Source: Syntrophales bacterium
GTDB lineage: Bacteria > Desulfobacterota > Syntrophia > Syntrophales > UBA6109
Assembly: GCA_035366835.1 (NCBI GenBank)
Contig: DAOSIS010000020.1
Span: forward strand, 3,552 to 67,551
DNA: 64,000 bases
Reading direction: 5' to 3'
Shown here: one piece after another, positions 1-64,000 of the stretch
Layout of the letters: each line of letters starts with the position of its first letter
Position numbering within the stretch: the stretch's first letter is position 1
The notes under the pieces: model-generated
What the model was told of the DNA's origin: nothing
Database searches by the model: none
What the model saw: only the letters and a program-made list of their open reading frames with translations
Made by a program: the position numbers and the translations under genes

Positions 1-65
1 CCCCCGCCGGGGTTGACCGCCGGGAAGAAGGAGGTGGAGGAAAAAACACACAAGGAGAAGAAAGT

Positions 66-875
66 ATGGCGATCGTATCGATGAAGTCGCTCCTGGAAGC
101 GGGAGTGCATTTCGGACACCAGACGAACAAGTGGAACCCGAAGATGAAACCCTATATCTTCGGGGCGCGCAACGGGATCTACATCATCGACCTTCAGCAG
201 ACCGTCGAGATGTTCCAGAAAGCGTACGCCTTCGTCATCGAGACCGTGGCGGAAGGCGGTGAGATCCTGTTCGTGGGGACGAAAAAACAGTCCCAGGAAT
301 CAATCCGCGAAGAGGCGGAGCGCTGCGGCATGCCCTATGTGAACCAGCGGTGGCTCGGCGGCATGCTGACCAACTTCACCACGATCAAGCGCAGCATCGA
401 TCGGCTGAACGAACTGGACAGGATGTTCGCCGACGACAGCATCAGCGTGTTTCCGAAGAAGGAGATCCTCGGGCTGCAGAAGGAGAAGGCCAAGCTGGAA
501 AAAATCCTGGGCGGTATCCGGCGGATCAAGGGGCTTCCCGCAGGCGTGTTCGTGGTCGATCCCAAGCGGGAGGACATCGCCATCCAGGAGGCCAGGAAAC
601 TGAAGGTCCCCGTTGTCGCCATCGTCGATACGAACTGCGATCCCGATCTGATCGATTACATCATCCCCGGCAACGACGACGCCATCCGCGCGATCAAGCT
701 GTTTTCCGCGAAGATCGCCGATGCCGTGCTGGAGGGGAAGAAGAGATTCGAAGAGCGGATCCAGGCGGAAAGCAACAAGGAAGCGGAGCAGAAGGCGGCC
801 GCGGCCGACAAGGAAGCCCCCGAGGGTGCGGCCGTCGCAGAGGATGTGCCTGAAGCCGAGGAACTGAAATCCTGA
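66..875 (+). CDS. rpsB: 30S ribosomal protein S2
   Basis: 269-aa ORF. The N-terminus [27 protein letters not shown] and the segment [10 protein letters not shown] are classic S2 sequence. It is the first gene of the conserved rpsB-tsf-pyrH-frr cluster. Confidence 0.97.
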
Positions 876-903
876 TGCGGGTGCGCTGCGCCAGCGAGAG
901 AAT

Positions 904-1524
904 ATGGAGGGACGGACATTGGAAATATCTGCATCGATGGTGAAGGAATTGCGGACGAAGACCGGCGCCGGCATGATGGACTGCAAGGAAGCGCTGAAGG
1001 ATTCCAACGGCGATTTCGAGAAGGCCATAGAATGCCTGCGGAAGAAGGGGATGTCGGCCGCCACGAAGAGGTCCTCCAAGGCGGCCAAGGACGGCACGGT
1101 GGCCTCCTATATTCACATGGGGGGCAGGATCGGCGTCCTCGTCGAAGTCAACTGCGAAACGGATTTCGTGGCGAAGACCGCCGATTTTCAGACCATGGCC
1201 AGGGACATCGCCATGCATGTAGCGGCCTCCAATCCGCGTTTCGTCCGCCCCGAGGACATCCCGGCGGACGTTCTGGAGAGCGAGAAGGGGATCTACCGGA
1301 GCCAGGCCGCCCAGGAGGGGAAACCCGAGAAGATCTGGGACCGGATCGTGGAGGGGAAACTGAAGAAGTATTACGAGGAAGTCTGCCTCACGGAACAGAA
1401 ATTCATCAAGAACCAGGACATCACGGTCGGGGACCTGGTCAAGGAATTGATCGCGAAGACCGGAGAGAACATCGTGATCCGCCGGTTTGCCCGGTTCCAG
1501 CTGGGCGAAGAAATCAAGCAATAG
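904..1524 (+). CDS. tsf: Elongation factor Ts (short, about 200-aa form)
   Basis: [20 protein letters not shown] is the EF-Ts UBA-like N-terminus, and the gene directly follows rpsB. The start is ambiguous between ATG 904 and TTG 919 (the latter preceded by GGAGGG). Confidence 0.94.
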
Positions 1525-1549
1525 CGTTCCGCCGGAAAGCGGGCGAAGC

Positions 1550-2299
1550 ATGCCTCCCAAGCGAAAAAGCGCCGAGAAGGAAGTCCCCGTCTACCGCCGC
1601 GTATTGCTCAAATTGAGCGGCGAGGCCCTGATGGGGAGGCGCGCCTCCGGAATCGACCCCGACATCGCCGCGGGCGTCTCCGCGCAGATTGCGGAGGTCG
1701 CGAAGCTCGGGGTTCAACTGGGCGTCGTCGTCGGCGGCGGCAACATCTTCCGCGGCATCGAGGCGGGTGCGCAGGGTATCGACCGCACCGTCGCGGATCA
1801 TATGGGCATGCTGGCAACGGTGATCAACAGCCTTGCCCTGCAGAGCGCCCTGGAGCGCGATGGGGTCGTGACGAGGGTGATGACGGCCATCGAGATGCGC
1901 GAAGTGGCCGAGCCCTATATTCATCGCCGCGCCGTCCGTCACCTCGAAAAGGGGAGAGTGGTCATCTTCGCGGGCGGGACGGGCAACCCCTATTTCACCA
2001 CCGATACGGCGGCGACCCTCCGGGCGGCGGAGATCAAGGCCGAGGTTCTTCTCAAGGCCACGAAGGTCGACGGCGTTTTCGATCAGGACCCGGTCCGGAA
2101 TCCGAAGGCCGTGCGGTTCCGCCACATCGCCTACACGGACGTCCTGACGCGCAACCTCAAGGTGATGGACGCCACGGCGATCTCTCTGTGCCGGGACAAC
2201 GCCATCCCGATCGTGGTTTTCAATCTGCAGGTTCCCGGGAACATCCGCCGCGTCATCTGCGGACAGCCCGTGGGAACCCGCGTGGGAGGAGCGACATGA
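1550..2299 (+). CDS. pyrH: UMP kinase
   Basis: [21 protein letters not shown] and FTTDTAA are amino-acid-kinase/PyrH motifs. I chose the internal ATG at 1550 because the ORF-track start at 1487 would overlap tsf. Confidence 0.93.
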
Positions 2300-2853
2300 A
2301 GGAACTGGTGTTCGAGGAATTGAAAGAGTCCATGGACAAGGTCGTTTCCTCGTTCGAGAAGAGCCTGAGCAAGGTCAGGACGGGAAGGGCTTCGGTGTCC
2401 CTGCTCGACGGCATCAAGGTCGAGTACTACGGCACGCCGACGCCGCTCAATCAGATGGCGTCGCTTTCCGTTCCGGAGAGCCGACTCATCGTGATCACGC
2501 CCTGGGACGCGAGCGTAATCGGCGGTATCGAAAAGGCCATCCAGAAGTCCGACCTGGGTCTCATGCCGACGACGGACGGGAAGGTGGTCCGCATCGCCAT
2601 CCCGGCATTGACGGAAGAGCGCCGGAAGGATCTGGTGAAGCTGGTCCGGAAGATGGCCGAGGAATGCAAGATCAAGCTGCGCAACGCGCGACGCGACGCA
2701 AACGAACAGCTCAAGGAGCTGAAGAAGGACAACGAAATGTCGGAGGATGAACTGTACGCCTCCCAGGAGGACGTCCAGAAGACCACCGACAGGTACATCG
2801 AAAAGACGGACAAGATCCTCGCCGCCAAGGAGAAGGAGATCATGGAGATCTGA
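2296..2853 (+). CDS. frr: Ribosome recycling factor
   Basis: The product MKELVFEEL...[21 protein letters not shown]...[17 protein letters not shown] is typical RRF. ATG 2296 overlaps the pyrH stop (ATGA). Confidence 0.95.
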
Positions 2854-2879
2854 AGGGGATCGCGGGCGGATTTTTCGGG

Positions 2880-2910
2880 CAGGGGGGCCTTCGGGCTCCC
2901 CTGTTTTTTT
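2880..2910 (+). terminator. Rho-independent terminator after frr
   Basis: CAGGGGGGCC-TTCG-GGCTCCCCTG forms a 10-bp stem (one G.U pair) with a UUCG tetraloop, followed by T7. Confidence 0.78.
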
Positions 2911-2951
2911 CCGTTGCGCGATGCCGCCGGAGGCCGGCCGGGGCGGCTTCC

Positions 2952-2980
2952 TTGAAAATCGGCCGACCCTATGCTAGCTT
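2952..2980 (+). promoter_or_regulatory. Sigma70-like promoter candidate upstream of uppS
   Basis: TTGAAA-N17-TAGCTT lies 34 nt upstream of the uppS ATG and just after the frr terminator. Confidence 0.45.
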
Positions 2981-3013
2981 GGATGCGACATTTCGCAAAG
3001 GCAGGAGCAAAGG

Positions 3014-3760
3014 ATGCGTCAAGCGCTGGACAAAGACCGGGGAAGCCTGCCCCGACATATCGCGATCATCATGGACGGCAACGGCCGCTGGGCCAAGCAG
3101 CATACCCTGGGGCGGATCGCCGGCCACCGCGAAGGAGCGGAATCGGTGCGCGTTGCGGTCCGCGAATGCCGCCGCATCGGCATCCGCTATCTGACGCTGT
3201 ATGCTTTTTCCATGGAGAACTGGTCCCGGCCGAAGAGGGAAGTGGAGGCGCTGCAGGCCCTTCTGGATCAGTACCTGCAGAAGGAAGTTCCGGAGATGCT
3301 GAAGAACGGGATCCGCCTGCTGACCATCGGCGACACGGCCAGGCTGAAGCCTTCCGTCCGCGAGACCCTGGCGCAGGCCGTGGAAGCCACGGCCTGCAAC
3401 GACGACATGACCCTTGTCCTCGCCTTGAGTTACGGCGGCCGCGACGAGATCGCCGAGGCGGCGCGGAGAATCGCCGCGGATGTGAAGCACGGCGACCTCC
3501 AGCCCGGGGACATCACCAAGGAGCGGTTCGCCTCCTACTTGTACACGGCCGACATCCCGGATCCGGATCTCCTGATCCGGACAAGCGGCGAGTACCGTCT
3601 CAGCAATTTCCTCCTCTGGCAGATGGCCTATACGGAATTTCATTTCACGGACGTCCTGTGGCCGGACTTCCGGGAGGAGCAGCTGAGGAAGGCGATCGAA
3701 GACTACCGCCGGCGGGAGCGGCGGTTCGGACGGACGAGCGACCAGCTGCGCAAGGACTGA
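3014..3760 (+). CDS. uppS: Undecaprenyl diphosphate synthase
   Basis: HIAIIMDGNGRWA, LTLYAFSMENW and IRTSGEYRLSNFLLWQ are cis-prenyltransferase signatures. Confidence 0.95.
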   Translation: MRQALDKDRGSLPRHIAIIMDGNGRWAKQHTLGRIAGHREGAESVRVAVRECRRIGIRYLTLYAFSMENWSRPKREVEALQALLDQYLQKEVPEMLKNGIRLLTIGDTARLKPSVRETLAQAVEATACNDDMTLVLALSYGGRDEIAEAARRIAADVKHGDLQPGDITKERFASYLYTADIPDPDLLIRTSGEYRLSNFLLWQMAYTEFHFTDVLWPDFREEQLRKAIEDYRRRERRFGRTSDQLRKD

Positions 3761-3766
3761 CAGGCC

Positions 3767-4572
3767 ATGATGAACCCACATCTCAAGAGGTGGATCACGG
3801 GAATCGTCGCCGTTCCGGTCCTGTTCTGCGTTGTGTACTTCGGCACGGAAGAAGCGTTCGCGATCCTGATTCTCCTGGCGGCGCTTGCCGGTGTTTTCGA
3901 GTACGGCGCCATCGTCTTCGGAGCGGGAAAGGGAAGGGAGAGAGGGGAGCTGTTCTTTTTCGGCGCCGTTCTCCTGCTGGCGGCGGCGGCCGGCGACCGG
4001 GAACTCCTGCTTGCCGTCGTGGCCCTGTCGGTGCCGGGCGTGTTTATTCTCGATCTGTTTTCGGCCCGGACCGGGTCCTTCGACATGGGTGCGACGGCGA
4101 AAACGGTCCTGGGGATCGTCTATGTCCCGCTCCTGATGTCGCACTTCATCTTCCTGCGCCGGGAAGAGCAGGGCGTGCTGTGGATCTTCTTTGTCCTCGT
4201 GCTCGCCTTTTCGGGGGACATCGCCGCCTTTTACGTGGGACGAAAGTTCGGACGGCGGAAACTGCTGCCGTCCGTCAGTCCCGGCAAGACCGTCGAGGGA
4301 ATTCTGGGGCTCGTCGCCGGAAGCTTGGCCGGCTGCCTCCTCTTCCGGTGGCTTTTCTTTCCCGTACTGCCCGTGCTCCATGCCGCCGTCCTTGCCGCCG
4401 TCGGCGGCATCGTCGGGCAGCTGGGCGATCTGTCGGAATCGGCCTTGAAACGGTCGGCGGGCGTCAAGGATTCCGGCGCGATCCTGCCGGGCCATGGCGG
4501 CATCCTGGATCGTTTGGACTGCCTGCTGTTCCTTGTCCCCTTCGTGTACTACTATCAGCGGTTCGTGATCCC

Positions 4573-4576
<4 letters not shown>
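3767..4576 (+). CDS. cdsA: Phosphatidate cytidylyltransferase
   Basis: Polytopic membrane ORF with the C-terminal CTP-transferase motif SALKRSAGVKDSGAILPGHGGILDRLD. It sits in the conserved position between uppS and dxr. Confidence 0.9.
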
Positions 4577-5757
<1,181 letters not shown>

Positions 5758-5776
5758 ATCGGGAGTCGGCATCATC

Positions 5777-6883
5777 ATGGGTTTGAGCATCCTGTCGGTC
5801 ATCGTTCTCCTGGGCGTCCTGATCTTCGCACACGAACTCGGGCACTTCCTCGTTGCCAAGTATGCGGGTGTAGGCGTCCTGAAATTTTCGCTCGGCTTCG
5901 GGCCGCGCGTCGCCGGAAAGAAGTGGGGGGAAACGGAATACGTGCTCTCCCTCATCCCCCTCGGCGGGTATGTGAAACTCCTCGGAGAATCCGACGACGA
6001 AGAGCTTGCCGAAGAGGACCGGAAGCGCTCCTTTCTCCGCCAATCGGTCTGGGTCCGGAGCGCCATCGTCGCAGCGGGGCCGATTTTCAACTTCCTGCTG
6101 GCGATCCTGATCTTCTTCGTCGTCTTCATGGCGGGCGTTCCCGAACTGACGAGCGTCATCGGCACCGTCCAGAAGGAATCGGCTGCGGAGCAGGCGGGAC
6201 TGCGGGAGGGCGACACGATCACGGCGATCGACGGCATCGCGATCGACCGCTGGAACCGGCTTGCGGAGATGGTCGCCGGAAGCGGGGGCAAGACGCTGAC
6301 CCTGACGGTCCGGCGCGGCGAAGGCGTGCTGGACTTCCGGGTGCATCCCCGGGAGGTCAAGGCGCGGAACGTCTTCGGAGAGGAGATCCCCACCTACAAG
6401 ATCGGCATCTCGCCCTCCAAAGAAGGGGTCGTCATCGAGCGGAAGAATCCCCTGGCCGCCTTCTGGGGAAGCCTCGTCCACACCTGGACGATCACGAAGC
6501 TGACGTTTCTGAGCATCGTCAAGCTCGTTCAAGGAGTCCTCTCCCCGCGAACGCTGGGCGGCCCGATCATGATCGCGCAGCTTGCGGGATCCCAGGTCAA
6601 GGAAGGGCTGGTTCCGTTCCTCCTCTTCATGGCGCTCCTGAGCATCAACCTGGCCGTTCTCAACCTGCTGCCGATCCCGGTTCTGGACGGCGGGCACCTG
6701 CTCTTCTTCCTCGTCGAACTCGTGAAGGGCAGCGAGATCAACGTCCGCTGGCGGGAAGGCGCCCAGCAGGTCGGTCTAGTCGTCCTCATCCTGCTCATGA
6801 TTTTCGTCGTCATCATGGATGTGGAACGTCTGAACATCCCCTTTTTCAACGAAATCGGAAAATTCTTCACGGGCGGGGAGTGA
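5777..6883 (+). CDS. rseP: RIP metalloprotease RseP (site-2 protease) with a PDZ domain
   Basis: FAHELGHFLVAKY contains the HExxH motif. There is a central PDZ-like segment, and the C-terminal NLLPIPVLDGGH motif is present. Confidence 0.92.
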   Translation: MGLSILSVIVLLGVLIFAHELGHFLVAKYAGVGVLKFSLGFGPRVAGKKWGETEYVLSLIPLGGYVKLLGESDDEELAEEDRKRSFLRQSVWVRSAIVAAGPIFNFLLAILIFFVVFMAGVPELTSVIGTVQKESAAEQAGLREGDTITAIDGIAIDRWNRLAEMVAGSGGKTLTLTVRRGEGVLDFRVHPREVKARNVFGEEIPTYKIGISPSKEGVVIERKNPLAAFWGSLVHTWTITKLTFLSIVKLVQGVLSPRTLGGPIMIAQLAGSQVKEGLVPFLLFMALLSINLAVLNLLPIPVLDGGHLLFFLVELVKGSEINVRWREGAQQVGLVVLILLMIFVVIMDVERLNIPFFNEIGKFFTGGE

Positions 6884-7626
6884 TGCGGATCCTGGCGATG
6901 GACAGCGCCGTCGGCAGCGTCTCCGCGGCGGTTCTCGAAGATGAACGGGTGCTGGCGGAAGGGACCTCGAATGCGGGACGGAACGCCTCCACCGATCTCC
7001 TGCCGATGGTGGCATTTGTACTGCGGACCGCGGGGGTCCGGATCGGAGATGTCGATCTGATCGCCTGCACCGAAGGGCCGGGATCGTTTACGGGCCTCCG
7101 CATCGGCATCGCCACGGCCAAAGGACTGGCCCTCGCGGCCGGGAAACCCTTGGTCGGCGTCTCTTCCCTGGAGGCCCTGGCGTGCAATCCGGCGCGTCCC
7201 GGCGTGACGATCTGTCCCATGATCGATGCCCGGCGAAACCAGGTGTATGCGGCCCTGTTCGGCGCGGACGACCGGGGAAACCTCCAGCGGATCCGTCCGG
7301 ACGAGCTTGCCGACCTGGCGTGCTGCCTGAGGGGGCTTGTCGGGGAGGTCGTCTTCGTGGGCAGCGGCGCCGCCCGCTATGCAGGAGATATCCGTCGGCT
7401 GCTGTCGCCGGCTGCAGTGTTTGCTTCCGATCATCACCATCTCATCCGCGCCTCCGCCGTCGGCCGTCTGGGGCTCCGGAACTACCGTCAGCAGGGAGCC
7501 GTGGAACCGGTCCGTTTCATGCCCCGATATCTCCGCACCTCCGATGCGGAGGGGAAAATGGCCCGGAGGGCTGACGACGTACGAACGCCTGATAAATGCA
7601 CAGGAAAACGGGATCCGGAGTGTTGA
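6883..7626 (+). CDS. tsaB: tRNA threonylcarbamoyladenosine biosynthesis protein TsaB
   Basis: MRILAMDSAVGSVSAAVL and EGPGSFTGLRIGIATAKGLA show the Kae1/TsaD-like fold without metal ligands. The ATG overlaps the rseP stop. Confidence 0.85.
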   Translation: MRILAMDSAVGSVSAAVLEDERVLAEGTSNAGRNASTDLLPMVAFVLRTAGVRIGDVDLIACTEGPGSFTGLRIGIATAKGLALAAGKPLVGVSSLEALACNPARPGVTICPMIDARRNQVYAALFGADDRGNLQRIRPDELADLACCLRGLVGEVVFVGSGAARYAGDIRRLLSPAAVFASDHHHLIRASAVGRLGLRNYRQQGAVEPVRFMPRYLRTSDAEGKMARRADDVRTPDKCTGKRDPEC

Positions 7627-7651
7627 CAAGCCCGGCAAATTGAGCTAAGTT
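7623..7651 (+). promoter_or_regulatory. Sigma70-like promoter candidate upstream of psd
   Basis: GTG-TTGACA-N17-TAAGTT. It shares flanking 9-mers with the candidate at 19099 (see findings). Confidence 0.5.
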
Positions 7652-7753
7652 CGCAGCCGTTGCAGACGACCGCCACGGGAGGGGAGGAGGCAGCCTGATC
7701 CAGGAACGGACGAACCGGCCGGCCACGGGCTGGTATTTTCCGGTTTCGACCTG

Positions 7754-8422
7754 ATGAAGGTGGTCCGCGAAGAGGGCTATATGAGGCATGAAAGCATGAT
7801 CGTGCCCGAGGGACTTTCGTTTATCGTCCCCCTTGCGGTCGCCGTCGCTGTCGCCTTTTTTTATGACATCCATATCCTCGCGGTCTTCCTGTTGCTTCTC
7901 CTGCTCTTCGTCGTGAATTTCTTCCGCAATCCGGAGCGTGTCTTCCAGGGGGAAGAGCGTGCGCTCCTCTCACCGGCGGACGGTCGGGTGATTCGCGTGG
8001 ACGATGAAGCGTCCCATGAGCTTCTCGATGAATCCTGCCGGAAAATCAGCATTTTCATGAATGTATTCAATGTTCACGTGAACCGCGCGCCCTGTTCCGG
8101 GGTGATCGAATCGATCCGCTACAAGAAGGGGGAGTTTCTGTCGGCCGGCAAGGATGCCGCTTCGGAGCAGAACGAAAAGAACGCCGTCGTCATCCGGACC
8201 GGCGGAGGAAGGAAGCTCGTGACGGTCCAGGTCGCGGGTCTGATCGCCCGCAGGATCGTCTGTTGGGTGAAAGAAGGGATGGAAGTCCGGAAGGGGGAGC
8301 GATTCGGCATGATCCGTTTCGGCTCCAGGCTTGACGTCTTCCTGCCCCGGGATGCATCCGTATCCGTCAAGGTCGGAGACAAGGTCCGGGCGGGAGAAAC
8401 CCCGATAGGATACTGGCCATGA
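7754..8422 (+). CDS. psd: Phosphatidylserine decarboxylase proenzyme (short, archaeal-type)
   Basis: GERFGMIRFGSRLDVFLP contains the G-S self-cleavage site. The gene is immediately upstream of pssA and overlaps it. The start is uncertain among ATG 7754, 7781 and 7796. Confidence 0.87.
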   Translation: MKVVREEGYMRHESMIVPEGLSFIVPLAVAVAVAFFYDIHILAVFLLLLLLFVVNFFRNPERVFQGEERALLSPADGRVIRVDDEASHELLDESCRKISIFMNVFNVHVNRAPCSGVIESIRYKKGEFLSAGKDAASEQNEKNAVVIRTGGGRKLVTVQVAGLIARRIVCWVKEGMEVRKGERFGMIRFGSRLDVFLPRDASVSVKVGDKVRAGETPIGYWP

Positions 8423-9204
8423 GAGAAAAAGGATCGTTGCGGAGCGGCAGGATGGGGAAAGGCATCTATATCCTCCCCAATCTTTTTACGACGGCAAGTC
8501 TCTTCTGCGGTTTCTATGCGGCCGTCGCCTCCATGAAGGGATTGTTCGAGATCGCGGCCGTCAACATCATGTTTTCCGCCGTACTGGACGGCCTCGACGG
8601 CAGGATCGCCCGGATGACCAATACGACGAGCAAGTTCGGGTCGGAATACGACTCCCTTTGCGACGTCATCGCCTTCGGCGTTGCGCCGGGCCTGCTCGCC
8701 TACAACTGGGCGTTGGGGTCATTCGGAAAGTGGGGATGGATCGCAGCCTTTCTCTTCGTTGCCTGCGGAGCGCTGCGTCTGGCGCGTTTCAACGTCCAGA
8801 TCGGCACCATCGACAGCAAGGTATTCAACGGCCTGCCGATTCCGGCTGCGGCGGCCATGGTGGCGACGAGCGTCCTCCTTTACTTTCAATGCGGCGGGGA
8901 AGGGACCTTTCCCCATCCCGTCATTCCGGTGATCGTCGTCGCCCTTGCGCTCCTCATGGTGAGCAACGTCAAGTTCTACAGCTTCAAGGACCTGAATTTC
9001 TTCGCCCGGAAGCCTTTCATGTCGCTCGTCCTGATCGTGCTGATCCTGGTGATCATCGTCGCCGAACCGCAGATCATGATCTTCACGTTCATGGCCGGAT
9101 ATTGTCTTTCCGGTCCGGTATGGACGCTCTACAAGCTGGTGAAGAAATCGGCGGAGAAACTCAGGGAGAAGAGGGATCCGTCCCCGAAACAGATCTTCCT
9201 GTAA
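8419..9204 (+). CDS. pssA: CDP-diacylglycerol--serine O-phosphatidyltransferase
   Basis: The CDP-alcohol phosphatidyltransferase motif DGLDGRIARMTNTTSKFGSEYDSLCD is present, and the protein is polytopic. Confidence 0.9.
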   Translation: MREKGSLRSGRMGKGIYILPNLFTTASLFCGFYAAVASMKGLFEIAAVNIMFSAVLDGLDGRIARMTNTTSKFGSEYDSLCDVIAFGVAPGLLAYNWALGSFGKWGWIAAFLFVACGALRLARFNVQIGTIDSKVFNGLPIPAAAAMVATSVLLYFQCGGEGTFPHPVIPVIVVALALLMVSNVKFYSFKDLNFFARKPFMSLVLIVLILVIIVAEPQIMIFTFMAGYCLSGPVWTLYKLVKKSAEKLREKRDPSPKQIFL

Positions 9205-9284
9205 CCGTTCGGGAGTACGAAAAAACGGGGCGGGCCGATGTTTCCGGCACGCCGCGAGAAACCAACAAGGCGGTGAAACGGACT

Positions 9285-10301
9285 ATGAGGACGTACAGTG
9301 TCGCGGTCGTTGGCGCTACGGGCGCCGTGGGTAACGAGATGATCAAGGTCCTGGAACAGCGCAATTTCCCGGTGGGGAAGTTGACGCTCCTCGCATCCGC
9401 GCGTTCGGTCGGGAAGAAGCTGAAGTACAAGGGCGCGGAAATCGAGGTCCGGGAGCTGAAAGAGGATTCCTTCGCCGGCATCGAGATCGGTCTTTTCTCC
9501 GCCGGCGGCGGCATCAGCACGAAGTTCGCGCCGATTGCGGCCAGCGCAGGGTGCGTCGTGGTGGACAACACGAACGCGTTCCGCATGGATCCGGATATCC
9601 CGCTGGTCGTTCCCGAGGTCAACGACGGAGCGATCGCCCACTACAAGAACCGGGGAATCATCGCCAATCCGAACTGCTCCACGATCCAGATGGTCGTCGC
9701 CCTGAAGCCGATCCATGATGCCGCGGGAATCAAGCGGGTGGTCGTGTCCACCTATCAGTCCGTTTCGGGGACGGGGAAGAAGGCGATTGAGGAACTCGAG
9801 CTGCAGAGCAGGGCCATCCTGAGCGGCCAGAAGCCGGTGGTCAAGGTATACCCCTATCAGATCGCCTTCAACTGCCTGCCCCACATCGACATCTTCCTGG
9901 ACAACGGATACTGCCGGGAAGAGATGAAGATGGTCAACGAGACGAAGAAGATCATGAATGATCCTTCCATCGGCGTGACGGCGACGACGGTCCGTGTGCC
10001 CGTCTTCTTCAGTCATTCGGAATCCGTCAACGTCGAGACGCGCAGGAAGATCACGGCGGCGCAGGTGCGGGAGCTGCTGGCCAAGGCGCCGGGCGTGAAG
10101 GTGGTGGACGACCTGAAGGAACGGAAGTATCCGCTCGCCATCGATGCCGCCGGCCGGGACGAGACCTTCGTCGGGAGGATCCGCGAGGACGAATCCATTC
10201 CGAACGGCATCAATCTGTGGATCGTCGCCGACAATATCCGCAAGGGGGCGGCGCTCAACGCCGTTCAGATCGCCGAGATTCTTATTTCGAAGTACCTATG
10301 A
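9285..10301 (+). CDS. asd: Aspartate-semialdehyde dehydrogenase
   Basis: VAVVGATGAVGNEM is the NAD(P)-binding motif. IANPNCSTIQMV contains the active-site Cys. VRVPVFFSHSESV is also present. Confidence 0.95.
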   Translation: MRTYSVAVVGATGAVGNEMIKVLEQRNFPVGKLTLLASARSVGKKLKYKGAEIEVRELKEDSFAGIEIGLFSAGGGISTKFAPIAASAGCVVVDNTNAFRMDPDIPLVVPEVNDGAIAHYKNRGIIANPNCSTIQMVVALKPIHDAAGIKRVVVSTYQSVSGTGKKAIEELELQSRAILSGQKPVVKVYPYQIAFNCLPHIDIFLDNGYCREEMKMVNETKKIMNDPSIGVTATTVRVPVFFSHSESVNVETRRKITAAQVRELLAKAPGVKVVDDLKERKYPLAIDAAGRDETFVGRIREDESIPNGINLWIVADNIRKGAALNAVQIAEILISKYL

Positions 10302-10849
10302 GGATCATCGGCGGCGAGGCGCGTGGAAGGATCATCCGCATCCCGAAGGGATGCCGCCTTCGACCCACGTCGGACATGGTGAGGGAGGCGCTCTTCAACA
10401 TCCTTCCCCCCGTGACGGGCGGTTCCTTCCTCGATCTCTTCGCCGGCTGCGGAACCGTAGGTCTGGAGGCCGCAAGCCGGGGGGCCGCCCGCAGCCTGCT
10501 CGTCGAGAAGGATCCGCTCCTGGCGAAGGCCATCCGTGCCTCCGCCGAGGGTCTCGGGCTGGCCGGACGGACGGAAGTCATGGCGGCGGAAGCGGAGAGG
10601 GCGATTCTGCTGCTCTCCGCACGGGGAGAACGTTTCGATTTTGTCTTCATCGATCCACCCTATGAGAGAGGTTTGATCGAACCGACGCTGGAGAGAATCG
10701 CCTCGGGGAATCTACTGGCTCAAGCTGGATTTGCGATCGTTCAACATGCGGCAGGGGAAGGCGTACAAACGGATTCGATCGGCGGAATCGTCCTCAGGGA
10801 TCAGAGAAGGTACGGCAACACCCTCTTGTCATTCTGGCAGGGAGCGTAA
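10298..10849 (+). CDS. rsmD: 16S rRNA (guanine966-N2)-methyltransferase
   Basis: MRIIGGEARGR, DLFAGCGTVGLEAASRGA and FIDPPY are RsmD motifs. The ATG overlaps the asd stop, and the rsmD-coaD pairing is conserved. Confidence 0.88.
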   Translation: MRIIGGEARGRIIRIPKGCRLRPTSDMVREALFNILPPVTGGSFLDLFAGCGTVGLEAASRGAARSLLVEKDPLLAKAIRASAEGLGLAGRTEVMAAEAERAILLLSARGERFDFVFIDPPYERGLIEPTLERIASGNLLAQAGFAIVQHAAGEGVQTDSIGGIVLRDQRRYGNTLLSFWQGA

Positions 10850-10895
10850 TCCGATGGCCGAGCGCAATTCGATCGAAAAAGCGAAAGAGAGGGCT

Positions 10896-11378
10896 ATGCG
10901 AAGGATTGCCGTATACCCCGGGTCATTCGATCCCATCACCAACGGCCACGTCGACATCATCAAGAGGGGATTGACGATGTTCGACCAGCTGATCGTGCTG
11001 ATCGCGTACAACGCGAACAAGCAGGCCCTCTTCACGGTGGAGGAGCGGATCGCCATGATCCGCGAGGTGGTCAAGGACATGGACCACGTTGTCGTGGACA
11101 GCTCCCCGGGGCTTCTGGTCGACTATGTCAAGAGCGTCGGCGGCAGCGTGATCCTTCGCGGGCTCCGGGCGCTTTCGGATTTCGAGTACGAGTTTCAGCT
11201 GGCCCTCATCAATCGGAAGCTGAACCGGGACATCGAGACCGTCTTCCTCATGACAGGGTACAAATGGTTCTACACCAGTTCGAAAATCATCAAGGAAGCG
11301 GCGAGTCTCGGCGGGTCCGTCAAGGGGCTCGTGCCGGAGATCGTCTATCAGAAACTGCAGGCGAAATACGAAGGATGA
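10896..11378 (+). CDS. coaD: Phosphopantetheine adenylyltransferase
   Basis: RIAVYPGSFDPITNGHVDII and RGLRALSDFEYE are CoaD motifs. I chose the internal ATG at 10896, giving a typical 160-aa length. Confidence 0.93.
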   Translation: MRRIAVYPGSFDPITNGHVDIIKRGLTMFDQLIVLIAYNANKQALFTVEERIAMIREVVKDMDHVVVDSSPGLLVDYVKSVGGSVILRGLRALSDFEYEFQLALINRKLNRDIETVFLMTGYKWFYTSSKIIKEAASLGGSVKGLVPEIVYQKLQAKYEG

Positions 11379-11411
11379 GGATTTCGGAAGAGCAGCGCAA
11401 GGAGGACACCG

Positions 11412-12608
11412 ATGGTGAAACTGGCATCTCGAATCTCCACAATCAAACCCTCGGCGACGCTGGCGATCACGGCCAAGGCCAACGCCTTGCGGGCGCAGGG
11501 AAGAGACGTTGTCGGATTCGGTGCGGGCGAGCCTGATTTCGATACGCCCGCCAACATCAAGGCGGCGGCGGTCAAGGCGCTGGAGGCGGGATTCACGAAA
11601 TACACCGCCGTCGGCGGCATCGACGAACTCAAGGATGCGATCATCGGAAAATTCCGCCGCGACAGCGGTCTCGAATACAAGAGGTCCCAGGTCGCCGTCT
11701 CCTGCGGGGCCAAACACACCCTCTACAATCTTGCCCAGGTCCTGTTTGAAGAGGGGGACGAGGTGATCATCCCCTCACCCTACTGGGTGTCCTATCCGGA
11801 CATCGTCATCCTGACGGGCGCCAAACCCGTGATCGTCACGACGCGGGAGGAGGACGGCTTCAAGATGTCGCCGGCGCAACTGGAGGGGGCGCTGACCGCC
11901 CGGACAAAGGCGGTCGTCATCAACAGCCCCTCGAATCCCGCCGGGGTGACCTACAGCCGCGAGGAGTTGAAGGCCCTGGCCGACGTCCTCGCCAGGCGGG
12001 ACGTCCTCGTCATCTCCGACGACATCTATGAGAAGATTCTCTATGACGGTCTGACCTTTCATACGATGGCCTCAACCGATCCGGCCATGAAGGACCGCAC
12101 CGTCACCGTGAACGGCGTCTCGAAGGCATACGCGATGACGGGCTGGCGCATCGGGTATGCGGCGGGGCCCGACGTCGTCATCAAGGCGCTCACGAAGCTG
12201 CAGAGCCAGAACACGTCGAACCCGACGTCCATCGCCCAGAAGGCGGCCGTCGAGGCGCTGAACGGCTCCCAGGAAAGCGTTGCGCGCATGGGCGCGGAGT
12301 TCCAGAAGCGGCGCGACGTGATCGTGGCGGGATTGGACAGCATTCCCGGGATCCGCTGCATGAAGCCGCAGGGCGCCTTTTACGTCTTCCCGAATGTCTC
12401 CGCGCTCTACGGGAAGCGCTTCGGCGGGAAAGTGCTGGAGGGATCGACATCTTTTGCGGCGTTTCTCCTGGATGCCGTCGACGTGGCGGTCGTCCCGGGC
12501 GTGGAGTTCGGCCACGACGCCAACATCCGCCTTTCCTATGCCACGTCCATGAAGAATATCGAAGAAGGGATCAAGAGGATCCGCAGGGCCGTGGAAAAAC
12601 TCGGCTGA
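11412..12608 (+). CDS. Class I PLP aminotransferase (aspartate aminotransferase family)
   Basis: GFGAGEPDFDTP, INSPSNPAGV and NGVSKAYAMTGWRIGY (the PLP lysine) are class I aminotransferase motifs. Confidence 0.9.
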   Translation: MVKLASRISTIKPSATLAITAKANALRAQGRDVVGFGAGEPDFDTPANIKAAAVKALEAGFTKYTAVGGIDELKDAIIGKFRRDSGLEYKRSQVAVSCGAKHTLYNLAQVLFEEGDEVIIPSPYWVSYPDIVILTGAKPVIVTTREEDGFKMSPAQLEGALTARTKAVVINSPSNPAGVTYSREELKALADVLARRDVLVISDDIYEKILYDGLTFHTMASTDPAMKDRTVTVNGVSKAYAMTGWRIGYAAGPDVVIKALTKLQSQNTSNPTSIAQKAAVEALNGSQESVARMGAEFQKRRDVIVAGLDSIPGIRCMKPQGAFYVFPNVSALYGKRFGGKVLEGSTSFAAFLLDAVDVAVVPGVEFGHDANIRLSYATSMKNIEEGIKRIRRAVEKLG

Positions 12609-12634
12609 GCGGACTTCCGGAAGGAGCACGGAGC

Positions 12635-14038
12635 ATGGGGGGGTTGTTCGGCGTCGTCGGACGCGAGAATTGCGCGAAGACCCTGTTCTACGGGACGGAT
12701 TATCATTCGCATCTGGGTACGGAAAACGCCGGGCTCGCCGTTTGGGGAAGCGGCGGCTTCTACAACACCATCCACAGCATCAGCCAGTCGCAGTTCAAGT
12801 CCCGGTTCGTCGACGACTACCGGCAGATGCAGGGAACCATGGGGATCGGCGCGATCGACGACGAATGGCCGCAGCCGCTGATCATCCGGTCGAAATTCGG
12901 CACCTACGCCATCGCCGCGACGGGGCTGGTGAACAACAAGGCGAAGCTCGTCGAGGGCGTGCTGGCGGAAGGCGGCACCTTTTCCGAAATCGAGGGCGGC
13001 GGCGTCAATACCGTCGAGCTCGTCGCCAAACTCATCAACCGCTGCGACACGCTCGTCGGCGGGATCGAAAAAACGCTGGAGGCCATCGACGGTTCGATCT
13101 GCCTCCTGCTCCTGACGCCCGATGGGATCTATGCGGCGCGGGACCGCTACGGGCGCTTTGCGCTGGCGCTGGGCATGGGGAACGGTACCGGCGGAGGCGG
13201 GCTCGTCGTGGCGTCGGAGGCGAGTTCCTTCCCCAATCTGGGCTTCACCATCCTCCGGGGCGTCGGCCCGGGCGAGATCGTTCTCCTGACGAAGGACGGC
13301 CTCAAGGAGCTGAGGACTTCGCGCGAGACGAAGCGGGTGTGCGCCTTTCTCTGGATCTACACCGGCGATCCGGCCTCCCAGTACGAAGGGATTCACGTCG
13401 AGACGGCGCGGGAACGTTGCGGACGTGCTCTGGCCCGCCACGACTCGATCGAGGCGGATTTCGTCACCGGTGTCCCCGATTCGGGCGTGGGGCACGCCAT
13501 CGGATACGCGATGGAATCGGGCATTCCGTACCGGCGCCCGCTGGTCAAGTACACCTCCGGCTACGGCAGAAGCTACACCCCGCCGTCGCAGGATATCCGT
13601 GACCTCGTGGCGACGATGAAGCTCAATGCCATTCGGGACGTCATTTCCGGGAAGCGGATGATCGTCTGCGACGACTCCATCGTGCGGGGCACGCAGCTGC
13701 GCAATTACACGATCAAGAAGCTCTGGGACGGCGGCGCAAAGGAGATCCATGTCCGCCCCGCCTGCCCGCCGCTCATGTATCCCTGCCGGTTTGCCGTGTC
13801 GACGAGGTCGGTTGCGGAGCTGGCGTGCCGCCGCGCAATCCGCGCCATCGAGGGCGCCGACATCGAGAACATCGATGCCTATCTGGATCACCGCACGGAG
13901 AAGTATGCGCAGATGATCGAATGGATCCGCCGAGATCTGAACGTGACTTCGCTGCAATACCAGCGGATCGAGGATATGATCGAAGCCATCGGTCTGGCGG
14001 AAGAACAGCTCTGCCTCTATTGTTGGCGCGGCTGCTGA
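12635..14038 (+). CDS. PurF-like amidophosphoribosyltransferase paralogue lacking the N-terminal Cys nucleophile
   Basis: The layout is Ntn-GATase-like plus a PRTase domain. RMIVCDDSIVRGTQLR is the PRPP loop, and the C-terminus carries Cys residues (CLYCWRGC). The N-terminus reads MGGLFGVV rather than the canonical MCG. Confidence 0.85.
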   Translation: MGGLFGVVGRENCAKTLFYGTDYHSHLGTENAGLAVWGSGGFYNTIHSISQSQFKSRFVDDYRQMQGTMGIGAIDDEWPQPLIIRSKFGTYAIAATGLVNNKAKLVEGVLAEGGTFSEIEGGGVNTVELVAKLINRCDTLVGGIEKTLEAIDGSICLLLLTPDGIYAARDRYGRFALALGMGNGTGGGGLVVASEASSFPNLGFTILRGVGPGEIVLLTKDGLKELRTSRETKRVCAFLWIYTGDPASQYEGIHVETARERCGRALARHDSIEADFVTGVPDSGVGHAIGYAMESGIPYRRPLVKYTSGYGRSYTPPSQDIRDLVATMKLNAIRDVISGKRMIVCDDSIVRGTQLRNYTIKKLWDGGAKEIHVRPACPPLMYPCRFAVSTRSVAELACRRAIRAIEGADIENIDAYLDHRTEKYAQMIEWIRRDLNVTSLQYQRIEDMIEAIGLAEEQLCLYCWRGC

Positions 14039-14134
14039 ACGTCCTGCCTGCATCGGGTTTTTCGGAAAGGTCCTTGTCCTCCTGACGATCGTGGATTTTC
14101 TGACAAAGGGGGAACCGTTTCCGGGGCATGTATT

Positions 14135-15214
14135 TTGAAAGAGATCGGCAAACGCAGGAAGACGAAAACGATTTTTGTGGGGAAGGTTCCCGTCGGGGGC
14201 GGGGCTCCGCTCGCCCTCCAGTCCATGACCTGCACGGATACGAGGGATGTGCGCGCGACGGTCGCCCAGATCCGCGAACTGGAGGAGGCGGGTTGTGAGC
14301 TGGTCCGCGTCGCCGTACCCGACGGCGACGCGGCGGAAGCGCTCGGGTCCATCAAGCGGCAGATCTCCATTCCCCTGATCGCCGACATCCATTTCAATTT
14401 CCGTCTGGCGCTGGAGGCGATCCGGCAGGGAGCGGACGGAATCCGCATCAACCCCGGCAACATGAAGCGCGACGGCCTGCGCAAGATCGTCGCGGCGGCC
14501 CTGCCTGCGGGCACGGCCATCCGGATCGGCATCAACGCGGGTTCGCTGGAGAAGGACATCCTGCGCAAGCACGGCCGGCCGACCGCGGCCGCGCTCGTGG
14601 AGAGCGCCCTCCGCAGTCTGGTCTTTTTCGAGGAGATGGGCGCGGAATCCCTGAAGCTTTCCATCAAGTCATCGGACGTTCCGACCATGATCGAATCCTA
14701 CCGCCTCGTCTCGAGGCGGACGCGCTGGCCGCTGCACCTGGGCGTCACGGAGGCCGGCACGATCCTGCACGCGGCCGTCAAGTCGTCGATCGGGATCGGC
14801 GTCCTTCTGGCGGAAGGGATCGGCGACACGCTCCGCGTGTCGGTGACGGGCCATCCCTGCGAGGAAATCCGCCTGGCCTGGGAGATCCTCGGGGCGTTGA
14901 AGCTGCGCAGGAGGGGCCCGGAGATCATTTCCTGCCCGACCTGCGGGCGCTGCGAAATCGACCTCTTCCGCCTGGCGGAGGATGTGGAGAAGCGGCTCGC
15001 CGGGCTGCAGGAACCCCTGAGGATCGCGCTCATGGGCTGCGTCGTCAACGGCCCGGGGGAGGCCGCCGAGGCCGATGTCGGTATCGCCGGCGGCAGGGGC
15101 CTCGGCCTGCTCTTCCGTCGCGGCAAGCCCGTCCGGAAGGTTCGGGAGGCTGATTTCGCGGAGGCGCTGATGCGCGAGATTGCGAAGATGACAAAAGACA
15201 AGAAGGAGACGTGA
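14135..15214 (+). CDS. ispG: 4-hydroxy-3-methylbut-2-enyl diphosphate synthase
   Basis: [24 protein letters not shown] and GCVVNGPGE are IspG motifs. The start appears to be TTG at 14135. Confidence 0.94.
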
Positions 15215-16932
15215 TGCAATATTCCCAATTGTTTCTGCCCACAACACGGGAGATTCCCTCCGATGCGGAGATTGTCAGCCACCAGCTGATGCTTCGGGCA
15301 GGGATGATCCGCAAGCTGACGAGCGGCATCTATTCCTACCTGCCGCTGGGATACCGGGTGATCCGCAAACTGGAGCAGATCGTCCGCGAAGAGATGAACC
15401 GGGCCGGCGCGCAGGAGGTGTTCCTGCCCACCGTGCAGCCGGCCGAGCTCTGGCGCGAATCCGGCCGGTGGCAGCACTACGGCAGGGAACTGCTCCGCTT
15501 CAGGGACCGGCACGAGCGGGAGTACTGCCTGGGGCCCACGCACGAAGAGGTGATCACCGATCTCGTGCGCAACGAAATCAAGACCTACCGGCAGCTTCCC
15601 CGCAACCTCTATCAGATTCAGACGAAATTCCGCGACGAGATCCGGCCCCGCTTCGGGGTGATGCGATGCCGAGAATTCGGGATGAAGGACGCGTACAGTT
15701 TCGATGCGGACGAGCCGGGTGCCGAGGTCAGCTACGGCAGGATGTTCGAGGCCTATTGCCGGATCTTTGCGCGCTGCGGCCTGCGGTACCGCGCCGTAGA
15801 GGCGGACTCGGGCAATATCGGCGGCAGCTTTTCCCACGAATTCATGGTGATGGCCGATTCGGGCGAGGACGCTGTCGTCTTCTGTGAGGGCTGCGACTAC
15901 GCGGCGAATCTCGAGAAGGCGGAGATCGCCAAGCCGGAGGCTCGAAAGATCGACTCGGCACGCTTTCTGCCCCGGGAGGAAGTCGAGACGCCCGACGTAA
16001 AGACGATCGAGGAGGTCTGCCGGTTTCTGTCGGTGAAGCCCGAAGAGATCGTCAAGACGCTCGTCTTCAGCGCCGACGGTATGCCGGTGGCCGTCCTCGT
16101 GCGCGGGGACCACGAGGTCAACGAAGCCAAGGTGAGAAACTACCTGGGGTGCGATTCCCTGGAGCTGGCGGACGACGACACGATCCTGAAGGTCACCGGC
16201 TCTCCGCGCGGATTCGCCGGTGCGATCGGCATCCGGGCGCGGCTGATCGCCGACCACGCGCTCCTGAACATGACGAATTTCGTCATGGGGGCCAACCGCC
16301 GGGACACCCATGTCCGGAACGTCAACATGGGACGCGATTTCCCGCTGAGGGAGTTCGCCGATCTCCGGACGGCCAAGCCCGGTGACGCGTGCGCCCGATG
16401 CGGCAAACCGATGCAGTTCGCGCGGGGCATCGAGGTGGGGCACGTCTTCAAGCTCGGGACCAAGTACAGCAAGGCGATGCGCGCCCTCTTCCTCGACCGG
16501 GAGGGCAGGGAGCAGCCCATGATCATGGGCTGCTACGGCATCGGCATCGGGCGGACGGTCGCGGCCTGCATCGAGCAGAACCACGACGAGGCCGGGATTG
16601 TCTGGCCCATGGCGCTTGCCCCCTATACCGTCATCATCACGCCGGTGAACGTCAAGGACGAAAAGCTTTTCCAGGCCTCGCAGAGGCTATACGACCATCT
16701 TTCCGAAAGAGGCTTCGAGGTGCTCCTCGACGACCGCGACGAGCGCGCCGGGGTGAAGTTCATGGATGCCGACCTGATCGGCGTTCCCCTGCGGATCACG
16801 GTGGGGCCGAAACGCGTCGCCGAAGGCAAGGTGGAGATCAAATCCCGCAAGTCCGGAGAGGTGTCGGTAGTGGCCCTGGATGAGCGGGAAGTCGAAACCT
16901 TCCTCCGCGAGCGCATCAGCAAGGAAATGTAG
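15214..16932 (+). CDS. proS: Prolyl-tRNA synthetase
   Basis: [30 protein letters not shown] is the ProS N-terminus, and class II motifs plus an INS editing domain are present. ATG 15214 overlaps the ispG TGA by 1 nt. The ORF track uses GTG 15211. Confidence 0.96.
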
Positions 16933-16937
16933 CCTGC

Positions 16938-19094
16938 ATGCTGCGGATCAATGACATCCTCGACAAGGCTGCCGCTTATCTGCCTCCGAAGGACCTGGAG
17001 ATGATCGAAAAGGCCTATGTCTTTTCGGCGACCGTCCACCAGGGCCAGGTGCGGCTTTCCGGAGAGCCCTACCTGACGCATCCGATGGAGGTTGCGGGGA
17101 TCCTCGTCGACATGAAAATGGATGCCGCGACCATTATCACGGGACTTCTGCACGATACCGTGGAGGACACGCTGACCACGGCCAAACAGATCCGGGAGGG
17201 GTTCGGCAAGGATGTCGCCTTCCTCGTCGAGGGGCTCACGAAAATCGGCAAGATCACCTTCGCCAGCCAAGAGGAGCGCCAGGCTGAAAATTTCCGCAAG
17301 ATGATGCTGGCCATGTCCTCGGACATCCGCATCCTCCTGGTGCGCCTGGCGGACCGCATCCACAACATGCGGACGCTTCAGTTCCAGCCGGAAGAGCGAC
17401 AGCGCTATATCGCCAAGGAGACGCTCGAACTCTACGCGCCGCTCGCGAACCGGCTCGGCATCAACTGGATGAAGGTCGAACTCGAGGACCTGTCCTTCCG
17501 CTACCTGGACTATTCCGCCTACAACGACCTGGCCAAGCGCGTGATGAAGTCGCGCGAGAAGCGCGCGGCCTACACGAAAGAGGTGAAGGGGATCATCCAG
17601 GCCGAGATGCACCGGAACGAGATCGTCGGCCAGGTCGAGGGGCGGGCGAAGCACTTCTTCAGCATCTACACGAAAATGAAAGAGCAGCACCTGAATTTCG
17701 ACGAAGTCTACGACCTCACCGCCTTCCGGATCATCCTCGCCTCTAACGAGGAAAAGAAGTGCTACGAGGCGCTCAGCATGGTCCATGCCCTGTGGAAGCC
17801 CGTTCCCGGCCGTTTCAAGGATTACATCGCCATGCCGAAGGCCAACGGCTACCGGTCGCTTCACACGACGGTCATCGGCCCGTACGGGGAGCGGGTCGAG
17901 ATCCAGATCCGCACGCAGGAGATGCACGAATGGGCGGAGGAGGGGATTGCGGCGCACTGGCGATACAAGGAGGGCCGCGCGGCGGAAGGAGAGGAGGACC
18001 AGCAGATCAAACGGCTGCGGGAACTCCTGGAGTTCCAGCAGGACGCGAACACCCCCCGCGAATTCATGTCGAACCTCAAGATGGCGCTCTTCCCGGACGA
18101 AGTGTACGTATTCACCCCCACCGGCGACGTGCGGTCCTTCCCGAAGGGAGCGACCCCCATCGACTTCGCCTACAGCATCCACACCGACATCGGCAATTCC
18201 TGCATCGGCGCCAAGGTGAACCGCAACATCGTACCGCTCAAGTACCAGCTCCAGAACGGCGATACGGTGGAGATCATCACGCAGGCGGGACACCATCCGA
18301 GCAAGGACTGGCTGAAGATCGTCGTCACCCCCCGGGCCATCGGCAAGATCCGGCTCTGGGTGAAGACCGAGGAGCGCAACAAGAGCATCGCCCTGGGAAA
18401 AGACCTCCTGGAGAAGGAGTTCAAGAAGAACCATCTGAAGTTCAGCTCGATCGTCCGGTCCGAGGAGTTCAAGAAGGTCCTGGCGGAATTCAGCGTCGAA
18501 ACGCCGGATGATCTGATGGCCATTGTCGGCTACGGGAAGGTCTCCCCGAAACGCGTCGCCCATCATTTCCTGCCCGAGGAAGAACAGAAACCGGAGGAAG
18601 AGGCCGCGGAGAAGGCGAAGAAGAAGGGGAAAACGTCTTCAACGGTCGGCATTTCCATCACCGGCGTCGAGGACGTCCTCGTCCGGTTCGCGCACTGCTG
18701 CGATCCCATCCCCGGCGATGACATCGTCGGCTACATCTCCCGGGGCCGGGGCGTCACCATCCATACGCAAAACTGTCCCAGCATCCAGGACCTCGACCCC
18801 GAGCGGATCGTCGACGTGCAGTGGAACGTGAAGGAAAAGACGACCTATCCCGTCCATCTGCGAGTGGTCACAAAAGACAAGAAGGGACTTCTGGCCGATA
18901 TCAGCGCCGTCATTTCCTCGCTGGACATCAACATCTCCCACGCGGAAATCAATACCACCCCCGACCTCGAGGCGACGTCCGATTTCAACATCGAAGTGAA
19001 GGATCTGAAACAGTTCAGCGAGCTGACGGCGGCCCTGAAGAGGCTCAAAGGCGTGATCGCCGTTGAGAGAATCCGCAAGATCCGGACGTCATGA
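16938..19094 (+). CDS. rel: Bifunctional (p)ppGpp synthetase/hydrolase (Rel/SpoT family)
   Basis: The HD hydrolase motif is HPMEVAGIL...LLHDTVED. The synthetase motif is DYIAMPKANGYRSLHTTV. TGS and C-terminal ACT regions are present. Confidence 0.95.
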   Translation: MLRINDILDKAAAYLPPKDLEMIEKAYVFSATVHQGQVRLSGEPYLTHPMEVAGILVDMKMDAATIITGLLHDTVEDTLTTAKQIREGFGKDVAFLVEGLTKIGKITFASQEERQAENFRKMMLAMSSDIRILLVRLADRIHNMRTLQFQPEERQRYIAKETLELYAPLANRLGINWMKVELEDLSFRYLDYSAYNDLAKRVMKSREKRAAYTKEVKGIIQAEMHRNEIVGQVEGRAKHFFSIYTKMKEQHLNFDEVYDLTAFRIILASNEEKKCYEALSMVHALWKPVPGRFKDYIAMPKANGYRSLHTTVIGPYGERVEIQIRTQEMHEWAEEGIAAHWRYKEGRAAEGEEDQQIKRLRELLEFQQDANTPREFMSNLKMALFPDEVYVFTPTGDVRSFPKGATPIDFAYSIHTDIGNSCIGAKVNRNIVPLKYQLQNGDTVEIITQAGHHPSKDWLKIVVTPRAIGKIRLWVKTEERNKSIALGKDLLEKEFKKNHLKFSSIVRSEEFKKVLAEFSVETPDDLMAIVGYGKVSPKRVAHHFLPEEEQKPEEEAAEKAKKKGKTSSTVGISITGVEDVLVRFAHCCDPIPGDDIVGYISRGRGVTIHTQNCPSIQDLDPERIVDVQWNVKEKTTYPVHLRVVTKDKKGLLADISAVISSLDINISHAEINTTPDLEATSDFNIEVKDLKQFSELTAALKRLKGVIAVERIRKIRTS

Positions 19095-19098
19095 AGTG

Positions 19099-19128
19099 TT
19101 GACAGGCCGCGGGTCTTTGCAGTAGAGT
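19099..19128 (+). promoter_or_regulatory. Sigma70-like promoter candidate upstream of the amidase gene
   Basis: GTG-TTGACA-N18-TAGAGT lies 45 nt upstream of ATG 19173. Confidence 0.5.
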
Positions 19129-19172
19129 TCGCAGGCTTGCAGCGGCCGGGGAGCCCGGCGCAGAGGGAAGTG

Positions 19173-19919
19173 ATGAAGGGGAAAAACAGGCCGCGGTCGC
19201 GGAACCGCGCGGGAAAGACGGGTTTCACGGCGGTGTGCGCGGCGGCGCTGATGTTTGCGGTGCTCTGCGTCGGCTGGACATCGGTTGCGGTCCGGGAGGC
19301 GGTCGCAGCCGAACCTTCGGCGAGAGTCGTTGTGGTCGATCCCGCCCACGGGGGGAGCGATCCCGGTGTGAAACTGACGGACAAGCTGGCGGAGAAGAAC
19401 GTCACACTCGCCATCGCGAAGCTTCTTCAGAAGGACCTGGCATCCGCGCCGCGCCTGGCGGTGCGCCTGACGCGCTCCGACGACCGGGATCTTACGGCAG
19501 CGGAACGGGTCAAGACCGCCCGGGAGGCGAAAGCGGACCTCTTCCTGAGCCTGCACATCAACGCCGGTTTCGGCAGGACCGCCTCGGGTTATGAATTCTA
19601 TTTCCCGGGGTTTTCCGCAACGGCATCGGGATCGAACACCTCCGAGGACATCCTGAAGGACATGGCGAAGAACAAGCACCTCAACGACAGCGTGCGGTTC
19701 GCCCAGATCCTGCAGAAGAATCTGGAGGGCGTATTCCCCCGCAAAAGCCGCTGGCTCCGCGAGGCGCCGGTTCCGGTCCTGGAAGGGCTCGGGGTGCCCG
19801 CCGTCGTTCTGGAGCTCGGCTTTGCGACGAACACGGACGACCGAAAGCGGATCACCTCCGAGGAGACCTGGAAGGCGATCGCCCGGGCGCTGGCGAAGAG
19901 CTTCAGGGAATCTTTCTGA
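19173..19919 (+). CDS. N-acetylmuramoyl-L-alanine amidase (Amidase_3 family)
   Basis: An N-terminal signal/anchor is followed by [14 protein letters not shown] and FLSLHINA. I chose ATG 19173, which follows GAGGGAAG. The ORF-track TTG at 19137 would fall within the promoter candidate. Confidence 0.85.
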
Positions 19920-19960
19920 TTATCCGGTGGACCTATCCCAGCAGACGAAGTGGGGAACCG

Positions 19961-20686
19961 ATGGCAAGATCGAATGACCGCGGCGCGGAGGAGCTTCGGC
20001 CGATCCGCATTACGACGGACTATCTGAAATTCGCGGAAGGCTCCGCGCTGATCGAGATGGGCGACACCAAGGTCCTCTGCAGCGCGTCGATTGAGGACAA
20101 ACTGCCCTCCTTTCTGAAGAACTCCGGGAGGGGATGGCTCACCGCGGAATACGCCATGCTTCCCGCCTCTACCTCCACACGCGCGGCGCGCGAATCGACG
20201 ATCGGGCGGCTCGGCGGCAGGACCCACGAGATCCAGCGTCTCATCGGCCGGTCGCTGCGGGCCGTGACGGACCTCACCACCTTCGGCGAACGGACGGTTA
20301 CGATCGATTGCGACGTGATCCAGGCGGATGGCGGCACGCGGACGGCCGCGGTTACGGGCGGCTTCATCGCGCTGGCCGGACTGTTCCGCCGGCAGAAGGA
20401 GAAGGGGGTGATCGACCGGATCCCGCTGCGGGATTACGTATCCGCCGTCAGCGTGGGACTGGTCAACGGGCAGGTGCTGCTGGACCTCGCCTATGGAGAG
20501 GATTCGCGTGCGGAAGTCGATATGAACTTCGTCATGACGGGAGACGGCAGGTTCATCGAAGTCCAGGGAACGGCCGAACGGAAGCCGTTCGACCGGGGAC
20601 TCATGCAGGCGATGACGAATGTGGCCGTGAAGGGTATCGGGGAACTGATCCGCGTCCAGCGGTCGATCCTCGGAGGGACGCTGTGA
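19961..20686 (+). CDS. rph: Ribonuclease PH
   Basis: GRAxDELRPI-type N-terminus, [15 protein letters not shown] and [15 protein letters not shown] are RNase PH motifs. Confidence 0.96.
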
Positions 20687-21297
20687 AGAAGATCGTCCTC
20701 GCGACGACCAACCGCGGGAAGCTCCGGGAGATCGAGGCGCTGTTGAGCGGGCTGGAAATCGCCCTCGTGACCGTTGCCGACTACCAGGGCGTGCCCGCCG
20801 TCGTGGAAGACGGGGACAGTTTCTTCGCCAACGCCTTCAAGAAGGCGCGGGTCGTCTGCACGGCGACGGATGAAGCGGCGCTGGCCGATGATTCGGGACT
20901 TGAGGTCGATTTTCTGGGAGGGGCGCCGGGCATCCGCTCGGCGCGGTACGCAGGAGAGGATGCGACGGACGAAGAGAACAACCGCATGCTTCTGGACGCC
21001 CTGAAGGGCGTGCCGCGGGAAAAGAGGGGCTGTGCATTCCGCTGCGTCCTGGTTCTGTACCTCCCGAACGGGGAGTACATCACCTGCGAAGGGACCTGGC
21101 GCGGCGAAGTGGCGGAGACGCCGGCAGGCAGCGGGGGATTCGGATACGACCCCATCGTTTACCTGCCGGAGCGGGGCCTGACGGTGGCCCAGCTTCCGCC
21201 GCGGGAGAAGAACCGCCTGAGCCACCGGGCCAAGGCATTGGCGAAACTCCGGGAAGAACTCCTCAGGATGAAGTCGGGGCGTAGCGCAGCCTGGTAG
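20683..21297 (+). CDS. rdgB: dITP/XTP pyrophosphatase (Ham1/RdgB)
   Basis: [23 protein letters not shown] and SHRAKAL are RdgB motifs. GTG 20683 overlaps the rph stop. The last 23 nt of the ORF run into tRNA-Pro. Confidence 0.87.
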
Positions 21298-21351
21298 CGC
21301 GCTTGCTTTGGGAGCAAGATGCCGCAGGTTCAAATCCTGCCGCCCCGACCA
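21275..21351 (+). tRNA. tRNA-Pro (anticodon TGG)
   Basis: Hand-folded cloverleaf. Acceptor stem is CGGGGCG/CGCCCCG. The D arm is GCGC-AGCCTGGTA-GCGC. The anticodon stem is CTTGC/GCAAG with loop TT-TGG-GA. The T arm is GCAGG-TTCAAAT-CCTGC. The CCA end is encoded. Confidence 0.93.
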
Positions 21352-21365
21352 ATCAAATCAAGCGG

Positions 21366-21608
21366 TTACGGTTTTCCCGTGACCGCTTTTTCTTTGGTGG
21401 GCGAGACTCCTGAGCGCGACTTTTCATTTTTTTTCTGCATCTCCTCGACCATGTGCATAGACGCGAACGATCATCTCGAGGCCTTGCGGCCGACGCACGC
21501 GGCGAGATCCATGATGTTCGCGCCAGCGGCCAAAGCGTGCGTGATATAGAAATGCCGAATGTCGTACAGACGGCCCCGCTTCTTGATGGCGGCAGCCGCG
21601 GGTTCGTG
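21366..21608 (-). pseudogene. Tyrosine recombinase (phage-type integrase) C-terminal remnant, frameshifted
   Basis: Minus-strand translation gives ...IKKRGRLYDIRHFYITHALAAGANIMDLAACVGRKASR*. This is box II with R-H. After frame shifts it continues ..GLEMIVRVYAH.. (the catalytic Tyr context) and ..MVEEMQKKNEKS... No N-terminal part is present. The remnant ends about 15 nt from the tRNA-Pro 3' end. Confidence 0.7.
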
Positions 21609-21781
21609 TCAACCGCTCTATCCCATGAGAAATGACCGATGAGGGCGGGAAGGGTTGTTGGATAAGCGCCAGCGTGACATCGATTCATTTGACGGACTGC
21701 CTTCACAGAGTCATCAATATATGTTAGCAAATGTCACATCTGTGCTGCTGTAATATTCCGAATAAAAAGCGGGAGTTCTGC

Positions 21782-24157
21782 ATGACAGACAGGAACGACG
21801 AAAAGGAATCTTCAAGAACCGTTCTTCCCTCTAATCCCCCAAAGAGCATCTCCAGTGGCCGGCACGCCGAGGATGCCCTTCGGGAAAGCGAAAAGAAATA
21901 CCGATTTCTTGCAGAAAAGATGACGGATATCGTGTGGATTCAGGATATGAACCTGCGCACCACCTACGTCAGCCCGTCGATTGAAGCGGTGCTTGGATTC
22001 ACTCCGGAAGAACGTGTGGCTCAGAGAGTTGAAGAACAATTGGCTCCGGCTTCGATGGCTTTCATCGCGGATCTCCTGGCGAAGGAGCTTTTGTTGGAAC
22101 AAGACGGGAAAGCGGATCCGAATAGAACTCTGACGGTCGAATTAGAATACTACCATAAGGACGGGTCCACTCGATGGCTGGAGAGTATCTTGAGCGGAAT
22201 CCGCGACGACAGGGGAATTCTGATCGGACTACACGGGGTATCACGAGATATCACCAGACGCAGAAAGGCGGAAGATGCGCTGAAAGAAAGCGAAGCGTTG
22301 TTGAAGAGCTGTCTGGAGAATGCTCCGGACGGCATTTACATGAGCGATCTTGAGGGCACTTTCCTTTACGGGAACCGAAAAAGCGAAGAGATTATCGGCT
22401 ATCGCCGCGAAGAGGTGATCGGGAAGAATTTCCTGGAAGCGGGACTTCTCAGCGAAAGGGATTTGAACAGGGCGATCGAACTGCTCAAAGCCAGCCTGGA
22501 GGGCAGGCCCACGGGGCCGGACGAATTCGAATTGATCGCCAAGGGAGGACAACGCGTCCCCGTCGAAATCAATACCTCGGTGGTTCAATACAAGGATCAA
22601 AAAGTTGCGCTTGGTTTCGTTCGCGATCTTACGGATCGGAAAAAGGCCGAGACGGCGTTGCGCGAGAGCGAAAAGAAATACAGAGAGCTCGTGGATTTCC
22701 TGCCCATATCGCTCTTCGAAGTTGACTTTGAAGGCAACGTTACCGCCGCAAACAGGGCCATCTTCGAGACTTTCAAATATGAACAAGCCGATCTCGAAAA
22801 AGGTCTGAATGCGTTTCAGCTGATGATCGCACCGGCCGACTGGAACAGGATGGCGGCGAACATCCAGAAACTGCTGCGGGGCGAAAAGAAGGGACCGTCG
22901 GAGTATACGGGGATCCGGAAAGACGGCAGCACATTTCCGTTTCTGATCTTTCCGGCCGTTATCGTTCGGGACGAGAAGCCCGTGGGATTGAGAGGGGCCA
23001 TCATCGATCTTACGGAGCGGAAGCGGATGGAGGAATCGCTTCGGAAGAGCAATCTGCGTCTGGCCGAAGCCCAGCGGATCGCCCATATCGGAAACTGGGA
23101 ATGGGACATCGACAGCCGGGAAATGTACTGGTCCGACGAGATGTACCGGATCGCTGGAATGCCCGCTCAGTCGATTCATGGGACCTATGAGAAATTCCTG
23201 GAGATCGTCCACCCCGAGGATCGAGAGACGATAAAGGAAACGGTAAAGAGGGCCGCAAATAAGGGGACAAAGAGCGAGATCGGCCATCGCGTCGTTCGAA
23301 GCGACGGCTCGGTCCGTGAAGTCCGCCAGAAAGTGGAACCGATATACAGCGATGCCGGCAGGATCGTCAGGGTGATCGGCATCGTCCAGGATGTTACGGA
23401 ACAGAATAGCGCGGAACGCGAACTGCAGACCGCCAGAGACTTGTTGCTCCAGTCGGAAAAACTCGCGGCAATCGGCCGGTTGTCCGCCGGAGTCGCACAC
23501 GAGATCCTGAACCCCGTGAATATCATCTCCATGGAATTGCAGATTCTGCAGGCCATGGAAAGCCTGTCGCCCGAGGTCGTGGAGGAATTGAAGATCTGTA
23601 TGAATCAGATCGGCCGGATCGTCACGATTACCGAGAACCTCAAACAGTTTTCCCGCGTCCCTCAAAAAAAGATGGCGATGGCCGATATCAATAACGTTAT
23701 TTCCCATATCATGATCTTGTACGACACGCAGTTGAAGATCGAAGGCATAGAAACGGAGATACAATACTGCCCGGGTCTGCCGAAAACCATCATGGACAAG
23801 GAACAGATAGGACAGGTCATCCAGAATCTGATTTCCAACGCAATGGCCGCCATGGAAGGGAAAGATAAGAAGGTGCTGCGGATAGCGTTGGAGAAGGAGA
23901 CCATGAATGAGGGGAATGACCGACTCAAGATCACGGTCACCGATACGGGCACCGGCATCAAGAACGAACATATGTCGAAAATCTTCGATCCGTTTTTCAC
24001 GACCAAGGGTCAGGGGAAGGGAACGGGATTGGGGCTTTCCATATCCTATGGTATAATCAAAGATCATGGTGGCGAGATCTGGGCGGGAAACAATCAATGG
24101 GGAGGTGCAAAGTTTTACATCCGGCTTCCGATTAGAAACGATGTGGACGAGACGTGA
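21782..24157 (+). CDS. Cytoplasmic sensor histidine kinase with about 4 PAS domains
   Basis: Repeated PAS blocks are separated by the linker form RDITxRKxAEEALRESE. The H-box is AAIGRLSAGVAHEILNP. HATPase motifs are NLISNA, DTGTGI and GTGLGLS. There are no TM segments. ATG 21782 follows GGGAG, with an alternative at 21731. Confidence 0.9.
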   Translation: MTDRNDEKESSRTVLPSNPPKSISSGRHAEDALRESEKKYRFLAEKMTDIVWIQDMNLRTTYVSPSIEAVLGFTPEERVAQRVEEQLAPASMAFIADLLAKELLLEQDGKADPNRTLTVELEYYHKDGSTRWLESILSGIRDDRGILIGLHGVSRDITRRRKAEDALKESEALLKSCLENAPDGIYMSDLEGTFLYGNRKSEEIIGYRREEVIGKNFLEAGLLSERDLNRAIELLKASLEGRPTGPDEFELIAKGGQRVPVEINTSVVQYKDQKVALGFVRDLTDRKKAETALRESEKKYRELVDFLPISLFEVDFEGNVTAANRAIFETFKYEQADLEKGLNAFQLMIAPADWNRMAANIQKLLRGEKKGPSEYTGIRKDGSTFPFLIFPAVIVRDEKPVGLRGAIIDLTERKRMEESLRKSNLRLAEAQRIAHIGNWEWDIDSREMYWSDEMYRIAGMPAQSIHGTYEKFLEIVHPEDRETIKETVKRAANKGTKSEIGHRVVRSDGSVREVRQKVEPIYSDAGRIVRVIGIVQDVTEQNSAERELQTARDLLLQSEKLAAIGRLSAGVAHEILNPVNIISMELQILQAMESLSPEVVEELKICMNQIGRIVTITENLKQFSRVPQKKMAMADINNVISHIMILYDTQLKIEGIETEIQYCPGLPKTIMDKEQIGQVIQNLISNAMAAMEGKDKKVLRIALEKETMNEGNDRLKITVTDTGTGIKNEHMSKIFDPFFTTKGQGKGTGLGLSISYGIIKDHGGEIWAGNNQWGGAKFYIRLPIRNDVDET

Positions 24158-24178
24158 CGGGAGATTCAGAGGTGTCTT

Positions 24179-24970
24179 ATGAGGAAGGTTCTTGTTGTTG
24201 ACGATGAAATCCACACGGTGAGACTGTTGAAAAAGTATCTGGATTCGAAAGACTACGATGTTTACACCGCTACCAACGGCATGGAAGCCATCGAAAAGGT
24301 AAAAGAGGTGAATCCCCAGGTTGTATTGCTCGATATCATCATGCCGGGTATGGGCGGCATCGATACTTTGAAGGAAATCAAGAAAATCGATCCGAAAATA
24401 GCGGTCATCATGGTGACGGCCGTAATCGACGAAGCACTGGCCAAGAAATCGCTTCAGTTGGGTGCCGACGATTATATTACAAAGCCTCTCGATCTGAATT
24501 TCATCGGGACCCGCGTCCTGGTCAAGATGTTTCAGCTTCTGAATCACGATGATACGAACCAGCCTTGTGAGCCGAAGAAGATTCTTCTTATCGACGACGA
24601 GGAAGATTTTTGCCGCGCCTTGAAGAAAGGGCTCGAGTTGAGGGGCGCATGCTACGACGTGCTGACGGCCACAGGGGGAGATGAGGGGATCTTTATCGCG
24701 AAGACTCAAAAGCCGGATCTGATCCTGCTCGACATCATGATGCCCGGTATGGCGGGCACCCAGGTGGCGGAGGAATTGTTGGAGGATCCCGAGACCAGCT
24801 CGATCCCGATCATATTTGTCACTGCCATAGTGAAACGGAGTGAAATCGAGAAGAACGACGGTCTCGTCGGTGGACGTACATTTATGGCAAAGCCTGTGAT
24901 CATCGATGAACTGATCAAGAAGATAAACGCCATGTCGCGCACACCACGGTTTGATCCTGCGGCCAACTGA
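24179..24970 (+). CDS. Tandem receiver (REC-REC) response regulator without an output domain
   Basis: There are two CheY-like modules. The first is KVLVVDDE...VLLDIIMPGMGG...VTA. The second is KILLIDDEE...LILLDIMMPGMAG...VTA. No HTH or enzymatic domain is present. Confidence 0.9.
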   Translation: MRKVLVVDDEIHTVRLLKKYLDSKDYDVYTATNGMEAIEKVKEVNPQVVLLDIIMPGMGGIDTLKEIKKIDPKIAVIMVTAVIDEALAKKSLQLGADDYITKPLDLNFIGTRVLVKMFQLLNHDDTNQPCEPKKILLIDDEEDFCRALKKGLELRGACYDVLTATGGDEGIFIAKTQKPDLILLDIMMPGMAGTQVAEELLEDPETSSIPIIFVTAIVKRSEIEKNDGLVGGRTFMAKPVIIDELIKKINAMSRTPRFDPAAN

Positions 24971-25205
24971 TACAGGTATTCACCGACTTTCTGCACAGGA
25001 GCCATCAATTCACTGGATAGGCACTTCAAGGGCCAAATGCCTTGATTTTGACTGAAATAATTGCTAATCTATTTATCAGAAATGAATAATAATCGATACT
25101 TGCAATGATTCTACTTCTCGACAGACTGCTTCGAACTGCAGCCGGCCGACGATCCTGTCTCTTCGGCGGTGTGTAGGTCGAGGCAGGGTAAGGAATGACA
25201 CGACT

Positions 25206-25532
25206 ATGCAATCCGTTCTGACCCTGATTATCGGCCTGCTCGCAGCGCTCGCCGCAGTCTTTTTCATTCAACGCTTCATGCTCCAGCGGGCGGTCAGACA
25301 GGTGGTCGAAATCTTCCGCCGCCACGACGCCTGTCATGCCGCCGGTGCAAAAACGCTGGAGGAATTGGGGCTCGGCCCCAAGAGTTTCATGACGAGAATG
25401 ACCACCCTCCGCGATTATAGGCCCGACGCCGTGAAGCTGCTCCTTCAGGGAGATATCATCCTGTCGACCGACGACGGGAAACTTTACCTCAGGGAAGACA
25501 GGCTCAGTCGCATTTTGCCGAAGGCAGCGTAG
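25206..25532 (+). CDS. Small hypothetical membrane-anchored protein (108 aa)
   Basis: There is one N-terminal hydrophobic helix (LTLIIGLLAALAAVFFI). I recognise no family and the RBS is weak. Confidence 0.35.
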   Translation: MQSVLTLIIGLLAALAAVFFIQRFMLQRAVRQVVEIFRRHDACHAAGAKTLEELGLGPKSFMTRMTTLRDYRPDAVKLLLQGDIILSTDDGKLYLREDRLSRILPKAA

Positions 25533-25651
25533 TACTGGCCTGCGGCACTTCCGCCAGGGAAGACCATCGCCGTCGCTCCCGTCCCCATGGATCCGCCGGT
25601 CCGCCGACGGCCCGCTTCTTTTATTCCATGTCCGACGTCAACCGGCGCCTT

Positions 25652-25756
25652 GAATCCGGCAGCGAGCGCATTCCCCGCAGCTTGCTGCGGGGTAAGAGAG
25701 AGAATCCTGTTTGAGATCCATTCCTTGGGGATCGAAGATTCTCCGGAGAGCTCACA
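25652..25756. repeat. Structured intergenic repeat, copy R1
   Basis: Roughly nine-tenths identical by eye over about 100 nt to 45909-46007, in the same orientation. It contains the hairpin CCGCAG-CTTG-CTGCGG, the GATCC../GGGGATC hairpin and the palindrome CTCCGGAG. Confidence 0.7.
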
Positions 25757-25917
25757 CACGATCCGCCACCAATCGGCAGCGCGGGGCCTGCCGTAAGGGT
25801 TTTCGAAGGGGCAAATCAGGGTAACGCTGATGGTGGATTGCTTTATCGTCCTTTATATAAATACGAGTTCATCATGAAAAGTCTTTTTGCGAGAAATCCA
25901 ACCTTAAGGAGAGGACT

Positions 25918-26382
25918 ATGAAAGGCAACGAAAAAGTGATCGAAAGATTGAATGCGCGTTTGGCTGACGAGTTGACGGCAATCAACCAGTACATGGTTCA
26001 CGCCGAGATGAGCGAGAACTGGGGCTACAAGAAATTGCAGGAAATGGTCCGCAAGCGGTCCATAACCGAGATGAAGCACGCGGAAAAACTCATCGAGCGC
26101 ATCCTTTTTCTGGAAGGCGCGCCGATCGTCTCCAATCTGAACAAAATCAAGATCGGTGCGGACGTGGAAAAGCAGTTTCAGAGCGATCACGCTGCAGAAC
26201 GCGATGCCATCCGATTCTACAACGAGGACATCGCCTTCGCCGGAGAAGTAGGCGATTTCGGGACGCGTGAGCTCCTGCAGAACATTCTTCTGGACGAAGA
26301 GAACCACATCGACGAGATCGAGGCGCAGTTCGATCAGATCAAGCAGATGGGCATTCAGAACTATCTGTCCGAAGTACGTTGA
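25918..26382 (+). CDS. bfr: Bacterioferritin
   Basis: MKGNEKVIERLNARLADELTAINQYMVHAEM matches Bfr. ITEMKHAEKLIERILFLEG includes the heme-ligand Met context. The RBS is AAGGAGAGG. Confidence 0.93.
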   Translation: MKGNEKVIERLNARLADELTAINQYMVHAEMSENWGYKKLQEMVRKRSITEMKHAEKLIERILFLEGAPIVSNLNKIKIGADVEKQFQSDHAAERDAIRFYNEDIAFAGEVGDFGTRELLQNILLDEENHIDEIEAQFDQIKQMGIQNYLSEVR

Positions 26383-26474
26383 TGCGCCGGCCAGCGCCGC
26401 CGGACAGAGCGGGTATCCCCGTATCCGGTCCGGACTGCTTCGGATAGTCCCAATGGAAAAAGAAAGGAGACGAC

Positions 26475-27071
26475 ATGGCCATTTCATTACCTGATCTGCC
26501 TTTTGCAAAAGGCGCTCTCGCACCTGTCATCAGCTCGCAGACGCTGGAATTCCATTACGGCAAGCATCACCGGGCCTATGTGGACAACGCCAACAAACTG
26601 ATCGCCGGAACGGCACTGGAGAAGGAGGATCTGGAGGTCATCATCCGGAAGACGCACAACAATCCCGCGCAGGCCGGTATCTTCAACAACACGGCTCAAG
26701 TCTGGAATCATTCCTTCTACTGGAAGTGCCTGAAGCCCGGTGGCGGGGGACCGCCGACGGGGGCTGTCGCGGCCATGATCAAGGATGTCTGGGGCGGTTA
26801 CGACAAGTTCGTGGAAGATCTCAAGGCGGCGGGGGCCACCCAGTTCGGCAGCGGGTGGGCATGGCTGGTCCTGGAGAACAACCGGCTGAAGATCACGAAG
26901 ACCCCGAACGCGGAAACGCCGATTGCGACCGGTTCGAAGCCCCTTCTCACCATCGACGTCTGGGAGCATGCGTACTATCTGGATTACCAGAACCGGCGGC
27001 CCGATTATCTGGCAGCCGTGATAGACAAATTGATCAACTGGGATTTCGTGAACACTTGCCTGGCATCATGA
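26475..27071 (+). CDS. sodB: Superoxide dismutase (Fe type)
   Basis: [38 protein letters not shown] and [15 protein letters not shown] are Fe/Mn-SOD signatures with Fe-type residues. Confidence 0.94.
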
Positions 27072-27105
27072 CGGACCGGGGCCTTGTCCGGAAAAGGAGA
27101 AGATC

Positions 27106-27717
27106 ATGAAGGTACTGGTTGTTTTCTACTCCATGTACGGGCACATCTACCGCATGGCCGAGGCTGTGAAGGAAGGTGCAGGCCGCGTGAACGGGGCTGA
27201 GGTGCATCTCTGCCGGGTCCCGGAGACGCTCTCGGACGAGATCCTGAAGAAGATGGAGGCGCTCGATGCTCAGAAAGGCTTTGCGCACGTGCCGGTCTGC
27301 AAAGTGGCGGATCTGCCGACGGCGGACGCCATCATTTTCGGCACTCCGACGCGTTTCGGCAACATGTGCGGGCAGATGCGCCAGTTCCTCGATGCAACCG
27401 GCGGCCTCTGGGCCAAGGGGGCACTGGTTGGGAAGGTCGGAAGCGTCTTCACCAGCAGCGCCACCCAGCACGGCGGACAGGAATCGACGATTCTCAGCTT
27501 TCATACGACCCTCTATCACCAGGGGATGATCGTTGTCGGCCTCCCCTATGCCTTTGCAGGGCAGATGCGGATCGACGAAATAACAGGCGGTTCACCATAC
27601 GGGGCGAGCACGATCGCCGGCGGGCAAGGGGAGCGAATGCCCAGCGAAAACGAACTGGAGGCCGCCCGTTACCAGGGCCGGCATGTCGCGGAAATCACGG
27701 CGAAGCTGGTTCGGTAG
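27106..27717 (+). CDS. wrbA: NAD(P)H:quinone oxidoreductase WrbA (flavodoxin-like)
   Basis: [30 protein letters not shown] and [12 protein letters not shown] are WrbA motifs. Confidence 0.92.
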
Positions 27718-27747
27718 GTTCTTCGGCATCGCCGCGGATGCAGAAAG

Positions 27748-27783
27748 GGGGTTCCCGATCTTGACGGGAGCCCCTTTTTTTTT
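27748..27783 (+). terminator. Rho-independent terminator after wrbA
   Basis: GGGGTTCCCG-ATCTTGA-CGGGAGCCCC forms a 10-bp stem followed by T9. Confidence 0.82.
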
Positions 27784-27787
27784 CCTG

Positions 27788-27819
27788 AGTCCGATTGACG
27801 TTTGTCCCCCAATCGGACT
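27788..27819. other. Perfect 10-bp inverted repeat between the wrbA terminator and the PAS-LuxR gene
   Basis: AGTCCGATTG-N12-CAATCGGACT. No T tract follows it. Confidence 0.4.
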
Positions 27820-27943
27820 AGGATCTGTCCCGAGGAGCGGAATCATCGGTACGAAAGGCGTAACGGCAAAATGAAATCGTCTGGGAAGGGTCCGATGGAC
27901 GGTCGATGAGGGGAGGACCAGACACGAGAGACGGAAGGGGAGT

Positions 27944-29575
27944 ATGAAGACGAATCTTCGGGAAGAGACGCTCGCGGAGTTGTTGGCTGTCTGCAGGAAG
28001 ATCAGCGAGGAAAATATCGAGGATAAATCCCTGAAGACCCTCGCGGGGTTGGCCGGTGCGGAGTCCGTCGAGCTGGATTCGGAGATGCAGCGGGAGGTCA
28101 TCGAGGACATCAGCGACCACCGCCAATTGCTGAGAAAATTGATTCCCATTCTCCTGAAGATATTCCTCGTAACCTGCATCTTCTTTTCCAGCTACGAAGT
28201 GACAAAGCAGATCGTATTCACCAACATCGCCATCTGGCAGTCCCACATCATCACCATCATCTTTGCCGGCTTTGTGGCGACGTTCGGGGCTTACTTCCCC
28301 TTGAAGCGGATCGAAATCCTCTATCAAAAGAGCATCAATGAGCTTGTGGCCCGCAAGAAGGCCCAGGCGATCCTGCGGGAAAGCGAAGAACGTTACCGCC
28401 AGCTGTTCGAAATGGAATCCGACGCATTGTTCCTTTTTGACGAGCAGACAGATCGGATCCTCGAGACCAATGCCGCCAGTACGAGACTTTACGGATACCT
28501 CCGCGAAGATCTCCTGAAAATGAAGGGCGACGATCTTGTCGAGAAGAAGACCGTCGGATCTTTGAAGGAAAAGGGGAAATCCGAGCAGCAGGGTGAGTTC
28601 GTTTTTCACAGAAGGAATGATGGCAGTGTCTTTCCCGTGGAAATCGCCTCTTCTCAAATGACGTGGTACGGACGCAAGGTGAGGCTCTCTTCCGTCAGAG
28701 ACATCACGGAACGGCTGAACGCCCAGAAGAAGATCGAAAGCCAAAGGACCTTTCTGAAGAAAGTCATCGATGCCAATCCGAATTTCATCTATGTCAAGGA
28801 CAAGGAGAACAGGATCGTTCTCGCCAATCGGATCCTTGCGGATATCTTCAGGATTACGCCTGAAGAGATGACGGGCAAGAGCGTGGGTGAACTGACGCTC
28901 CATTCCGATTTCGCCGAGATCATCCATCGCGACGACATTTCGACCCTGAGCTTTGAAAAAGACCGCATCGAGCGTGAGGAGAGTTTTACCGATGCGGATG
29001 GTCAGAGACGCTGGATCTTCACGATCAAGGTCCCGATGAAGGACGAAGAAGGCCGCACCGATCAGATGATCGGGGTCAGCATCGACATCACCGAACGGAA
29101 ACACGCGGAAGATGTCCTGAAAAAGAGGGAAACGGAACTGGAAGTCAAGTCAAGGAACCTGGAGGAATTGAATGCCGCCCTCAAGGTGCTTCTCAAGCAG
29201 CGGGAGGCCGATAAGAAGGAAATAGAGGAGATGTTCCTGTCCAAAGTGAAGGGCCTTGTGATGCCCTACATCGAAAAGCTGAAGAACAGCGCACTTGCGG
29301 CAGAGCAAAGCGCCTATGTGGCGACCATCGAAGAGCATCTTCATGACATCATCTCGCCGTTCCTCACGAGCATCAAGTCCAAATACATCAATCTCACTCC
29401 CAAGGAAATCCAGGTGGTAAGTTTGATCAAGGACGGCAAATCCACGAAAGAGATAGCGGATTTGCTGAGCATATCCATCGGGTCGGTCGATATTCACAGG
29501 AATCACATCAGACGGAAACTGGGCATCAATAACAAGAATGTGAATCTGCGTTCCTATCTTCTCTCGATGCCTTAA
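27944..29575 (+). CDS. Membrane-associated PAS-PAS-LuxR-type transcriptional regulator (one-component)
   Basis: There are two hydrophobic helices (LIPILLKIFLVTCIFF and IITIIFAGFVATFGAYF) and two PAS blocks. A coiled-coil is followed by a C-terminal LuxR HTH, LTPKEIQVVSLIKDGKSTKEIADLLSISIGSVDIHRNHIRRKLGI. There is no REC domain. Confidence 0.88.
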   Translation: MKTNLREETLAELLAVCRKISEENIEDKSLKTLAGLAGAESVELDSEMQREVIEDISDHRQLLRKLIPILLKIFLVTCIFFSSYEVTKQIVFTNIAIWQSHIITIIFAGFVATFGAYFPLKRIEILYQKSINELVARKKAQAILRESEERYRQLFEMESDALFLFDEQTDRILETNAASTRLYGYLREDLLKMKGDDLVEKKTVGSLKEKGKSEQQGEFVFHRRNDGSVFPVEIASSQMTWYGRKVRLSSVRDITERLNAQKKIESQRTFLKKVIDANPNFIYVKDKENRIVLANRILADIFRITPEEMTGKSVGELTLHSDFAEIIHRDDISTLSFEKDRIEREESFTDADGQRRWIFTIKVPMKDEEGRTDQMIGVSIDITERKHAEDVLKKRETELEVKSRNLEELNAALKVLLKQREADKKEIEEMFLSKVKGLVMPYIEKLKNSALAAEQSAYVATIEEHLHDIISPFLTSIKSKYINLTPKEIQVVSLIKDGKSTKEIADLLSISIGSVDIHRNHIRRKLGINNKNVNLRSYLLSMP

Positions 29576-29863
29576 ACGCGTCGTTCCCCAAGCGTAAAAA
29601 CAGAACATATCAATTTGCTATGGGTTTGCTATATACTCATATCAATTCCGGACATTTTTCTTGACCCCGTTAATTTCTCAACATATTGAAACTAAATGAT
29701 AAATGTTAAATGCATTGAATGCAGTTTTATTTCATGGTCAACGAATCATTCACGCTATATATTTAATATAGGTTGTCTATATAATATTTTGACATTGCAA
29801 TCGTTTCCGTGCAAGCGTATCCTCACGCCATACATACTGTAGATTACGTAAATTCATTAACTT
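29576..29863 (+). promoter_or_regulatory. 288-bp strongly AT-rich intergenic region with phased short direct repeats
   Basis: CATATCAATT occurs twice (29606, 29638). TTTGCTAT occurs twice (29614, 29625). AAATGNN occurs three times in tandem (29694-29714). CTATATA occurs twice (29755, 29777). Several TTGACA/TTGACC-like hexamers are present. Confidence 0.5.
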
Positions 29864-30640
29864 ATGAAGAATTTGACAGGAGCCATGCTTGTGAACCGGA
29901 GAGGATTCATCAATGTGCCTGATCTGACGTGGTTCAGGACAACCTTGAAAGGCATCGACGAAACGGTCAGGAAGAGAGATGCACGGATGCCTGATTTCCA
30001 GTGGTCAAAGAAGCTGGAAATGGAGAAGCGAATGCGAGACCTCCTGCACCATCTCAGCGAGATCGCCCTGGTTTTGAAGCGATACGTCCACGTATCGTCG
30101 CGGGACGGCAAGAATTCGGCCGGGAGCACACCTGCCCTCTTTGCGGAAGCGGAGCGCTGCTGTCAGGATATGCGGGATTTCGTGGCGGTCGAAGCGAGAG
30201 GGAAGGTCTGTGACCGAAACGGAGGCAGGGTGTTTCTGGAGACGATGGACGACATCGCCCTGTTGATTGGCCGCTACAAAGAGCTGGCCGTCCAGCTGGA
30301 GATGAGTCACCCGGATATTCCTGGGCAATTTCAGGATGATTTCAGAATCCTCTTTCATGACGCCATTGAAGCCGTTGAGGCCTACATCCGTTCTTATCGC
30401 GTATTCTTCGGAAATCTGGAAGAGATTCACGACCATATCCACAAAGTGTTCTTCTGGTCGACGGAAGCCGGGAAATCCGCGGACAGGATCCAGCGGGCAC
30501 TTTTCAGAGAAGACGAAAACGGGGATCTGGGCCGCAAGATGCACTTGAGCCTGTTGGCGAAGCAGCTCTGCGGAATCGCAAACGGCGCAAATGACGCGGC
30601 AGATCATCTGAAGACCCACATCGTTCAAGACAGGCATTGA
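29864..30640 (+). CDS. Hypothetical helical protein, tentatively PhoU_div/DUF47-like
   Basis: 258-aa ORF. FLETMDDIALLIGRY and the C-terminal ANGANDAADHLKTHIVQD resemble DUF47 helix motifs by eye. The start is uncertain between ATG 29864 and 29885. Confidence 0.6.
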   Translation: MKNLTGAMLVNRRGFINVPDLTWFRTTLKGIDETVRKRDARMPDFQWSKKLEMEKRMRDLLHHLSEIALVLKRYVHVSSRDGKNSAGSTPALFAEAERCCQDMRDFVAVEARGKVCDRNGGRVFLETMDDIALLIGRYKELAVQLEMSHPDIPGQFQDDFRILFHDAIEAVEAYIRSYRVFFGNLEEIHDHIHKVFFWSTEAGKSADRIQRALFREDENGDLGRKMHLSLLAKQLCGIANGANDAADHLKTHIVQDRH

Positions 30641-30787
30641 CGGGCATCGCCGTTGCGCTTCTGCCGCCGCGGCTCCGTCCCGCTGCCCTTGACAATCTCC
30701 TCAAATTCACCGATGTTCGAAAATCGTCAACGCCGTTCAGCACGGCGGAGGGATTGTTTTCTGTTTTCGATAAGGAGATTGAATACT

Positions 30788-33700
30788 TTGAATCTGCTGC
30801 ATAAGTTTCGATTTGACAGAAGGGATTATGACCTTCTTGCGATGCTTCAGGAGGTCTTGGGCCGGAAAGACGAGCGCAAGAGTCTCAAGAACCTACTGAA
30901 TCCGTACCTGAATGCCCACGGCATCAAGGAAATGGCGGCTTCTCAGAGTTTCCGCATCGCCTACGCCATGGCGAATCTGCTGCAATCGCTGGAAATCGGC
31001 AAGGCGCATGACCGTCTGGGCGCCCTCCGCTCGCTTCGCCATGAAGTCATGAACATCACGCACAGCCCTCTTCGCCACAACACGGCGAGGATTCTTCTCC
31101 AGATCATGAAGGAGCTGATCCGGGAACAGGACGACCACATCAGGCAGCTCGAGCTCGCGCACGATTTCCGCAGCGCCCTGTCCGGGAAGCCGCGTCTGAT
31201 CCGCAGGGAATTGCAGCGATACCACCTGCTGGAAATGCCCGAGGAATGGAATCAGATCGCCTTCGACGACCATGTCCATGACGCCAATACGAAAGGGCGC
31301 AAGACGCCGACACACCTGATCATGGATGCCTGGATCAAGGGGATCCGCAGGCTGACGGTCGTCTACTACCATTACGTACCGAAAGAGGCCGCCTCGGAAC
31401 TCCTGGAGGCGGGGGAAATCATGGGGATCACCATCCGCATCGGTGTCTCCATTCCTTCACGGTTTCGCGGCTCGAGGATCCGCTTCATCTGGGTGCCGCG
31501 GGGGTTTTTCGATGCGCGCGATTTCCTCTCTTTCCTGTCCGATCCGCACGTCGAAGCGTTCATGAACGAGGGGCGGCAGATCTCCGAGGCGCAGAAGAAA
31601 TGCATCCTTGATCTGCTTGCGGAATTCAACCGTACGCACCGCGCCGCCGTCAACGAGGCCTTCGGCATCGAGCTTCCGGCGCTGTCTGAGGACGATTTCC
31701 TGTCCTTTGTCGCAAGCGGTCAGGCTTCCATTCTCCACCTTGCCGAATTCATTCATGCCCGTGTATTTCCGCTGGTGAAGAGCCGCCTGTCGGAGCTTCG
31801 TCTGCGTTTCGCGGAGGCGAAGGAAGACGAGAAGGACGGCATCCGGGGGCTCGTTCTGAGGATGCAGGCCTTCGATTCCGAGGCCGTCGTGGAGGAATAT
31901 CTGCGGCCCGTCCGCAATCCTTCTCTTCCGGATCCGAACTGGCCCTGGAAGGAATCGGATCTCCCGCCGCTGCTGAGGCTTTCACCCGCCGACCTCATCG
32001 AACGGCTTGACCGGCTTCACACCGGTTACAGGGTCTGTCTGAACCTGAGCGGCCTGAGCGTCAACGATGTCCTGGAACTCCTCTACGATTGCCGCGGCAG
32101 GATCACGCACCTCGAGATCTTCAACCTGAAGGATCACGTTGCCGGAAGGGCTCCGGACTACAGCGGGATCGGCAAGCTGCAGGAGGCGCTCAACGAGGGG
32201 AACGTGATCACGCTCAAGAAACTCATCCTGGGCCTCCTGAAAAGTCTGGAGCTTTCAACCTGCCCGGACCGCGACGAGAGAATCGCGAAGATGGCGGAGA
32301 TCCTCCGCAACATTGCGACGCTTCAGTCGTATTACAGCAAGGTCCCCCTCAAGGCGAATGTCGGCAGCGATTCCGCGAGCCGCTCCCCGCACCTGTACGG
32401 CATGGGACTGATCGTCCGCGATACGCTGAAGCGGAAGAATCAGGAAACAATCGCCGCTTCCCTGGGGCCGTCCATCCTCCTGTTGCCCGTTCACATGACG
32501 GTCTGCTACCGGACGACCTGCATTCCCGATGAGGCTGCGGGCTGGATCGGGAAGGCGCTCGGTTTTCTGTCGAAATTCCTGCCCGGGTTGCAGCATCTCG
32601 GTGAAAGGCATCTTCACGATTGGGAAGTTCAGGACAATGCGACGAAGATTTCCGAACAGGGCAACCTGATTCCGCTTGGCGGCGTGCAGGAGCACGTGGA
32701 CCAGGGACTCCGCCTGGAAGAGAAGGAAAACCGTTCAAAGGAGGAGTGGATCTGGAGATACATGAACACGGGCGTCAGGAACGCCGTGAAGGTGATCGTC
32801 GGATTCGTCCCGGCGTTTCTGACGTTTGCGCTGACAAAGGACTGGTGGCTTCTTGCCTACGGCGGGGCGTTCATCTGGTTCGGCATCACCGGGCTGCGCA
32901 ATATCCTGCAGTCGGTTCTGGGCGGCGGCGGTTTTCTGCGGTCGCCGCTGCTGCGGTGGAACGATTACGTGAGCTGGGGCAGGCTGACCGATTCCCTTCT
33001 CTTCACGGGTTTTTCGGTTCCCCTGCTCGATTATATCGTCAAGACGGTTCTCCTTGAAAGGGGGCTGGGGATCACGACGGCGACGAGCCCCACGGCATTG
33101 TACACGGTGATGGCCCTGGCCAACGGTCTGTACCTTTCCGGTCACAATGCCTTCCGCGGGCTGCCGAAGGGGGCGATTTTCGGAAACTTCTTCCGCAGCG
33201 TCCTCTCGATCCCGCTCGCCGTCGTCTTTAACGGAGCAGTCGCTCTTGTCTTGCAGGGCGCACAGGTTCCCGCCGTGAACGACGTCCTCCAGAAGTGGGC
33301 AGCCATCATCTCGAAGGCGGCTTCCGACTGCGTCGCCGGCATGATCGAGGGATTCGCCGACCGCTATGAAAACATCCGCATGAGGACGATGGATTATGCG
33401 GTCAAGATCCGGGAACTCTTCGGCATCTACGCCCGCCTGGAAGTGCTTTTCCCGCAGACGGACGTCCTGGACCTGCTGGGGTCGCCGGGGCGGTTTCTCC
33501 AGGCGGTCAAAGCGGAAGCCCAGGACGTGGTCTGGATCAGCATCATCAACGCCCTCGATCTTCTGTATTTCTGGATGTACCAACCCCGGGCGCGCAGCGT
33601 GCTGAAATCCAGCGTCAGGAAAATGTCGGAGGAGGAGCGAAAGATCTTCTTCCGCTCGCAGCTGATCCTTCAGCGGGACCGCGAAATCAGCCAGTTGTTT

Positions 33701-33805
33701 CTGGACGGCATCATCGGAAAGAATTTCTCCCGCGGGCTGTCCTTCTATCTGGATCACCACAAGGCATATCTCGAGAACCTGAAGAAGCTGTGCACCGTCG
33801 CGTGA
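30788..33805 (+). CDS. Large uncharacterised membrane protein (about 1005 aa)
   Basis: The long ORF has a soluble N-terminal region of about 700 aa and at least 5 hydrophobic helices. Examples are VIVGFVPAFLTFALT, WWLLAYGGAFIWFGITGL and FFRSVLSIPLAVVFNGAVALVL. A helical tail follows. TTG 30788 lies 10 nt after AAGGAG, with alternative ATGs at 30653 and 30713. I recognise no catalytic motif. Confidence 0.8.
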   Translation: MNLLHKFRFDRRDYDLLAMLQEVLGRKDERKSLKNLLNPYLNAHGIKEMAASQSFRIAYAMANLLQSLEIGKAHDRLGALRSLRHEVMNITHSPLRHNTARILLQIMKELIREQDDHIRQLELAHDFRSALSGKPRLIRRELQRYHLLEMPEEWNQIAFDDHVHDANTKGRKTPTHLIMDAWIKGIRRLTVVYYHYVPKEAASELLEAGEIMGITIRIGVSIPSRFRGSRIRFIWVPRGFFDARDFLSFLSDPHVEAFMNEGRQISEAQKKCILDLLAEFNRTHRAAVNEAFGIELPALSEDDFLSFVASGQASILHLAEFIHARVFPLVKSRLSELRLRFAEAKEDEKDGIRGLVLRMQAFDSEAVVEEYLRPVRNPSLPDPNWPWKESDLPPLLRLSPADLIERLDRLHTGYRVCLNLSGLSVNDVLELLYDCRGRITHLEIFNLKDHVAGRAPDYSGIGKLQEALNEGNVITLKKLILGLLKSLELSTCPDRDERIAKMAEILRNIATLQSYYSKVPLKANVGSDSASRSPHLYGMGLIVRDTLKRKNQETIAASLGPSILLLPVHMTVCYRTTCIPDEAAGWIGKALGFLSKFLPGLQHLGERHLHDWEVQDNATKISEQGNLIPLGGVQEHVDQGLRLEEKENRSKEEWIWRYMNTGVRNAVKVIVGFVPAFLTFALTKDWWLLAYGGAFIWFGITGLRNILQSVLGGGGFLRSPLLRWNDYVSWGRLTDSLLFTGFSVPLLDYIVKTVLLERGLGITTATSPTALYTVMALANGLYLSGHNAFRGLPKGAIFGNFFRSVLSIPLAVVFNGAVALVLQGAQVPAVNDVLQKWAAIISKAASDCVAGMIEGFADRYENIRMRTMDYAVKIRELFGIYARLEVLFPQTDVLDLLGSPGRFLQAVKAEAQDVVWISIINALDLLYFWMYQPRARSVLKSSVRKMSEEERKIFFRSQLILQRDREISQLFLDGIIGKNFSRGLSFYLDHHKAYLENLKKLCTVA

Positions 33806-33917
33806 CGGGACGGCGCGTCACGTTTCCTTCAGCGCGCGGAATTCTTCCCCCATCGGTGGAACGGAGGCGGATGGCCAGACCACGGGCCAGGCGGGCGAAG
33901 AGCGTTCGGCAGCGGAG

Positions 33918-34520
33918 TCAAGAGACCTCGACGTCCAGCTGCTGCCGGATCGAGGAATAAACCTGGAGGCGGTCGTCCCCGGCGATTTTCCGCTCGATCT
34001 CGCCAGGCGCGAAGGGAAGCCCGAGGAAGATCCGCGATTCCATCTCCCGCGCTTTTTCCGCGAGCATGAGAATGCGGCTGCGCCATGGTTCCTCGGTGCC
34101 GTAGTGTTCCAGCAGATAGACGATGCGCTCTTCCAGCGGCACGATGCGGTCGTGGACGACGCGTTTGTCCGCATAGTTGACGATTTCCGCCTCGGAGACG
34201 GTCTCGGAGGCGAAGTACGCCTCGAGGCGGACGTGCTGGCCGATGACGCCGGCGACATCGGGATAGCCCAGCTCCGCGAGATAGACCCCTCCCGAACGTG
34301 CGTGATCCTCACCCGTCTGAAAGCTTCTGGCCTTGGTGATGTCGTGCAGCAGGGCGGAGGCCTCGACGAGGCCGAGGTGGAGGGCTCCGTTGACGGCGGC
34401 GCGGCTCTTTGCGAGGAGCACGGCGATCCGGCAGACCTGGAAGGAATGGGCGACGATGTGATCGGGCATCGACATGCCGATCATGATGCGATAGCACTCC
34501 TCGCGGGAAGGGACGTTCAT
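33918..34520 (-). CDS. HD-domain (HDIG-type) metal-dependent phosphohydrolase
   Basis: HIVAHSFQV...ASALLHDITK...HARSGG...GQHV supplies the H..HD..H..H ligands. It is the last gene of the minus-strand operon and overlaps the fba stop. Confidence 0.85.
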   Translation of the reverse strand: MNVPSREECYRIMIGMSMPDHIVAHSFQVCRIAVLLAKSRAAVNGALHLGLVEASALLHDITKARSFQTGEDHARSGGVYLAELGYPDVAGVIGQHVRLEAYFASETVSEAEIVNYADKRVVHDRIVPLEERIVYLLEHYGTEEPWRSRILMLAEKAREMESRIFLGLPFAPGEIERKIAGDDRLQVYSSIRQQLDVEVS

Positions 34521-35524
34521 CGTTTTTCCGAGGTCATGATCCCGGGGGCCTTTCCGGCGCTTCCCAGGACGCGGCGGTTCTTGTCGATATACATGGCCTT
34601 GAGGGCCTCCCGCGCCGGACCGAGGTACTTGCGGGGGTCGAACTCCTCCGGCTTCTTCGCGAAGACCTCGCGGATGCTGGCCGTCATCTCGAGCCTGCCG
34701 TCGGAATCGATGTTGATCTTGCAGACGGCGGACGCGGCTGCCGTCCGCAACTGCTCTTCAGGGATGCCCACGGAATCCTTCAGCCGGCCGCCGAAGCGGT
34801 TGATCCGTTCCACCGTCTCGTGCGGAACGGAGGAGGACCCGTGCAGGACGATGGGGAATCCCGGGAGGCGCCGTTCGATTTCCCGGAGGATGTCCAGGCG
34901 GATCTCGGGTTTCTGGCCGGCCTTGAATTTGTACGCCCCGTGGGATGTGCCGATGGCGATGGCGAGCGAATCGACCCCCGTCTTGGCCACGAAATCCTGG
35001 ACCTCCTCGGGTTTGGTGTACCTGTGCTGCTCGGCCTTGACGTCGTCCTCTACGCCCGCGAGCACGCCCAGTTCCCCTTCCACGGTGACGTCGTGGCGGT
35101 GGGCGAATTCGACGACCTTCCCGGTCAGCGCCACATTGTCCTCGTAGGGATGCCGGGAGCCGTCGATCATGACGGAGGAAAAACCGCTCTCGACGCAGGA
35201 GACGCACAAGTCATAGGAATCCCCGTGATCCAGATGGAGGACGATGGGGATTTCGCCGATCTTCATTTCGCGGGCCCTGCATCGCATCATCGCCACGGCG
35301 CCCTGGCCGAGGTACTGCAGGAGCGTCCGGTCGGCGTAATCCCTCGCCCCCTTGGAGACCTGAAGGATCACGGGCGACTGGGTCTCCAGGCAGGCCATGA
35401 CGATCGCCTGGAGCTGCTCCATGTTGTTGAAATTGTATGCCGGCACGGCGAAGCCGCCCGTGAGGGCGGCAGCGAACATGGCCCTGCTGTTTACGAAACC
35501 GAGGCTGCGGTAGCTGACGGGCAT
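34517..35524 (-). CDS. fba: Class II fructose-bisphosphate aldolase
   Basis: GFAVPAYNFNNMEQLQAIV, IVLHLDHG, EGELG, GTSHGAYKF and VLHGSSSVP are class II aldolase motifs. Confidence 0.93.
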   Translation of the reverse strand: MPVSYRSLGFVNSRAMFAAALTGGFAVPAYNFNNMEQLQAIVMACLETQSPVILQVSKGARDYADRTLLQYLGQGAVAMMRCRAREMKIGEIPIVLHLDHGDSYDLCVSCVESGFSSVMIDGSRHPYEDNVALTGKVVEFAHRHDVTVEGELGVLAGVEDDVKAEQHRYTKPEEVQDFVAKTGVDSLAIAIGTSHGAYKFKAGQKPEIRLDILREIERRLPGFPIVLHGSSSVPHETVERINRFGGRLKDSVGIPEEQLRTAAASAVCKINIDSDGRLEMTASIREVFAKKPEEFDPRKYLGPAREALKAMYIDKNRRVLGSAGKAPGIMTSEKR

Positions 35525-35540
35525 GGGAATGACCTCCCTG

Positions 35541-36905
35541 TTATCTGCAGTCCGCGTGTCTTTTCATGGTCGCGGCAAGGGCGTCTTCGATCTCCCTGCG
35601 GATCGCGGCCAGGCGTTCGGGGCTTCGGGCTTCGAAGCGCAGGACCAGGACCGGCTGCGTATTGGACGGGCGCAGCAGTCCCCATCCGTCGCCGAAGGGG
35701 ACTCGGACTCCGTCGATGTCGATGATGGGGTACTTCGGACGGAAGAAGCTTTTCACTTCTTCAACGACTTGAAACTTGATGCTGTCGTGGCAGGAGACGC
35801 GGATCTCCGGCGTGGTGAAGGTTATGGGAACGTCGGCAAGAATCTCGCTCAGCTTCTGGCCGGAGAGCGAGAGGATTTCGAGGAGCCGGATGGCGGAGTA
35901 GATCGCGTCATCGAATCCGAAATACCGGTCCGCAAAGAACAGGTGGCCGCTCATTTCGCCGGCGAGCAGAGCCTTTTCCTCCTTCATCTTCCCTTTGATG
36001 AGCGAATGGCCCGCCTTCCACATGATGGGGCGCCCGCCGTGGCGGGCGATGTCGTCGTAGAGGTTCTGCGAGCACTTCACCTCGCCGATGATCGCCGCGC
36101 CGGGGTTTTCCTTGAGGATGAAACGGGAGAAGAGGAGGAGGATTTCGTCCCCCCAGAGGATGTCGCCCTTGTCCGTGATGACGCCGAGGCGGTCCGCGTC
36201 GCCGTCGAAGGCTAGGCCGGCGTCTGTTCCCTTGTCCCGGACGACGGCAATCAGCTCCTCGAGGTTGGCGGGCACGGTCGGATCGGGGAAATGATTCGGA
36301 AAGCGTCCGTCGGGCTCGCAGTGGATTTCGGCGATCCGGCATCCGAAGCGTCGGAAAATGGGAAGGGAGTACAGGCCGCCCACGCCGTTGCCGGCGTCGA
36401 CGGCGATGCTCAGCCCGGGCCGGACGCGCACGTTGTGAAAGAGGTAGTCCTGATAGGCTTGGACGATGTCCTCCGTGGTGGAGGACCCCGACCCGTCACG
36501 GTAAGCGCCCGCCTGCATGATCCGGTAGAGTTCCTGGATATCGTTCCCATGGATCGTATCGGGGCCGACGCAGATCTTGAAACCGTTGAACTCGGGGGGG
36601 TTGTGGCTGCCGGTTACCATGACGCCGCCGTCGGCACCGAGGTGGCGGATCGAGAAATAGAGCATGGGGGTCGCGCAGAGGCCGATATCGACAACCTGCA
36701 TCCCCGCCGAGATGAGCCCCTCCCGGATCGCTGCGGCATAGGATTCCGAACTGAGGCGGCAGTCGCGGCCGAGCGTCATGGTCTTCGCGGCGCGTGCGGC
36801 CGCGAACGTGCCGATGGCCCTGCCGAGAGCGATGACGAATTCGGTCGTCAGGTCCTTGCCGACAATGCCGCGGACGTCGTATTCGCGAAATACTTCCGGA
36901 TTCAT
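35541..36905 (-). CDS. Phosphomannomutase/phosphoglucomutase
   Basis: FREYDVRG, GVMVTGSHNPPEFNGFK (active-site Ser), FDGDADR and GEMSGH are PMM/PGM motifs. ATG 36905 overlaps the upstream gene stop. Confidence 0.93.
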   Translation of the reverse strand: MNPEVFREYDVRGIVGKDLTTEFVIALGRAIGTFAAARAAKTMTLGRDCRLSSESYAAAIREGLISAGMQVVDIGLCATPMLYFSIRHLGADGGVMVTGSHNPPEFNGFKICVGPDTIHGNDIQELYRIMQAGAYRDGSGSSTTEDIVQAYQDYLFHNVRVRPGLSIAVDAGNGVGGLYSLPIFRRFGCRIAEIHCEPDGRFPNHFPDPTVPANLEELIAVVRDKGTDAGLAFDGDADRLGVITDKGDILWGDEILLLFSRFILKENPGAAIIGEVKCSQNLYDDIARHGGRPIMWKAGHSLIKGKMKEEKALLAGEMSGHLFFADRYFGFDDAIYSAIRLLEILSLSGQKLSEILADVPITFTTPEIRVSCHDSIKFQVVEEVKSFFRPKYPIIDIDGVRVPFGDGWGLLRPSNTQPVLVLRFEARSPERLAAIRREIEDALAATMKRHADCR

Positions 36906-37969
36906 GACGGGGCTTTCCTTTCCGAAGGGAGACGAAACCCGAATTCCTTCAGCTGGACGTGCGTATTGATCAACTGTTCGATCAGGGCGATCTTGTCCGC
37001 ATCGTCCTTGGTGGGCAGGGATTCCATGAGATCGATCTGCTTGGCGACGGCGTACGTGTCCGACGAGACGAGCAGCAGCGGGATCTCGAGTTTCGAGGCC
37101 TTGGCGATCAGGTTCGCAGGCGGCATGATGTTGTTGGTGAGGATGACGGCGGACGCGTTGCTGCCGAGGGCGGCCACGATCATGTCGCTGCGGTCCCCGC
37201 TCGTGATCACGACCTTGTGCTCTTCCTGGAAGAGGGGGTTCTTCAGGGCCGAACTGGCGGACATGGAGCCGATGAAGATGGCCTTGACCTGCCGGCAAAG
37301 CTGGGATTCGCCCGTGATGATCTTCGCGAACAGGCGGTCGGCGAGATAGCTCACGGTGAAGAGCGGAAGTTCGGCGTCGTAAGGGATGATTCCCAGGACG
37401 TTGACGCCCAGTTCCCTGATCTTCGGAAGGCGTGTCTCGGCGAATTCCGACGCATTGGGCACTTTGTTGACGACGACGCCCCGGAAACGTACCGGGTCGA
37501 GGCGGATCCGGCGCTTGAGAAAGATGACGTCGTCGAGGATCTGGTCCTCGTCGCCCGACACCACGACGACCAGATCTGCGTCGGCGTACTGCGCCAGGGA
37601 AAGGGCGTCGAGGTGAACGGCGCTTCCGTACTGGATATCGCGGCCCGCCTCGATGAAGAAGAGGTCCTTCTCCTTGCCCAGCGTCCCCACCAGATCCGTG
37701 ATCTTCGACCGGGTCGCCTCTTCGTCCAGCATGAAGAGGAGTTTCGCGTGGTGGAAGCCGATGCTCATGTCCTCGGGGTTTTCATCGAGCCCGAAGATGT
37801 TCGTGACGAGGGCGGCGTCGTAGTCCCAGAGCCTCTTCTTGCGGTACAGGAAGCGCTCGCCGAAAGGCTTGATATAGCCGATCCTGCCACCCAGGGCTTT
37901 TGCAAGCCCGATGATGAGGCTCGTTTTCCCGGCGCTGGGCCGCGTCGACGTAACCACAATTCTGTTCAT
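36902..37969 (-). CDS. Stand-alone Pta N-terminal-like module (BioD-like P-loop fold plus DRTGG domain), with no PTA catalytic domain
   Basis: MNRIVVTSTRPSAGKTSLIIGLAKAL resembles the N-terminus of long Pta proteins. VITSGDRSDMIVAAL is a DRTGG-type motif. At 355 aa the protein is too short to include a phosphotransacetylase domain. Confidence 0.82.
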   Translation of the reverse strand: MNRIVVTSTRPSAGKTSLIIGLAKALGGRIGYIKPFGERFLYRKKRLWDYDAALVTNIFGLDENPEDMSIGFHHAKLLFMLDEEATRSKITDLVGTLGKEKDLFFIEAGRDIQYGSAVHLDALSLAQYADADLVVVVSGDEDQILDDVIFLKRRIRLDPVRFRGVVVNKVPNASEFAETRLPKIRELGVNVLGIIPYDAELPLFTVSYLADRLFAKIITGESQLCRQVKAIFIGSMSASSALKNPLFQEEHKVVITSGDRSDMIVAALGSNASAVILTNNIMPPANLIAKASKLEIPLLLVSSDTYAVAKQIDLMESLPTKDDADKIALIEQLINTHVQLKEFGFRLPSERKAPS

Positions 37970-38001
37970 GGATGTTCACCTCCGATTCCCGTCCGCCCGT
38001 T

Positions 38002-40128
38002 TCAAGTCTTGGAAAGAAGGATACGCACATCGACTGCGTTGGCGCCCATTCCCTGTTCATAGAGGACCAGGGGGTTGATCTCGATGTCCGATATGCCCTT
38101 GCACCTGCGGATGATGGCGCCGATCTTCACGATCGCCTCCACAAGCTTGTTGATGTCCTTCATCTCTTCGCCGCGGACGCCCAGAAGCAGCGGGTAAGAG
38201 CGGATCTCCTTGATCATGGTGAGGATTTCCTTCCGGTCCAGGGGAAGGGACCGGAAAGAGACGTCCTTCATCACCTCGACGTAGATCCCGCCCAGTCCCA
38301 CCATCACCGTGGGGCCGAAGATGGCGTCCCGGCGCGCGCCGACGATCATCTCGACACCCGGATGGACCATCTCCGAAATCGCCACGCCCTCGATCACGGC
38401 GTGGGGGACGTGCTCCCGGCAGTTCCGCATGACCGCTTCGTAGGCATCGATGACCTCATCGCGCGATTCGAGGTCCAGGGCGATGCCGCCGACGTCACTC
38501 TTGTGGACGATGTCCTTGGAGACGACTTTCAGCGCGACGGGGTAGCCGATCCAGTCGGCCGCTTTCACGGCCGCTTCGAGCGTGCCCGTCTTGATCGTCC
38601 TGGGAGTCGGCAGGCCGGCGATCTCCATGATCCGCTGGGACTCGTGGGCGAGGAGAAAATGGCGCTTGTCCGCGGCGGCATTGCGAACGACTTCTTCGAT
38701 CGCCGCGAAATTCATGTCGACGTCGGCGTCTTCGTCCGGGCTATCCGCGAGGTAGCGGCCGTAGCGGTAGACCGCGCCCAGCGTGGAGATCGCATCGTAG
38801 ACGTCGTCCGTGACGGGGATGCCCCGTCGGCGGGCGTCCATCTCGTATGCGGACGTCTTTTCACCGCCGAAGAGGGAAAAGATGATGAGCTTGCCGTTCC
38901 GGCGGTAGCGCTGAAAATTGCTTTCGGCCAACTCCTGCAGGTGATCGGCGGGGACGATCGCGGTTTCGCAGTAGATGCCCACAACGGTGTGGATGTTCTC
39001 GGACTGCAGGGCTGCGTCGAAAGCCTTCGTGTAGTCCTGCGGCGACGCATTTCCGGTGACGTCGATCGGATTCTTCGCGGAGCCGAAGGAGGGAATCACG
39101 GGGCCGAAGGTCCGCTTCAGGTCCGCGGCGTCGTCGTAGAGGGGCACGGAATATTTTTCGCAGGCATCGGTCGCCATGACGCCGGCACCTCCACCGTTCG
39201 TGATGATGACGGTGTTTTCGCCGCGGGGGAGGGGATTGTTCGTCATGAACTTGCACCAATTGAAGGCCTCTTTGGTGCTTTCGGCCCGCAGGGCCCCGCA
39301 TTGTCGGGCGATGGCGTCGAAGAGATCGTCGGAGCCGGCGAGCGAGCCGGTATGGGAAGCCGCCGCCATTGCGCCCCGGTGGGACCTTCCGGACTTGATG
39401 ACCACGACCGGCTTGGCCCGGGTGGTGTTCTTGAGGGCCGAGATGAATTTCTCGCCGTTGCGGATCCCCTCGATATACATGAGCACCATGTGCGTGTCGT
39501 CGTGGCGCTGCAGGTATTCCAGGAGATCCGATTCGTCGATGTCCGACTTGTTGCCGACGGATACGATGGCCGAAAGGCCGATGCGTTCGACGGAGGCCTG
39601 GCCGACGAGGGTGAGTCCCAGGGCGCCGCTCTGCGTGATCATGGCCATGTGCCCGCGAGGGATGTCTCCGGAGACAAAGGTTGCGTTGAGATCCGAGGAG
39701 GAGGAATAGATTCCGAAGACGTTCGGACCCAGGATACGCATGCCGTGTTCGTTTGCGTAATCGACGATCTTCCGCTCCTCATCGAGGTTGCCGATTTCCG
39801 AGAAGCCGGCCGAAATGAGGACGGCGTTCTTCACGTTCTTCCGGCACAGGTCCCGGACGGCCGAAAAAACGAGATGGGACGGAATCGTCACGACGGCGAC
39901 GTCGATGACGCCGTCCACCTCTTCAAGCGAGCGGTGGACGGGAATGCCCTCGATTTCGCCGCCGGCGGGATTGATCGGATGGATCCGGCCGCGATATCCG
40001 CCGGAGAGGATATTTTTCAGAACAGCATGACCGATTTTTCCCCGCTCCCGCGAGGCGCCTACGACCGCAACGGAACGGGGCTCGAAGAGAAGCCGTATCC
40101 GTTCATCGAGATTTCTTGCTTTCATCAT
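38002..40128 (-). CDS. ADP-forming acyl/acetyl-CoA synthetase family protein (alpha+beta fusion)
   Basis: The CoA-binding N-terminus is PRSVAVVGASRERGKIGHAVLKNIL. AASHTGSLAGSD matches the phosphohistidine-loop consensus as I recall it. The C-terminal half is ATP-grasp. Confidence 0.9.
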   Translation of the reverse strand: MMKARNLDERIRLLFEPRSVAVVGASRERGKIGHAVLKNILSGGYRGRIHPINPAGGEIEGIPVHRSLEEVDGVIDVAVVTIPSHLVFSAVRDLCRKNVKNAVLISAGFSEIGNLDEERKIVDYANEHGMRILGPNVFGIYSSSSDLNATFVSGDIPRGHMAMITQSGALGLTLVGQASVERIGLSAIVSVGNKSDIDESDLLEYLQRHDDTHMVLMYIEGIRNGEKFISALKNTTRAKPVVVIKSGRSHRGAMAAASHTGSLAGSDDLFDAIARQCGALRAESTKEAFNWCKFMTNNPLPRGENTVIITNGGGAGVMATDACEKYSVPLYDDAADLKRTFGPVIPSFGSAKNPIDVTGNASPQDYTKAFDAALQSENIHTVVGIYCETAIVPADHLQELAESNFQRYRRNGKLIIFSLFGGEKTSAYEMDARRRGIPVTDDVYDAISTLGAVYRYGRYLADSPDEDADVDMNFAAIEEVVRNAAADKRHFLLAHESQRIMEIAGLPTPRTIKTGTLEAAVKAADWIGYPVALKVVSKDIVHKSDVGGIALDLESRDEVIDAYEAVMRNCREHVPHAVIEGVAISEMVHPGVEMIVGARRDAIFGPTVMVGLGGIYVEVMKDVSFRSLPLDRKEILTMIKEIRSYPLLLGVRGEEMKDINKLVEAIVKIGAIIRRCKGISDIEINPLVLYEQGMGANAVDVRILLSKT

Positions 40129-42010
40129 CCATCGGTTCCCGGAACATCATTTTCAGGTCGTAGACCCCGGCATCGCTCTTCTTCTTGATGTCGAACCCGC
40201 CCTTCTCGAAGACGTGGAGCATCTGCTTGTTTTCCACCAGGACCTCGGCCGTGAATCCGAGGAGACCGTCCCTCCTGGCGAGGTAGGTGAGGTACGTCAG
40301 CAGCGTCTGCCCGATGCCGCGGTTGTGGTAGTTGTCGCGCACCGCGAAGGCGATCTCGGCGGTGTGGCTGGCCTCGTCGATGCCGTACTGGCCGACGGCG
40401 ACGATCATCTCGTTGTCCTGACTGCCGATCACGGCAAGGATGACCATCTCCTTGGTGTAGTCGATGATGACGAAGTCCTGGAGCCGCTCGTGCGGAATGT
40501 CCTTGCGCTTGGAAAGGAACCGGCGGTGAAGGCTCTTGTCGGACAGGGAATAGAGGAAGTCCTTGAACGCCGATTCGTCGTTCATCCGCACGGGCCGTAG
40601 ATGGATCGTGAGACCGGTTTTCGTGGTCCGGAAGGTCTCGAGGTGTTCGGGATACTCGCCGCGCTTGCCCGGGATGAAGGCCTGGTCGCGGAAGACGAGC
40701 CCCCGGCGCTTGGCCTCCTCGATCAGCCAGGGGCGGAACTTCGGATGGGCGATGGCGATGAGCGACATGGCCCGGTCCCGGATATTCTTGCCGTGCAGGT
40801 AGGCGATGCCGTATTCGGTGACGACGTAGCGGACGTCGCCGCGGTTCAGCGTCACGCCGGCGCCTTCGCTGAGGGCGGGCACGATGCGCGATACGGTGTC
40901 GTTGTGGGCGGTCGACTTGACGGCGAGAATGGTCTTGCCGTTCTTGGACAGGAGGGCGCCCCGCATGAAGTCATAGTGGCCGCCGATCCCGCTGTAGAAG
41001 GTGTTTCCGATGGATTCGGAGGTGGCCTGGCCCGTCAGGTCGATCTCCAGGGCGGCGTTGATGGCGACCATGTTGTCCTGCCTGGCGATCAGGCGGATGT
41101 CGTTCGTGTAATCGATCGTCCGGAACATGATGGCCGGGTTGTCGTGGAGGAAGTCGTAGGTTTCCCTCGTTCCCATGGAGAAGGCCGCCACGGTCACGCC
41201 GCGGTTGATCGTCTTTCTGGAATTGTCGACGACGCCGGCCTTGATGAGATTGACCAGGCCGTCGCTGAGGAGCTCGGTGTGAACGCCCAGGTGCCTCTTC
41301 GCGTAGAGATTCGAGACGATGGCGTTGGGCAGGCTCCCGTAACCGACCTGGATCGTGTCGCCGTCCTGGATCAGGCGGGCGACGTAGTTGCCGATCCGGT
41401 CCGTGATTTCCGTCGCCGCGGATCCCTTGACTTCGAGGAGGGCTTCGTCGCGGGGAAGAATGAAGTCGACATCCTTGATGTGAAGAAAACCGTCCCCGTG
41501 CGTGCGGGGCATGTTCGTGTTGATCTGGGCGATGCAGAGGGGGGCCTTGTCCGTGGCCGTCTTCACCATGTCGACGCTGACGCCGAGGCTGAGGTAGCCG
41601 TGCTCGTCGGGCGCGGAGGTCTGGATCAGGGCCACGTCGATGGTGACGATCCCCCGCTCGATGAGCGCCGGAACGTCCGAGAGGGAAATGGGCGTGTAGT
41701 CGGAGGAACCGCGGTTGACGCTGCCGCGCGTGTTGTTGCCGATGAAGAAAGAGTTGTGGCGGAAGTTGCTTTTGAACTTGGAATCGGTGTAGGGGGCGAG
41801 GCCGAAGGAGTACACGTGCATGATCTCGGCGTCGTAGAAGGCTTTCGGATGGTCTTCCACGTACCGCATCATCGCCTGGATCAGGTACTGAGGCTCGCCG
41901 CAGCCCGACGCCAAAAAGATGTGATCCCCGCGCCGGATATGGGCGAAGATCTCATCCTCTGCGGCGAATTTTTCGGGGTAGAGTTTCTTCCAGTCTTCGA
42001 GTGACTTCAT
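40103..42010 (-). CDS. Acetyl-CoA hydrolase/transferase family protein fused to a C-terminal GNAT acetyltransferase domain
   Basis: The N-terminal region of about 430 aa resembles 4-hydroxybutyrate/acetate CoA-transferase, with SGCGEPQ and GIGGHYDFMRGA. The C-terminal GNAT motif is FAVRDNYHNRGIGQTLLTYLTYLARRDG. The stop overlaps the ACD start by 26 nt. Confidence 0.88.
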   Translation of the reverse strand: MKSLEDWKKLYPEKFAAEDEIFAHIRRGDHIFLASGCGEPQYLIQAMMRYVEDHPKAFYDAEIMHVYSFGLAPYTDSKFKSNFRHNSFFIGNNTRGSVNRGSSDYTPISLSDVPALIERGIVTIDVALIQTSAPDEHGYLSLGVSVDMVKTATDKAPLCIAQINTNMPRTHGDGFLHIKDVDFILPRDEALLEVKGSAATEITDRIGNYVARLIQDGDTIQVGYGSLPNAIVSNLYAKRHLGVHTELLSDGLVNLIKAGVVDNSRKTINRGVTVAAFSMGTRETYDFLHDNPAIMFRTIDYTNDIRLIARQDNMVAINAALEIDLTGQATSESIGNTFYSGIGGHYDFMRGALLSKNGKTILAVKSTAHNDTVSRIVPALSEGAGVTLNRGDVRYVVTEYGIAYLHGKNIRDRAMSLIAIAHPKFRPWLIEEAKRRGLVFRDQAFIPGKRGEYPEHLETFRTTKTGLTIHLRPVRMNDESAFKDFLYSLSDKSLHRRFLSKRKDIPHERLQDFVIIDYTKEMVILAVIGSQDNEMIVAVGQYGIDEASHTAEIAFAVRDNYHNRGIGQTLLTYLTYLARRDGLLGFTAEVLVENKQMLHVFEKGGFDIKKKSDAGVYDLKMMFREPMDDESKKSR

Positions 42011-42132
42011 CGTTTCCCGTATCGGGACCCTTTCCGGAGCCTTCGTCTTTTTCCCTCGTTATTGCAGACGTATATAGCACAGGAGACGCGCTTCCTGTCA
42101 AGGGAAGATGCCGCGGAACAGGGGCGAAACTG

Positions 42133-42807
42133 CTAGGAAAGAAGGGACAGGAGATGGGATGCGTCTTTCAGGACCAGATCGGCGCCGGCCCGGCGGAGGT
42201 CCCGTTCCGTGGAGTGGCCGGAGAGGACACCGACAGCCCGGACGCCGGCCTCTCTCGCCATGCGCACGTCCATCGGATGGTCGCCGACCATCGCGGAATT
42301 CCGGGGGACCGTTCCCAGCGCCTGCACGGAACGGATGAGGTGATCGACGGCGGGTTTGACGCGGGGAACGTCGTCGCGGGTGAGCAGCAGATCGCAATAG
42401 ACGTCGCTTTGGGGAAAGATCTGAAGAACGGCGGACCGGCAGTTGCGGGTGACGACGGCCGATTTGCGGCCGCTGCGGCGGAGGTCTTCCAGGAGAGGGA
42501 TCGTGCCCGGGAACAACCGCCCCCGGAGGGCCGCTTCCATCTCGATCGCACGGATGATCTCGAAGGCCCGGCGACGAAAGGCGGAACCGTTCTCCGGCCT
42601 CGTCGCGGCGATCTCTGCCGCCGCTGTCTCGATCATCTCCAGGACGTACAGGGAGGCCATGTCATCCGAGAGGATGCCCTCATCGTCGATCAGCCTGAGG
42701 ATGGATTGCCGCATCCGCGGAAAATCGATGTTCAGTTCGGCGAGCGTCCCGTCGAAGTCGAAGACGACGGAGCGGATGGATTTCAGGGAACGGATTTCCG
42801 GGTTCAA
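42133..42807 (-). CDS. HAD-superfamily hydrolase (phosphoglycolate phosphatase-like)
   Basis: VVFDFDGTL is HAD motif I. SAVVTRN is motif II. MVGDHPMDVRMAREAG is motif III/IV. The only start that keeps the DxD motif is TTG 42807, which overlaps the upstream stop (TTGA). Confidence 0.8.
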   Translation of the reverse strand: MNPEIRSLKSIRSVVFDFDGTLAELNIDFPRMRQSILRLIDDEGILSDDMASLYVLEMIETAAAEIAATRPENGSAFRRRAFEIIRAIEMEAALRGRLFPGTIPLLEDLRRSGRKSAVVTRNCRSAVLQIFPQSDVYCDLLLTRDDVPRVKPAVDHLIRSVQALGTVPRNSAMVGDHPMDVRMAREAGVRAVGVLSGHSTERDLRRAGADLVLKDASHLLSLLS

Positions 42808-43967
42808 CGTCTGTGGTCTTCCCTCAGGTAGCGTTCCAGGCGATCGAGTCCCTCGCGGATGTTTTCCAGGGAGTTGGCGTAGGAGAAGCGCAGGTATCCC
42901 TCGCAATTCTGCCCGAAATCGATGCCCGGCGTGACGCCCACCTTCGCCCGGTTCAGGATATCGAAGGCGGTGGAATAGGAGTCGCGGGAAAAGGCCCGGA
43001 TGTTCCCGAGGACATAGAATGCGCCGGTGGGTTCGACGGAGACGCCGAGGCCGAGCTCCCGGAGGCGGCGGATCATGTATCTTCTCCGTTCGTCGTAGAT
43101 CGCCCTCATGCGGACCACGTCTTTGTCCGACTGGCGGAGCGCGGCCACTCCGGCCCACTGCACGAAGGCGTTGGCGGAGATGAAGAGATTCTGCTGGATC
43201 TTCTGGAGCGCCCGCACGTAGGCTTTCGGGCTGATCACGTAACCCAGGCGCCAGCCCGTCATGGCATAGGCCTTGGAGAAGCCGTTGAATACGAAGGCCG
43301 AATCGGAAAATTCCAGGATGCTGTGCTCTTTTCCTTCATAGACCAGACCGTGGTAGATCTCGTCGGAAATCACAGGGACGCCGAGCGATGCGATCTCTTT
43401 CATCCTGCCCGGGTCGAGCAGGTTCCCCGTCGGGTTGGAGGGTGAATTGATCAGGATCCCTTTGGTGCGGGGGGAAATTTTCTCCCGGATGGCCTCCGGG
43501 CGGTACTGGAAGCCGTCCTCCTCGTAGACGTTGACGCAGACGGGGATGCCGCCGACAAAGCGGATGAAGTTCGGATAACAGGCGTAATGGGGGTCGGAGA
43601 TGACGATCTCGTCGCCGGGGCCGATCAGTGCCGAAAAGAGGAGCAGCATGGCCGGGGACGTGCCCGACGTCACGACGATCTGGTCGGGGCAGACCGATAC
43701 GCCGTAGCGGGCCGCGTAATGCTCGCAGATCGCCTCCCGGAGCTCCAGCAGGCCGAGGCTGTGCGTATAGTGGGTCCTGCCGTCCCGCAGGGCTCTGACG
43801 CAGGCCTCCTTGATGCATGCCGGCGTGTCGAAGTCGGGCTCACCGACTTCGAGGTGAACGACGTGTTCGCCGCGCTTTTCCATCTCCTGGGCCTTCTCGA
43901 GGACATCCATGACGATGAAAGGCGGGATATCGCAGGCGCGCTGTGAAAGCATGGTGCTGTTTTCCAT
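42804..43967 (-). CDS. Class I/II PLP-dependent aminotransferase
   Basis: LEVGEPDFDTP, INSPSNPTGN and NGFSKAYAMTGWRLGY are aminotransferase motifs. The start is uncertain among ATG 43967, ATG 43952 and TTG 43991. Confidence 0.88.
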   Translation of the reverse strand: MENSTMLSQRACDIPPFIVMDVLEKAQEMEKRGEHVVHLEVGEPDFDTPACIKEACVRALRDGRTHYTHSLGLLELREAICEHYAARYGVSVCPDQIVVTSGTSPAMLLLFSALIGPGDEIVISDPHYACYPNFIRFVGGIPVCVNVYEEDGFQYRPEAIREKISPRTKGILINSPSNPTGNLLDPGRMKEIASLGVPVISDEIYHGLVYEGKEHSILEFSDSAFVFNGFSKAYAMTGWRLGYVISPKAYVRALQKIQQNLFISANAFVQWAGVAALRQSDKDVVRMRAIYDERRRYMIRRLRELGLGVSVEPTGAFYVLGNIRAFSRDSYSTAFDILNRAKVGVTPGIDFGQNCEGYLRFSYANSLENIREGLDRLERYLREDHRR

Positions 43968-44020
43968 ATCCGTAAGACCGCGTCTTGTCAAGGCGTGGGG
44001 GGGGCCGGACGGGGAAGATG

Positions 44021-44884
44021 TCAGCGGCGGCCCGTGATGTATTCCGCGCCCATCTTCTTGACGACGGTGCGGCCGGTGTCTCCGGTAGGCACGATGTCGA
44101 CGTCGAGGACGATCTTGAAGAACCGGACGATGATGCTGAAGGTCGCGCCCCAGAGGACGTCCTCCTCCGCATCGTCCACGAGAAAGGAGGGAAACTGGCG
44201 GCGCCGCGCGACATCGGGCTGCCCGACGTCATCGGTCAATTCGATGATGAGATCGGCATAACGGGACGGATCGAGAAAGGATCGCAGGGGGATCTCCAGC
44301 AGGCGCTCCACCTCGCCGCTGAGCCGCGGACGGTAAGGCTTCGGGAGGAATCCCACGAGCGGAAAGATGGTCCGCTGGAAGAGGGTGAGGGAATGGGTCG
44401 GCAGGGGCCCCAGACAGCGGACATTCCAGGGCGGTAGCCCGATCTCTTCCCAGGACTCGCGCAAGGCGGTCGAAAGGAACAGCGCTATGGCGCTTCTCGT
44501 CCCGCGGTCGAAGCCGTTCGCGTCCGGGACGAACGGCCGGCGCCAGACGGGGAGGAGGCCGGAGCGGACCAAAAGGCTCAGGAAGCGGTCGGAGAGGGGA
44601 TGGATCATCCCGCCCGGACAGCCGATGTCGCCCGGCTGGGACATCCTGAACGACCGCTTGATGAGTTGGAAACACATTTCTCCCGGTTCAGACGCCGGCG
44701 CGCCGGCTGCGGAGCAGCGGCAAAGGGGCAGGAGAACGCCCGCAGACAGGCTGAAAACCGCAGACGCGCCATTTTCCGCGGCGATCCGCTTCATCGTGGA
44801 CGGGAAATCGCAGGGAGCCTCGGAAAGTCTCCTGGAGATCCGTTCGAGAAAGTCAGGCGTCCGGAAAAGGGAAGCAAGATCCAT
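44021..44884 (-). CDS. Nudix hydrolase, CoA pyrophosphatase-like
   Basis: LIKRSFRMSQPGDIGCPGG is followed by the Nudix box ALRESWEEIGL. This matches the NudL/CoAse-type signature. The start is uncertain. Confidence 0.78.
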   Translation of the reverse strand: MDLASLFRTPDFLERISRRLSEAPCDFPSTMKRIAAENGASAVFSLSAGVLLPLCRCSAAGAPASEPGEMCFQLIKRSFRMSQPGDIGCPGGMIHPLSDRFLSLLVRSGLLPVWRRPFVPDANGFDRGTRSAIALFLSTALRESWEEIGLPPWNVRCLGPLPTHSLTLFQRTIFPLVGFLPKPYRPRLSGEVERLLEIPLRSFLDPSRYADLIIELTDDVGQPDVARRRQFPSFLVDDAEEDVLWGATFSIIVRFFKIVLDVDIVPTGDTGRTVVKKMGAEYITGRR

Positions 44885-45908
44885 AGCTCCTGGTCCTTGT
44901 CGTGCACGGGCCGGATGTCCTGCCGGCATTCGAAACCGCGGAATTCAGGATGTCCGCGATCTCCTTCTCATACCAGCATCCGAAAGGGAAGGGGTTTCCC
45001 AGAAAACCGCAATGACCTCCGTACCGCTGCAGCGCGAGGTGCAGGTTCGCTCCTTTCTTCAGTCCTCTCAGGTCCTCGACGGGCACGACGGGATCGTCGG
45101 CGGAGGCGATGATCGTGGTCGGAACGCCCAGCTCGCACAGGGAGTCGCCCAGCAGCGTGTACTGGCGGAAATAATCCCGGTACGTGGGATACTCGGGGAA
45201 ATAGGGCATCAGGGCCTCCGTCAGCTCCATGCACGTCTTCGCGCGCAGGAACGGGCCGAACCGGTATTTGCCCGGGAAGAGGGATTCCTTTTTCCGCAGG
45301 GACCGCTTCCACTTGTTCAGGAAGTAGCTGCGGTAGAGAAAGAATCCGCTGTCGATGAGCAGGGTCGATTTGTAAGGGTCGAGCGCCGGGCTGATGCTGA
45401 TGACGTGGCGGAGGCTGGGGATGGGGCGGCTGACCTGGAGCCGCGAGACGCGCAGGCCGAAATTACCGCCGAGCGAAAAGCCGATGATGAAGAAGGGCCG
45501 GCCGCCGCCGAGTTCAGCAATGCGGGACAGGGCCTGAAAGACCTCCTCGAGCCGCGCGCCGTGAAAAAGGTCCTCGTTGAGATGGTGGCTGTTGCCGTGG
45601 TCGCGGAGATTCAGGCGGAACACGTCGTATCCGCAACGGTAGAGGAACCGTCCTGTCGTGAGGATGTAGGTGGATTCGGAGCTGCCCTCCCAGCCGTGCA
45701 GCAGGACCACCAGCCCCGGGGCCTTGCCCTCCCGCTGCGGGGAGTGGAACCCGAGAAGACGGGCGCCGTCACCGGCGTCTACGACGGACTCCCGGGAGGC
45801 GCGAAGCATCGGATTGTCGCCAAGGGCCCGGATCTTCATGCTGGCAAACATGGACTGCAGGTGGCGATGCCGCGCCCAGGGCTCAGGAAGAAAGCAATCG
45901 TCGGTCAT
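44853..45908 (-). CDS. Alpha/beta-fold hydrolase (YheT-like)
   Basis: GLVVLLHGWEGSSES, NLRDHGNSHH and IGFSLGGN (nucleophile elbow GxSxG) are alpha/beta hydrolase motifs. Confidence 0.85.
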   Translation of the reverse strand: MTDDCFLPEPWARHRHLQSMFASMKIRALGDNPMLRASRESVVDAGDGARLLGFHSPQREGKAPGLVVLLHGWEGSSESTYILTTGRFLYRCGYDVFRLNLRDHGNSHHLNEDLFHGARLEEVFQALSRIAELGGGRPFFIIGFSLGGNFGLRVSRLQVSRPIPSLRHVISISPALDPYKSTLLIDSGFFLYRSYFLNKWKRSLRKKESLFPGKYRFGPFLRAKTCMELTEALMPYFPEYPTYRDYFRQYTLLGDSLCELGVPTTIIASADDPVVPVEDLRGLKKGANLHLALQRYGGHCGFLGNPFPFGCWYEKEIADILNSAVSNAGRTSGPCTTRTRSYGSCFPFPDA

Positions 45909-46025
45909 GAATCCAGCAGCGAGCGCATTCCTCGCAGCTTGCTGCGGGGGATGCGAGCGAATCCTGTTGAAGATCCCCTCCTTGGGGATCGAAGATTCTC
46001 CGGAGCTTTGCTCCGGAGAGCTTCA
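45909..46025. repeat. Structured intergenic repeat, copy R2
   Basis: Homologous to R1 at 25652-25756. It has a longer imperfect hairpin, CGAGCGCATTCCTCGCAGC/GCTGCGGGGGATGCGAGCG. It also carries the GATCCCC-TCCTT-GGGGATC hairpin and a duplicated CTCCGGAG palindrome. It starts 1 nt upstream of the hydrolase ATG. Confidence 0.7.
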
Positions 46026-46157
46026 ATGCTCCGTCCGTTGTCGACCGGAAACCGGGGCAAGCCCCCGCCTCGGGTCGGGCCGGCGGGATGAGGAACGTCA
46101 CGGGGGCCAGCCCGGAAAAGAGGGAAAAGCGGCTTACAGGCGGCGTCGAGGCCTGCG

Positions 46158-47078
46158 CTAGCGTGACACTGCACATCTGCCGTTGCCCTTGTTTCTATAA
46201 AGCGCGGCGTCGGCGTCCTTAACGAGACATCCGGCGCCCAGATGGGGGGAATAGCTGGACACGCCGCAAGAAATCGTCACTTCGGCCGCAGATGCGCCCC
46301 CATCAAGAAATCGATGATTCGAAACCGCATGAATGAGCTTGCCGGATACCTCCTCGGCCTGCACTTTGCCGGTCTCCGGCAACAGAATCGCAAATTCATC
46401 TCCCCCGTAACGAAAAGGCATATCCGTCTTTCGTGTCGATTTTCTCAGTAATTCACCCAAGTTCTGCAGGATTTTGTCACCGTTCTGATGGCCATGGGTG
46501 TCATTGTAGAGCTTGAAGTCATTGATATCGATCATGATGAATGAGAGTGCATGGTTGTACCGTTCCGCACGATTGCATTCTTCGACCAGGGCCATGTCCA
46601 ACTTGCGTCTATTATACAGACCGGTCAATCCATCGATGACGGCCAGTGAGGAAAGTTTGCGGTTGTGGTCAATCACTTCTTCTGAATATTGCTTAAGCCT
46701 GAGAACTTTTTCGACGAGTTCGCAGGACAGGCTGTCGAAGGCATTTCTCAGCGTCTCAATTTCATTGTCATTCACGGATTGCAGGTTCGTTTCGAGTATT
46801 GAGGCCGATCTGCCCCTTATCTCTCTAGACAAGGTTTCCAGCGAACTGATGCGGCGAGACATCAGGAAGAAGCTTAGACCGCAAACAGATAGCATGGCCG
46901 CAAAGCCAAAAGTGAAGACATGCATCAAGGCGTTGATCTGTTCTGGAATAAGCATAGGGATGACGTATTCATAAATGATGAACGTCATCAACAGCAACGG
47001 CAGAATCGTAGACAGACCAAAAAAGACCAAGAATGTTTTTCTTGCTGACTCATTGACCAATGAAAAGAAAGACGTCAT
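46158..47078 (-). CDS. Membrane-anchored diguanylate cyclase (GGDEF)
   Basis: Two N-terminal TM helices and a coiled coil precede the GGDEF domain. Motifs are DGLTGLYNRR, an RYGGDEF active site, and RKTD as an RxxD I-site 5 residues upstream. Confidence 0.9.
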   Translation of the reverse strand: MTSFFSLVNESARKTFLVFFGLSTILPLLLMTFIIYEYVIPMLIPEQINALMHVFTFGFAAMLSVCGLSFFLMSRRISSLETLSREIRGRSASILETNLQSVNDNEIETLRNAFDSLSCELVEKVLRLKQYSEEVIDHNRKLSSLAVIDGLTGLYNRRKLDMALVEECNRAERYNHALSFIMIDINDFKLYNDTHGHQNGDKILQNLGELLRKSTRKTDMPFRYGGDEFAILLPETGKVQAEEVSGKLIHAVSNHRFLDGGASAAEVTISCGVSSYSPHLGAGCLVKDADAALYRNKGNGRCAVSR

Positions 47079-47352
47079 TTCATCTCTCCCTAAATCATGA
47101 AGCTCTTGACCAGTTGAGCCTATTCCGAGGCATTGTTTCAGGATACTCAGAGAATAAGGTCCGGTCGTAGTGCTTTACCACATCTGGGCTTAGAAGTCCT
47201 CAACTAGATGCTCGTGGGTGGGAGCGGTGCTTCCGGTACGGGTGTGTCTGTGCCGAGCGTCTCCGCAACAGCTCGAACGATATCAAGCATGACAAGGCGA
47301 CGGGCCATCTTTGCGGACCGTTCGTGCGGCTAGACTTATGCTCCGGATACAC

Positions 47353-48732
47353 CTATGCGGACTTGGGAAAGTCGGCATGGCGGATCTTCGTCTCCCATGC
47401 CTGAACGGCCATTTGTATGGGGTCCCAGGGGCTGGAGAGCGGAGGTGTATAACTGAGATCAAGGTCGTTCAGGGACTCCACGGTCATGCCGTTATGAATG
47501 GATGCCGCTACCGTGTCAATGCGTTTGGAAATCTCGGTACCGTATGCTCCGATGATCTGCGCACCCAAAAGCTTGTGGGTTTTTTGATCGCCGGTTATCC
47601 GAATTCTCATTTTTTTTGCGTGCGGGTAGTAGGCCTTGTGATCCCAGGCATCAATGTCCGCCGAGAGAGGGGAAAATCCTTCTTTCAGCGCTTCATCATC
47701 CTTCAGACCGGTTCGCGCTGCCACCAGATCGAAAATCTTGACGGACTGTGTTCCCAGCGTCCCGGGATATTCCCGGTTTCCCCCGATCGCGTTTTCACCG
47801 GCGATCCTGCCTTGTTTGTGGGCGGTGGTGCCCAAAGGCAGGTAGGTGTTTTCCCCGAGCAGCCTGTGATAGGTCTCCGCGCAATCGCCGGCTGCGTAGA
47901 TATCGGTGAGAGAGGTTTCCATCCGTCGGTTCACGCGGACTGCGCCCTTGACGCCTGTCTCAGCGCCGGCGGATCGAGCAAGATGGGACTCCGGCCGGCT
48001 GCCGACAGCCATCAGCACCATGTCAGCGGTGATGGTGTCGGCTGCCACGGAACACACAGAAAGCCGATTTCCGGTGGATTCGATCCGCTCCACCGCAAAT
48101 CCGGTGAAGACCCGGACGCCTTGCCGCTCCAGTTCGGTCCGTACCATGTCTCCCAGTGCTCGATCAAAGGTTGTCAGAACAGAAGGTAAGAATTCGATCA
48201 CCGAAACGGAAAGCCCTCGACGGATCATGGCGTCGGCCATTTCCATGCCGATATAACCCGCACCGATGATGACGATCGAGTTCGGACGACGAACCGTGAG
48301 GTATTCCTGAAAGGCAAAACTGTCCGTCATCCATCTTAGGGAAAAGACTCCCGGAAGATCGATGCCAGGGAGGTGCGGCACTTGAGAGGCTCCACCGGTG
48401 CCGATCACCAGTTTGTCATAGGAAAAAGTCTTGCTGCGGCCTTCCGGATCGGTGGCAAGAATGCGCTTTTGTTCCGGGATGATCTCCGTAACGCGATGAT
48501 CGGGAACCAGTTGGATGCCTTCTCTTTCAATGTCATCCGTGGTTCGATGGGCCAAGGTCTTCCAGTCAGAAACCTCACCGCTCAGGTAAAACGGAAGTCC
48601 GCAGATGCTGAAATTGGGATACCGGTCCGCCAGGATCAGTGTGACTGCGGTATTAGGCGAAAGTTCCTTGGCGCGTAGGCTGGCGCTGATTCCAGCATCA
48701 CTGCCGCCGATCACCACCAATCTGTTGATCAT
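47353..48732 (-). CDS. FAD-dependent pyridine nucleotide-disulfide oxidoreductase (NADH oxidase / CoA-disulfide reductase family)
   Basis: LVVIGGSDAGISA is the FAD-binding GxGxxG. NFSICGLPFYL carries the single redox Cys. IVIIGAGYIGMEMA is the NAD-binding motif. AAGDCA is also present. Confidence 0.9.
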   Translation of the reverse strand: MINRLVVIGGSDAGISASLRAKELSPNTAVTLILADRYPNFSICGLPFYLSGEVSDWKTLAHRTTDDIEREGIQLVPDHRVTEIIPEQKRILATDPEGRSKTFSYDKLVIGTGGASQVPHLPGIDLPGVFSLRWMTDSFAFQEYLTVRRPNSIVIIGAGYIGMEMADAMIRRGLSVSVIEFLPSVLTTFDRALGDMVRTELERQGVRVFTGFAVERIESTGNRLSVCSVAADTITADMVLMAVGSRPESHLARSAGAETGVKGAVRVNRRMETSLTDIYAAGDCAETYHRLLGENTYLPLGTTAHKQGRIAGENAIGGNREYPGTLGTQSVKIFDLVAARTGLKDDEALKEGFSPLSADIDAWDHKAYYPHAKKMRIRITGDQKTHKLLGAQIIGAYGTEISKRIDTVAASIHNGMTVESLNDLDLSYTPPLSSPWDPIQMAVQAWETKIRHADFPKSA

Positions 48733-48912
48733 TGTTTCCCTCGTGAACGGTGCAAAAAACCAGAACCTACTGTGGTCGGATCCACCTTTATCGTATCAGG
48801 CTTTTGGAGGAAATAACAACAATGACCTCAGGCTGAATCCTATCAAGAGAGCATGCAATCTGCCGTGGGTGTTCTGGACAAGGTGGAAAATCTTAGCCCT
48901 GAGACACAAGAA

Positions 48913-48940
48913 GAGGGGTTAGCCCATGAGCTAACCCCTC
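48913..48940 (-). terminator. Hairpin downstream of tRNA-Met
   Basis: GAGGGGTTAGC-N6-GCTAACCCCTC is a perfect 11-bp stem beginning 9 nt after the tRNA 3' end. It is followed by a U-rich UUCUUGUGU on the minus-strand transcript. Confidence 0.55.
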
Positions 48941-48948
48941 GGAATTCT

Positions 48949-49025
48949 TGGTGGCGGCGCAGGGACTTGAACCCCGGACACTACGGATATGAGCCGTATG
49001 CTCTCACCAGCTGAGCTACGCCGCC
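48949..49025 (-). tRNA. tRNA-Met (anticodon CAT; elongator-type or possibly tRNA-Ile2)
   Basis: The reverse complement is GGCGGCGTAGCTCAGCTGGTGAGAGCATACGGCTCATATCCGTAGTGTCCGGGGTTCAAGTCCCTGCGCCGCCACCA. It has a G1-C72 pair and the anticodon loop CT-CAT-AT. There are no three-G:C initiator features. Confidence 0.9.
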
Positions 49026-49046
49026 GGTCGTTTTGAGGAACACCCC

Positions 49047-49073
49047 TTTATACTGGTTTCCCCGCCTTGTCAA
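49047..49073 (-). promoter_or_regulatory. Possible promoter for tRNA-Met
   Basis: The minus strand reads TTGACA-N15-TATAAA, with the -10 ending 21 nt before the tRNA 5' end. The spacer is shorter than optimal. Confidence 0.35.
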
Positions 49074-49087
49074 TCGTCAAAGCCGGG

Positions 49088-50803
49088 TTATCGTCCCCCC
49101 TCGGGAGCGGCCGGCTGGGGTTGGTTGAACTTGAAGTAAACGACGACGCTTCTCCCCTGCAGCATGCCGCCGGTGGCCATGACGATCGCCATGACGATCT
49201 CCTGCTGGCCGTCGTTGTCGATGTCGTAGACCTGGTAGTCGGCGACATACCCGTCGATCTTGCGCGTCTTCCAGTTTTCGTACAGTCCCAGGCCGTCCCA
49301 TTCAAGGTTGTAGACCTCGCTCGATGTGAACAGCTTGACCGATCTCATCAGGCGTCCCGACGCGGAAAGGTTCTTGACGATGATGATTTCCTTCTTCCCG
49401 TCTTTGTTGAGATCGTAGGTCAGGATGCGGAGGTTGATGAAGGCGCTCATCTTCTCCCGGTCCGGGCCGATGTCGTGGTCGGAAATCTCGAACATGGTGT
49501 TGCAGCCGCCGAAGGTTTCATCGCTCTTGTAGAGCAGTTCAGGACTGCCGCCGAAGATCCTTACCTTTCCAAGAGGTTTGTCCGTCTGTTCGAGTACGAG
49601 CAGGTGGTCGTATTCGTCCAGGGCGATGATCTTTTCGCTGGAGCCTGTGATGAGTTCGTCGATGGTCAGGCCGTAGATGGAAAGGCCCAGGGGGATCTTC
49701 ATCCGCCTCCCTTCCTGGTACTTTCCATTGTTCCAGACGATCTCGTGGATCGGCGTGTTGAAAACGCTGTCGGTGCCGAATTGCTGTCCCAGGAGGATGG
49801 GGCCGTCCACCCGGTTGATCACGCGGAGGCACCAGGGGAGATCGGCAATCTTGACGAACTTCTTGTCCCGGTATTCCAGGACAAAACTCCGGATGGAACT
49901 GCGGGAAAGGCTGGTGACGAAGATCTCCTTGATTCCGTTTCCGTTGATGTCGGCCACGTCGACGGCGATGTAATCCTCGTGGGCACTTCCCTTGATCGTT
50001 TCGATGTGTTTGAATTCCTTGCCCTTGAGCTGGTAGATGATGACGTTGTGGTCGTCGATCATGACGGTTTCGTTGAGTTTGTCACCGTTGACATCCCCTA
50101 TGTCCATCCCCTTGAATTCCGTCGGGAATTTCTGGCTCATCCAGAATCCCCTGCGGTCCACGACCTGGTCGGAGTTGATGTAATCGGGATTGATGGCGGC
50201 GGTGAACGTTCCCTTGCGGCTCTTCCTCATGCCCGAGATGATTTCGGATTCCTTCGAGAGGGCCGGAGCGGTCTGGGCGGTCTGCGGTGCGGCGGGCTGC
50301 GCCTCGGCGGTCTGCAAAGCCCCCGGAGCGACGCCGAGGATGTGTGCGTCGATCCTCTGCGCGAAGTCGTTGATCTTCGGGATGACCTCGTCCATGCCCT
50401 GGGACTGGGTGAAAAGGCTCACGGTCGACTTGTAGGCTGCGACGTCGACGAGCTTCCCGTCAATGCTGATGCTGTTGCCGATTTTTGTGATGCTGCCCCA
50501 TACGACGTAATCCGCGTTGAGCTTTTTCCCCACTGCGTAGACATCGGATAGGGAGAGCTCTTTTGCCCCGGTGTCCCGGAGCGCGGCTGCGACGGCGTCC
50601 TTGCCGACCACCTCGATTTTGTCCGCAACGTAGATGCGGGAAGACAGCATGTCCAGAATGCCTTGGCGCACGTAGTCGATATTCTCACCGCTGTGGACCG
50701 AAAAGGGCAGGACGGCAACGGTGTTTTTTTCCTTGGCCGAACAGGGGACGGCCGCGAGAAAAAGAATCACCACGGGCAGCAGGCGTTTGGCCCATTTGAT
50801 CAT
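49088..50803 (-). CDS. Secreted/lipoprotein-like FG-GAP (VCBS) repeat protein
   Basis: The signal is MIKWAKRLLPVVILFLAAVPCSA. The N-terminal domain AVLPFSVHSGENIDY...ADYVVWGSITK follows. Repeated Ca-binding-like loops are DVNGDKLNE, DINGNGIKEIFV, DLNKDGKKEIIIV and DIDNDGQQEIVMA. I chose ATG 50803. Confidence 0.8.
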   Translation of the reverse strand: MIKWAKRLLPVVILFLAAVPCSAKEKNTVAVLPFSVHSGENIDYVRQGILDMLSSRIYVADKIEVVGKDAVAAALRDTGAKELSLSDVYAVGKKLNADYVVWGSITKIGNSISIDGKLVDVAAYKSTVSLFTQSQGMDEVIPKINDFAQRIDAHILGVAPGALQTAEAQPAAPQTAQTAPALSKESEIISGMRKSRKGTFTAAINPDYINSDQVVDRRGFWMSQKFPTEFKGMDIGDVNGDKLNETVMIDDHNVIIYQLKGKEFKHIETIKGSAHEDYIAVDVADINGNGIKEIFVTSLSRSSIRSFVLEYRDKKFVKIADLPWCLRVINRVDGPILLGQQFGTDSVFNTPIHEIVWNNGKYQEGRRMKIPLGLSIYGLTIDELITGSSEKIIALDEYDHLLVLEQTDKPLGKVRIFGGSPELLYKSDETFGGCNTMFEISDHDIGPDREKMSAFINLRILTYDLNKDGKKEIIIVKNLSASGRLMRSVKLFTSSEVYNLEWDGLGLYENWKTRKIDGYVADYQVYDIDNDGQQEIVMAIVMATGGMLQGRSVVVYFKFNQPQPAAPEGGR

Positions 50804-51042
50804 AGTCTGAGACCTCATTTCGTGAAGTGGAGGCACCTTAACACGGAAAAACGGCGAATACAAGCGATCATGGCCGGTCGGGGCGTTCGCGCCTTCGGCG
50901 GGATGCTACTCCTTCCTCGCGGGCCGTCCGGGATGTACCGACACGAGGCCTCCGGAATCGGCGTCCGGGGGCATTGCGGGATGTGCCTTGCAACCGGGAG
51001 GGGACTGCGGAGACGCAGCAGCCGGACGTTCTGAACAGCTTG

Positions 51043-51834
51043 TCAGATCTTTCCCGTCAGACGGTACCACACCAGACCGAGATATTCATAGACCGCCCCC
51101 TCGGAGTTCCGCAGATGGGCGGCGGCCGGCAGAAACTTCGTGTGAAACGGGGACTTTGTCCTCAAAATGCGGAAATCCGTAGGGGCGGCCACGGGGTTCA
51201 TGCCGCTCTTGCGGAAAACGGCCATGGAGCGGGGCATATGGCTGGCGGAGGTCACCAGGATGAAGGGATCTGATCGGACGATGGGTCGGATGAGCCGGGC
51301 CTGTGCGAATGTATCCTTCGAATCCTTTTCCAGGAGCAGGATCTGCCGCGGCACGCCCATGGCTTCGGCCAGGATGGCCATGACTTCCGCGTCGGATTCC
51401 TCCTCGAGATAGGTCCCGCCCGAAAGCAGGAGGCGCGATCCCGGCAGATTCCGGAAAAGCCTGACGGCCTCCATCAGGCGGATCATGGTTTCGCGGCTCA
51501 CGCGGCTTGTCATCGGAACTTCCGTATCCCAGACGTGGCCTCCGCCGAGAACGACGATCCAGCGGATTCTGCTCGGATCGATGTCCGTCCTCGCCGATGC
51601 GGGCGACGAAATCTTCAGAGGCGGATAGAGCGATTCGAGGGGCCGCAGCAGGTGGCTTGAGACAAAGGGTGTGCTGAGTGCATAGAGGATCAGCGTCGCG
51701 GAAAGCGCCAGCAGGAGGCCGAGGCGCTTCCTTTTCCCGAAAAACAGAAATCCGATGCCCAGAAGAATGAAGGCGATGCACCACGCAAAAGGCAGGAAAA
51801 AAGGCGACACGATTTTCTTCAGCGCAAAGCCCAA
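51043..51834 (-). CDS. DUF218 (YdcF/ElyC/SanA-like) membrane protein
   Basis: IVVLGGG, LLLSGG, DSKDTFAQA and LVTSASHMPRS are DUF218 motifs. The start is TTG 51834, 8 nt after AGGAGA. Confidence 0.85.
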   Translation of the reverse strand: MGFALKKIVSPFFLPFAWCIAFILLGIGFLFFGKRKRLGLLLALSATLILYALSTPFVSSHLLRPLESLYPPLKISSPASARTDIDPSRIRWIVVLGGGHVWDTEVPMTSRVSRETMIRLMEAVRLFRNLPGSRLLLSGGTYLEEESDAEVMAILAEAMGVPRQILLLEKDSKDTFAQARLIRPIVRSDPFILVTSASHMPRSMAVFRKSGMNPVAAPTDFRILRTKSPFHTKFLPAAAHLRNSEGAVYEYLGLVWYRLTGKI

Positions 51835-51846
51835 GATGTTGTTCTC

Positions 51847-52434
51847 CTATCGGAAGCGGAACGGTCCCTCGGCGGCGATCTCCGAAAGGCCCTTGCGTCC
51901 CGAGGGGAATTCCCGCTCCCTCAGCGATTCGGAAAGATCTTCGGCATTCCCGGGCTTCCCGACAGCGATCATGGCTTCGACCTGATAGAGATCGGGGACG
52001 TCGAGGAGTTTCCGTGCGAGGTCATAGTCGAAGCCCTGCATGCCGTGGACGACAAGCCCCATGTCGGATCCCTGCAGGGCGAGGTTTTCCCAGGCGGCCC
52101 CGGCGTCATAGGAATGGGTGCGGGACGGCTTTTCGTTGGAATCGAAGGTCGTTTTCGATATGACCACAATGAGGACCGCGGCCTTGGCCGCCCATACCTT
52201 GTTGGATTCCCGCAGGAGCGAGAAGAAAGTCGGCCAGTGTTCGGAGTTGCTTCTTGCGTAAAGGAAACGCCACGGCTGGTTGTTGTTCGAGGAGGGCGCC
52301 CAGCGCGCCGCCTCGAAAAGCGATTTCAGGGTCTCCGCGGAGATTTCTTCCCCGGTCATGGCGCGCGGAGACCAGCGGCGCGGAAAGATCGCATCCACGT
52401 CGGCTGAGGGCTGTCGATACCGGTCGATGTCCAT
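51847..52434 (-). CDS. Nitroreductase family protein
   Basis: RRWSPRAM, AARWAPSSNNNQPWRF and a typical length of about 195 aa from the internal ATG at 52434. Confidence 0.88.
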   Translation of the reverse strand: MDIDRYRQPSADVDAIFPRRWSPRAMTGEEISAETLKSLFEAARWAPSSNNNQPWRFLYARSNSEHWPTFFSLLRESNKVWAAKAAVLIVVISKTTFDSNEKPSRTHSYDAGAAWENLALQGSDMGLVVHGMQGFDYDLARKLLDVPDLYQVEAMIAVGKPGNAEDLSESLREREFPSGRKGLSEIAAEGPFRFR

Positions 52435-52685
52435 CCGCCCGCTCCTTCGCAAAAGGGCCGTCCCGGCCGCAGCGCAGATCGTTTTCCGCACCGCCGGTTT
52501 CTGGTAGCTTATGTCCGCAGGGTTGGATTGTCAATCTTCGAATCCGGCTTCGAACCCGGCCGTCACCGCCTGCCATCCAGGAGAGGGGCAGACCGCCCGC
52601 CTGCAAATTTCTTGACTCCGGCCTTGCGGTCATAATAGATTGCCGCTATGTGTCCGCCGACGAAGAAGAGGAAGGAGAGTCCGCG

Positions 52686-53990
52686 TTGATTCCCCGATAC
52701 GCCCGTGAAAAGATGAGCGCCGTCTGGAGCCAGCAAAACCGCTACCAGGCGTGGCTCGACATCGAGCTCCTCGCATGCGAGGCCCTCGCCCGCCTGGGGA
52801 AGATCCCCCCGGCCGCCCTGAGGAACATCAAGGAGAGGGCCGGCTTCGATGCCGCCCGGATCGACGAGATCGAAAAGGTCACCAAGCACGACGTCATCGC
52901 CTTCCTGACCTCCGTGACGGAGCGGGTGGGGGAGGACGGGCGGTTCATCCACATGGGGCTGACCTCCTCGGATATCCTGGACACCTCGCTCGCCGTCCTT
53001 CTGAGACAGGCGGCGGAGCTCCTTCTGGAGGATGTGGACCGGACGCTGAATGCACTGAAGATGCGGGCGATGGAGCACCGGCGCACCCTCATGATCGGCC
53101 GCACCCACGGGATCCATGCGGAGCCGATCACCTTCGGGCTGAAGCTGGCCGTCTGGTACGACGAGATGCGCCGCAACCGGGAAAGGCTCGAGCGGGCCAG
53201 GGAGAGGATCAGCTGCGGCAAGATCTCCGGCGCGGTGGGGACGTTTTCGTTCATCGACCCTTCCGTGGAGGAATACGTCTGCGAAAAGCTGGGCCTGAAA
53301 CCGGCGCCCGCGTCGTCGCAGATCGTGCAGCGGGACCGGCACGCGGAGTATTTCTGTACGCTCGCCGTGATCGCGTCTTCGCTCGACAAGTTCTCGCAGG
53401 AGATCCGCCTCCTGCAGCGCACGGAAGTGCGCGAGGCGGAGGAATTCTTTTCCCCCGGGCAGAAGGGCTCTTCGGCCATGCCGCACAAACGGAATCCCGT
53501 GCTGTCCGAAAACCTCTCCGGCCTCTCCCGTCTGATGCGATCCTACGCCGTTGCCTCCCTCGAAGACGTCGCGTTGTGGCATGAGCGCGACATCAGCCAT
53601 TCTTCGGTGGAAAGGGTCATCGGACCGGACGCCACGATCCTCCTGGACTTCATGCTGGCGCGTTTCGCGGGCATGATCGAGAAGCTCGTGGTCTATCCGG
53701 AGCGGATGATGTCCAACCTGCAGATGACCCGCGGCGTCGTCTTTTCGCAGATGATCCTGCTCAAGATGGTCGAAAAGGGAATATCGCGCGAGAGGGCCTA
53801 TGCCATCGTCCAGACGAATGCCATGAAGTCATGGGCGGAGGGCCTGGAGTTCAAGGCCCTTCTGCAGTCCGACGCCGAAGTGACGGACCGCCTCTCCTCA
53901 GCCGAGATCGACGAGGCCTTCCGCATCGAGAATTTCCTGATCCATGTCGACTTCATATTCCGCAGGGTTTTCGGAGAGGATCATGAATAG
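52686..53990 (+). CDS. purB: Adenylosuccinate lyase
   Basis: IPRYAREKMSAVWS, MGLTSSDILDT, GRTHGIHAEPITFG and the signature GSSAMPHKRNP are PurB motifs. The start is TTG 52686, 7 nt after GAAGGAGAG. Confidence 0.93.
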   Translation: MIPRYAREKMSAVWSQQNRYQAWLDIELLACEALARLGKIPPAALRNIKERAGFDAARIDEIEKVTKHDVIAFLTSVTERVGEDGRFIHMGLTSSDILDTSLAVLLRQAAELLLEDVDRTLNALKMRAMEHRRTLMIGRTHGIHAEPITFGLKLAVWYDEMRRNRERLERARERISCGKISGAVGTFSFIDPSVEEYVCEKLGLKPAPASSQIVQRDRHAEYFCTLAVIASSLDKFSQEIRLLQRTEVREAEEFFSPGQKGSSAMPHKRNPVLSENLSGLSRLMRSYAVASLEDVALWHERDISHSSVERVIGPDATILLDFMLARFAGMIEKLVVYPERMMSNLQMTRGVVFSQMILLKMVEKGISRERAYAIVQTNAMKSWAEGLEFKALLQSDAEVTDRLSSAEIDEAFRIENFLIHVDFIFRRVFGEDHE

Positions 53991-54588
53991 ACGCCTTTGG
54001 TCGCTGTGGCTGGGTCTTTTCGTTTCCCTGATTTCGGGATGCGGCTATCTCCAGGGATACCTGGACATTGCCCGGGACCGGGGTGTCTCGAAGGAATACC
54101 TCGCGGTCCTCGACGCCTGGACGCGCTCGCAGGTCGTATACTCACAGTTCGAAACCAAAGTGAAGATCACCGCGACCTTCAAGGGCAGCGCCTACCAGGC
54201 GGCCTCCACGGCCGAATATGCCCGGCTCTACGAGATGGACGAGGAAGCGAAGAAAGGCCGTGCGGAAATGCTGAAGTCACTGGAGGGCGATTTCTCGGAA
54301 ATCTTCTTCTACGCCTACGTCCCCGAGAAGGAATACAACGACTTCGAGAAGCTGCGCTCGGTCTGGAGCGTCTTTGTTCTGGACGGGCAGGACAACAGAA
54401 TCGCGCCGCTGGAATTGCGGAAGATCGAGAAGATCACCCCGGTGATCCTGGATTTCTACCCCTACGTCAACCCCCACCACGGCAACTGCTACAGCCTGAA
54501 GATCCCCCCGGTGTCGGACGAGGAGTTCCGGAAGACGAAGCTGGTGTTTACGGGCGTGCTGGGCAGGGTCGAACTCACCTGGAAATGA
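53983..54588 (+). CDS. Hypothetical lipoprotein
   Basis: MNRRLWSLWLGLFVSLISGC has a lipobox (LISGC). I recognise no family. The gene overlaps the purB end by 8 nt. Confidence 0.6.
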   Translation: MNRRLWSLWLGLFVSLISGCGYLQGYLDIARDRGVSKEYLAVLDAWTRSQVVYSQFETKVKITATFKGSAYQAASTAEYARLYEMDEEAKKGRAEMLKSLEGDFSEIFFYAYVPEKEYNDFEKLRSVWSVFVLDGQDNRIAPLELRKIEKITPVILDFYPYVNPHHGNCYSLKIPPVSDEEFRKTKLVFTGVLGRVELTWK

Positions 54589-54644
54589 GGCAGCTGAAAG
54601 AGCTTTGCTGCTTCTGAATGAGTTCTTGCACAAAATCACCCGCC

Positions 54645-54790
54645 AGGCTGTTCAAAAATGCCCGGATGCAAGGCGCCCGATGCTTCGACAAGCTCAGCAT
54701 GACAAATCCATCAGCCTGTCCTGGGCCTGCCGAAGGGTCGAACGGCATAGGATGAGGGGAACGCGGCAGACGGGTATTTTTCAACAGCCT
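54645..54790. mobile_element. MITE-like element of about 146 bp with imperfect terminal inverted repeats
   Basis: The left end is AGGCTGTTCAAAAATGCCCGGATGC. The reverse complement of the right end is AGGCTGTTGAAAAATACCCGTCTGC, so about 21 of 25 positions match. There is no coding capacity. The interior translates to FDKLSMT / LSLSKH-type pseudo-peptides. Confidence 0.55.
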
Positions 54791-54797
54791 CTTCCTG

Positions 54798-56411
54798 CTA
54801 GCGGCTGTCTCTTGAAATCAGCGTATCTTTCAGCCACTGCCGGTCGTCCCGTTCCGGATAATCGATGTTGTAGTGAAGCCCTCGGCTTTCCTTGCGCATC
54901 TTGGCGCAGCGAACGATGATCTGGGCCACGACGGCGATGTTGCGCAGTTCGATCAGGTCCCTCGTGACGATGAAGTTGCGGTAGTACTCGTCGATTTCCC
55001 GGTTGATGAGGTCCACACGCCGTTCCGCGCGATCGAGCCGCTTGTTCGAACGGACGATCCCCACGTAGTTCCACATGCACCGGCGGATTTCGTCCCAGTT
55101 GTGTGAGACGACGATGGATTCGTCGCTTTCCGTGGCGCCCCGCGGATCCCAGGCGGGGATCGCAAGCTCTTCGTCCCCGACGTCCGCGAGCCGTTCCGCG
55201 ATGCGGCGGACAGCACGGTGGGAGAAGACGACGGCCTCCAGGAGGGAATTGCTGGCGAGCCGGTTCGCCCCGTGAAGACCGGTGCAGGAGACTTCCCCGC
55301 AGGCGAAAAGACGGTCGATCGTCGTCTCGCCGAATGCGTTCACCGAGACGCCGCCGCACTGGTAGTGCGCTGCAGGAACGACGGGGATGGGATCCTTCGT
55401 GATGTCGATCCCGAACCGGAGGCACTCCCGGTAGATGTTGGGAAAGCGGTTGACGAGGAAGTCTTTGTCGCGGTGCGTGATGTCCAGAAGGACGTATTCG
55501 TCCCCGGATTTCTTGAGCTCCGTGTCGATCGCCTTGGCGACGACGTCGCGCGGTGCGAGGCTCTTCATGGGATGGTATTTTTCCATGAAGGGAATCCCGT
55601 TCTTCAGGCGCAGGACCCCGCCCTCGCCGCGCACGGTTTCGCTGATCAGGAAGGACTTTGCCGCCGGATGGTACAGGCAGGTCGGATGGAACTGCGTGAA
55701 TTCCATGTTCGCGATGAGGGCGCCGGCGCGGTACGCCATGGCGACGCCGTCGCCGGTCGCGATGTCGGGGTTGGAGGTGATGAGATAGACCTTTCCGGTC
55801 CCGCCGGTGGCGAGGAGGACGAACTTGGCGCGGAAGGTGTGGATCTCGTTGCGTTCGATATCCAGGACATAGGCGCCAAGGCACTGGTCGGCGACCCCCT
55901 TCCGCTGGCCGGTGATGAAGGATTTCATGATCAGGTCGATGGCGATATGGTTCTCGAAGATCGAAATGTTGGGGTGACGGCTGGCCTTCTCGTTGATCGC
56001 ACGCTCGATCTCCCGGCCGGTGAGGTCTTTCGCATGCAGGACGCGCCGCATCGAGTGGCCGCCCTCGCGGCCGAGATCGAATTCGGAAGACGATCCCTCC
56101 TGCGCCCTGCTGAACCGGACGCCCCATTCCACGAGCTCACGAATCCGCTCGGGCGCCTCGCTGACGACGAAGCGCACGACGTCTTCCTTGCAGAGGCCGG
56201 CGCCGCAGGTAAGGGTGTCCCGGATGTGGTACTCGAACCGGTCCTCCTTGTCGCAGACGGCTGCGATGCCTCCCTGGGCGTAGTTCGTATTGGATTCCGT
56301 CCGCTCCTTCTTGGTGACGACCGCTACGGTGCCCAATTCGGCGGCCTTGATCGAAAAACTGAATCCGGCGATGCCGCTTCCGAGAACCAGAAAATCCGTC
56401 TTGATCTCCAT
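54798..56411 (-). CDS. nadB: L-aspartate oxidase
   Basis: DFLVLGSGIAGFS is the FAD-binding motif. NTNYAQGGIAAV, HPTC and RGEGG are further NadB motifs. The length is 537 aa. Confidence 0.95.
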   Translation of the reverse strand: MEIKTDFLVLGSGIAGFSFSIKAAELGTVAVVTKKERTESNTNYAQGGIAAVCDKEDRFEYHIRDTLTCGAGLCKEDVVRFVVSEAPERIRELVEWGVRFSRAQEGSSSEFDLGREGGHSMRRVLHAKDLTGREIERAINEKASRHPNISIFENHIAIDLIMKSFITGQRKGVADQCLGAYVLDIERNEIHTFRAKFVLLATGGTGKVYLITSNPDIATGDGVAMAYRAGALIANMEFTQFHPTCLYHPAAKSFLISETVRGEGGVLRLKNGIPFMEKYHPMKSLAPRDVVAKAIDTELKKSGDEYVLLDITHRDKDFLVNRFPNIYRECLRFGIDITKDPIPVVPAAHYQCGGVSVNAFGETTIDRLFACGEVSCTGLHGANRLASNSLLEAVVFSHRAVRRIAERLADVGDEELAIPAWDPRGATESDESIVVSHNWDEIRRCMWNYVGIVRSNKRLDRAERRVDLINREIDEYYRNFIVTRDLIELRNIAVVAQIIVRCAKMRKESRGLHYNIDYPERDDRQWLKDTLISRDSR

Positions 56412-56449
56412 GGAAGATCGTCCTTTCCCCGGCGTGGAGTGAAATTCGG

Positions 56450-56478
56450 TTTACAAAGACAAGGCGTTTCTATATAGT
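56450..56478 (+). promoter_or_regulatory. Sigma70-like promoter candidate upstream of tsaD
   Basis: TTTACA-N17-TATAGT lies 43 nt upstream of ATG 56521, in the divergent nadB/tsaD intergenic region. Confidence 0.5.
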
Positions 56479-56520
56479 CTCTTGCGCTTTTTTACAAAAG
56501 AAAATTTCTGTCTGGAATCT

Positions 56521-57549
56521 ATGCTGATCCTGGGAATCGAGTCCTCCTGCGACGAAACCGCCGCCGCCGTGGTTCGCGACGGGCGGGGGCTTCTCTCCAA
56601 CGTCATCGCATCACAGATCGCCGCGCACAGCCGCTTCGGCGGCGTCGTGCCCGAGATCGCCTCCCGCAAGCACATCGAGGCCGTCCTGCCGGTCATCGAG
56701 CAGGCCCTGGAAGAGGGAGGGGTGCGCCTCGGAGACATTGAAGGAATCGCGGTCACCCGCGGGCCCGGGCTGATCGGGTCGCTGCTCGTGGGCATCTCCG
56801 TCGGAAAGGCCCTGGCCTTTGCGCGCAACATTCCGATCGTCGGCGTCAACCATCTCGACGGCCACATGGCGGCGGTCTTTCTGACGGATTCCCGGCCGGC
56901 TTTCCCTTTCGTGGCGCTGGTGGTTTCCGGAGGGCACACCACGACCTACGCGGTGGAGGACTTCGGACGCAGCCGCATCATGGGGCAGACGCGGGACGAT
57001 GCCGCCGGAGAGGCCTTCGACAAGGCGGCGAAGCTGCTCGATGCCGGCTACCCCGGCGGCGTGATCCTGGACCGTCTCTCCAGGGAAGGCGATCCCGGGA
57101 AGATCCCTTTTCCCCGCGCGATGAGGGACAGCCTGGACTTCAGTTTCAGCGGGCTCAAGACGTCCCTTCTGCATTATCTGAAGCGCCGCGGCGAAAAACC
57201 CGCCGGGAAGGAACTGGCGGATATCGCCGCCTGCTACCAGGAAGCCATCGTCGAAGTGCTGGTCGAAAAGACGTTCGCGGCGGCCCGGATCGCGGGCATC
57301 GGCAGGATCGTCGTCTGCGGCGGTGTCGCGGCCAACAGACGGCTGCGGGAGGAATTCCGGGCGAGAGCGGAGGCCGAGGGTGCGGAACTGTTTCTCCCGC
57401 CGCCCGTCCTGTGCACGGACAATGCGGCCATGATCGCCGTGGTCGGGGAACATCTTCTTGCGGGCGGGTGCCGGGACGACATCGATATGAACGCCGTTTC
57501 GAGATGGCCGGCGGACAGCGGATATGGATCTTGTCAGAACGAAGCTTAA
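56521..57549 (+). CDS. tsaD: tRNA N6-adenosine threonylcarbamoyltransferase
   Basis: MLILGIESSCDETAAAVV, VNHLDGH and VVSGGHT are TsaD motifs. I chose the internal ATG at 56521. Confidence 0.95.
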   Translation: MLILGIESSCDETAAAVVRDGRGLLSNVIASQIAAHSRFGGVVPEIASRKHIEAVLPVIEQALEEGGVRLGDIEGIAVTRGPGLIGSLLVGISVGKALAFARNIPIVGVNHLDGHMAAVFLTDSRPAFPFVALVVSGGHTTTYAVEDFGRSRIMGQTRDDAAGEAFDKAAKLLDAGYPGGVILDRLSREGDPGKIPFPRAMRDSLDFSFSGLKTSLLHYLKRRGEKPAGKELADIAACYQEAIVEVLVEKTFAAARIAGIGRIVVCGGVAANRRLREEFRARAEAEGAELFLPPPVLCTDNAAMIAVVGEHLLAGGCRDDIDMNAVSRWPADSGYGSCQNEA

Positions 57550-57973
57550 GGAATTTCATCAGCGGTTCCTGAGCCTGCGCGGCGAACCGAGGGCCGTCGC
57601 CCTGGGCATGGCCCTCGGGGTATTCGTCGGCGTCACGCCGACGATACCCTTTCATACCCTGCTGATCGTCGCGTTCGGCCTGATTCTGCGCTGGAACATC
57701 GCGTCGGCGTACCTCGGATCGTGGCTCATCTCCAATCCCCTGACCATCCCCATCTTCTATTATGCGCAGTACGAAATCGGCACCTTCTGTCTGGGAACCG
57801 GAAAAACCGGGCTTGTCCTGGCGGACTATTCCCTGGTGAGTCTGGCATCCGCAGGCTGGCAGATCCTCTGCCCGCTCCTGCTCGGCGGTCTGATCACGGC
57901 GCCGCTTTTTGCCGTCCCCGCATACTTCATCACGTTGCGGCTGGCGCGATCCTTGAGAAGAACGCAGGAATGA
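57524..57973 (+). CDS. DUF2062 membrane protein
   Basis: GEPRAVALGMALGVFVGVTPTIPFHTLL...NPLTIPIFYYAQYEIG is typical DUF2062. The gene overlaps the tsaD end. Confidence 0.8.
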   Translation: MDLVRTKLKEFHQRFLSLRGEPRAVALGMALGVFVGVTPTIPFHTLLIVAFGLILRWNIASAYLGSWLISNPLTIPIFYYAQYEIGTFCLGTGKTGLVLADYSLVSLASAGWQILCPLLLGGLITAPLFAVPAYFITLRLARSLRRTQE

Positions 57974-58833
57974 AGTCGGCAAGGGAAATTCTGCATTCCT
58001 ACGGCATTCATCCGAGACGGCGGTACAGCCAGTCTTTTCTGGAGGACCGCGCCGTCATGGAGCGGATCCTCGGTCTTGCCGCGATCGGGGCGGACGAGAC
58101 GGTGCTGGAGATCGGCTCCGGAGTCGGGCTGCTCACGGAACGGATCGCCGAGCGCGCCGCCAGGGTCCTGGCGGTCGAAATCGATCCTTCACTCGTCGAA
58201 ATCCTGAACCGGCGCCTCGGACGGAAGGGAAATGTCGAGATCGTGAGCCGGGACATCCTGAAGGTCGATCTGTCCGAATGGTCCGGCAGAGGGAACGCCG
58301 GCAAGCTGAAGGTCATCGGGAACATCCCCTACAGCATCTCCAGCCCCATCCTCTTTCATCTCCTTGCTCATCGGCGCTCCATCTCATCGGCGACCGTCAT
58401 GATGCAGCGGGAAGTCGCGGACCGGCTGACGGCTTCCTGCGGCTGCAAGGAATACGGGATTCCGACCGTCCTCTTCGCCGTTCATGCCTCGATCAGCGGC
58501 GGAATCGAGGTGCCGCCTTCGTGTTTCTTTCCGCCGCCGCGTGTCCACTCGACGGTACTGCGGTTCGATTTCGCGGCGGAGCCGAACACGCCGCTTTCCG
58601 ACGAGAATTTTTTCGCGCGCGTCGTCCGGACCTCTTTCGCCATGCGCCGGAAGACGCTGTTCAATTGCCTGAGGGGAAGCGAGGCGGCCCCGGAAAGCGA
58701 CGAAGAACTGCGGAGGGCGCTGGACGCGGCGGGGATCGTCGGGAAGCGGCGTGCCGAGACGCTCACGCCGGAGGAGTTCGGCCGGCTGAGCAACGTCCTC
58801 CGGGAGGGAAGGCGCCATGCAGCAAAAAGGTAG
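57970..58833 (+). CDS. rsmA: 16S rRNA (adenine1518/1519-N6)-dimethyltransferase
   Basis: RYSQSFLED, VLEIGSGVGLLT and GNIPYSISSPILF are RsmA/KsgA motifs. The ATG overlaps the DUF2062 stop. Confidence 0.93.
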   Translation: MKSAREILHSYGIHPRRRYSQSFLEDRAVMERILGLAAIGADETVLEIGSGVGLLTERIAERAARVLAVEIDPSLVEILNRRLGRKGNVEIVSRDILKVDLSEWSGRGNAGKLKVIGNIPYSISSPILFHLLAHRRSISSATVMMQREVADRLTASCGCKEYGIPTVLFAVHASISGGIEVPPSCFFPPPRVHSTVLRFDFAAEPNTPLSDENFFARVVRTSFAMRRKTLFNCLRGSEAAPESDEELRRALDAAGIVGKRRAETLTPEEFGRLSNVLREGRRHAAKR

Positions 58834-59620
58834 TCCGCGCCGGGAATTCGCCAGGCTCGTGAAAGAAATCCTCTCCCGGGGCGAAAGGTCACCCGGGGCG
58901 CTCGTGGCCGCGGCGGCGCGCGCGCTTCTGGGAAGGCCCTATCGCGCGGCGCCTCTGGAGAGGGGAGGGGCGGAGCGCCTCGTGGTGGACTTCACATCCT
59001 TCGATTGCGTCACGCTTGTGGAAACCGCCGTTGCGCTGGCCCTGACGGCCTCCTCGCCCCGTCCGGACTTCGACCGCTTCGCGGCCCGCCTGCGGAAGAT
59101 CCGGTACCGGAAGGGCCGCCTCGCGGGCTACGCCTCGCGGCTTCACTACTTTTCGGACTGGCTCGCCGATAACGAGGCGAAGATGATCCTTCACGACCGG
59201 ACGCGCGGCCTGGGCGGCGTCGCCTGCCGCAGGAAGATCGATCGCATGAGCGCCCACCGGGAACGCTATCCGGCCCTGAAGGATCCGGCGGCCTTTCGCA
59301 GCATCCGCGCCGTCGAGAGGCGTTTGTCGGCGAGGTCGTGGTACTGCCTGGAAAAGAGACAGCTCAGGAGGGCGGAAAAGGCCATCCGGGAAGGTGACAT
59401 CGTCGCGATCGCAAGCGGTGAAGAAGGCCTCGATGTCTGCCACGTCGGAATCGCCGTGCGACACCGGGGCAGGGTCCGCCTGCTGCACGCCTCTTCTGCG
59501 GCAGGATGCGTGATCGCTTCCGATGAAACGCTGTATTCCTACCTGCAGGCGAAGAAGCACCGCGCGGGTGTCCTGGTCGCCGGAGTGGTCGGAGAGAAGG
59601 CTCGGCATTCCCTGCGGTGA
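58817..59620 (+). CDS. DUF1460 family protein (putative NlpC/P60-like cell-wall hydrolase fold)
   Basis: GRPYRAAPLE, FTSFDCVTLVETAVALAL, RLHYFSDWL and CHVGIAV are DUF1460 motifs. Confidence 0.78.
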   Translation: MQQKGSPRREFARLVKEILSRGERSPGALVAAAARALLGRPYRAAPLERGGAERLVVDFTSFDCVTLVETAVALALTASSPRPDFDRFAARLRKIRYRKGRLAGYASRLHYFSDWLADNEAKMILHDRTRGLGGVACRRKIDRMSAHRERYPALKDPAAFRSIRAVERRLSARSWYCLEKRQLRRAEKAIREGDIVAIASGEEGLDVCHVGIAVRHRGRVRLLHASSAAGCVIASDETLYSYLQAKKHRAGVLVAGVVGEKARHSLR

Positions 59621-59659
59621 CGAGGACGGTTTCGCGATCGTCCGTTCGGGGAATTCTTC

Positions 59660-60637
59660 TCAGAAACTGTAGGACAATCCCCCCAGATACACATCCGTGT
59701 CGCGGTGGTAATCGGTGACGATGCGGCTCCAGATCGCGCGCAGCGCAACGCGCGGCGAGAGTCGCCAGGCGGCCATGGCGCTGATGTTGCCGGCGAGCGC
59801 CGTCATCCGGCTTCCGTCCTCGTTGCCGTATTCGTCGCGGGCGACATAGGGACCGAAGCCCATCCCGAGTTCGAGGCGGTCCGAGAAGAACGGCTGCAGG
59901 ACCCACAATTGGGAAGTGATGCCGTAACGGCCGAGGGGGCGATGATCGCCTTCGCCGAGGAACGTGACCGTCCAATCCACGTGACGGCCGAAATGCCGCC
60001 GGTATTCGATGGCTCCGGCGACATCGGTCTCGGACTTTGCGCTGTTGAGGGTTGCGTAGCCGAAATAAAGGGCGATCTCGTCGGCGGGCCTCTCGAAATC
60101 CCGGGCCGGGTGCGGGCGCGACTCCGCCGCTGTCGGCGCATCGAGGAGATAACCGATGCCCGCCGTGGCCGCGAGCGTGTCGAAACTGTCCCGGACGGTG
60201 ATGTAATTGAGGCGCACTTGAAAGAGAAGGGGACTCAGCCCGTACCAGGTGGCCGTTGCGCTGGTGACCACGCCCAGTCCATGGGCATCCTCGTAGCGAT
60301 CCGTGAGGGGGACGACCCTGGTGTCAAAATAAACCAGGGGACCGATGCCCAGGGCGAGGGAAAACTGCGAAGCGGGGATCTTCGTCTTCCCCCAGATCTG
60401 CGCGGCGAGGCTGTCGCGGTAATGGTACGGTTGGTGCCCCTCGTTGAGGTAGGTCAGGCTGAGGGCCGCGGATTCGTCGAGGTGGTGTACGTAGGAGATG
60501 GACCACTGGCCCGAGAGATTGTGCGTCTCCGTGTCCATCGCCGCGCCACCGTGGACGAACAATTCCTCCGCAGCCACCGGGGACGCGAGAAGGACCATGA
60601 TCAGCATCGCCGAGAGCGTCTTTTTCACACCATTCAC
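59660..60637 (-). CDS. Putative outer-membrane beta-barrel protein
   Basis: The signal peptide is KKTLSAMLIMVLLASPVAAE. The sequence has alternating aromatic/hydrophilic strands and ends in ..YLGGLSYSF with a terminal Phe. The start is GTG. Confidence 0.65.
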   Translation of the reverse strand: MNGVKKTLSAMLIMVLLASPVAAEELFVHGGAAMDTETHNLSGQWSISYVHHLDESAALSLTYLNEGHQPYHYRDSLAAQIWGKTKIPASQFSLALGIGPLVYFDTRVVPLTDRYEDAHGLGVVTSATATWYGLSPLLFQVRLNYITVRDSFDTLAATAGIGYLLDAPTAAESRPHPARDFERPADEIALYFGYATLNSAKSETDVAGAIEYRRHFGRHVDWTVTFLGEGDHRPLGRYGITSQLWVLQPFFSDRLELGMGFGPYVARDEYGNEDGSRMTALAGNISAMAAWRLSPRVALRAIWSRIVTDYHRDTDVYLGGLSYSF

Positions 60638-60782
60638 CCGCTTCGTTCGTTTCCCGATGCGGCTTCGCGTGCCGCAGAGGCCGCCGACTCATGAAGAATA
60701 CCCTATCCCGAGGATAGGGGCAATCAGTCATTGGCGGGTTTCGGGCTTCGAAAATCCGCAGCAGGTTCCGGACGAGGTACTT

Positions 60783-61358
60783 CTATTCCGGGAGAGGCTT
60801 CTCGAAGTGGTGATGATCGCGGTAGGCGTCGAAGTGCCCGCCCCACTGCCATCCGCGCCGGAGAAATTCCGACAGCACGGGACCGCCTTCGGCGATGACG
60901 CCGGGTTCGCCGGAATGATAAGCCGCGCCTTCGGGAACCGTCCGGCCGTCGGGATGGACGAGGGGATTGAGGAAGGGGTTGATGTCCACGGCAAGCCCCA
61001 GTGCATGGTGGGACAGGCGCGACGTTCCGGCGACGCAGCGGTAATGGAAGGCCGTGGAGTTGTTGTCCTTCATGGACGCGTCGTCAGACCACCCGTAGAG
61101 GACGATCGGCCGCGCCTTGGCGACCGGGAATCGCAGGTCCATGAGGACGCGGAAGATTTCGCTGACTTCATCGGCGATCCGGCGGTGAATCAGGAGCTGT
61201 CCCTGGCGGGCGAGGCCGTCGAAACCGAGATAACGGACATCGATCAACCGGAGCGAAGCGAGGACGTCGGCGGGGGCGGGAGAACCCGCAACGGCCTGTG
61301 CGAAGGACAGGCCGCTGTCGATGACGGCACGGGGCCCGCTGTCGGCCCGCGCGCTCAA
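60783..61358 (-). CDS. M15-family zinc D-Ala-D-Ala peptidase (VanX/VanY-like)
   Basis: SHHALGLAVDINP carries the H..D metal ligands, and WGGHFDAYRDHHHFE is also present. The TTG start overlaps the upstream stop (TTGA). Confidence 0.85.
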   Translation of the reverse strand: MSARADSGPRAVIDSGLSFAQAVAGSPAPADVLASLRLIDVRYLGFDGLARQGQLLIHRRIADEVSEIFRVLMDLRFPVAKARPIVLYGWSDDASMKDNNSTAFHYRCVAGTSRLSHHALGLAVDINPFLNPLVHPDGRTVPEGAAYHSGEPGVIAEGGPVLSEFLRRGWQWGGHFDAYRDHHHFEKPLPE

Positions 61359-62896
61359 CGTCCTTCTCCGTCCGGCAGAAGACGTTTCGCAATCCCGAGG
61401 GTCCGGCGGGGCGGCAGGGCGACCTCGCGCAGAATCTGCAGCAGGCGGGGCTTGTCGATCCGAAAAAAATCGTTTTCCCTGGGTACGACGACGAGGCCGC
61501 TCATTTCGAATGCGCCGGGGGTGACGAGCAGGCGTTCTCCCTCCTCGCGGTGGAAGATGTCCGGACGGTGTTTCCGGCGGGGAAAGACCACCAGGCGCCA
61601 GAACTTCCCGTCGTGGCGGCCGAGGGCATTGAACATCGGTTCTTCGCCTTCCGCCCCGGCGGGGGGCAGGGCCTCCCGCAGTCTGTCGAGGACCTTCAGG
61701 AGCGACGGCAAATCGCCGCTCGTGAGGACAACGGCGCCGTAGCCGAAATTCCGGAAGATCGATACGGACACCCCTTCCGCGCGTCCGACGAACGGCCCGG
61801 CGCCTGCAGCGGCGGAAAGGGGAAGAATGCCCGACGGAATGACCTGGAAGTGGAGATGATCAGGGGCGGAGGCGCCGCAACGGGGGCCGTTGTACAGAAC
61901 GTCCCATCTCCGCCCGAGGTCGCGGCACAGGAGCAGATAGTCCTTGGCCGATGCGAAAAACGCCTGGGGACGGTGCCGGCGGGAGGCGACGGTAAAGTGG
62001 TGCATGACAATCGGAGCGGGATTGCAGAGGATCAGAAAATCTTCCCGATAGAGGATCGTCTTCTGGCTCCGGGGCAGATGACGGCGGCAGAGGAAACAGG
62101 GGCGGTGCGCGACGGCCTTGCCGACGGCTGCGGTGGAACTGGCGATGCGGCCGGGATTGCGCTGGACGGTGAGCGAAAGGCCCCGTTCCCGGAAGGACTT
62201 CGTCACGACGAGGCCCAGCATCCGGACCGCTTCGCGGAGCCGCCGCCAATGAGCGGTCTGGTCGGAGAAGAGGCCTAGGCACAGATCGCTCAGGGGCGTT
62301 TCGGAGAAACCGTCATAGACGGCGAAGGCCCGGGCCGGCAGGCCCTTGCAGCAGATCAGGCAGGGCACGGTGGTCACCCCCATCGTAAAGGTCTCTTCCT
62401 CGCGGGGAGAGAATCCTCGCCGCAGGTACCATTCGTAGGCGTTTCGGTTGGGTCTCATCACGCCGAGCCAGATCTCCCGGAAGCCCGACCTGCGCGCGTG
62501 TTCGTCGGCAAGGGCCATCAGGGTGCGGCCGACACCGCGCCCCTTCCGGTCGGGAGACACGTAGATGGAACGCAGATACATGCGGGCGGGTCGGGGTCTG
62601 AAATCCGCGGCGGGCAAGGGCGCCGGGCCGACTCCAAGCCTCAGAAATCCGATGATCCGCCCGTCTTCCTCGGCGACCACGCAGCGGTTGTGGTTGCCGG
62701 CGATGATTTCGCGCAGCCTTGCGGGGGGATAGTGCTCGTCGAGCCCCTTCCGGATGTCTTCGGGCGGTATGAAGACACCGTAGGTGTCGGTCCAGGACCG
62801 CCTGAGAAGACGGCGGATGGGACCGGCATCCGCCGGAGCCGCCTCGCGTATGCGGACGCTGTTCGGCGGTCGTCTGGGGGACGTTTTCCCGGTCAT
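61355..62896 (-). CDS. GNAT acetyltransferase fused to a DUF4922-like (GalT/HIT-superfamily HxHxQ) domain
   Basis: The N-terminal GNAT motif is IGFLRL...YVSPDRKGRGVGRTLMAL. The C-terminal half contains CFLC, NPAPIVMHHFTV and GPRCGASAPDHLHFQVIP. Confidence 0.8.
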   Translation of the reverse strand: MTGKTSPRRPPNSVRIREAAPADAGPIRRLLRRSWTDTYGVFIPPEDIRKGLDEHYPPARLREIIAGNHNRCVVAEEDGRIIGFLRLGVGPAPLPAADFRPRPARMYLRSIYVSPDRKGRGVGRTLMALADEHARRSGFREIWLGVMRPNRNAYEWYLRRGFSPREEETFTMGVTTVPCLICCKGLPARAFAVYDGFSETPLSDLCLGLFSDQTAHWRRLREAVRMLGLVVTKSFRERGLSLTVQRNPGRIASSTAAVGKAVAHRPCFLCRRHLPRSQKTILYREDFLILCNPAPIVMHHFTVASRRHRPQAFFASAKDYLLLCRDLGRRWDVLYNGPRCGASAPDHLHFQVIPSGILPLSAAAGAGPFVGRAEGVSVSIFRNFGYGAVVLTSGDLPSLLKVLDRLREALPPAGAEGEEPMFNALGRHDGKFWRLVVFPRRKHRPDIFHREEGERLLVTPGAFEMSGLVVVPRENDFFRIDKPRLLQILREVALPPRRTLGIAKRLLPDGEGR

Positions 62897-62903
62897 GGCG
62901 GCG

Positions 62904-64000
62904 TCATCCGGCGGTGGAAGGGGGAGGAGGCAGCCTCCGGCCTTTCATCTGCCTGCGGGCCTGGATCTCCACGGTGCGCAGGAAGTCCTTGTAGGCGTTG
63001 TTCTCGTTCCGCTTCTCGTCGGGCAGCTGGTGATCCGTGTTGCCGCTCCAGCGGCGGCAGAGATAGAGGTTCTCGAAGATCCTGCCGACGCGGTACTCGC
63101 GGGAAAGCCTCATACCGACGGCGTAATCCTCGCCGTAACCGACGTTCGGAAAAGGCAGCTCCCGCAGGAGGGCGGTCTGGTAAGCGCGGGGCGCTCCGAG
63201 TCCGTTCACGCGCAGGAGGTTGTTGTGGCCGTTGGTCTTCGTCCATTCCCGGTGTCGGACCAGGCCGGGCGGGAGTTCCTTGAGCGTGAAATCCACGACC
63301 GTGTAGGAACCCACGACCATTCCGCAGTCCTCCTCCGCGAAGGCACGGACGATCTTCTGCAGGACCTCTTCCGAGGCGTACAGATCGTCGGAGTCCAGCT
63401 GAACGGCATAACGCCCGCAAAGGGGCGAACGGACGGCCTCGTTCCAGCAGCCGCCGATCTGCAGGTTCGTTCCGGAAGGCTTCAAACAATGGAGACGGTC
63501 GCTCCCTGCGGCCAGACCGGCGAGCACCTCGCTCGTTCCGTCGGTGGAAAAGTTGTCCACGACCAGAACGTTGAAGGGGAAATCCGTCCGCTGGGATAGG
63601 GCGCTGGCGACGGCATCGGCGATGGTTGTTTTCCTGTTTCGCACGGGAATGACGACGCTTGCCGTGACGGGGAAGGCCGTTCCGGATTCCGGGACCGGCC
63701 TGAACTTCGGCGGCAGCCACGCCCCGATAGTCTTCAGATGGGCCGCGGCGATGTGCTCTCGCTCGCGCTGAAAGCTGGCAGATGCGGGATCGACGTATCC
63801 GAAGTGGGTCTCGGAGAGCTGGGGGGCTGCGGGGCCGTCTTCCCGGAAAGACGCGGTGAAGAGAATCTCGGGAATCCGGACGACGGGGAAATCGGCGGCG
63901 ATCTTCAGGCGGAGGTCATAAAGGGCGGCCGTCTTCCAATCCCGCACGGGGCCGTACCTGTCCACGGAACTCTGCGCGGCATGCGTGGAGACGAAGAGGA
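62904..64000 (-). CDS. Family 2 glycosyltransferase (5' end probably outside the window)
   Basis: ASVVIPVRNRKTTIADAV...VVDNFSTDGT...QLDSDDLY are GT2 motifs. The reading frame stays open from 63965 to the window edge. The upstream part (..LYDLRLKIAADFPVVRIPEILF) looks like the tail of another GT-like domain. Confidence 0.85.
   Translation of the reverse strand, partial: LFVSTHAAQSSVDRYGPVRDWKTAALYDLRLKIAADFPVVRIPEILFTASFREDGPAAPQLSETHFGYVDPASASFQREREHIAAAHLKTIGAWLPPKFRPVPESGTAFPVTASVVIPVRNRKTTIADAVASALSQRTDFPFNVLVVDNFSTDGTSEVLAGLAAGSDRLHCLKPSGTNLQIGGCWNEAVRSPLCGRYAVQLDSDDLYASEEVLQKIVRAFAEEDCGMVVGSYTVVDFTLKELPPGLVRHREWTKTNGHNNLLRVNGLGAPRAYQTALLRELPFPNVGYGEDYAVGMRLSREYRVGRIFENLYLCRRWSGNTDHQLPDEKRNENNAYKDFLRTVEIQARRQMKGRRLPPPPSTAG

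Follow-up and report, generated by a model that had tools for sequence, protein, structure and literature searches.

A diverged DUF47 gene next to a large, unannotated membrane protein with a predicted PHP-type fold in a Syntrophales bacterium

We describe two neighbouring genes in a 64-kb stretch of DNA (hereafter the window, meaning the whole stretch that was analysed). The first, ORF1, encodes a diverged member of the DUF47/PhoU_div family; the second, ORF2, belongs to a family of large, chromosomal, unannotated inner-membrane proteins of roughly 950-1050 aa. In our best explanation, to which as a whole we give a probability of about 0.6, ORF1 lost its usual PiT partner and a local rearrangement put it beside ORF2; judging from the recurrent gene neighbours of its family, ORF2 would most likely act at the membrane on a phosphorylated compound, by binding or by hydrolysis.

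Results

Gene models and regulatory DNA

The earlier note on this DNA had described two co-directional ORFs here, and both lie in the sequence where it placed them; each is a genuine gene with a history of its own. The region is laid out as follows.

27944..29575, forward strand: PAS-PAS-LuxR(GerE) regulator (Pfam domains from the contig annotation), a conserved upstream neighbour in the clade
29576..29863, forward strand: AT-rich spacer, 33% G+C, holding a single sigma-70-like site and, twice, a palindromic motif
29864..30640, forward strand: ORF1, 258 aa, a diverged DUF47/PhoU_div protein whose N-terminus has a clade-specific extra ~50 aa
30641..30787, forward strand: ORF1-ORF2 gap, 147 bp, with a TTGACA block at 30698-30703 and an AAGGAG ribosome-binding site at 30772-30777
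30788..33805, forward strand: ORF2, 1005 aa from a TTG start, member of a large unannotated membrane protein family with a predicted PHP fold

The first ATG of ORF1 is supported because orthologues align from residue 1; one gene caller prefers an alternative start at 29885 (251 aa). For ORF2, the maximal ORF (30653-33805, 1050 aa) is too long: every homologue starts at the residue that corresponds to the TTG at 30788, so the protein has 1005 residues and not 1050, and the AAGGAG site precedes this same codon. A 55-aa ORF called by one pipeline at the gap does not keep its frame in relatives.

The AT-rich spacer that had been remarked on ahead of ORF1 is confirmed, and it is probably a promoter/operator region for that gene. 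The palindromic motif TATAGGTTNTCTATA occurs in it at 29619-29633 and 29767-29781 (the window as a whole has 3 matches where 0.38 would be expected), and its 3' copy is conserved together with the flank in the relatives L081 and L084. Orthologues of the PAS-LuxR regulator are found in L081 (92% identical) and, at 63-64% identity, upstream of DUF47 in L014 and beside DUF47 in L001.

ORF1 as a diverged DUF47/PhoU_div protein

DUF47/PhoU_div genes usually adjoin genes for PiT phosphate permeases, which their products are thought to regulate. We accept ORF1 as a diverged member of this family (PF01865, TIGR00153, COG1392; structures 2iiu/2olt and 3l39) on combined profile evidence. Its match to PF01865 covers nearly the entire profile (positions 7-212 of 214) at E=3e-4 and 20.6 bits, where the gathering threshold is 24.4, and TIGR00153 is matched at E=1.7e-5. 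PF01865 is also matched by 8 of 9 aligned ORF1-family members (best 1.8e-25), and the ORF1 family profile finds the DUF47 structures 2iiu (3.8e-5) and 3l39 (1.5e-3). The likeness to DUF47 that had been seen by eye is thus upheld, and ORF1 is predicted to be all-helical, as proposed, from its near-full-length match to an all-helical family.

The C-terminal half of ORF1 is well conserved with canonical, PiT-adjacent DUF47 proteins of the related lineages L005, L001 and L015, whereas the ~50-aa N-terminal segment is extra, the acidic motif reads ANDAAD in place of the canonical AEDVAD, and no PiT motif or homologue is found in the 64 kb around the gene. The N-terminal half evolves faster than the rest, and a dN/dS of 0.14 indicates purifying selection. 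Homologues of this ORF1 type form five clusters.

PhoU (PF01895), which regulates the Pst phosphate transporter, shares the helical-bundle architecture of ORF1 and a weak profile similarity, seen for 3 of 9 family members (best 1.3e-3), while PDB entry 1t72 is matched by the ORF1 family at 3.4e-4 over one C-terminal helix. It is nonetheless a separate family with PstSCAB/PhoR as partner, and no pst genes lie near ORF1.

ORF2 represents a large unannotated family

The ORF2 family spans at least 555 species, has 677 representatives at 50% identity and, when grouped at 90% identity, makes up more than 2,500 clusters. As had been claimed, ORF2 falls into no characterised family: it has no sequence match in Pfam, NCBIfam, PADLOC or the PDB, and neither ORF1 nor ORF2 matches the PADLOC profiles for anti-phage defence at E<=1. 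A distant subfamily, at 25% identity, matches the core family profile at ~1e-85; for some of its members the source records give the name 'PHP domain-containing' or 'TrpH'. PF10136, a transmembrane 'site-specific recombinase' family which the earlier note had put forward as a candidate for ORF2, was never matched in profile searches (31 core and 8 distant members at E<=10, and 10 further representatives at E<=0.1) and is rejected; it shares with ORF2 only the general layout, in which membrane helices at the C-terminus come after a large soluble part. An identity as a PiT/PHO4 permease (PF01384) is likewise rejected, with no profile match and no GANDxxN signature. Within ORF2 we distinguish the following parts.

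30788..31237, forward strand: aa 1-150, predicted cytoplasmic N-terminal helical domain (secondary structure from the model)
31250..32422, forward strand: aa ~155-545, predicted TrpH-type PHP-like (beta/alpha) barrel (Foldseek, hhalign and NCBIfam matches of the distant subfamily)
31271..31279, forward strand: H162-V-H164, PHP motif I (HxH), within the block D160..D165..G170-R-K172
31514-32017, forward strand: aa 243-410, predicted helical insertion of ~170 aa in the barrel
32480..32677, forward strand: aa ~565-630, beta-rich linker before the membrane region (model strands 568-580, 606-621, 627-629)
32768..33343, forward strand: aa 661-852, membrane region, six predicted helices
33344..33802, forward strand: aa 853-1005, predicted C-terminal cytoplasmic helical domain (model pLDDT 76-95)

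The overall order proposed for the protein (a soluble part, at least five helices, a helical tail) stands; the soluble part is ~650 aa, and the tail, a domain conserved in both subfamilies, is ~150 aa. Between them lie 5-6 membrane helices; of the six listed above, half are clearly hydrophobic and the others polar or amphipathic. The residues that are invariant in this region are given here (W697, T701, R704, N705, S736, T740, G741, S743, P745, N779, G780, H786, N787, R790, R803, P809 and K843). An N-in/C-in topology agrees with the way charges are distributed, and aa 1-150 contain no hydrophobic segment. No internal repeat was found in the membrane region, and any role that we ascribe to this domain, which has no known structural relative, is a guess. 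Gene models, family memberships, the predicted fold, distribution and neighbourhoods are what the analysis shows; membrane topology, ligand, catalysis if there is any, and a possible interaction of ORF2 with ORF1 are things that we infer.

A predicted PHP-type fold in the soluble part

The AlphaFold model of ORF2 (pLDDT 84) places aa ~155-545 in a TrpH-like PHP phosphoesterase fold. Foldseek searches with the model return 3e0f (2.2e-5), 9etk (2.1e-4) and 2yb1 (1.4e-3), each at a probability of 1.00, and the TM-score on the target is 0.58-0.62 for four TrpH-type structures (0.62 for 9etk). Two independent models share these top matches (3e0f/3o0f, 9etk, 2yb1), and of the next 25 matches 18 come from Pol III/PolC or from further PHP-domain entries. 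The AlphaFold and Foldseek check that had been suggested gives a predicted PHP fold for the soluble part; for the membrane domain, nothing in the PDB matches the fold at E<1.

Against four TrpH proteins, hhalign aligns aa 158-236 onto positions 7-83 (P=0.004), an alignment in which HxH and G-x-E fall on their RNase AM counterparts. Members of the distant subfamily match the NCBIfam PHP-type models NF041661, NF041577 and NF047791 at 3.7e-6 to 0.1, partial matches that cover model positions 1-76 only and lie far below the cut-offs, and the Pfam PHP model PF02811 is matched by no ORF2-family member searched.

The TrpH/YciV-type set (COG0613) consists of RNase AM from E. coli and V. cholerae (7ug9, 9etk), the C. 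violaceum 3',5'-nucleotide bisphosphate phosphatase Cv1693 (2yb1) and B. adolescentis BAD_1165 (3e0f/3o0f). With these enzymes ORF2 is predicted to share a (beta/alpha)7 barrel of distorted shape into which a helical domain is inserted, an HxH at the end of strand 1 that is followed by x-x-G and T-P positions, a G-x-E that most family members have on strand 3, and a G-S-D-S near the last strand. It differs in scale and setting: a TrpH-type enzyme is soluble, has ~290 residues and holds three metals by nine ligands, while ORF2 is a membrane-embedded protein of 1005 aa with an insertion of ~170 aa. The motif D160-x-H162-x-H164-D165 lies within the predicted barrel, and the block D160..D165..G170-R-K172 around it is invariant in 72 sequences from both subfamilies except that H164 is kept in 70/72 (H162 in 72/72); in the alignment the two histidines correspond to H13/H15 of E. 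coli RNase AM. The earlier note had seen no catalytic signature in this region; because the motif sits inside a PHP-like fold, that statement is wrong, and ORF2 is predicted to carry an enzyme-type fold.

Metal ligands and the question of catalysis

The trinuclear site of RNase AM is formed by nine ligands (H13, H15, D20, H45, E72, H83, H198, D255 and H257), and the mutations D20A and E72A abolish its activity (PMC9410882). The full set is not present in the window protein. The ligands kept are H162, H164, H441 and D528; H195, H441 and D528 may correspond to H45, H198 and D255, where equivalences past aa 236 follow from motif order and predicted strands and not from superposition. The clade of the window has no equivalents of D20, E72, H83 and H257, which are replaced by K169, S221, R232 and A530. 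With three or four of nine ligands replaced, canonical catalysis is doubtful in this clade, and because Ser, Arg and Lys occupy three of the sites we judge a non-canonical role likelier: binding of an anion or phospho-ligand, or a reduced metal site, would be more likely than three-metal hydrolysis. The distant subfamily keeps E/D169, E221 and H232, and in all 6 of the 9 ligand equivalents. An Asp at the H45 position and the invariant E443 near H198 could supply two more, and its PHP-like domain looks catalytic.

These replacements, at positions that include two essential to RNase AM, raise the possibility that in the clade of the window the domain is no enzyme at all and would only sense for, or gate, a channel or transporter formed by the membrane domain, one for phosphate or another anion for example. 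Direct binding of an anion would go well with basic residues at the metal sites and with the invariant R171/K172, and among the invariant residues of the membrane helices are Arg, Lys, His and Asn. However, H162, H164, D165, E204, E443, N446 and D528 are invariant or nearly so, which a working site would lead one to expect, the distant subfamily keeps most of the ligand set, and the membrane region shows neither a transporter-like repeat nor a match to a known channel fold. We hold this reading to be possible but a minority prospect.

The DUF47-ORF2 adjacency is local and lineage-specific

Adjacency of DUF47 and ORF2 is seen in every lineage with this type of ORF1 (the window, L081-L083, L084 and L014), always in the order PAS-LuxR-DUF47-ORF2, and is confined to a narrow Syntrophaceae clade. 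In the sister lineages L001, L005 and L015, DUF47 is paired with PiT, 1-3.5 kb from a LysR-ORF2 pair. Elsewhere, 75 of 79 other loci in which the ORF of the ORF2 homologue could be placed have no DUF47 within ~6 kb. Conservation of the two genes as neighbours, which the earlier note had wanted tested, holds within the lineages of this ORF1 type and fails beyond them; the pairing is a local, lineage-specific rearrangement and not a widespread system. In our preferred reading the rearrangement shows in the contrast with the sisters, which have DUF47-PiT near LysR-ORF2; in the lineage of the window PiT and LysR are absent, and DUF47 is found directly upstream of ORF2 and behind the same PAS-LuxR regulator.

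Could the pair nevertheless be a functional two-gene module, in which DUF47 regulates a giant membrane transporter as it is believed to regulate PiT? Its persistence in all lineages of this ORF1 type, an ORF1 kept intact under purifying selection despite no nearby PiT, a 147-bp gap with no terminator-like site, an N-terminal extension and fast-evolving half that fit a change of partner, and the recurrence of the wider ORF2 family beside DUF47-PiT all speak for it. A general module of this kind, as the earlier note had it, is not borne out by more than 2,500 ORF2 clusters set against five of ORF1, or by the scarcity of DUF47 near other ORF2 homologues. Moreover, DUF47 abuts PiT and not ORF2 wherever PiT is present, the promoter-like TTGACA block between the two genes is conserved, and a PiT gene may exist elsewhere in the genome, since the window covers 64 kb. 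We consider such a module unlikely.

The earlier note had also placed the pair at a compositional seam. The dip is there at ORF1 and its upstream regulator (G+C of 0.45-0.54 over 28-31 kb versus 0.60 for the whole window), but it recurs in relative terms at PAS-LuxR and ORF1 in L081 and L014, and the order ferritin-SOD-flavodoxin-PAS/LuxR-DUF47-ORF2-HD-aldolase-PGM is found again in a relative with 84% ORF2 identity; since dip and order are common to relatives, the seam is native and no mark of horizontal transfer. That the pair belongs to a recently acquired island, as the dip might suggest, is highly improbable, being contradicted by this shared order and composition, by a GC3 of 0.68-0.78 in line with neighbouring genes and by the absence of plasmid or phage copies in tblastn searches of 72,556 plasmids and 50,697 phages.

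Discussion

Over ~170 loci, the ORF2 family recurs beside PiT-DUF47, GDPD and type I phosphodiesterase genes in several unrelated lineages. Pfam-confirmed neighbours include PHO4 with PhoU_div in L093, L094 and L125, PhoU_div in L102, GDPD abutting the ORF2-family gene in L092, L099, L112 and L010, and type I phosphodiesterase with HAD in L015. About 90% of loci lack any phosphate-related neighbour, and across the family no neighbour is constant; our estimate of enrichment uses a rough base rate of our own, with lineage independence uncertain. From this recurrence of phosphate and phosphodiester genes in unrelated lineages we infer the handling of phosphorylated compounds at the membrane, where the PHP-like pocket of ORF2, together with the membrane domain, would most likely bind or hydrolyse such a compound on the cytoplasmic face. 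A link to phosphate may therefore survive the loss of the 'DUF47 plus giant protein' module in which it had been framed, as the loose association of ORF2 with DUF47-PiT recurs in very distant lineages.

It is tempting to go further and see in the ORF2 family a new class of phosphorus-handling membrane machine, in which a cytoplasmic domain derived from PHP binds or cleaves an organophosphate or phospholipid head group, the six-helix membrane fold translocates or presents the substrate, and, in the lineage of the window, DUF47 has been re-targeted from PiT to ORF2. We regard this as a long shot. If true, the six-helix membrane region would be a new fold that translocates or presents substrate, and such a phosphorus machine would span anaerobic Thermodesulfobacteriota, Riflebacteria, Spirochaetota and Bradymonadales.

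Gene models and signals

The two co-directional genes proposed in the earlier note lie at the positions it gave, but the extent of the second has to be corrected: the maximal ORF (30653-33805, 1050 aa) is over-extended, since the homologues all start at the position of TTG 30788, with AAGGAG ten bases ahead of it, and ORF2 is therefore 1005 aa long. For ORF1, orthologues align from residue 1, so that the first ATG is its likely start.

Features of the locus (window coordinates)
just upstream of SOD, ferritin/rubrerythrin-like gene
26475-27071, Fe/Mn SOD
27106-27717, WrbA-type flavodoxin
27944-29575 (+), PAS-LuxR regulator gene
29619-29633 and 29767-29781, palindromic motif TATAGGTTNTCTATA
29864-30640 (+), ORF1, 258 aa
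30690-30720, conserved block with TTGACA at 30698-30703
30772-30777, AAGGAG
30788-33805 (+), ORF2

The AT-rich spacer 5' of ORF1 (288 bp, 33% G+C) carries two copies of TATAGGTTNTCTATA, which has 3 matches window-wide against 0.38 expected, and the 3' copy with its flank is also kept at L081 and L084, two loci carrying homologues of both genes. This palindrome may serve as an operator, possibly one bound by the PAS-LuxR protein encoded next to it. The 147-bp gap between ORF1 and ORF2 holds no terminator-like site; because the TTGACA block within it is conserved in three lineages, ORF2 may keep its own promoter, for which this block is the candidate. The JGI annotation places a 55-aa ORF at 30637-30804, spanning the stop of ORF1 and the start of ORF2, which is probably not a gene because its frame is broken by indels in relatives. 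An Rfam search of the spacers for riboswitches or other RNAs returned a single chance-level match, located inside ORF1.

G+C is lower in the PAS-LuxR gene (0.51), the spacer (0.33) and ORF1 (0.54) than in ORF2 (0.59) or the window (0.60), which the earlier note took for a compositional seam. The dip exists, but an equivalent relative dip is found at L081 and at the homologous locus L014, and GC3 remains at 0.68-0.78; the dip is a native feature, not a transfer seam. A mobile origin is rejected on this shared dip and on tblastn of ORF2 against plasmids and phages, which found no copy. Lower G+C (0.50-0.57) also occurs at 21000-26000, a stretch with a large multi-PAS sensor and a response regulator, and at 46000-50000. 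The ferritin, SOD and flavodoxin genes form an oxidative-stress cluster (~25900-27717) upstream of PAS-LuxR in what is presumably a strict anaerobe; the cluster is syntenic at L081, and in Desulfonema ishimotonii (L091) the gene after the distant homologue is also a ferritin gene.

ORF1 is a diverged DUF47 protein

The likeness of ORF1 to DUF47, at first seen by eye, is borne out by profiles and structures. ORF1 covers positions 7-212 of 214 of PF01865 (PhoU_div/DUF47) at 20.6 bits, below the 24.4 threshold, and matches TIGR00153 at 1.7e-5. A search of 5.8 billion proteins returned only five clusters of homologues, and further relatives (25-38% identity) occur at four genome loci fetched with ORF2. 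PF01865 matches 8 of the nine proteins so assembled (best 1.8e-25), and their profile matches the DUF47 structures 2iiu (3.8e-5) and 3l39. From these profile and structure matches we identify ORF1 as a diverged DUF47 with an additional N-terminal segment of ~50 residues and changed acidic motifs. The gene is maintained and shows no decay; comparison with the L081 orthologue gives a dN/dS of 0.14 overall, 0.31 for the N-terminal and 0.06 for the C-terminal half.

ORF2 belongs to a large family

ORF2 homologues, proteins of ~1000 residues, fall into more than 2,581 clusters at 90% identity and 677 representatives at 50% identity. Of 185,579 species genomes at least 555 contain a relative, and most of these belong to the Thermodesulfobacteriota (Syntrophales, Desulfobacterales, Syntrophobacterales, Desulfobulbales, Desulfatiglandales and strain NaphS2). 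The carriers are mostly anaerobic, syntrophic and sulfate-reducing bacteria, and identity across orders is at least 50%; over 31 sequences, down to 55% identity, mean column identity is 68%. A distant subfamily of equal architecture (920-970 residues, 24-28% identity to ORF2) is found in Riflebacteria (Ozemobacter), Bradymonadales, Spirochaetota and Desulfococcaceae (Desulfonema), and 49 positions are invariant across both subfamilies.

The earlier note had set ORF2 outside characterised families, and so it remains: Pfam gave no match at E≤10 for 39 members and none at E≤0.1 for 10 additional representatives, NCBIfam none for the window's ORF2 at E≤1, the PADLOC defence-system models none, and the family profile retrieved no PDB sequence at E≤10. 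The same Pfam searches returned no match to PF10136, the family suggested for checking, and on these results both it and any transporter family were rejected. Database names are almost never informative, and in the literature on DUF47 with phosphate and on PHP-domain membrane proteins we found nothing about this family.

A predicted PHP-type barrel in ORF2

We built two AlphaFold2 models, one from 31 sequences (pLDDT 76) and one from 72 sequences of both subfamilies (pLDDT 83.7, pTM 0.83). In Foldseek searches of the PDB the two agree, with TrpH-type PHP phosphoesterases as top matches, all at probability 1.00: BAD_1165 (3e0f, 2.2e-5; 3o0f, 7e-5), V. cholerae RNase AM (9etk, 2.1e-4, TM 0.62 on the target) and Cv1693 (2yb1, 1.4e-3); most of the lower-ranking matches are Pol III alpha and PolC PHP domains. 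Neither model matched a membrane protein at E<1 apart from spurious whole-length alignments. An hhalign comparison of the family against E. coli rnm and three more TrpH-type sequences from PDB alignments places aa 158-236 on TrpH 7-83 (P=0.004), in a register that sets D160-x-H162-x-H164 on D11-x-H13-x-H15, T-K-G on S-D-G, T-P on T-P and R-I-G-V-(E/S) on I-P-G-V-E. In members of the distant subfamily the corresponding stretch matches the NCBIfam PHP-type models NF041661 (3.7e-6) and NF041577 (3.8e-4) and the RNase RNM model NF047791, and a few of its members carry the source names 'PHP domain-containing protein' or 'TrpH'. Taken together, this evidence refutes the statement that ORF2 has no catalytic signature.

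Predicted regions of ORF2 (aa)
1-150, helical N-terminal region
~155-545, PHP-type barrel with a helical insertion of ~170 residues
565-630, beta-rich region
661-852, six membrane-region helices, three clearly hydrophobic and three polar
853-1005, helical domain, confident in the model

The membrane region has its own invariant residues (W697, T701, R704, N705, S736, T740, G741, S743, P745, N779, G780, H786, N787, R790, R803, P809 and K843), and the distribution of Lys and Arg in its loops fits an N-in/C-in topology, which would put both large soluble parts in the cytoplasm. The membrane domain contains no internal duplication, and the N- and C-domains show no similarity; with neither an internal repeat nor a fold match in the PDB, the membrane domain is without a known relative.

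Erosion of the metal site

RNase AM binds three Mn (alpha: H13, E72, D255; beta: E72, H83, H198; gamma: D20, H45, H257), and its D20A and E72A mutants are inactive (PMC9410882).

RNase AM residues and ORF2-family counterparts (residue, ORF2 position: window's clade; other core; distant subfamily); beyond ORF2 residue 236 the equivalences follow motif order and predicted strands only
H13/H15, 162/164: H/H; H/H; H/H
D20, 169: K; K; E or D 38/41
H45, 195: N 10/12, H in window; N; D or N
E72, 221: S 12/12; E 16/19; E 41/41
H83, 232: R; Q or R; H 39/41
H198, 441: H; H; H 13/41
D255, 528: D; D; D 29/41
H257, 530: T or A; T, S or A; T or S

On this comparison the members of the distant subfamily resemble functional metallo-enzymes, and the metal site is eroded progressively in one branch. 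The window's clade has lost the bridging Glu and has Lys and Arg at former metal-ligand positions; Ser at position 221 is also seen in 62 of the 120 best matches. Still invariant are D165, R171, K172, D180, K184, E204, N281, H317, E443 and N446, with E443, beside the H198 equivalent, invariant throughout the family. Canonical three-metal chemistry is thus unlikely in the window's clade, and its residue pattern suggests a pocket that still binds something anionic.

Proposed history of the ORF1-ORF2 pair

Do the two genes form a module, as the earlier note proposed? Its reading of the parts holds (ORF1 is a DUF47, ORF2 is uncharacterised), but the pairing is clade-specific: DUF47 lies within ~6 kb of an ORF2 homologue at only 4 of 80 genome loci. 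A merged HMM of three DUF47 types, including that of the distant-subfamily locus L093, found none at the remaining core loci, although very divergent DUF47s may escape it.

Core loci with DUF47 near ORF2
L014: PAS-LuxR, DUF47, ORF2, the window's arrangement
L005: PiT and DUF47 on one strand, divergent from LysR-ORF2
L001: as L005, with a PAS-LuxR gene in between
L015: ORF2, HAD, type I phosphodiesterase, LysR, then DUF47-PiT

The pair is also present in the three other lineages that have the window's ORF1 type (L081-L083 and L084), and these share the wider order ferritin, SOD, flavodoxin, PAS-LuxR, DUF47, ORF2, HD, aldolase, PGM. At L081 (11959-14190) and L082 (6812-9043) a SulP-STAS-cNMP-binding transporter gene stands between ORF2 and the HD-domain gene, where the window has only a 112-bp gap (33806-33917).

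A PiT search of the 64-kb window found none. In the simplest history, the ancestral Syntrophaceae neighbourhood would have held DUF47-PiT beside LysR-ORF2, and loss of PiT and LysR in the window's lineage would have left DUF47 abutting ORF2. At the locus L002 only the last 83 PiT residues are detectable (2890-3138), 2 kb upstream of LysR-ORF2, and DUF47 is absent; a PiT-DUF47 pair may be in decay there, at an intermediate stage of the loss proposed for the window's lineage. We conclude that the two genes adjoin as a relic, confined to this clade, of a DUF47-PiT neighbourhood, and that ORF2 is a PHP-fold membrane protein of a large stand-alone family. The DUF47 case illustrates cleanly how a regulator gene can outlive its transporter partner at a locus.

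Possible association with phosphate genes

Neither all-against-all clustering of the ORFs at 80 genome loci nor a scan of 71 upstream neighbours with Pfam revealed a conserved operon partner for ORF2, and across the family no neighbour is conserved. Neighbours include LysR (5), PanC (4) and a Na/H exchanger (4), with alanine racemase downstream at nine related loci, and the neighbour families that unbiased clustering finds in both subfamilies are all generic (ABC, LysR, pyruvate kinase and phosphohexomutase).

Among 86 distant-subfamily loci (six by exact look-up, 80 from a metagenome scan), PHO4 and PhoU_div abut the homologue at L093 and L094 (upstream, divergent) and L125 (downstream, same strand), and PhoU_div lies 3.4 kb upstream at L102. 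A GDPD glycerophosphodiesterase abuts the gene upstream on the same strand (0-5 nt gap or overlap) at L092, L099 and L112, and lies 20 nt downstream at the core locus L010. Thus ~15 of ~167 loci have a phosphate or phosphodiester gene next door; these loci come from both subfamilies and show at least five arrangements. With about one PiT-DUF47 pair per 4-Mb genome, our rough estimate is that ~0.4% of 15-kb windows contain one, which predicts fewer than one such locus against the nine or ten seen, the independence of lineages being uncertain. The link is suggestive.

Other genes were seen at these loci. A phosphohexomutase (PGM/PMM or GlmM-like) lies a few genes from ORF2 in the window (35541-37298, -), at L089 (4044-5393) and near the homologue at 9 of the 86 distant loci, possibly by single-lineage synteny. 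In Desulfonema limicola (CP061799; L088, 4140-6988) a GAF-PtsP (enzyme I-Ntr) gene, itself preceded by an EIIA-Man gene, ends 13 nt before the start of the distant homologue dnl_61210, a single occurrence that resembles an operon with a phosphotransfer system. Two Desulfococcaceae genomes have archease in the vicinity of the distant homologue (L091, 12487-12900; L092, 3406-4845 and 8867-9328), accompanied at L092 by RtcB, the RNA 2',3'-cyclic phosphate ligase; this may be coincidence or may be tied to the reactions of some PHP enzymes on cyclic phosphates.

ORF2 most likely binds or hydrolyses a phosphorylated compound on the cytoplasmic side of the membrane. Given such a role, genuine phosphoesterase activity is conceivable in the window's clade, though we lean towards its absence, and a functional partnership of ORF1 with ORF2 is improbable.

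The PHP-type fold, the progressive erosion of the metal site in one branch and the PiT-DUF47 and glycerophosphodiesterase neighbours provide the first concrete, testable handle on this family, whose carriers are organisms central to anaerobic carbon cycling. If the phosphate link is true, the family would be a further component of their phosphorus economy or membrane-lipid turnover.
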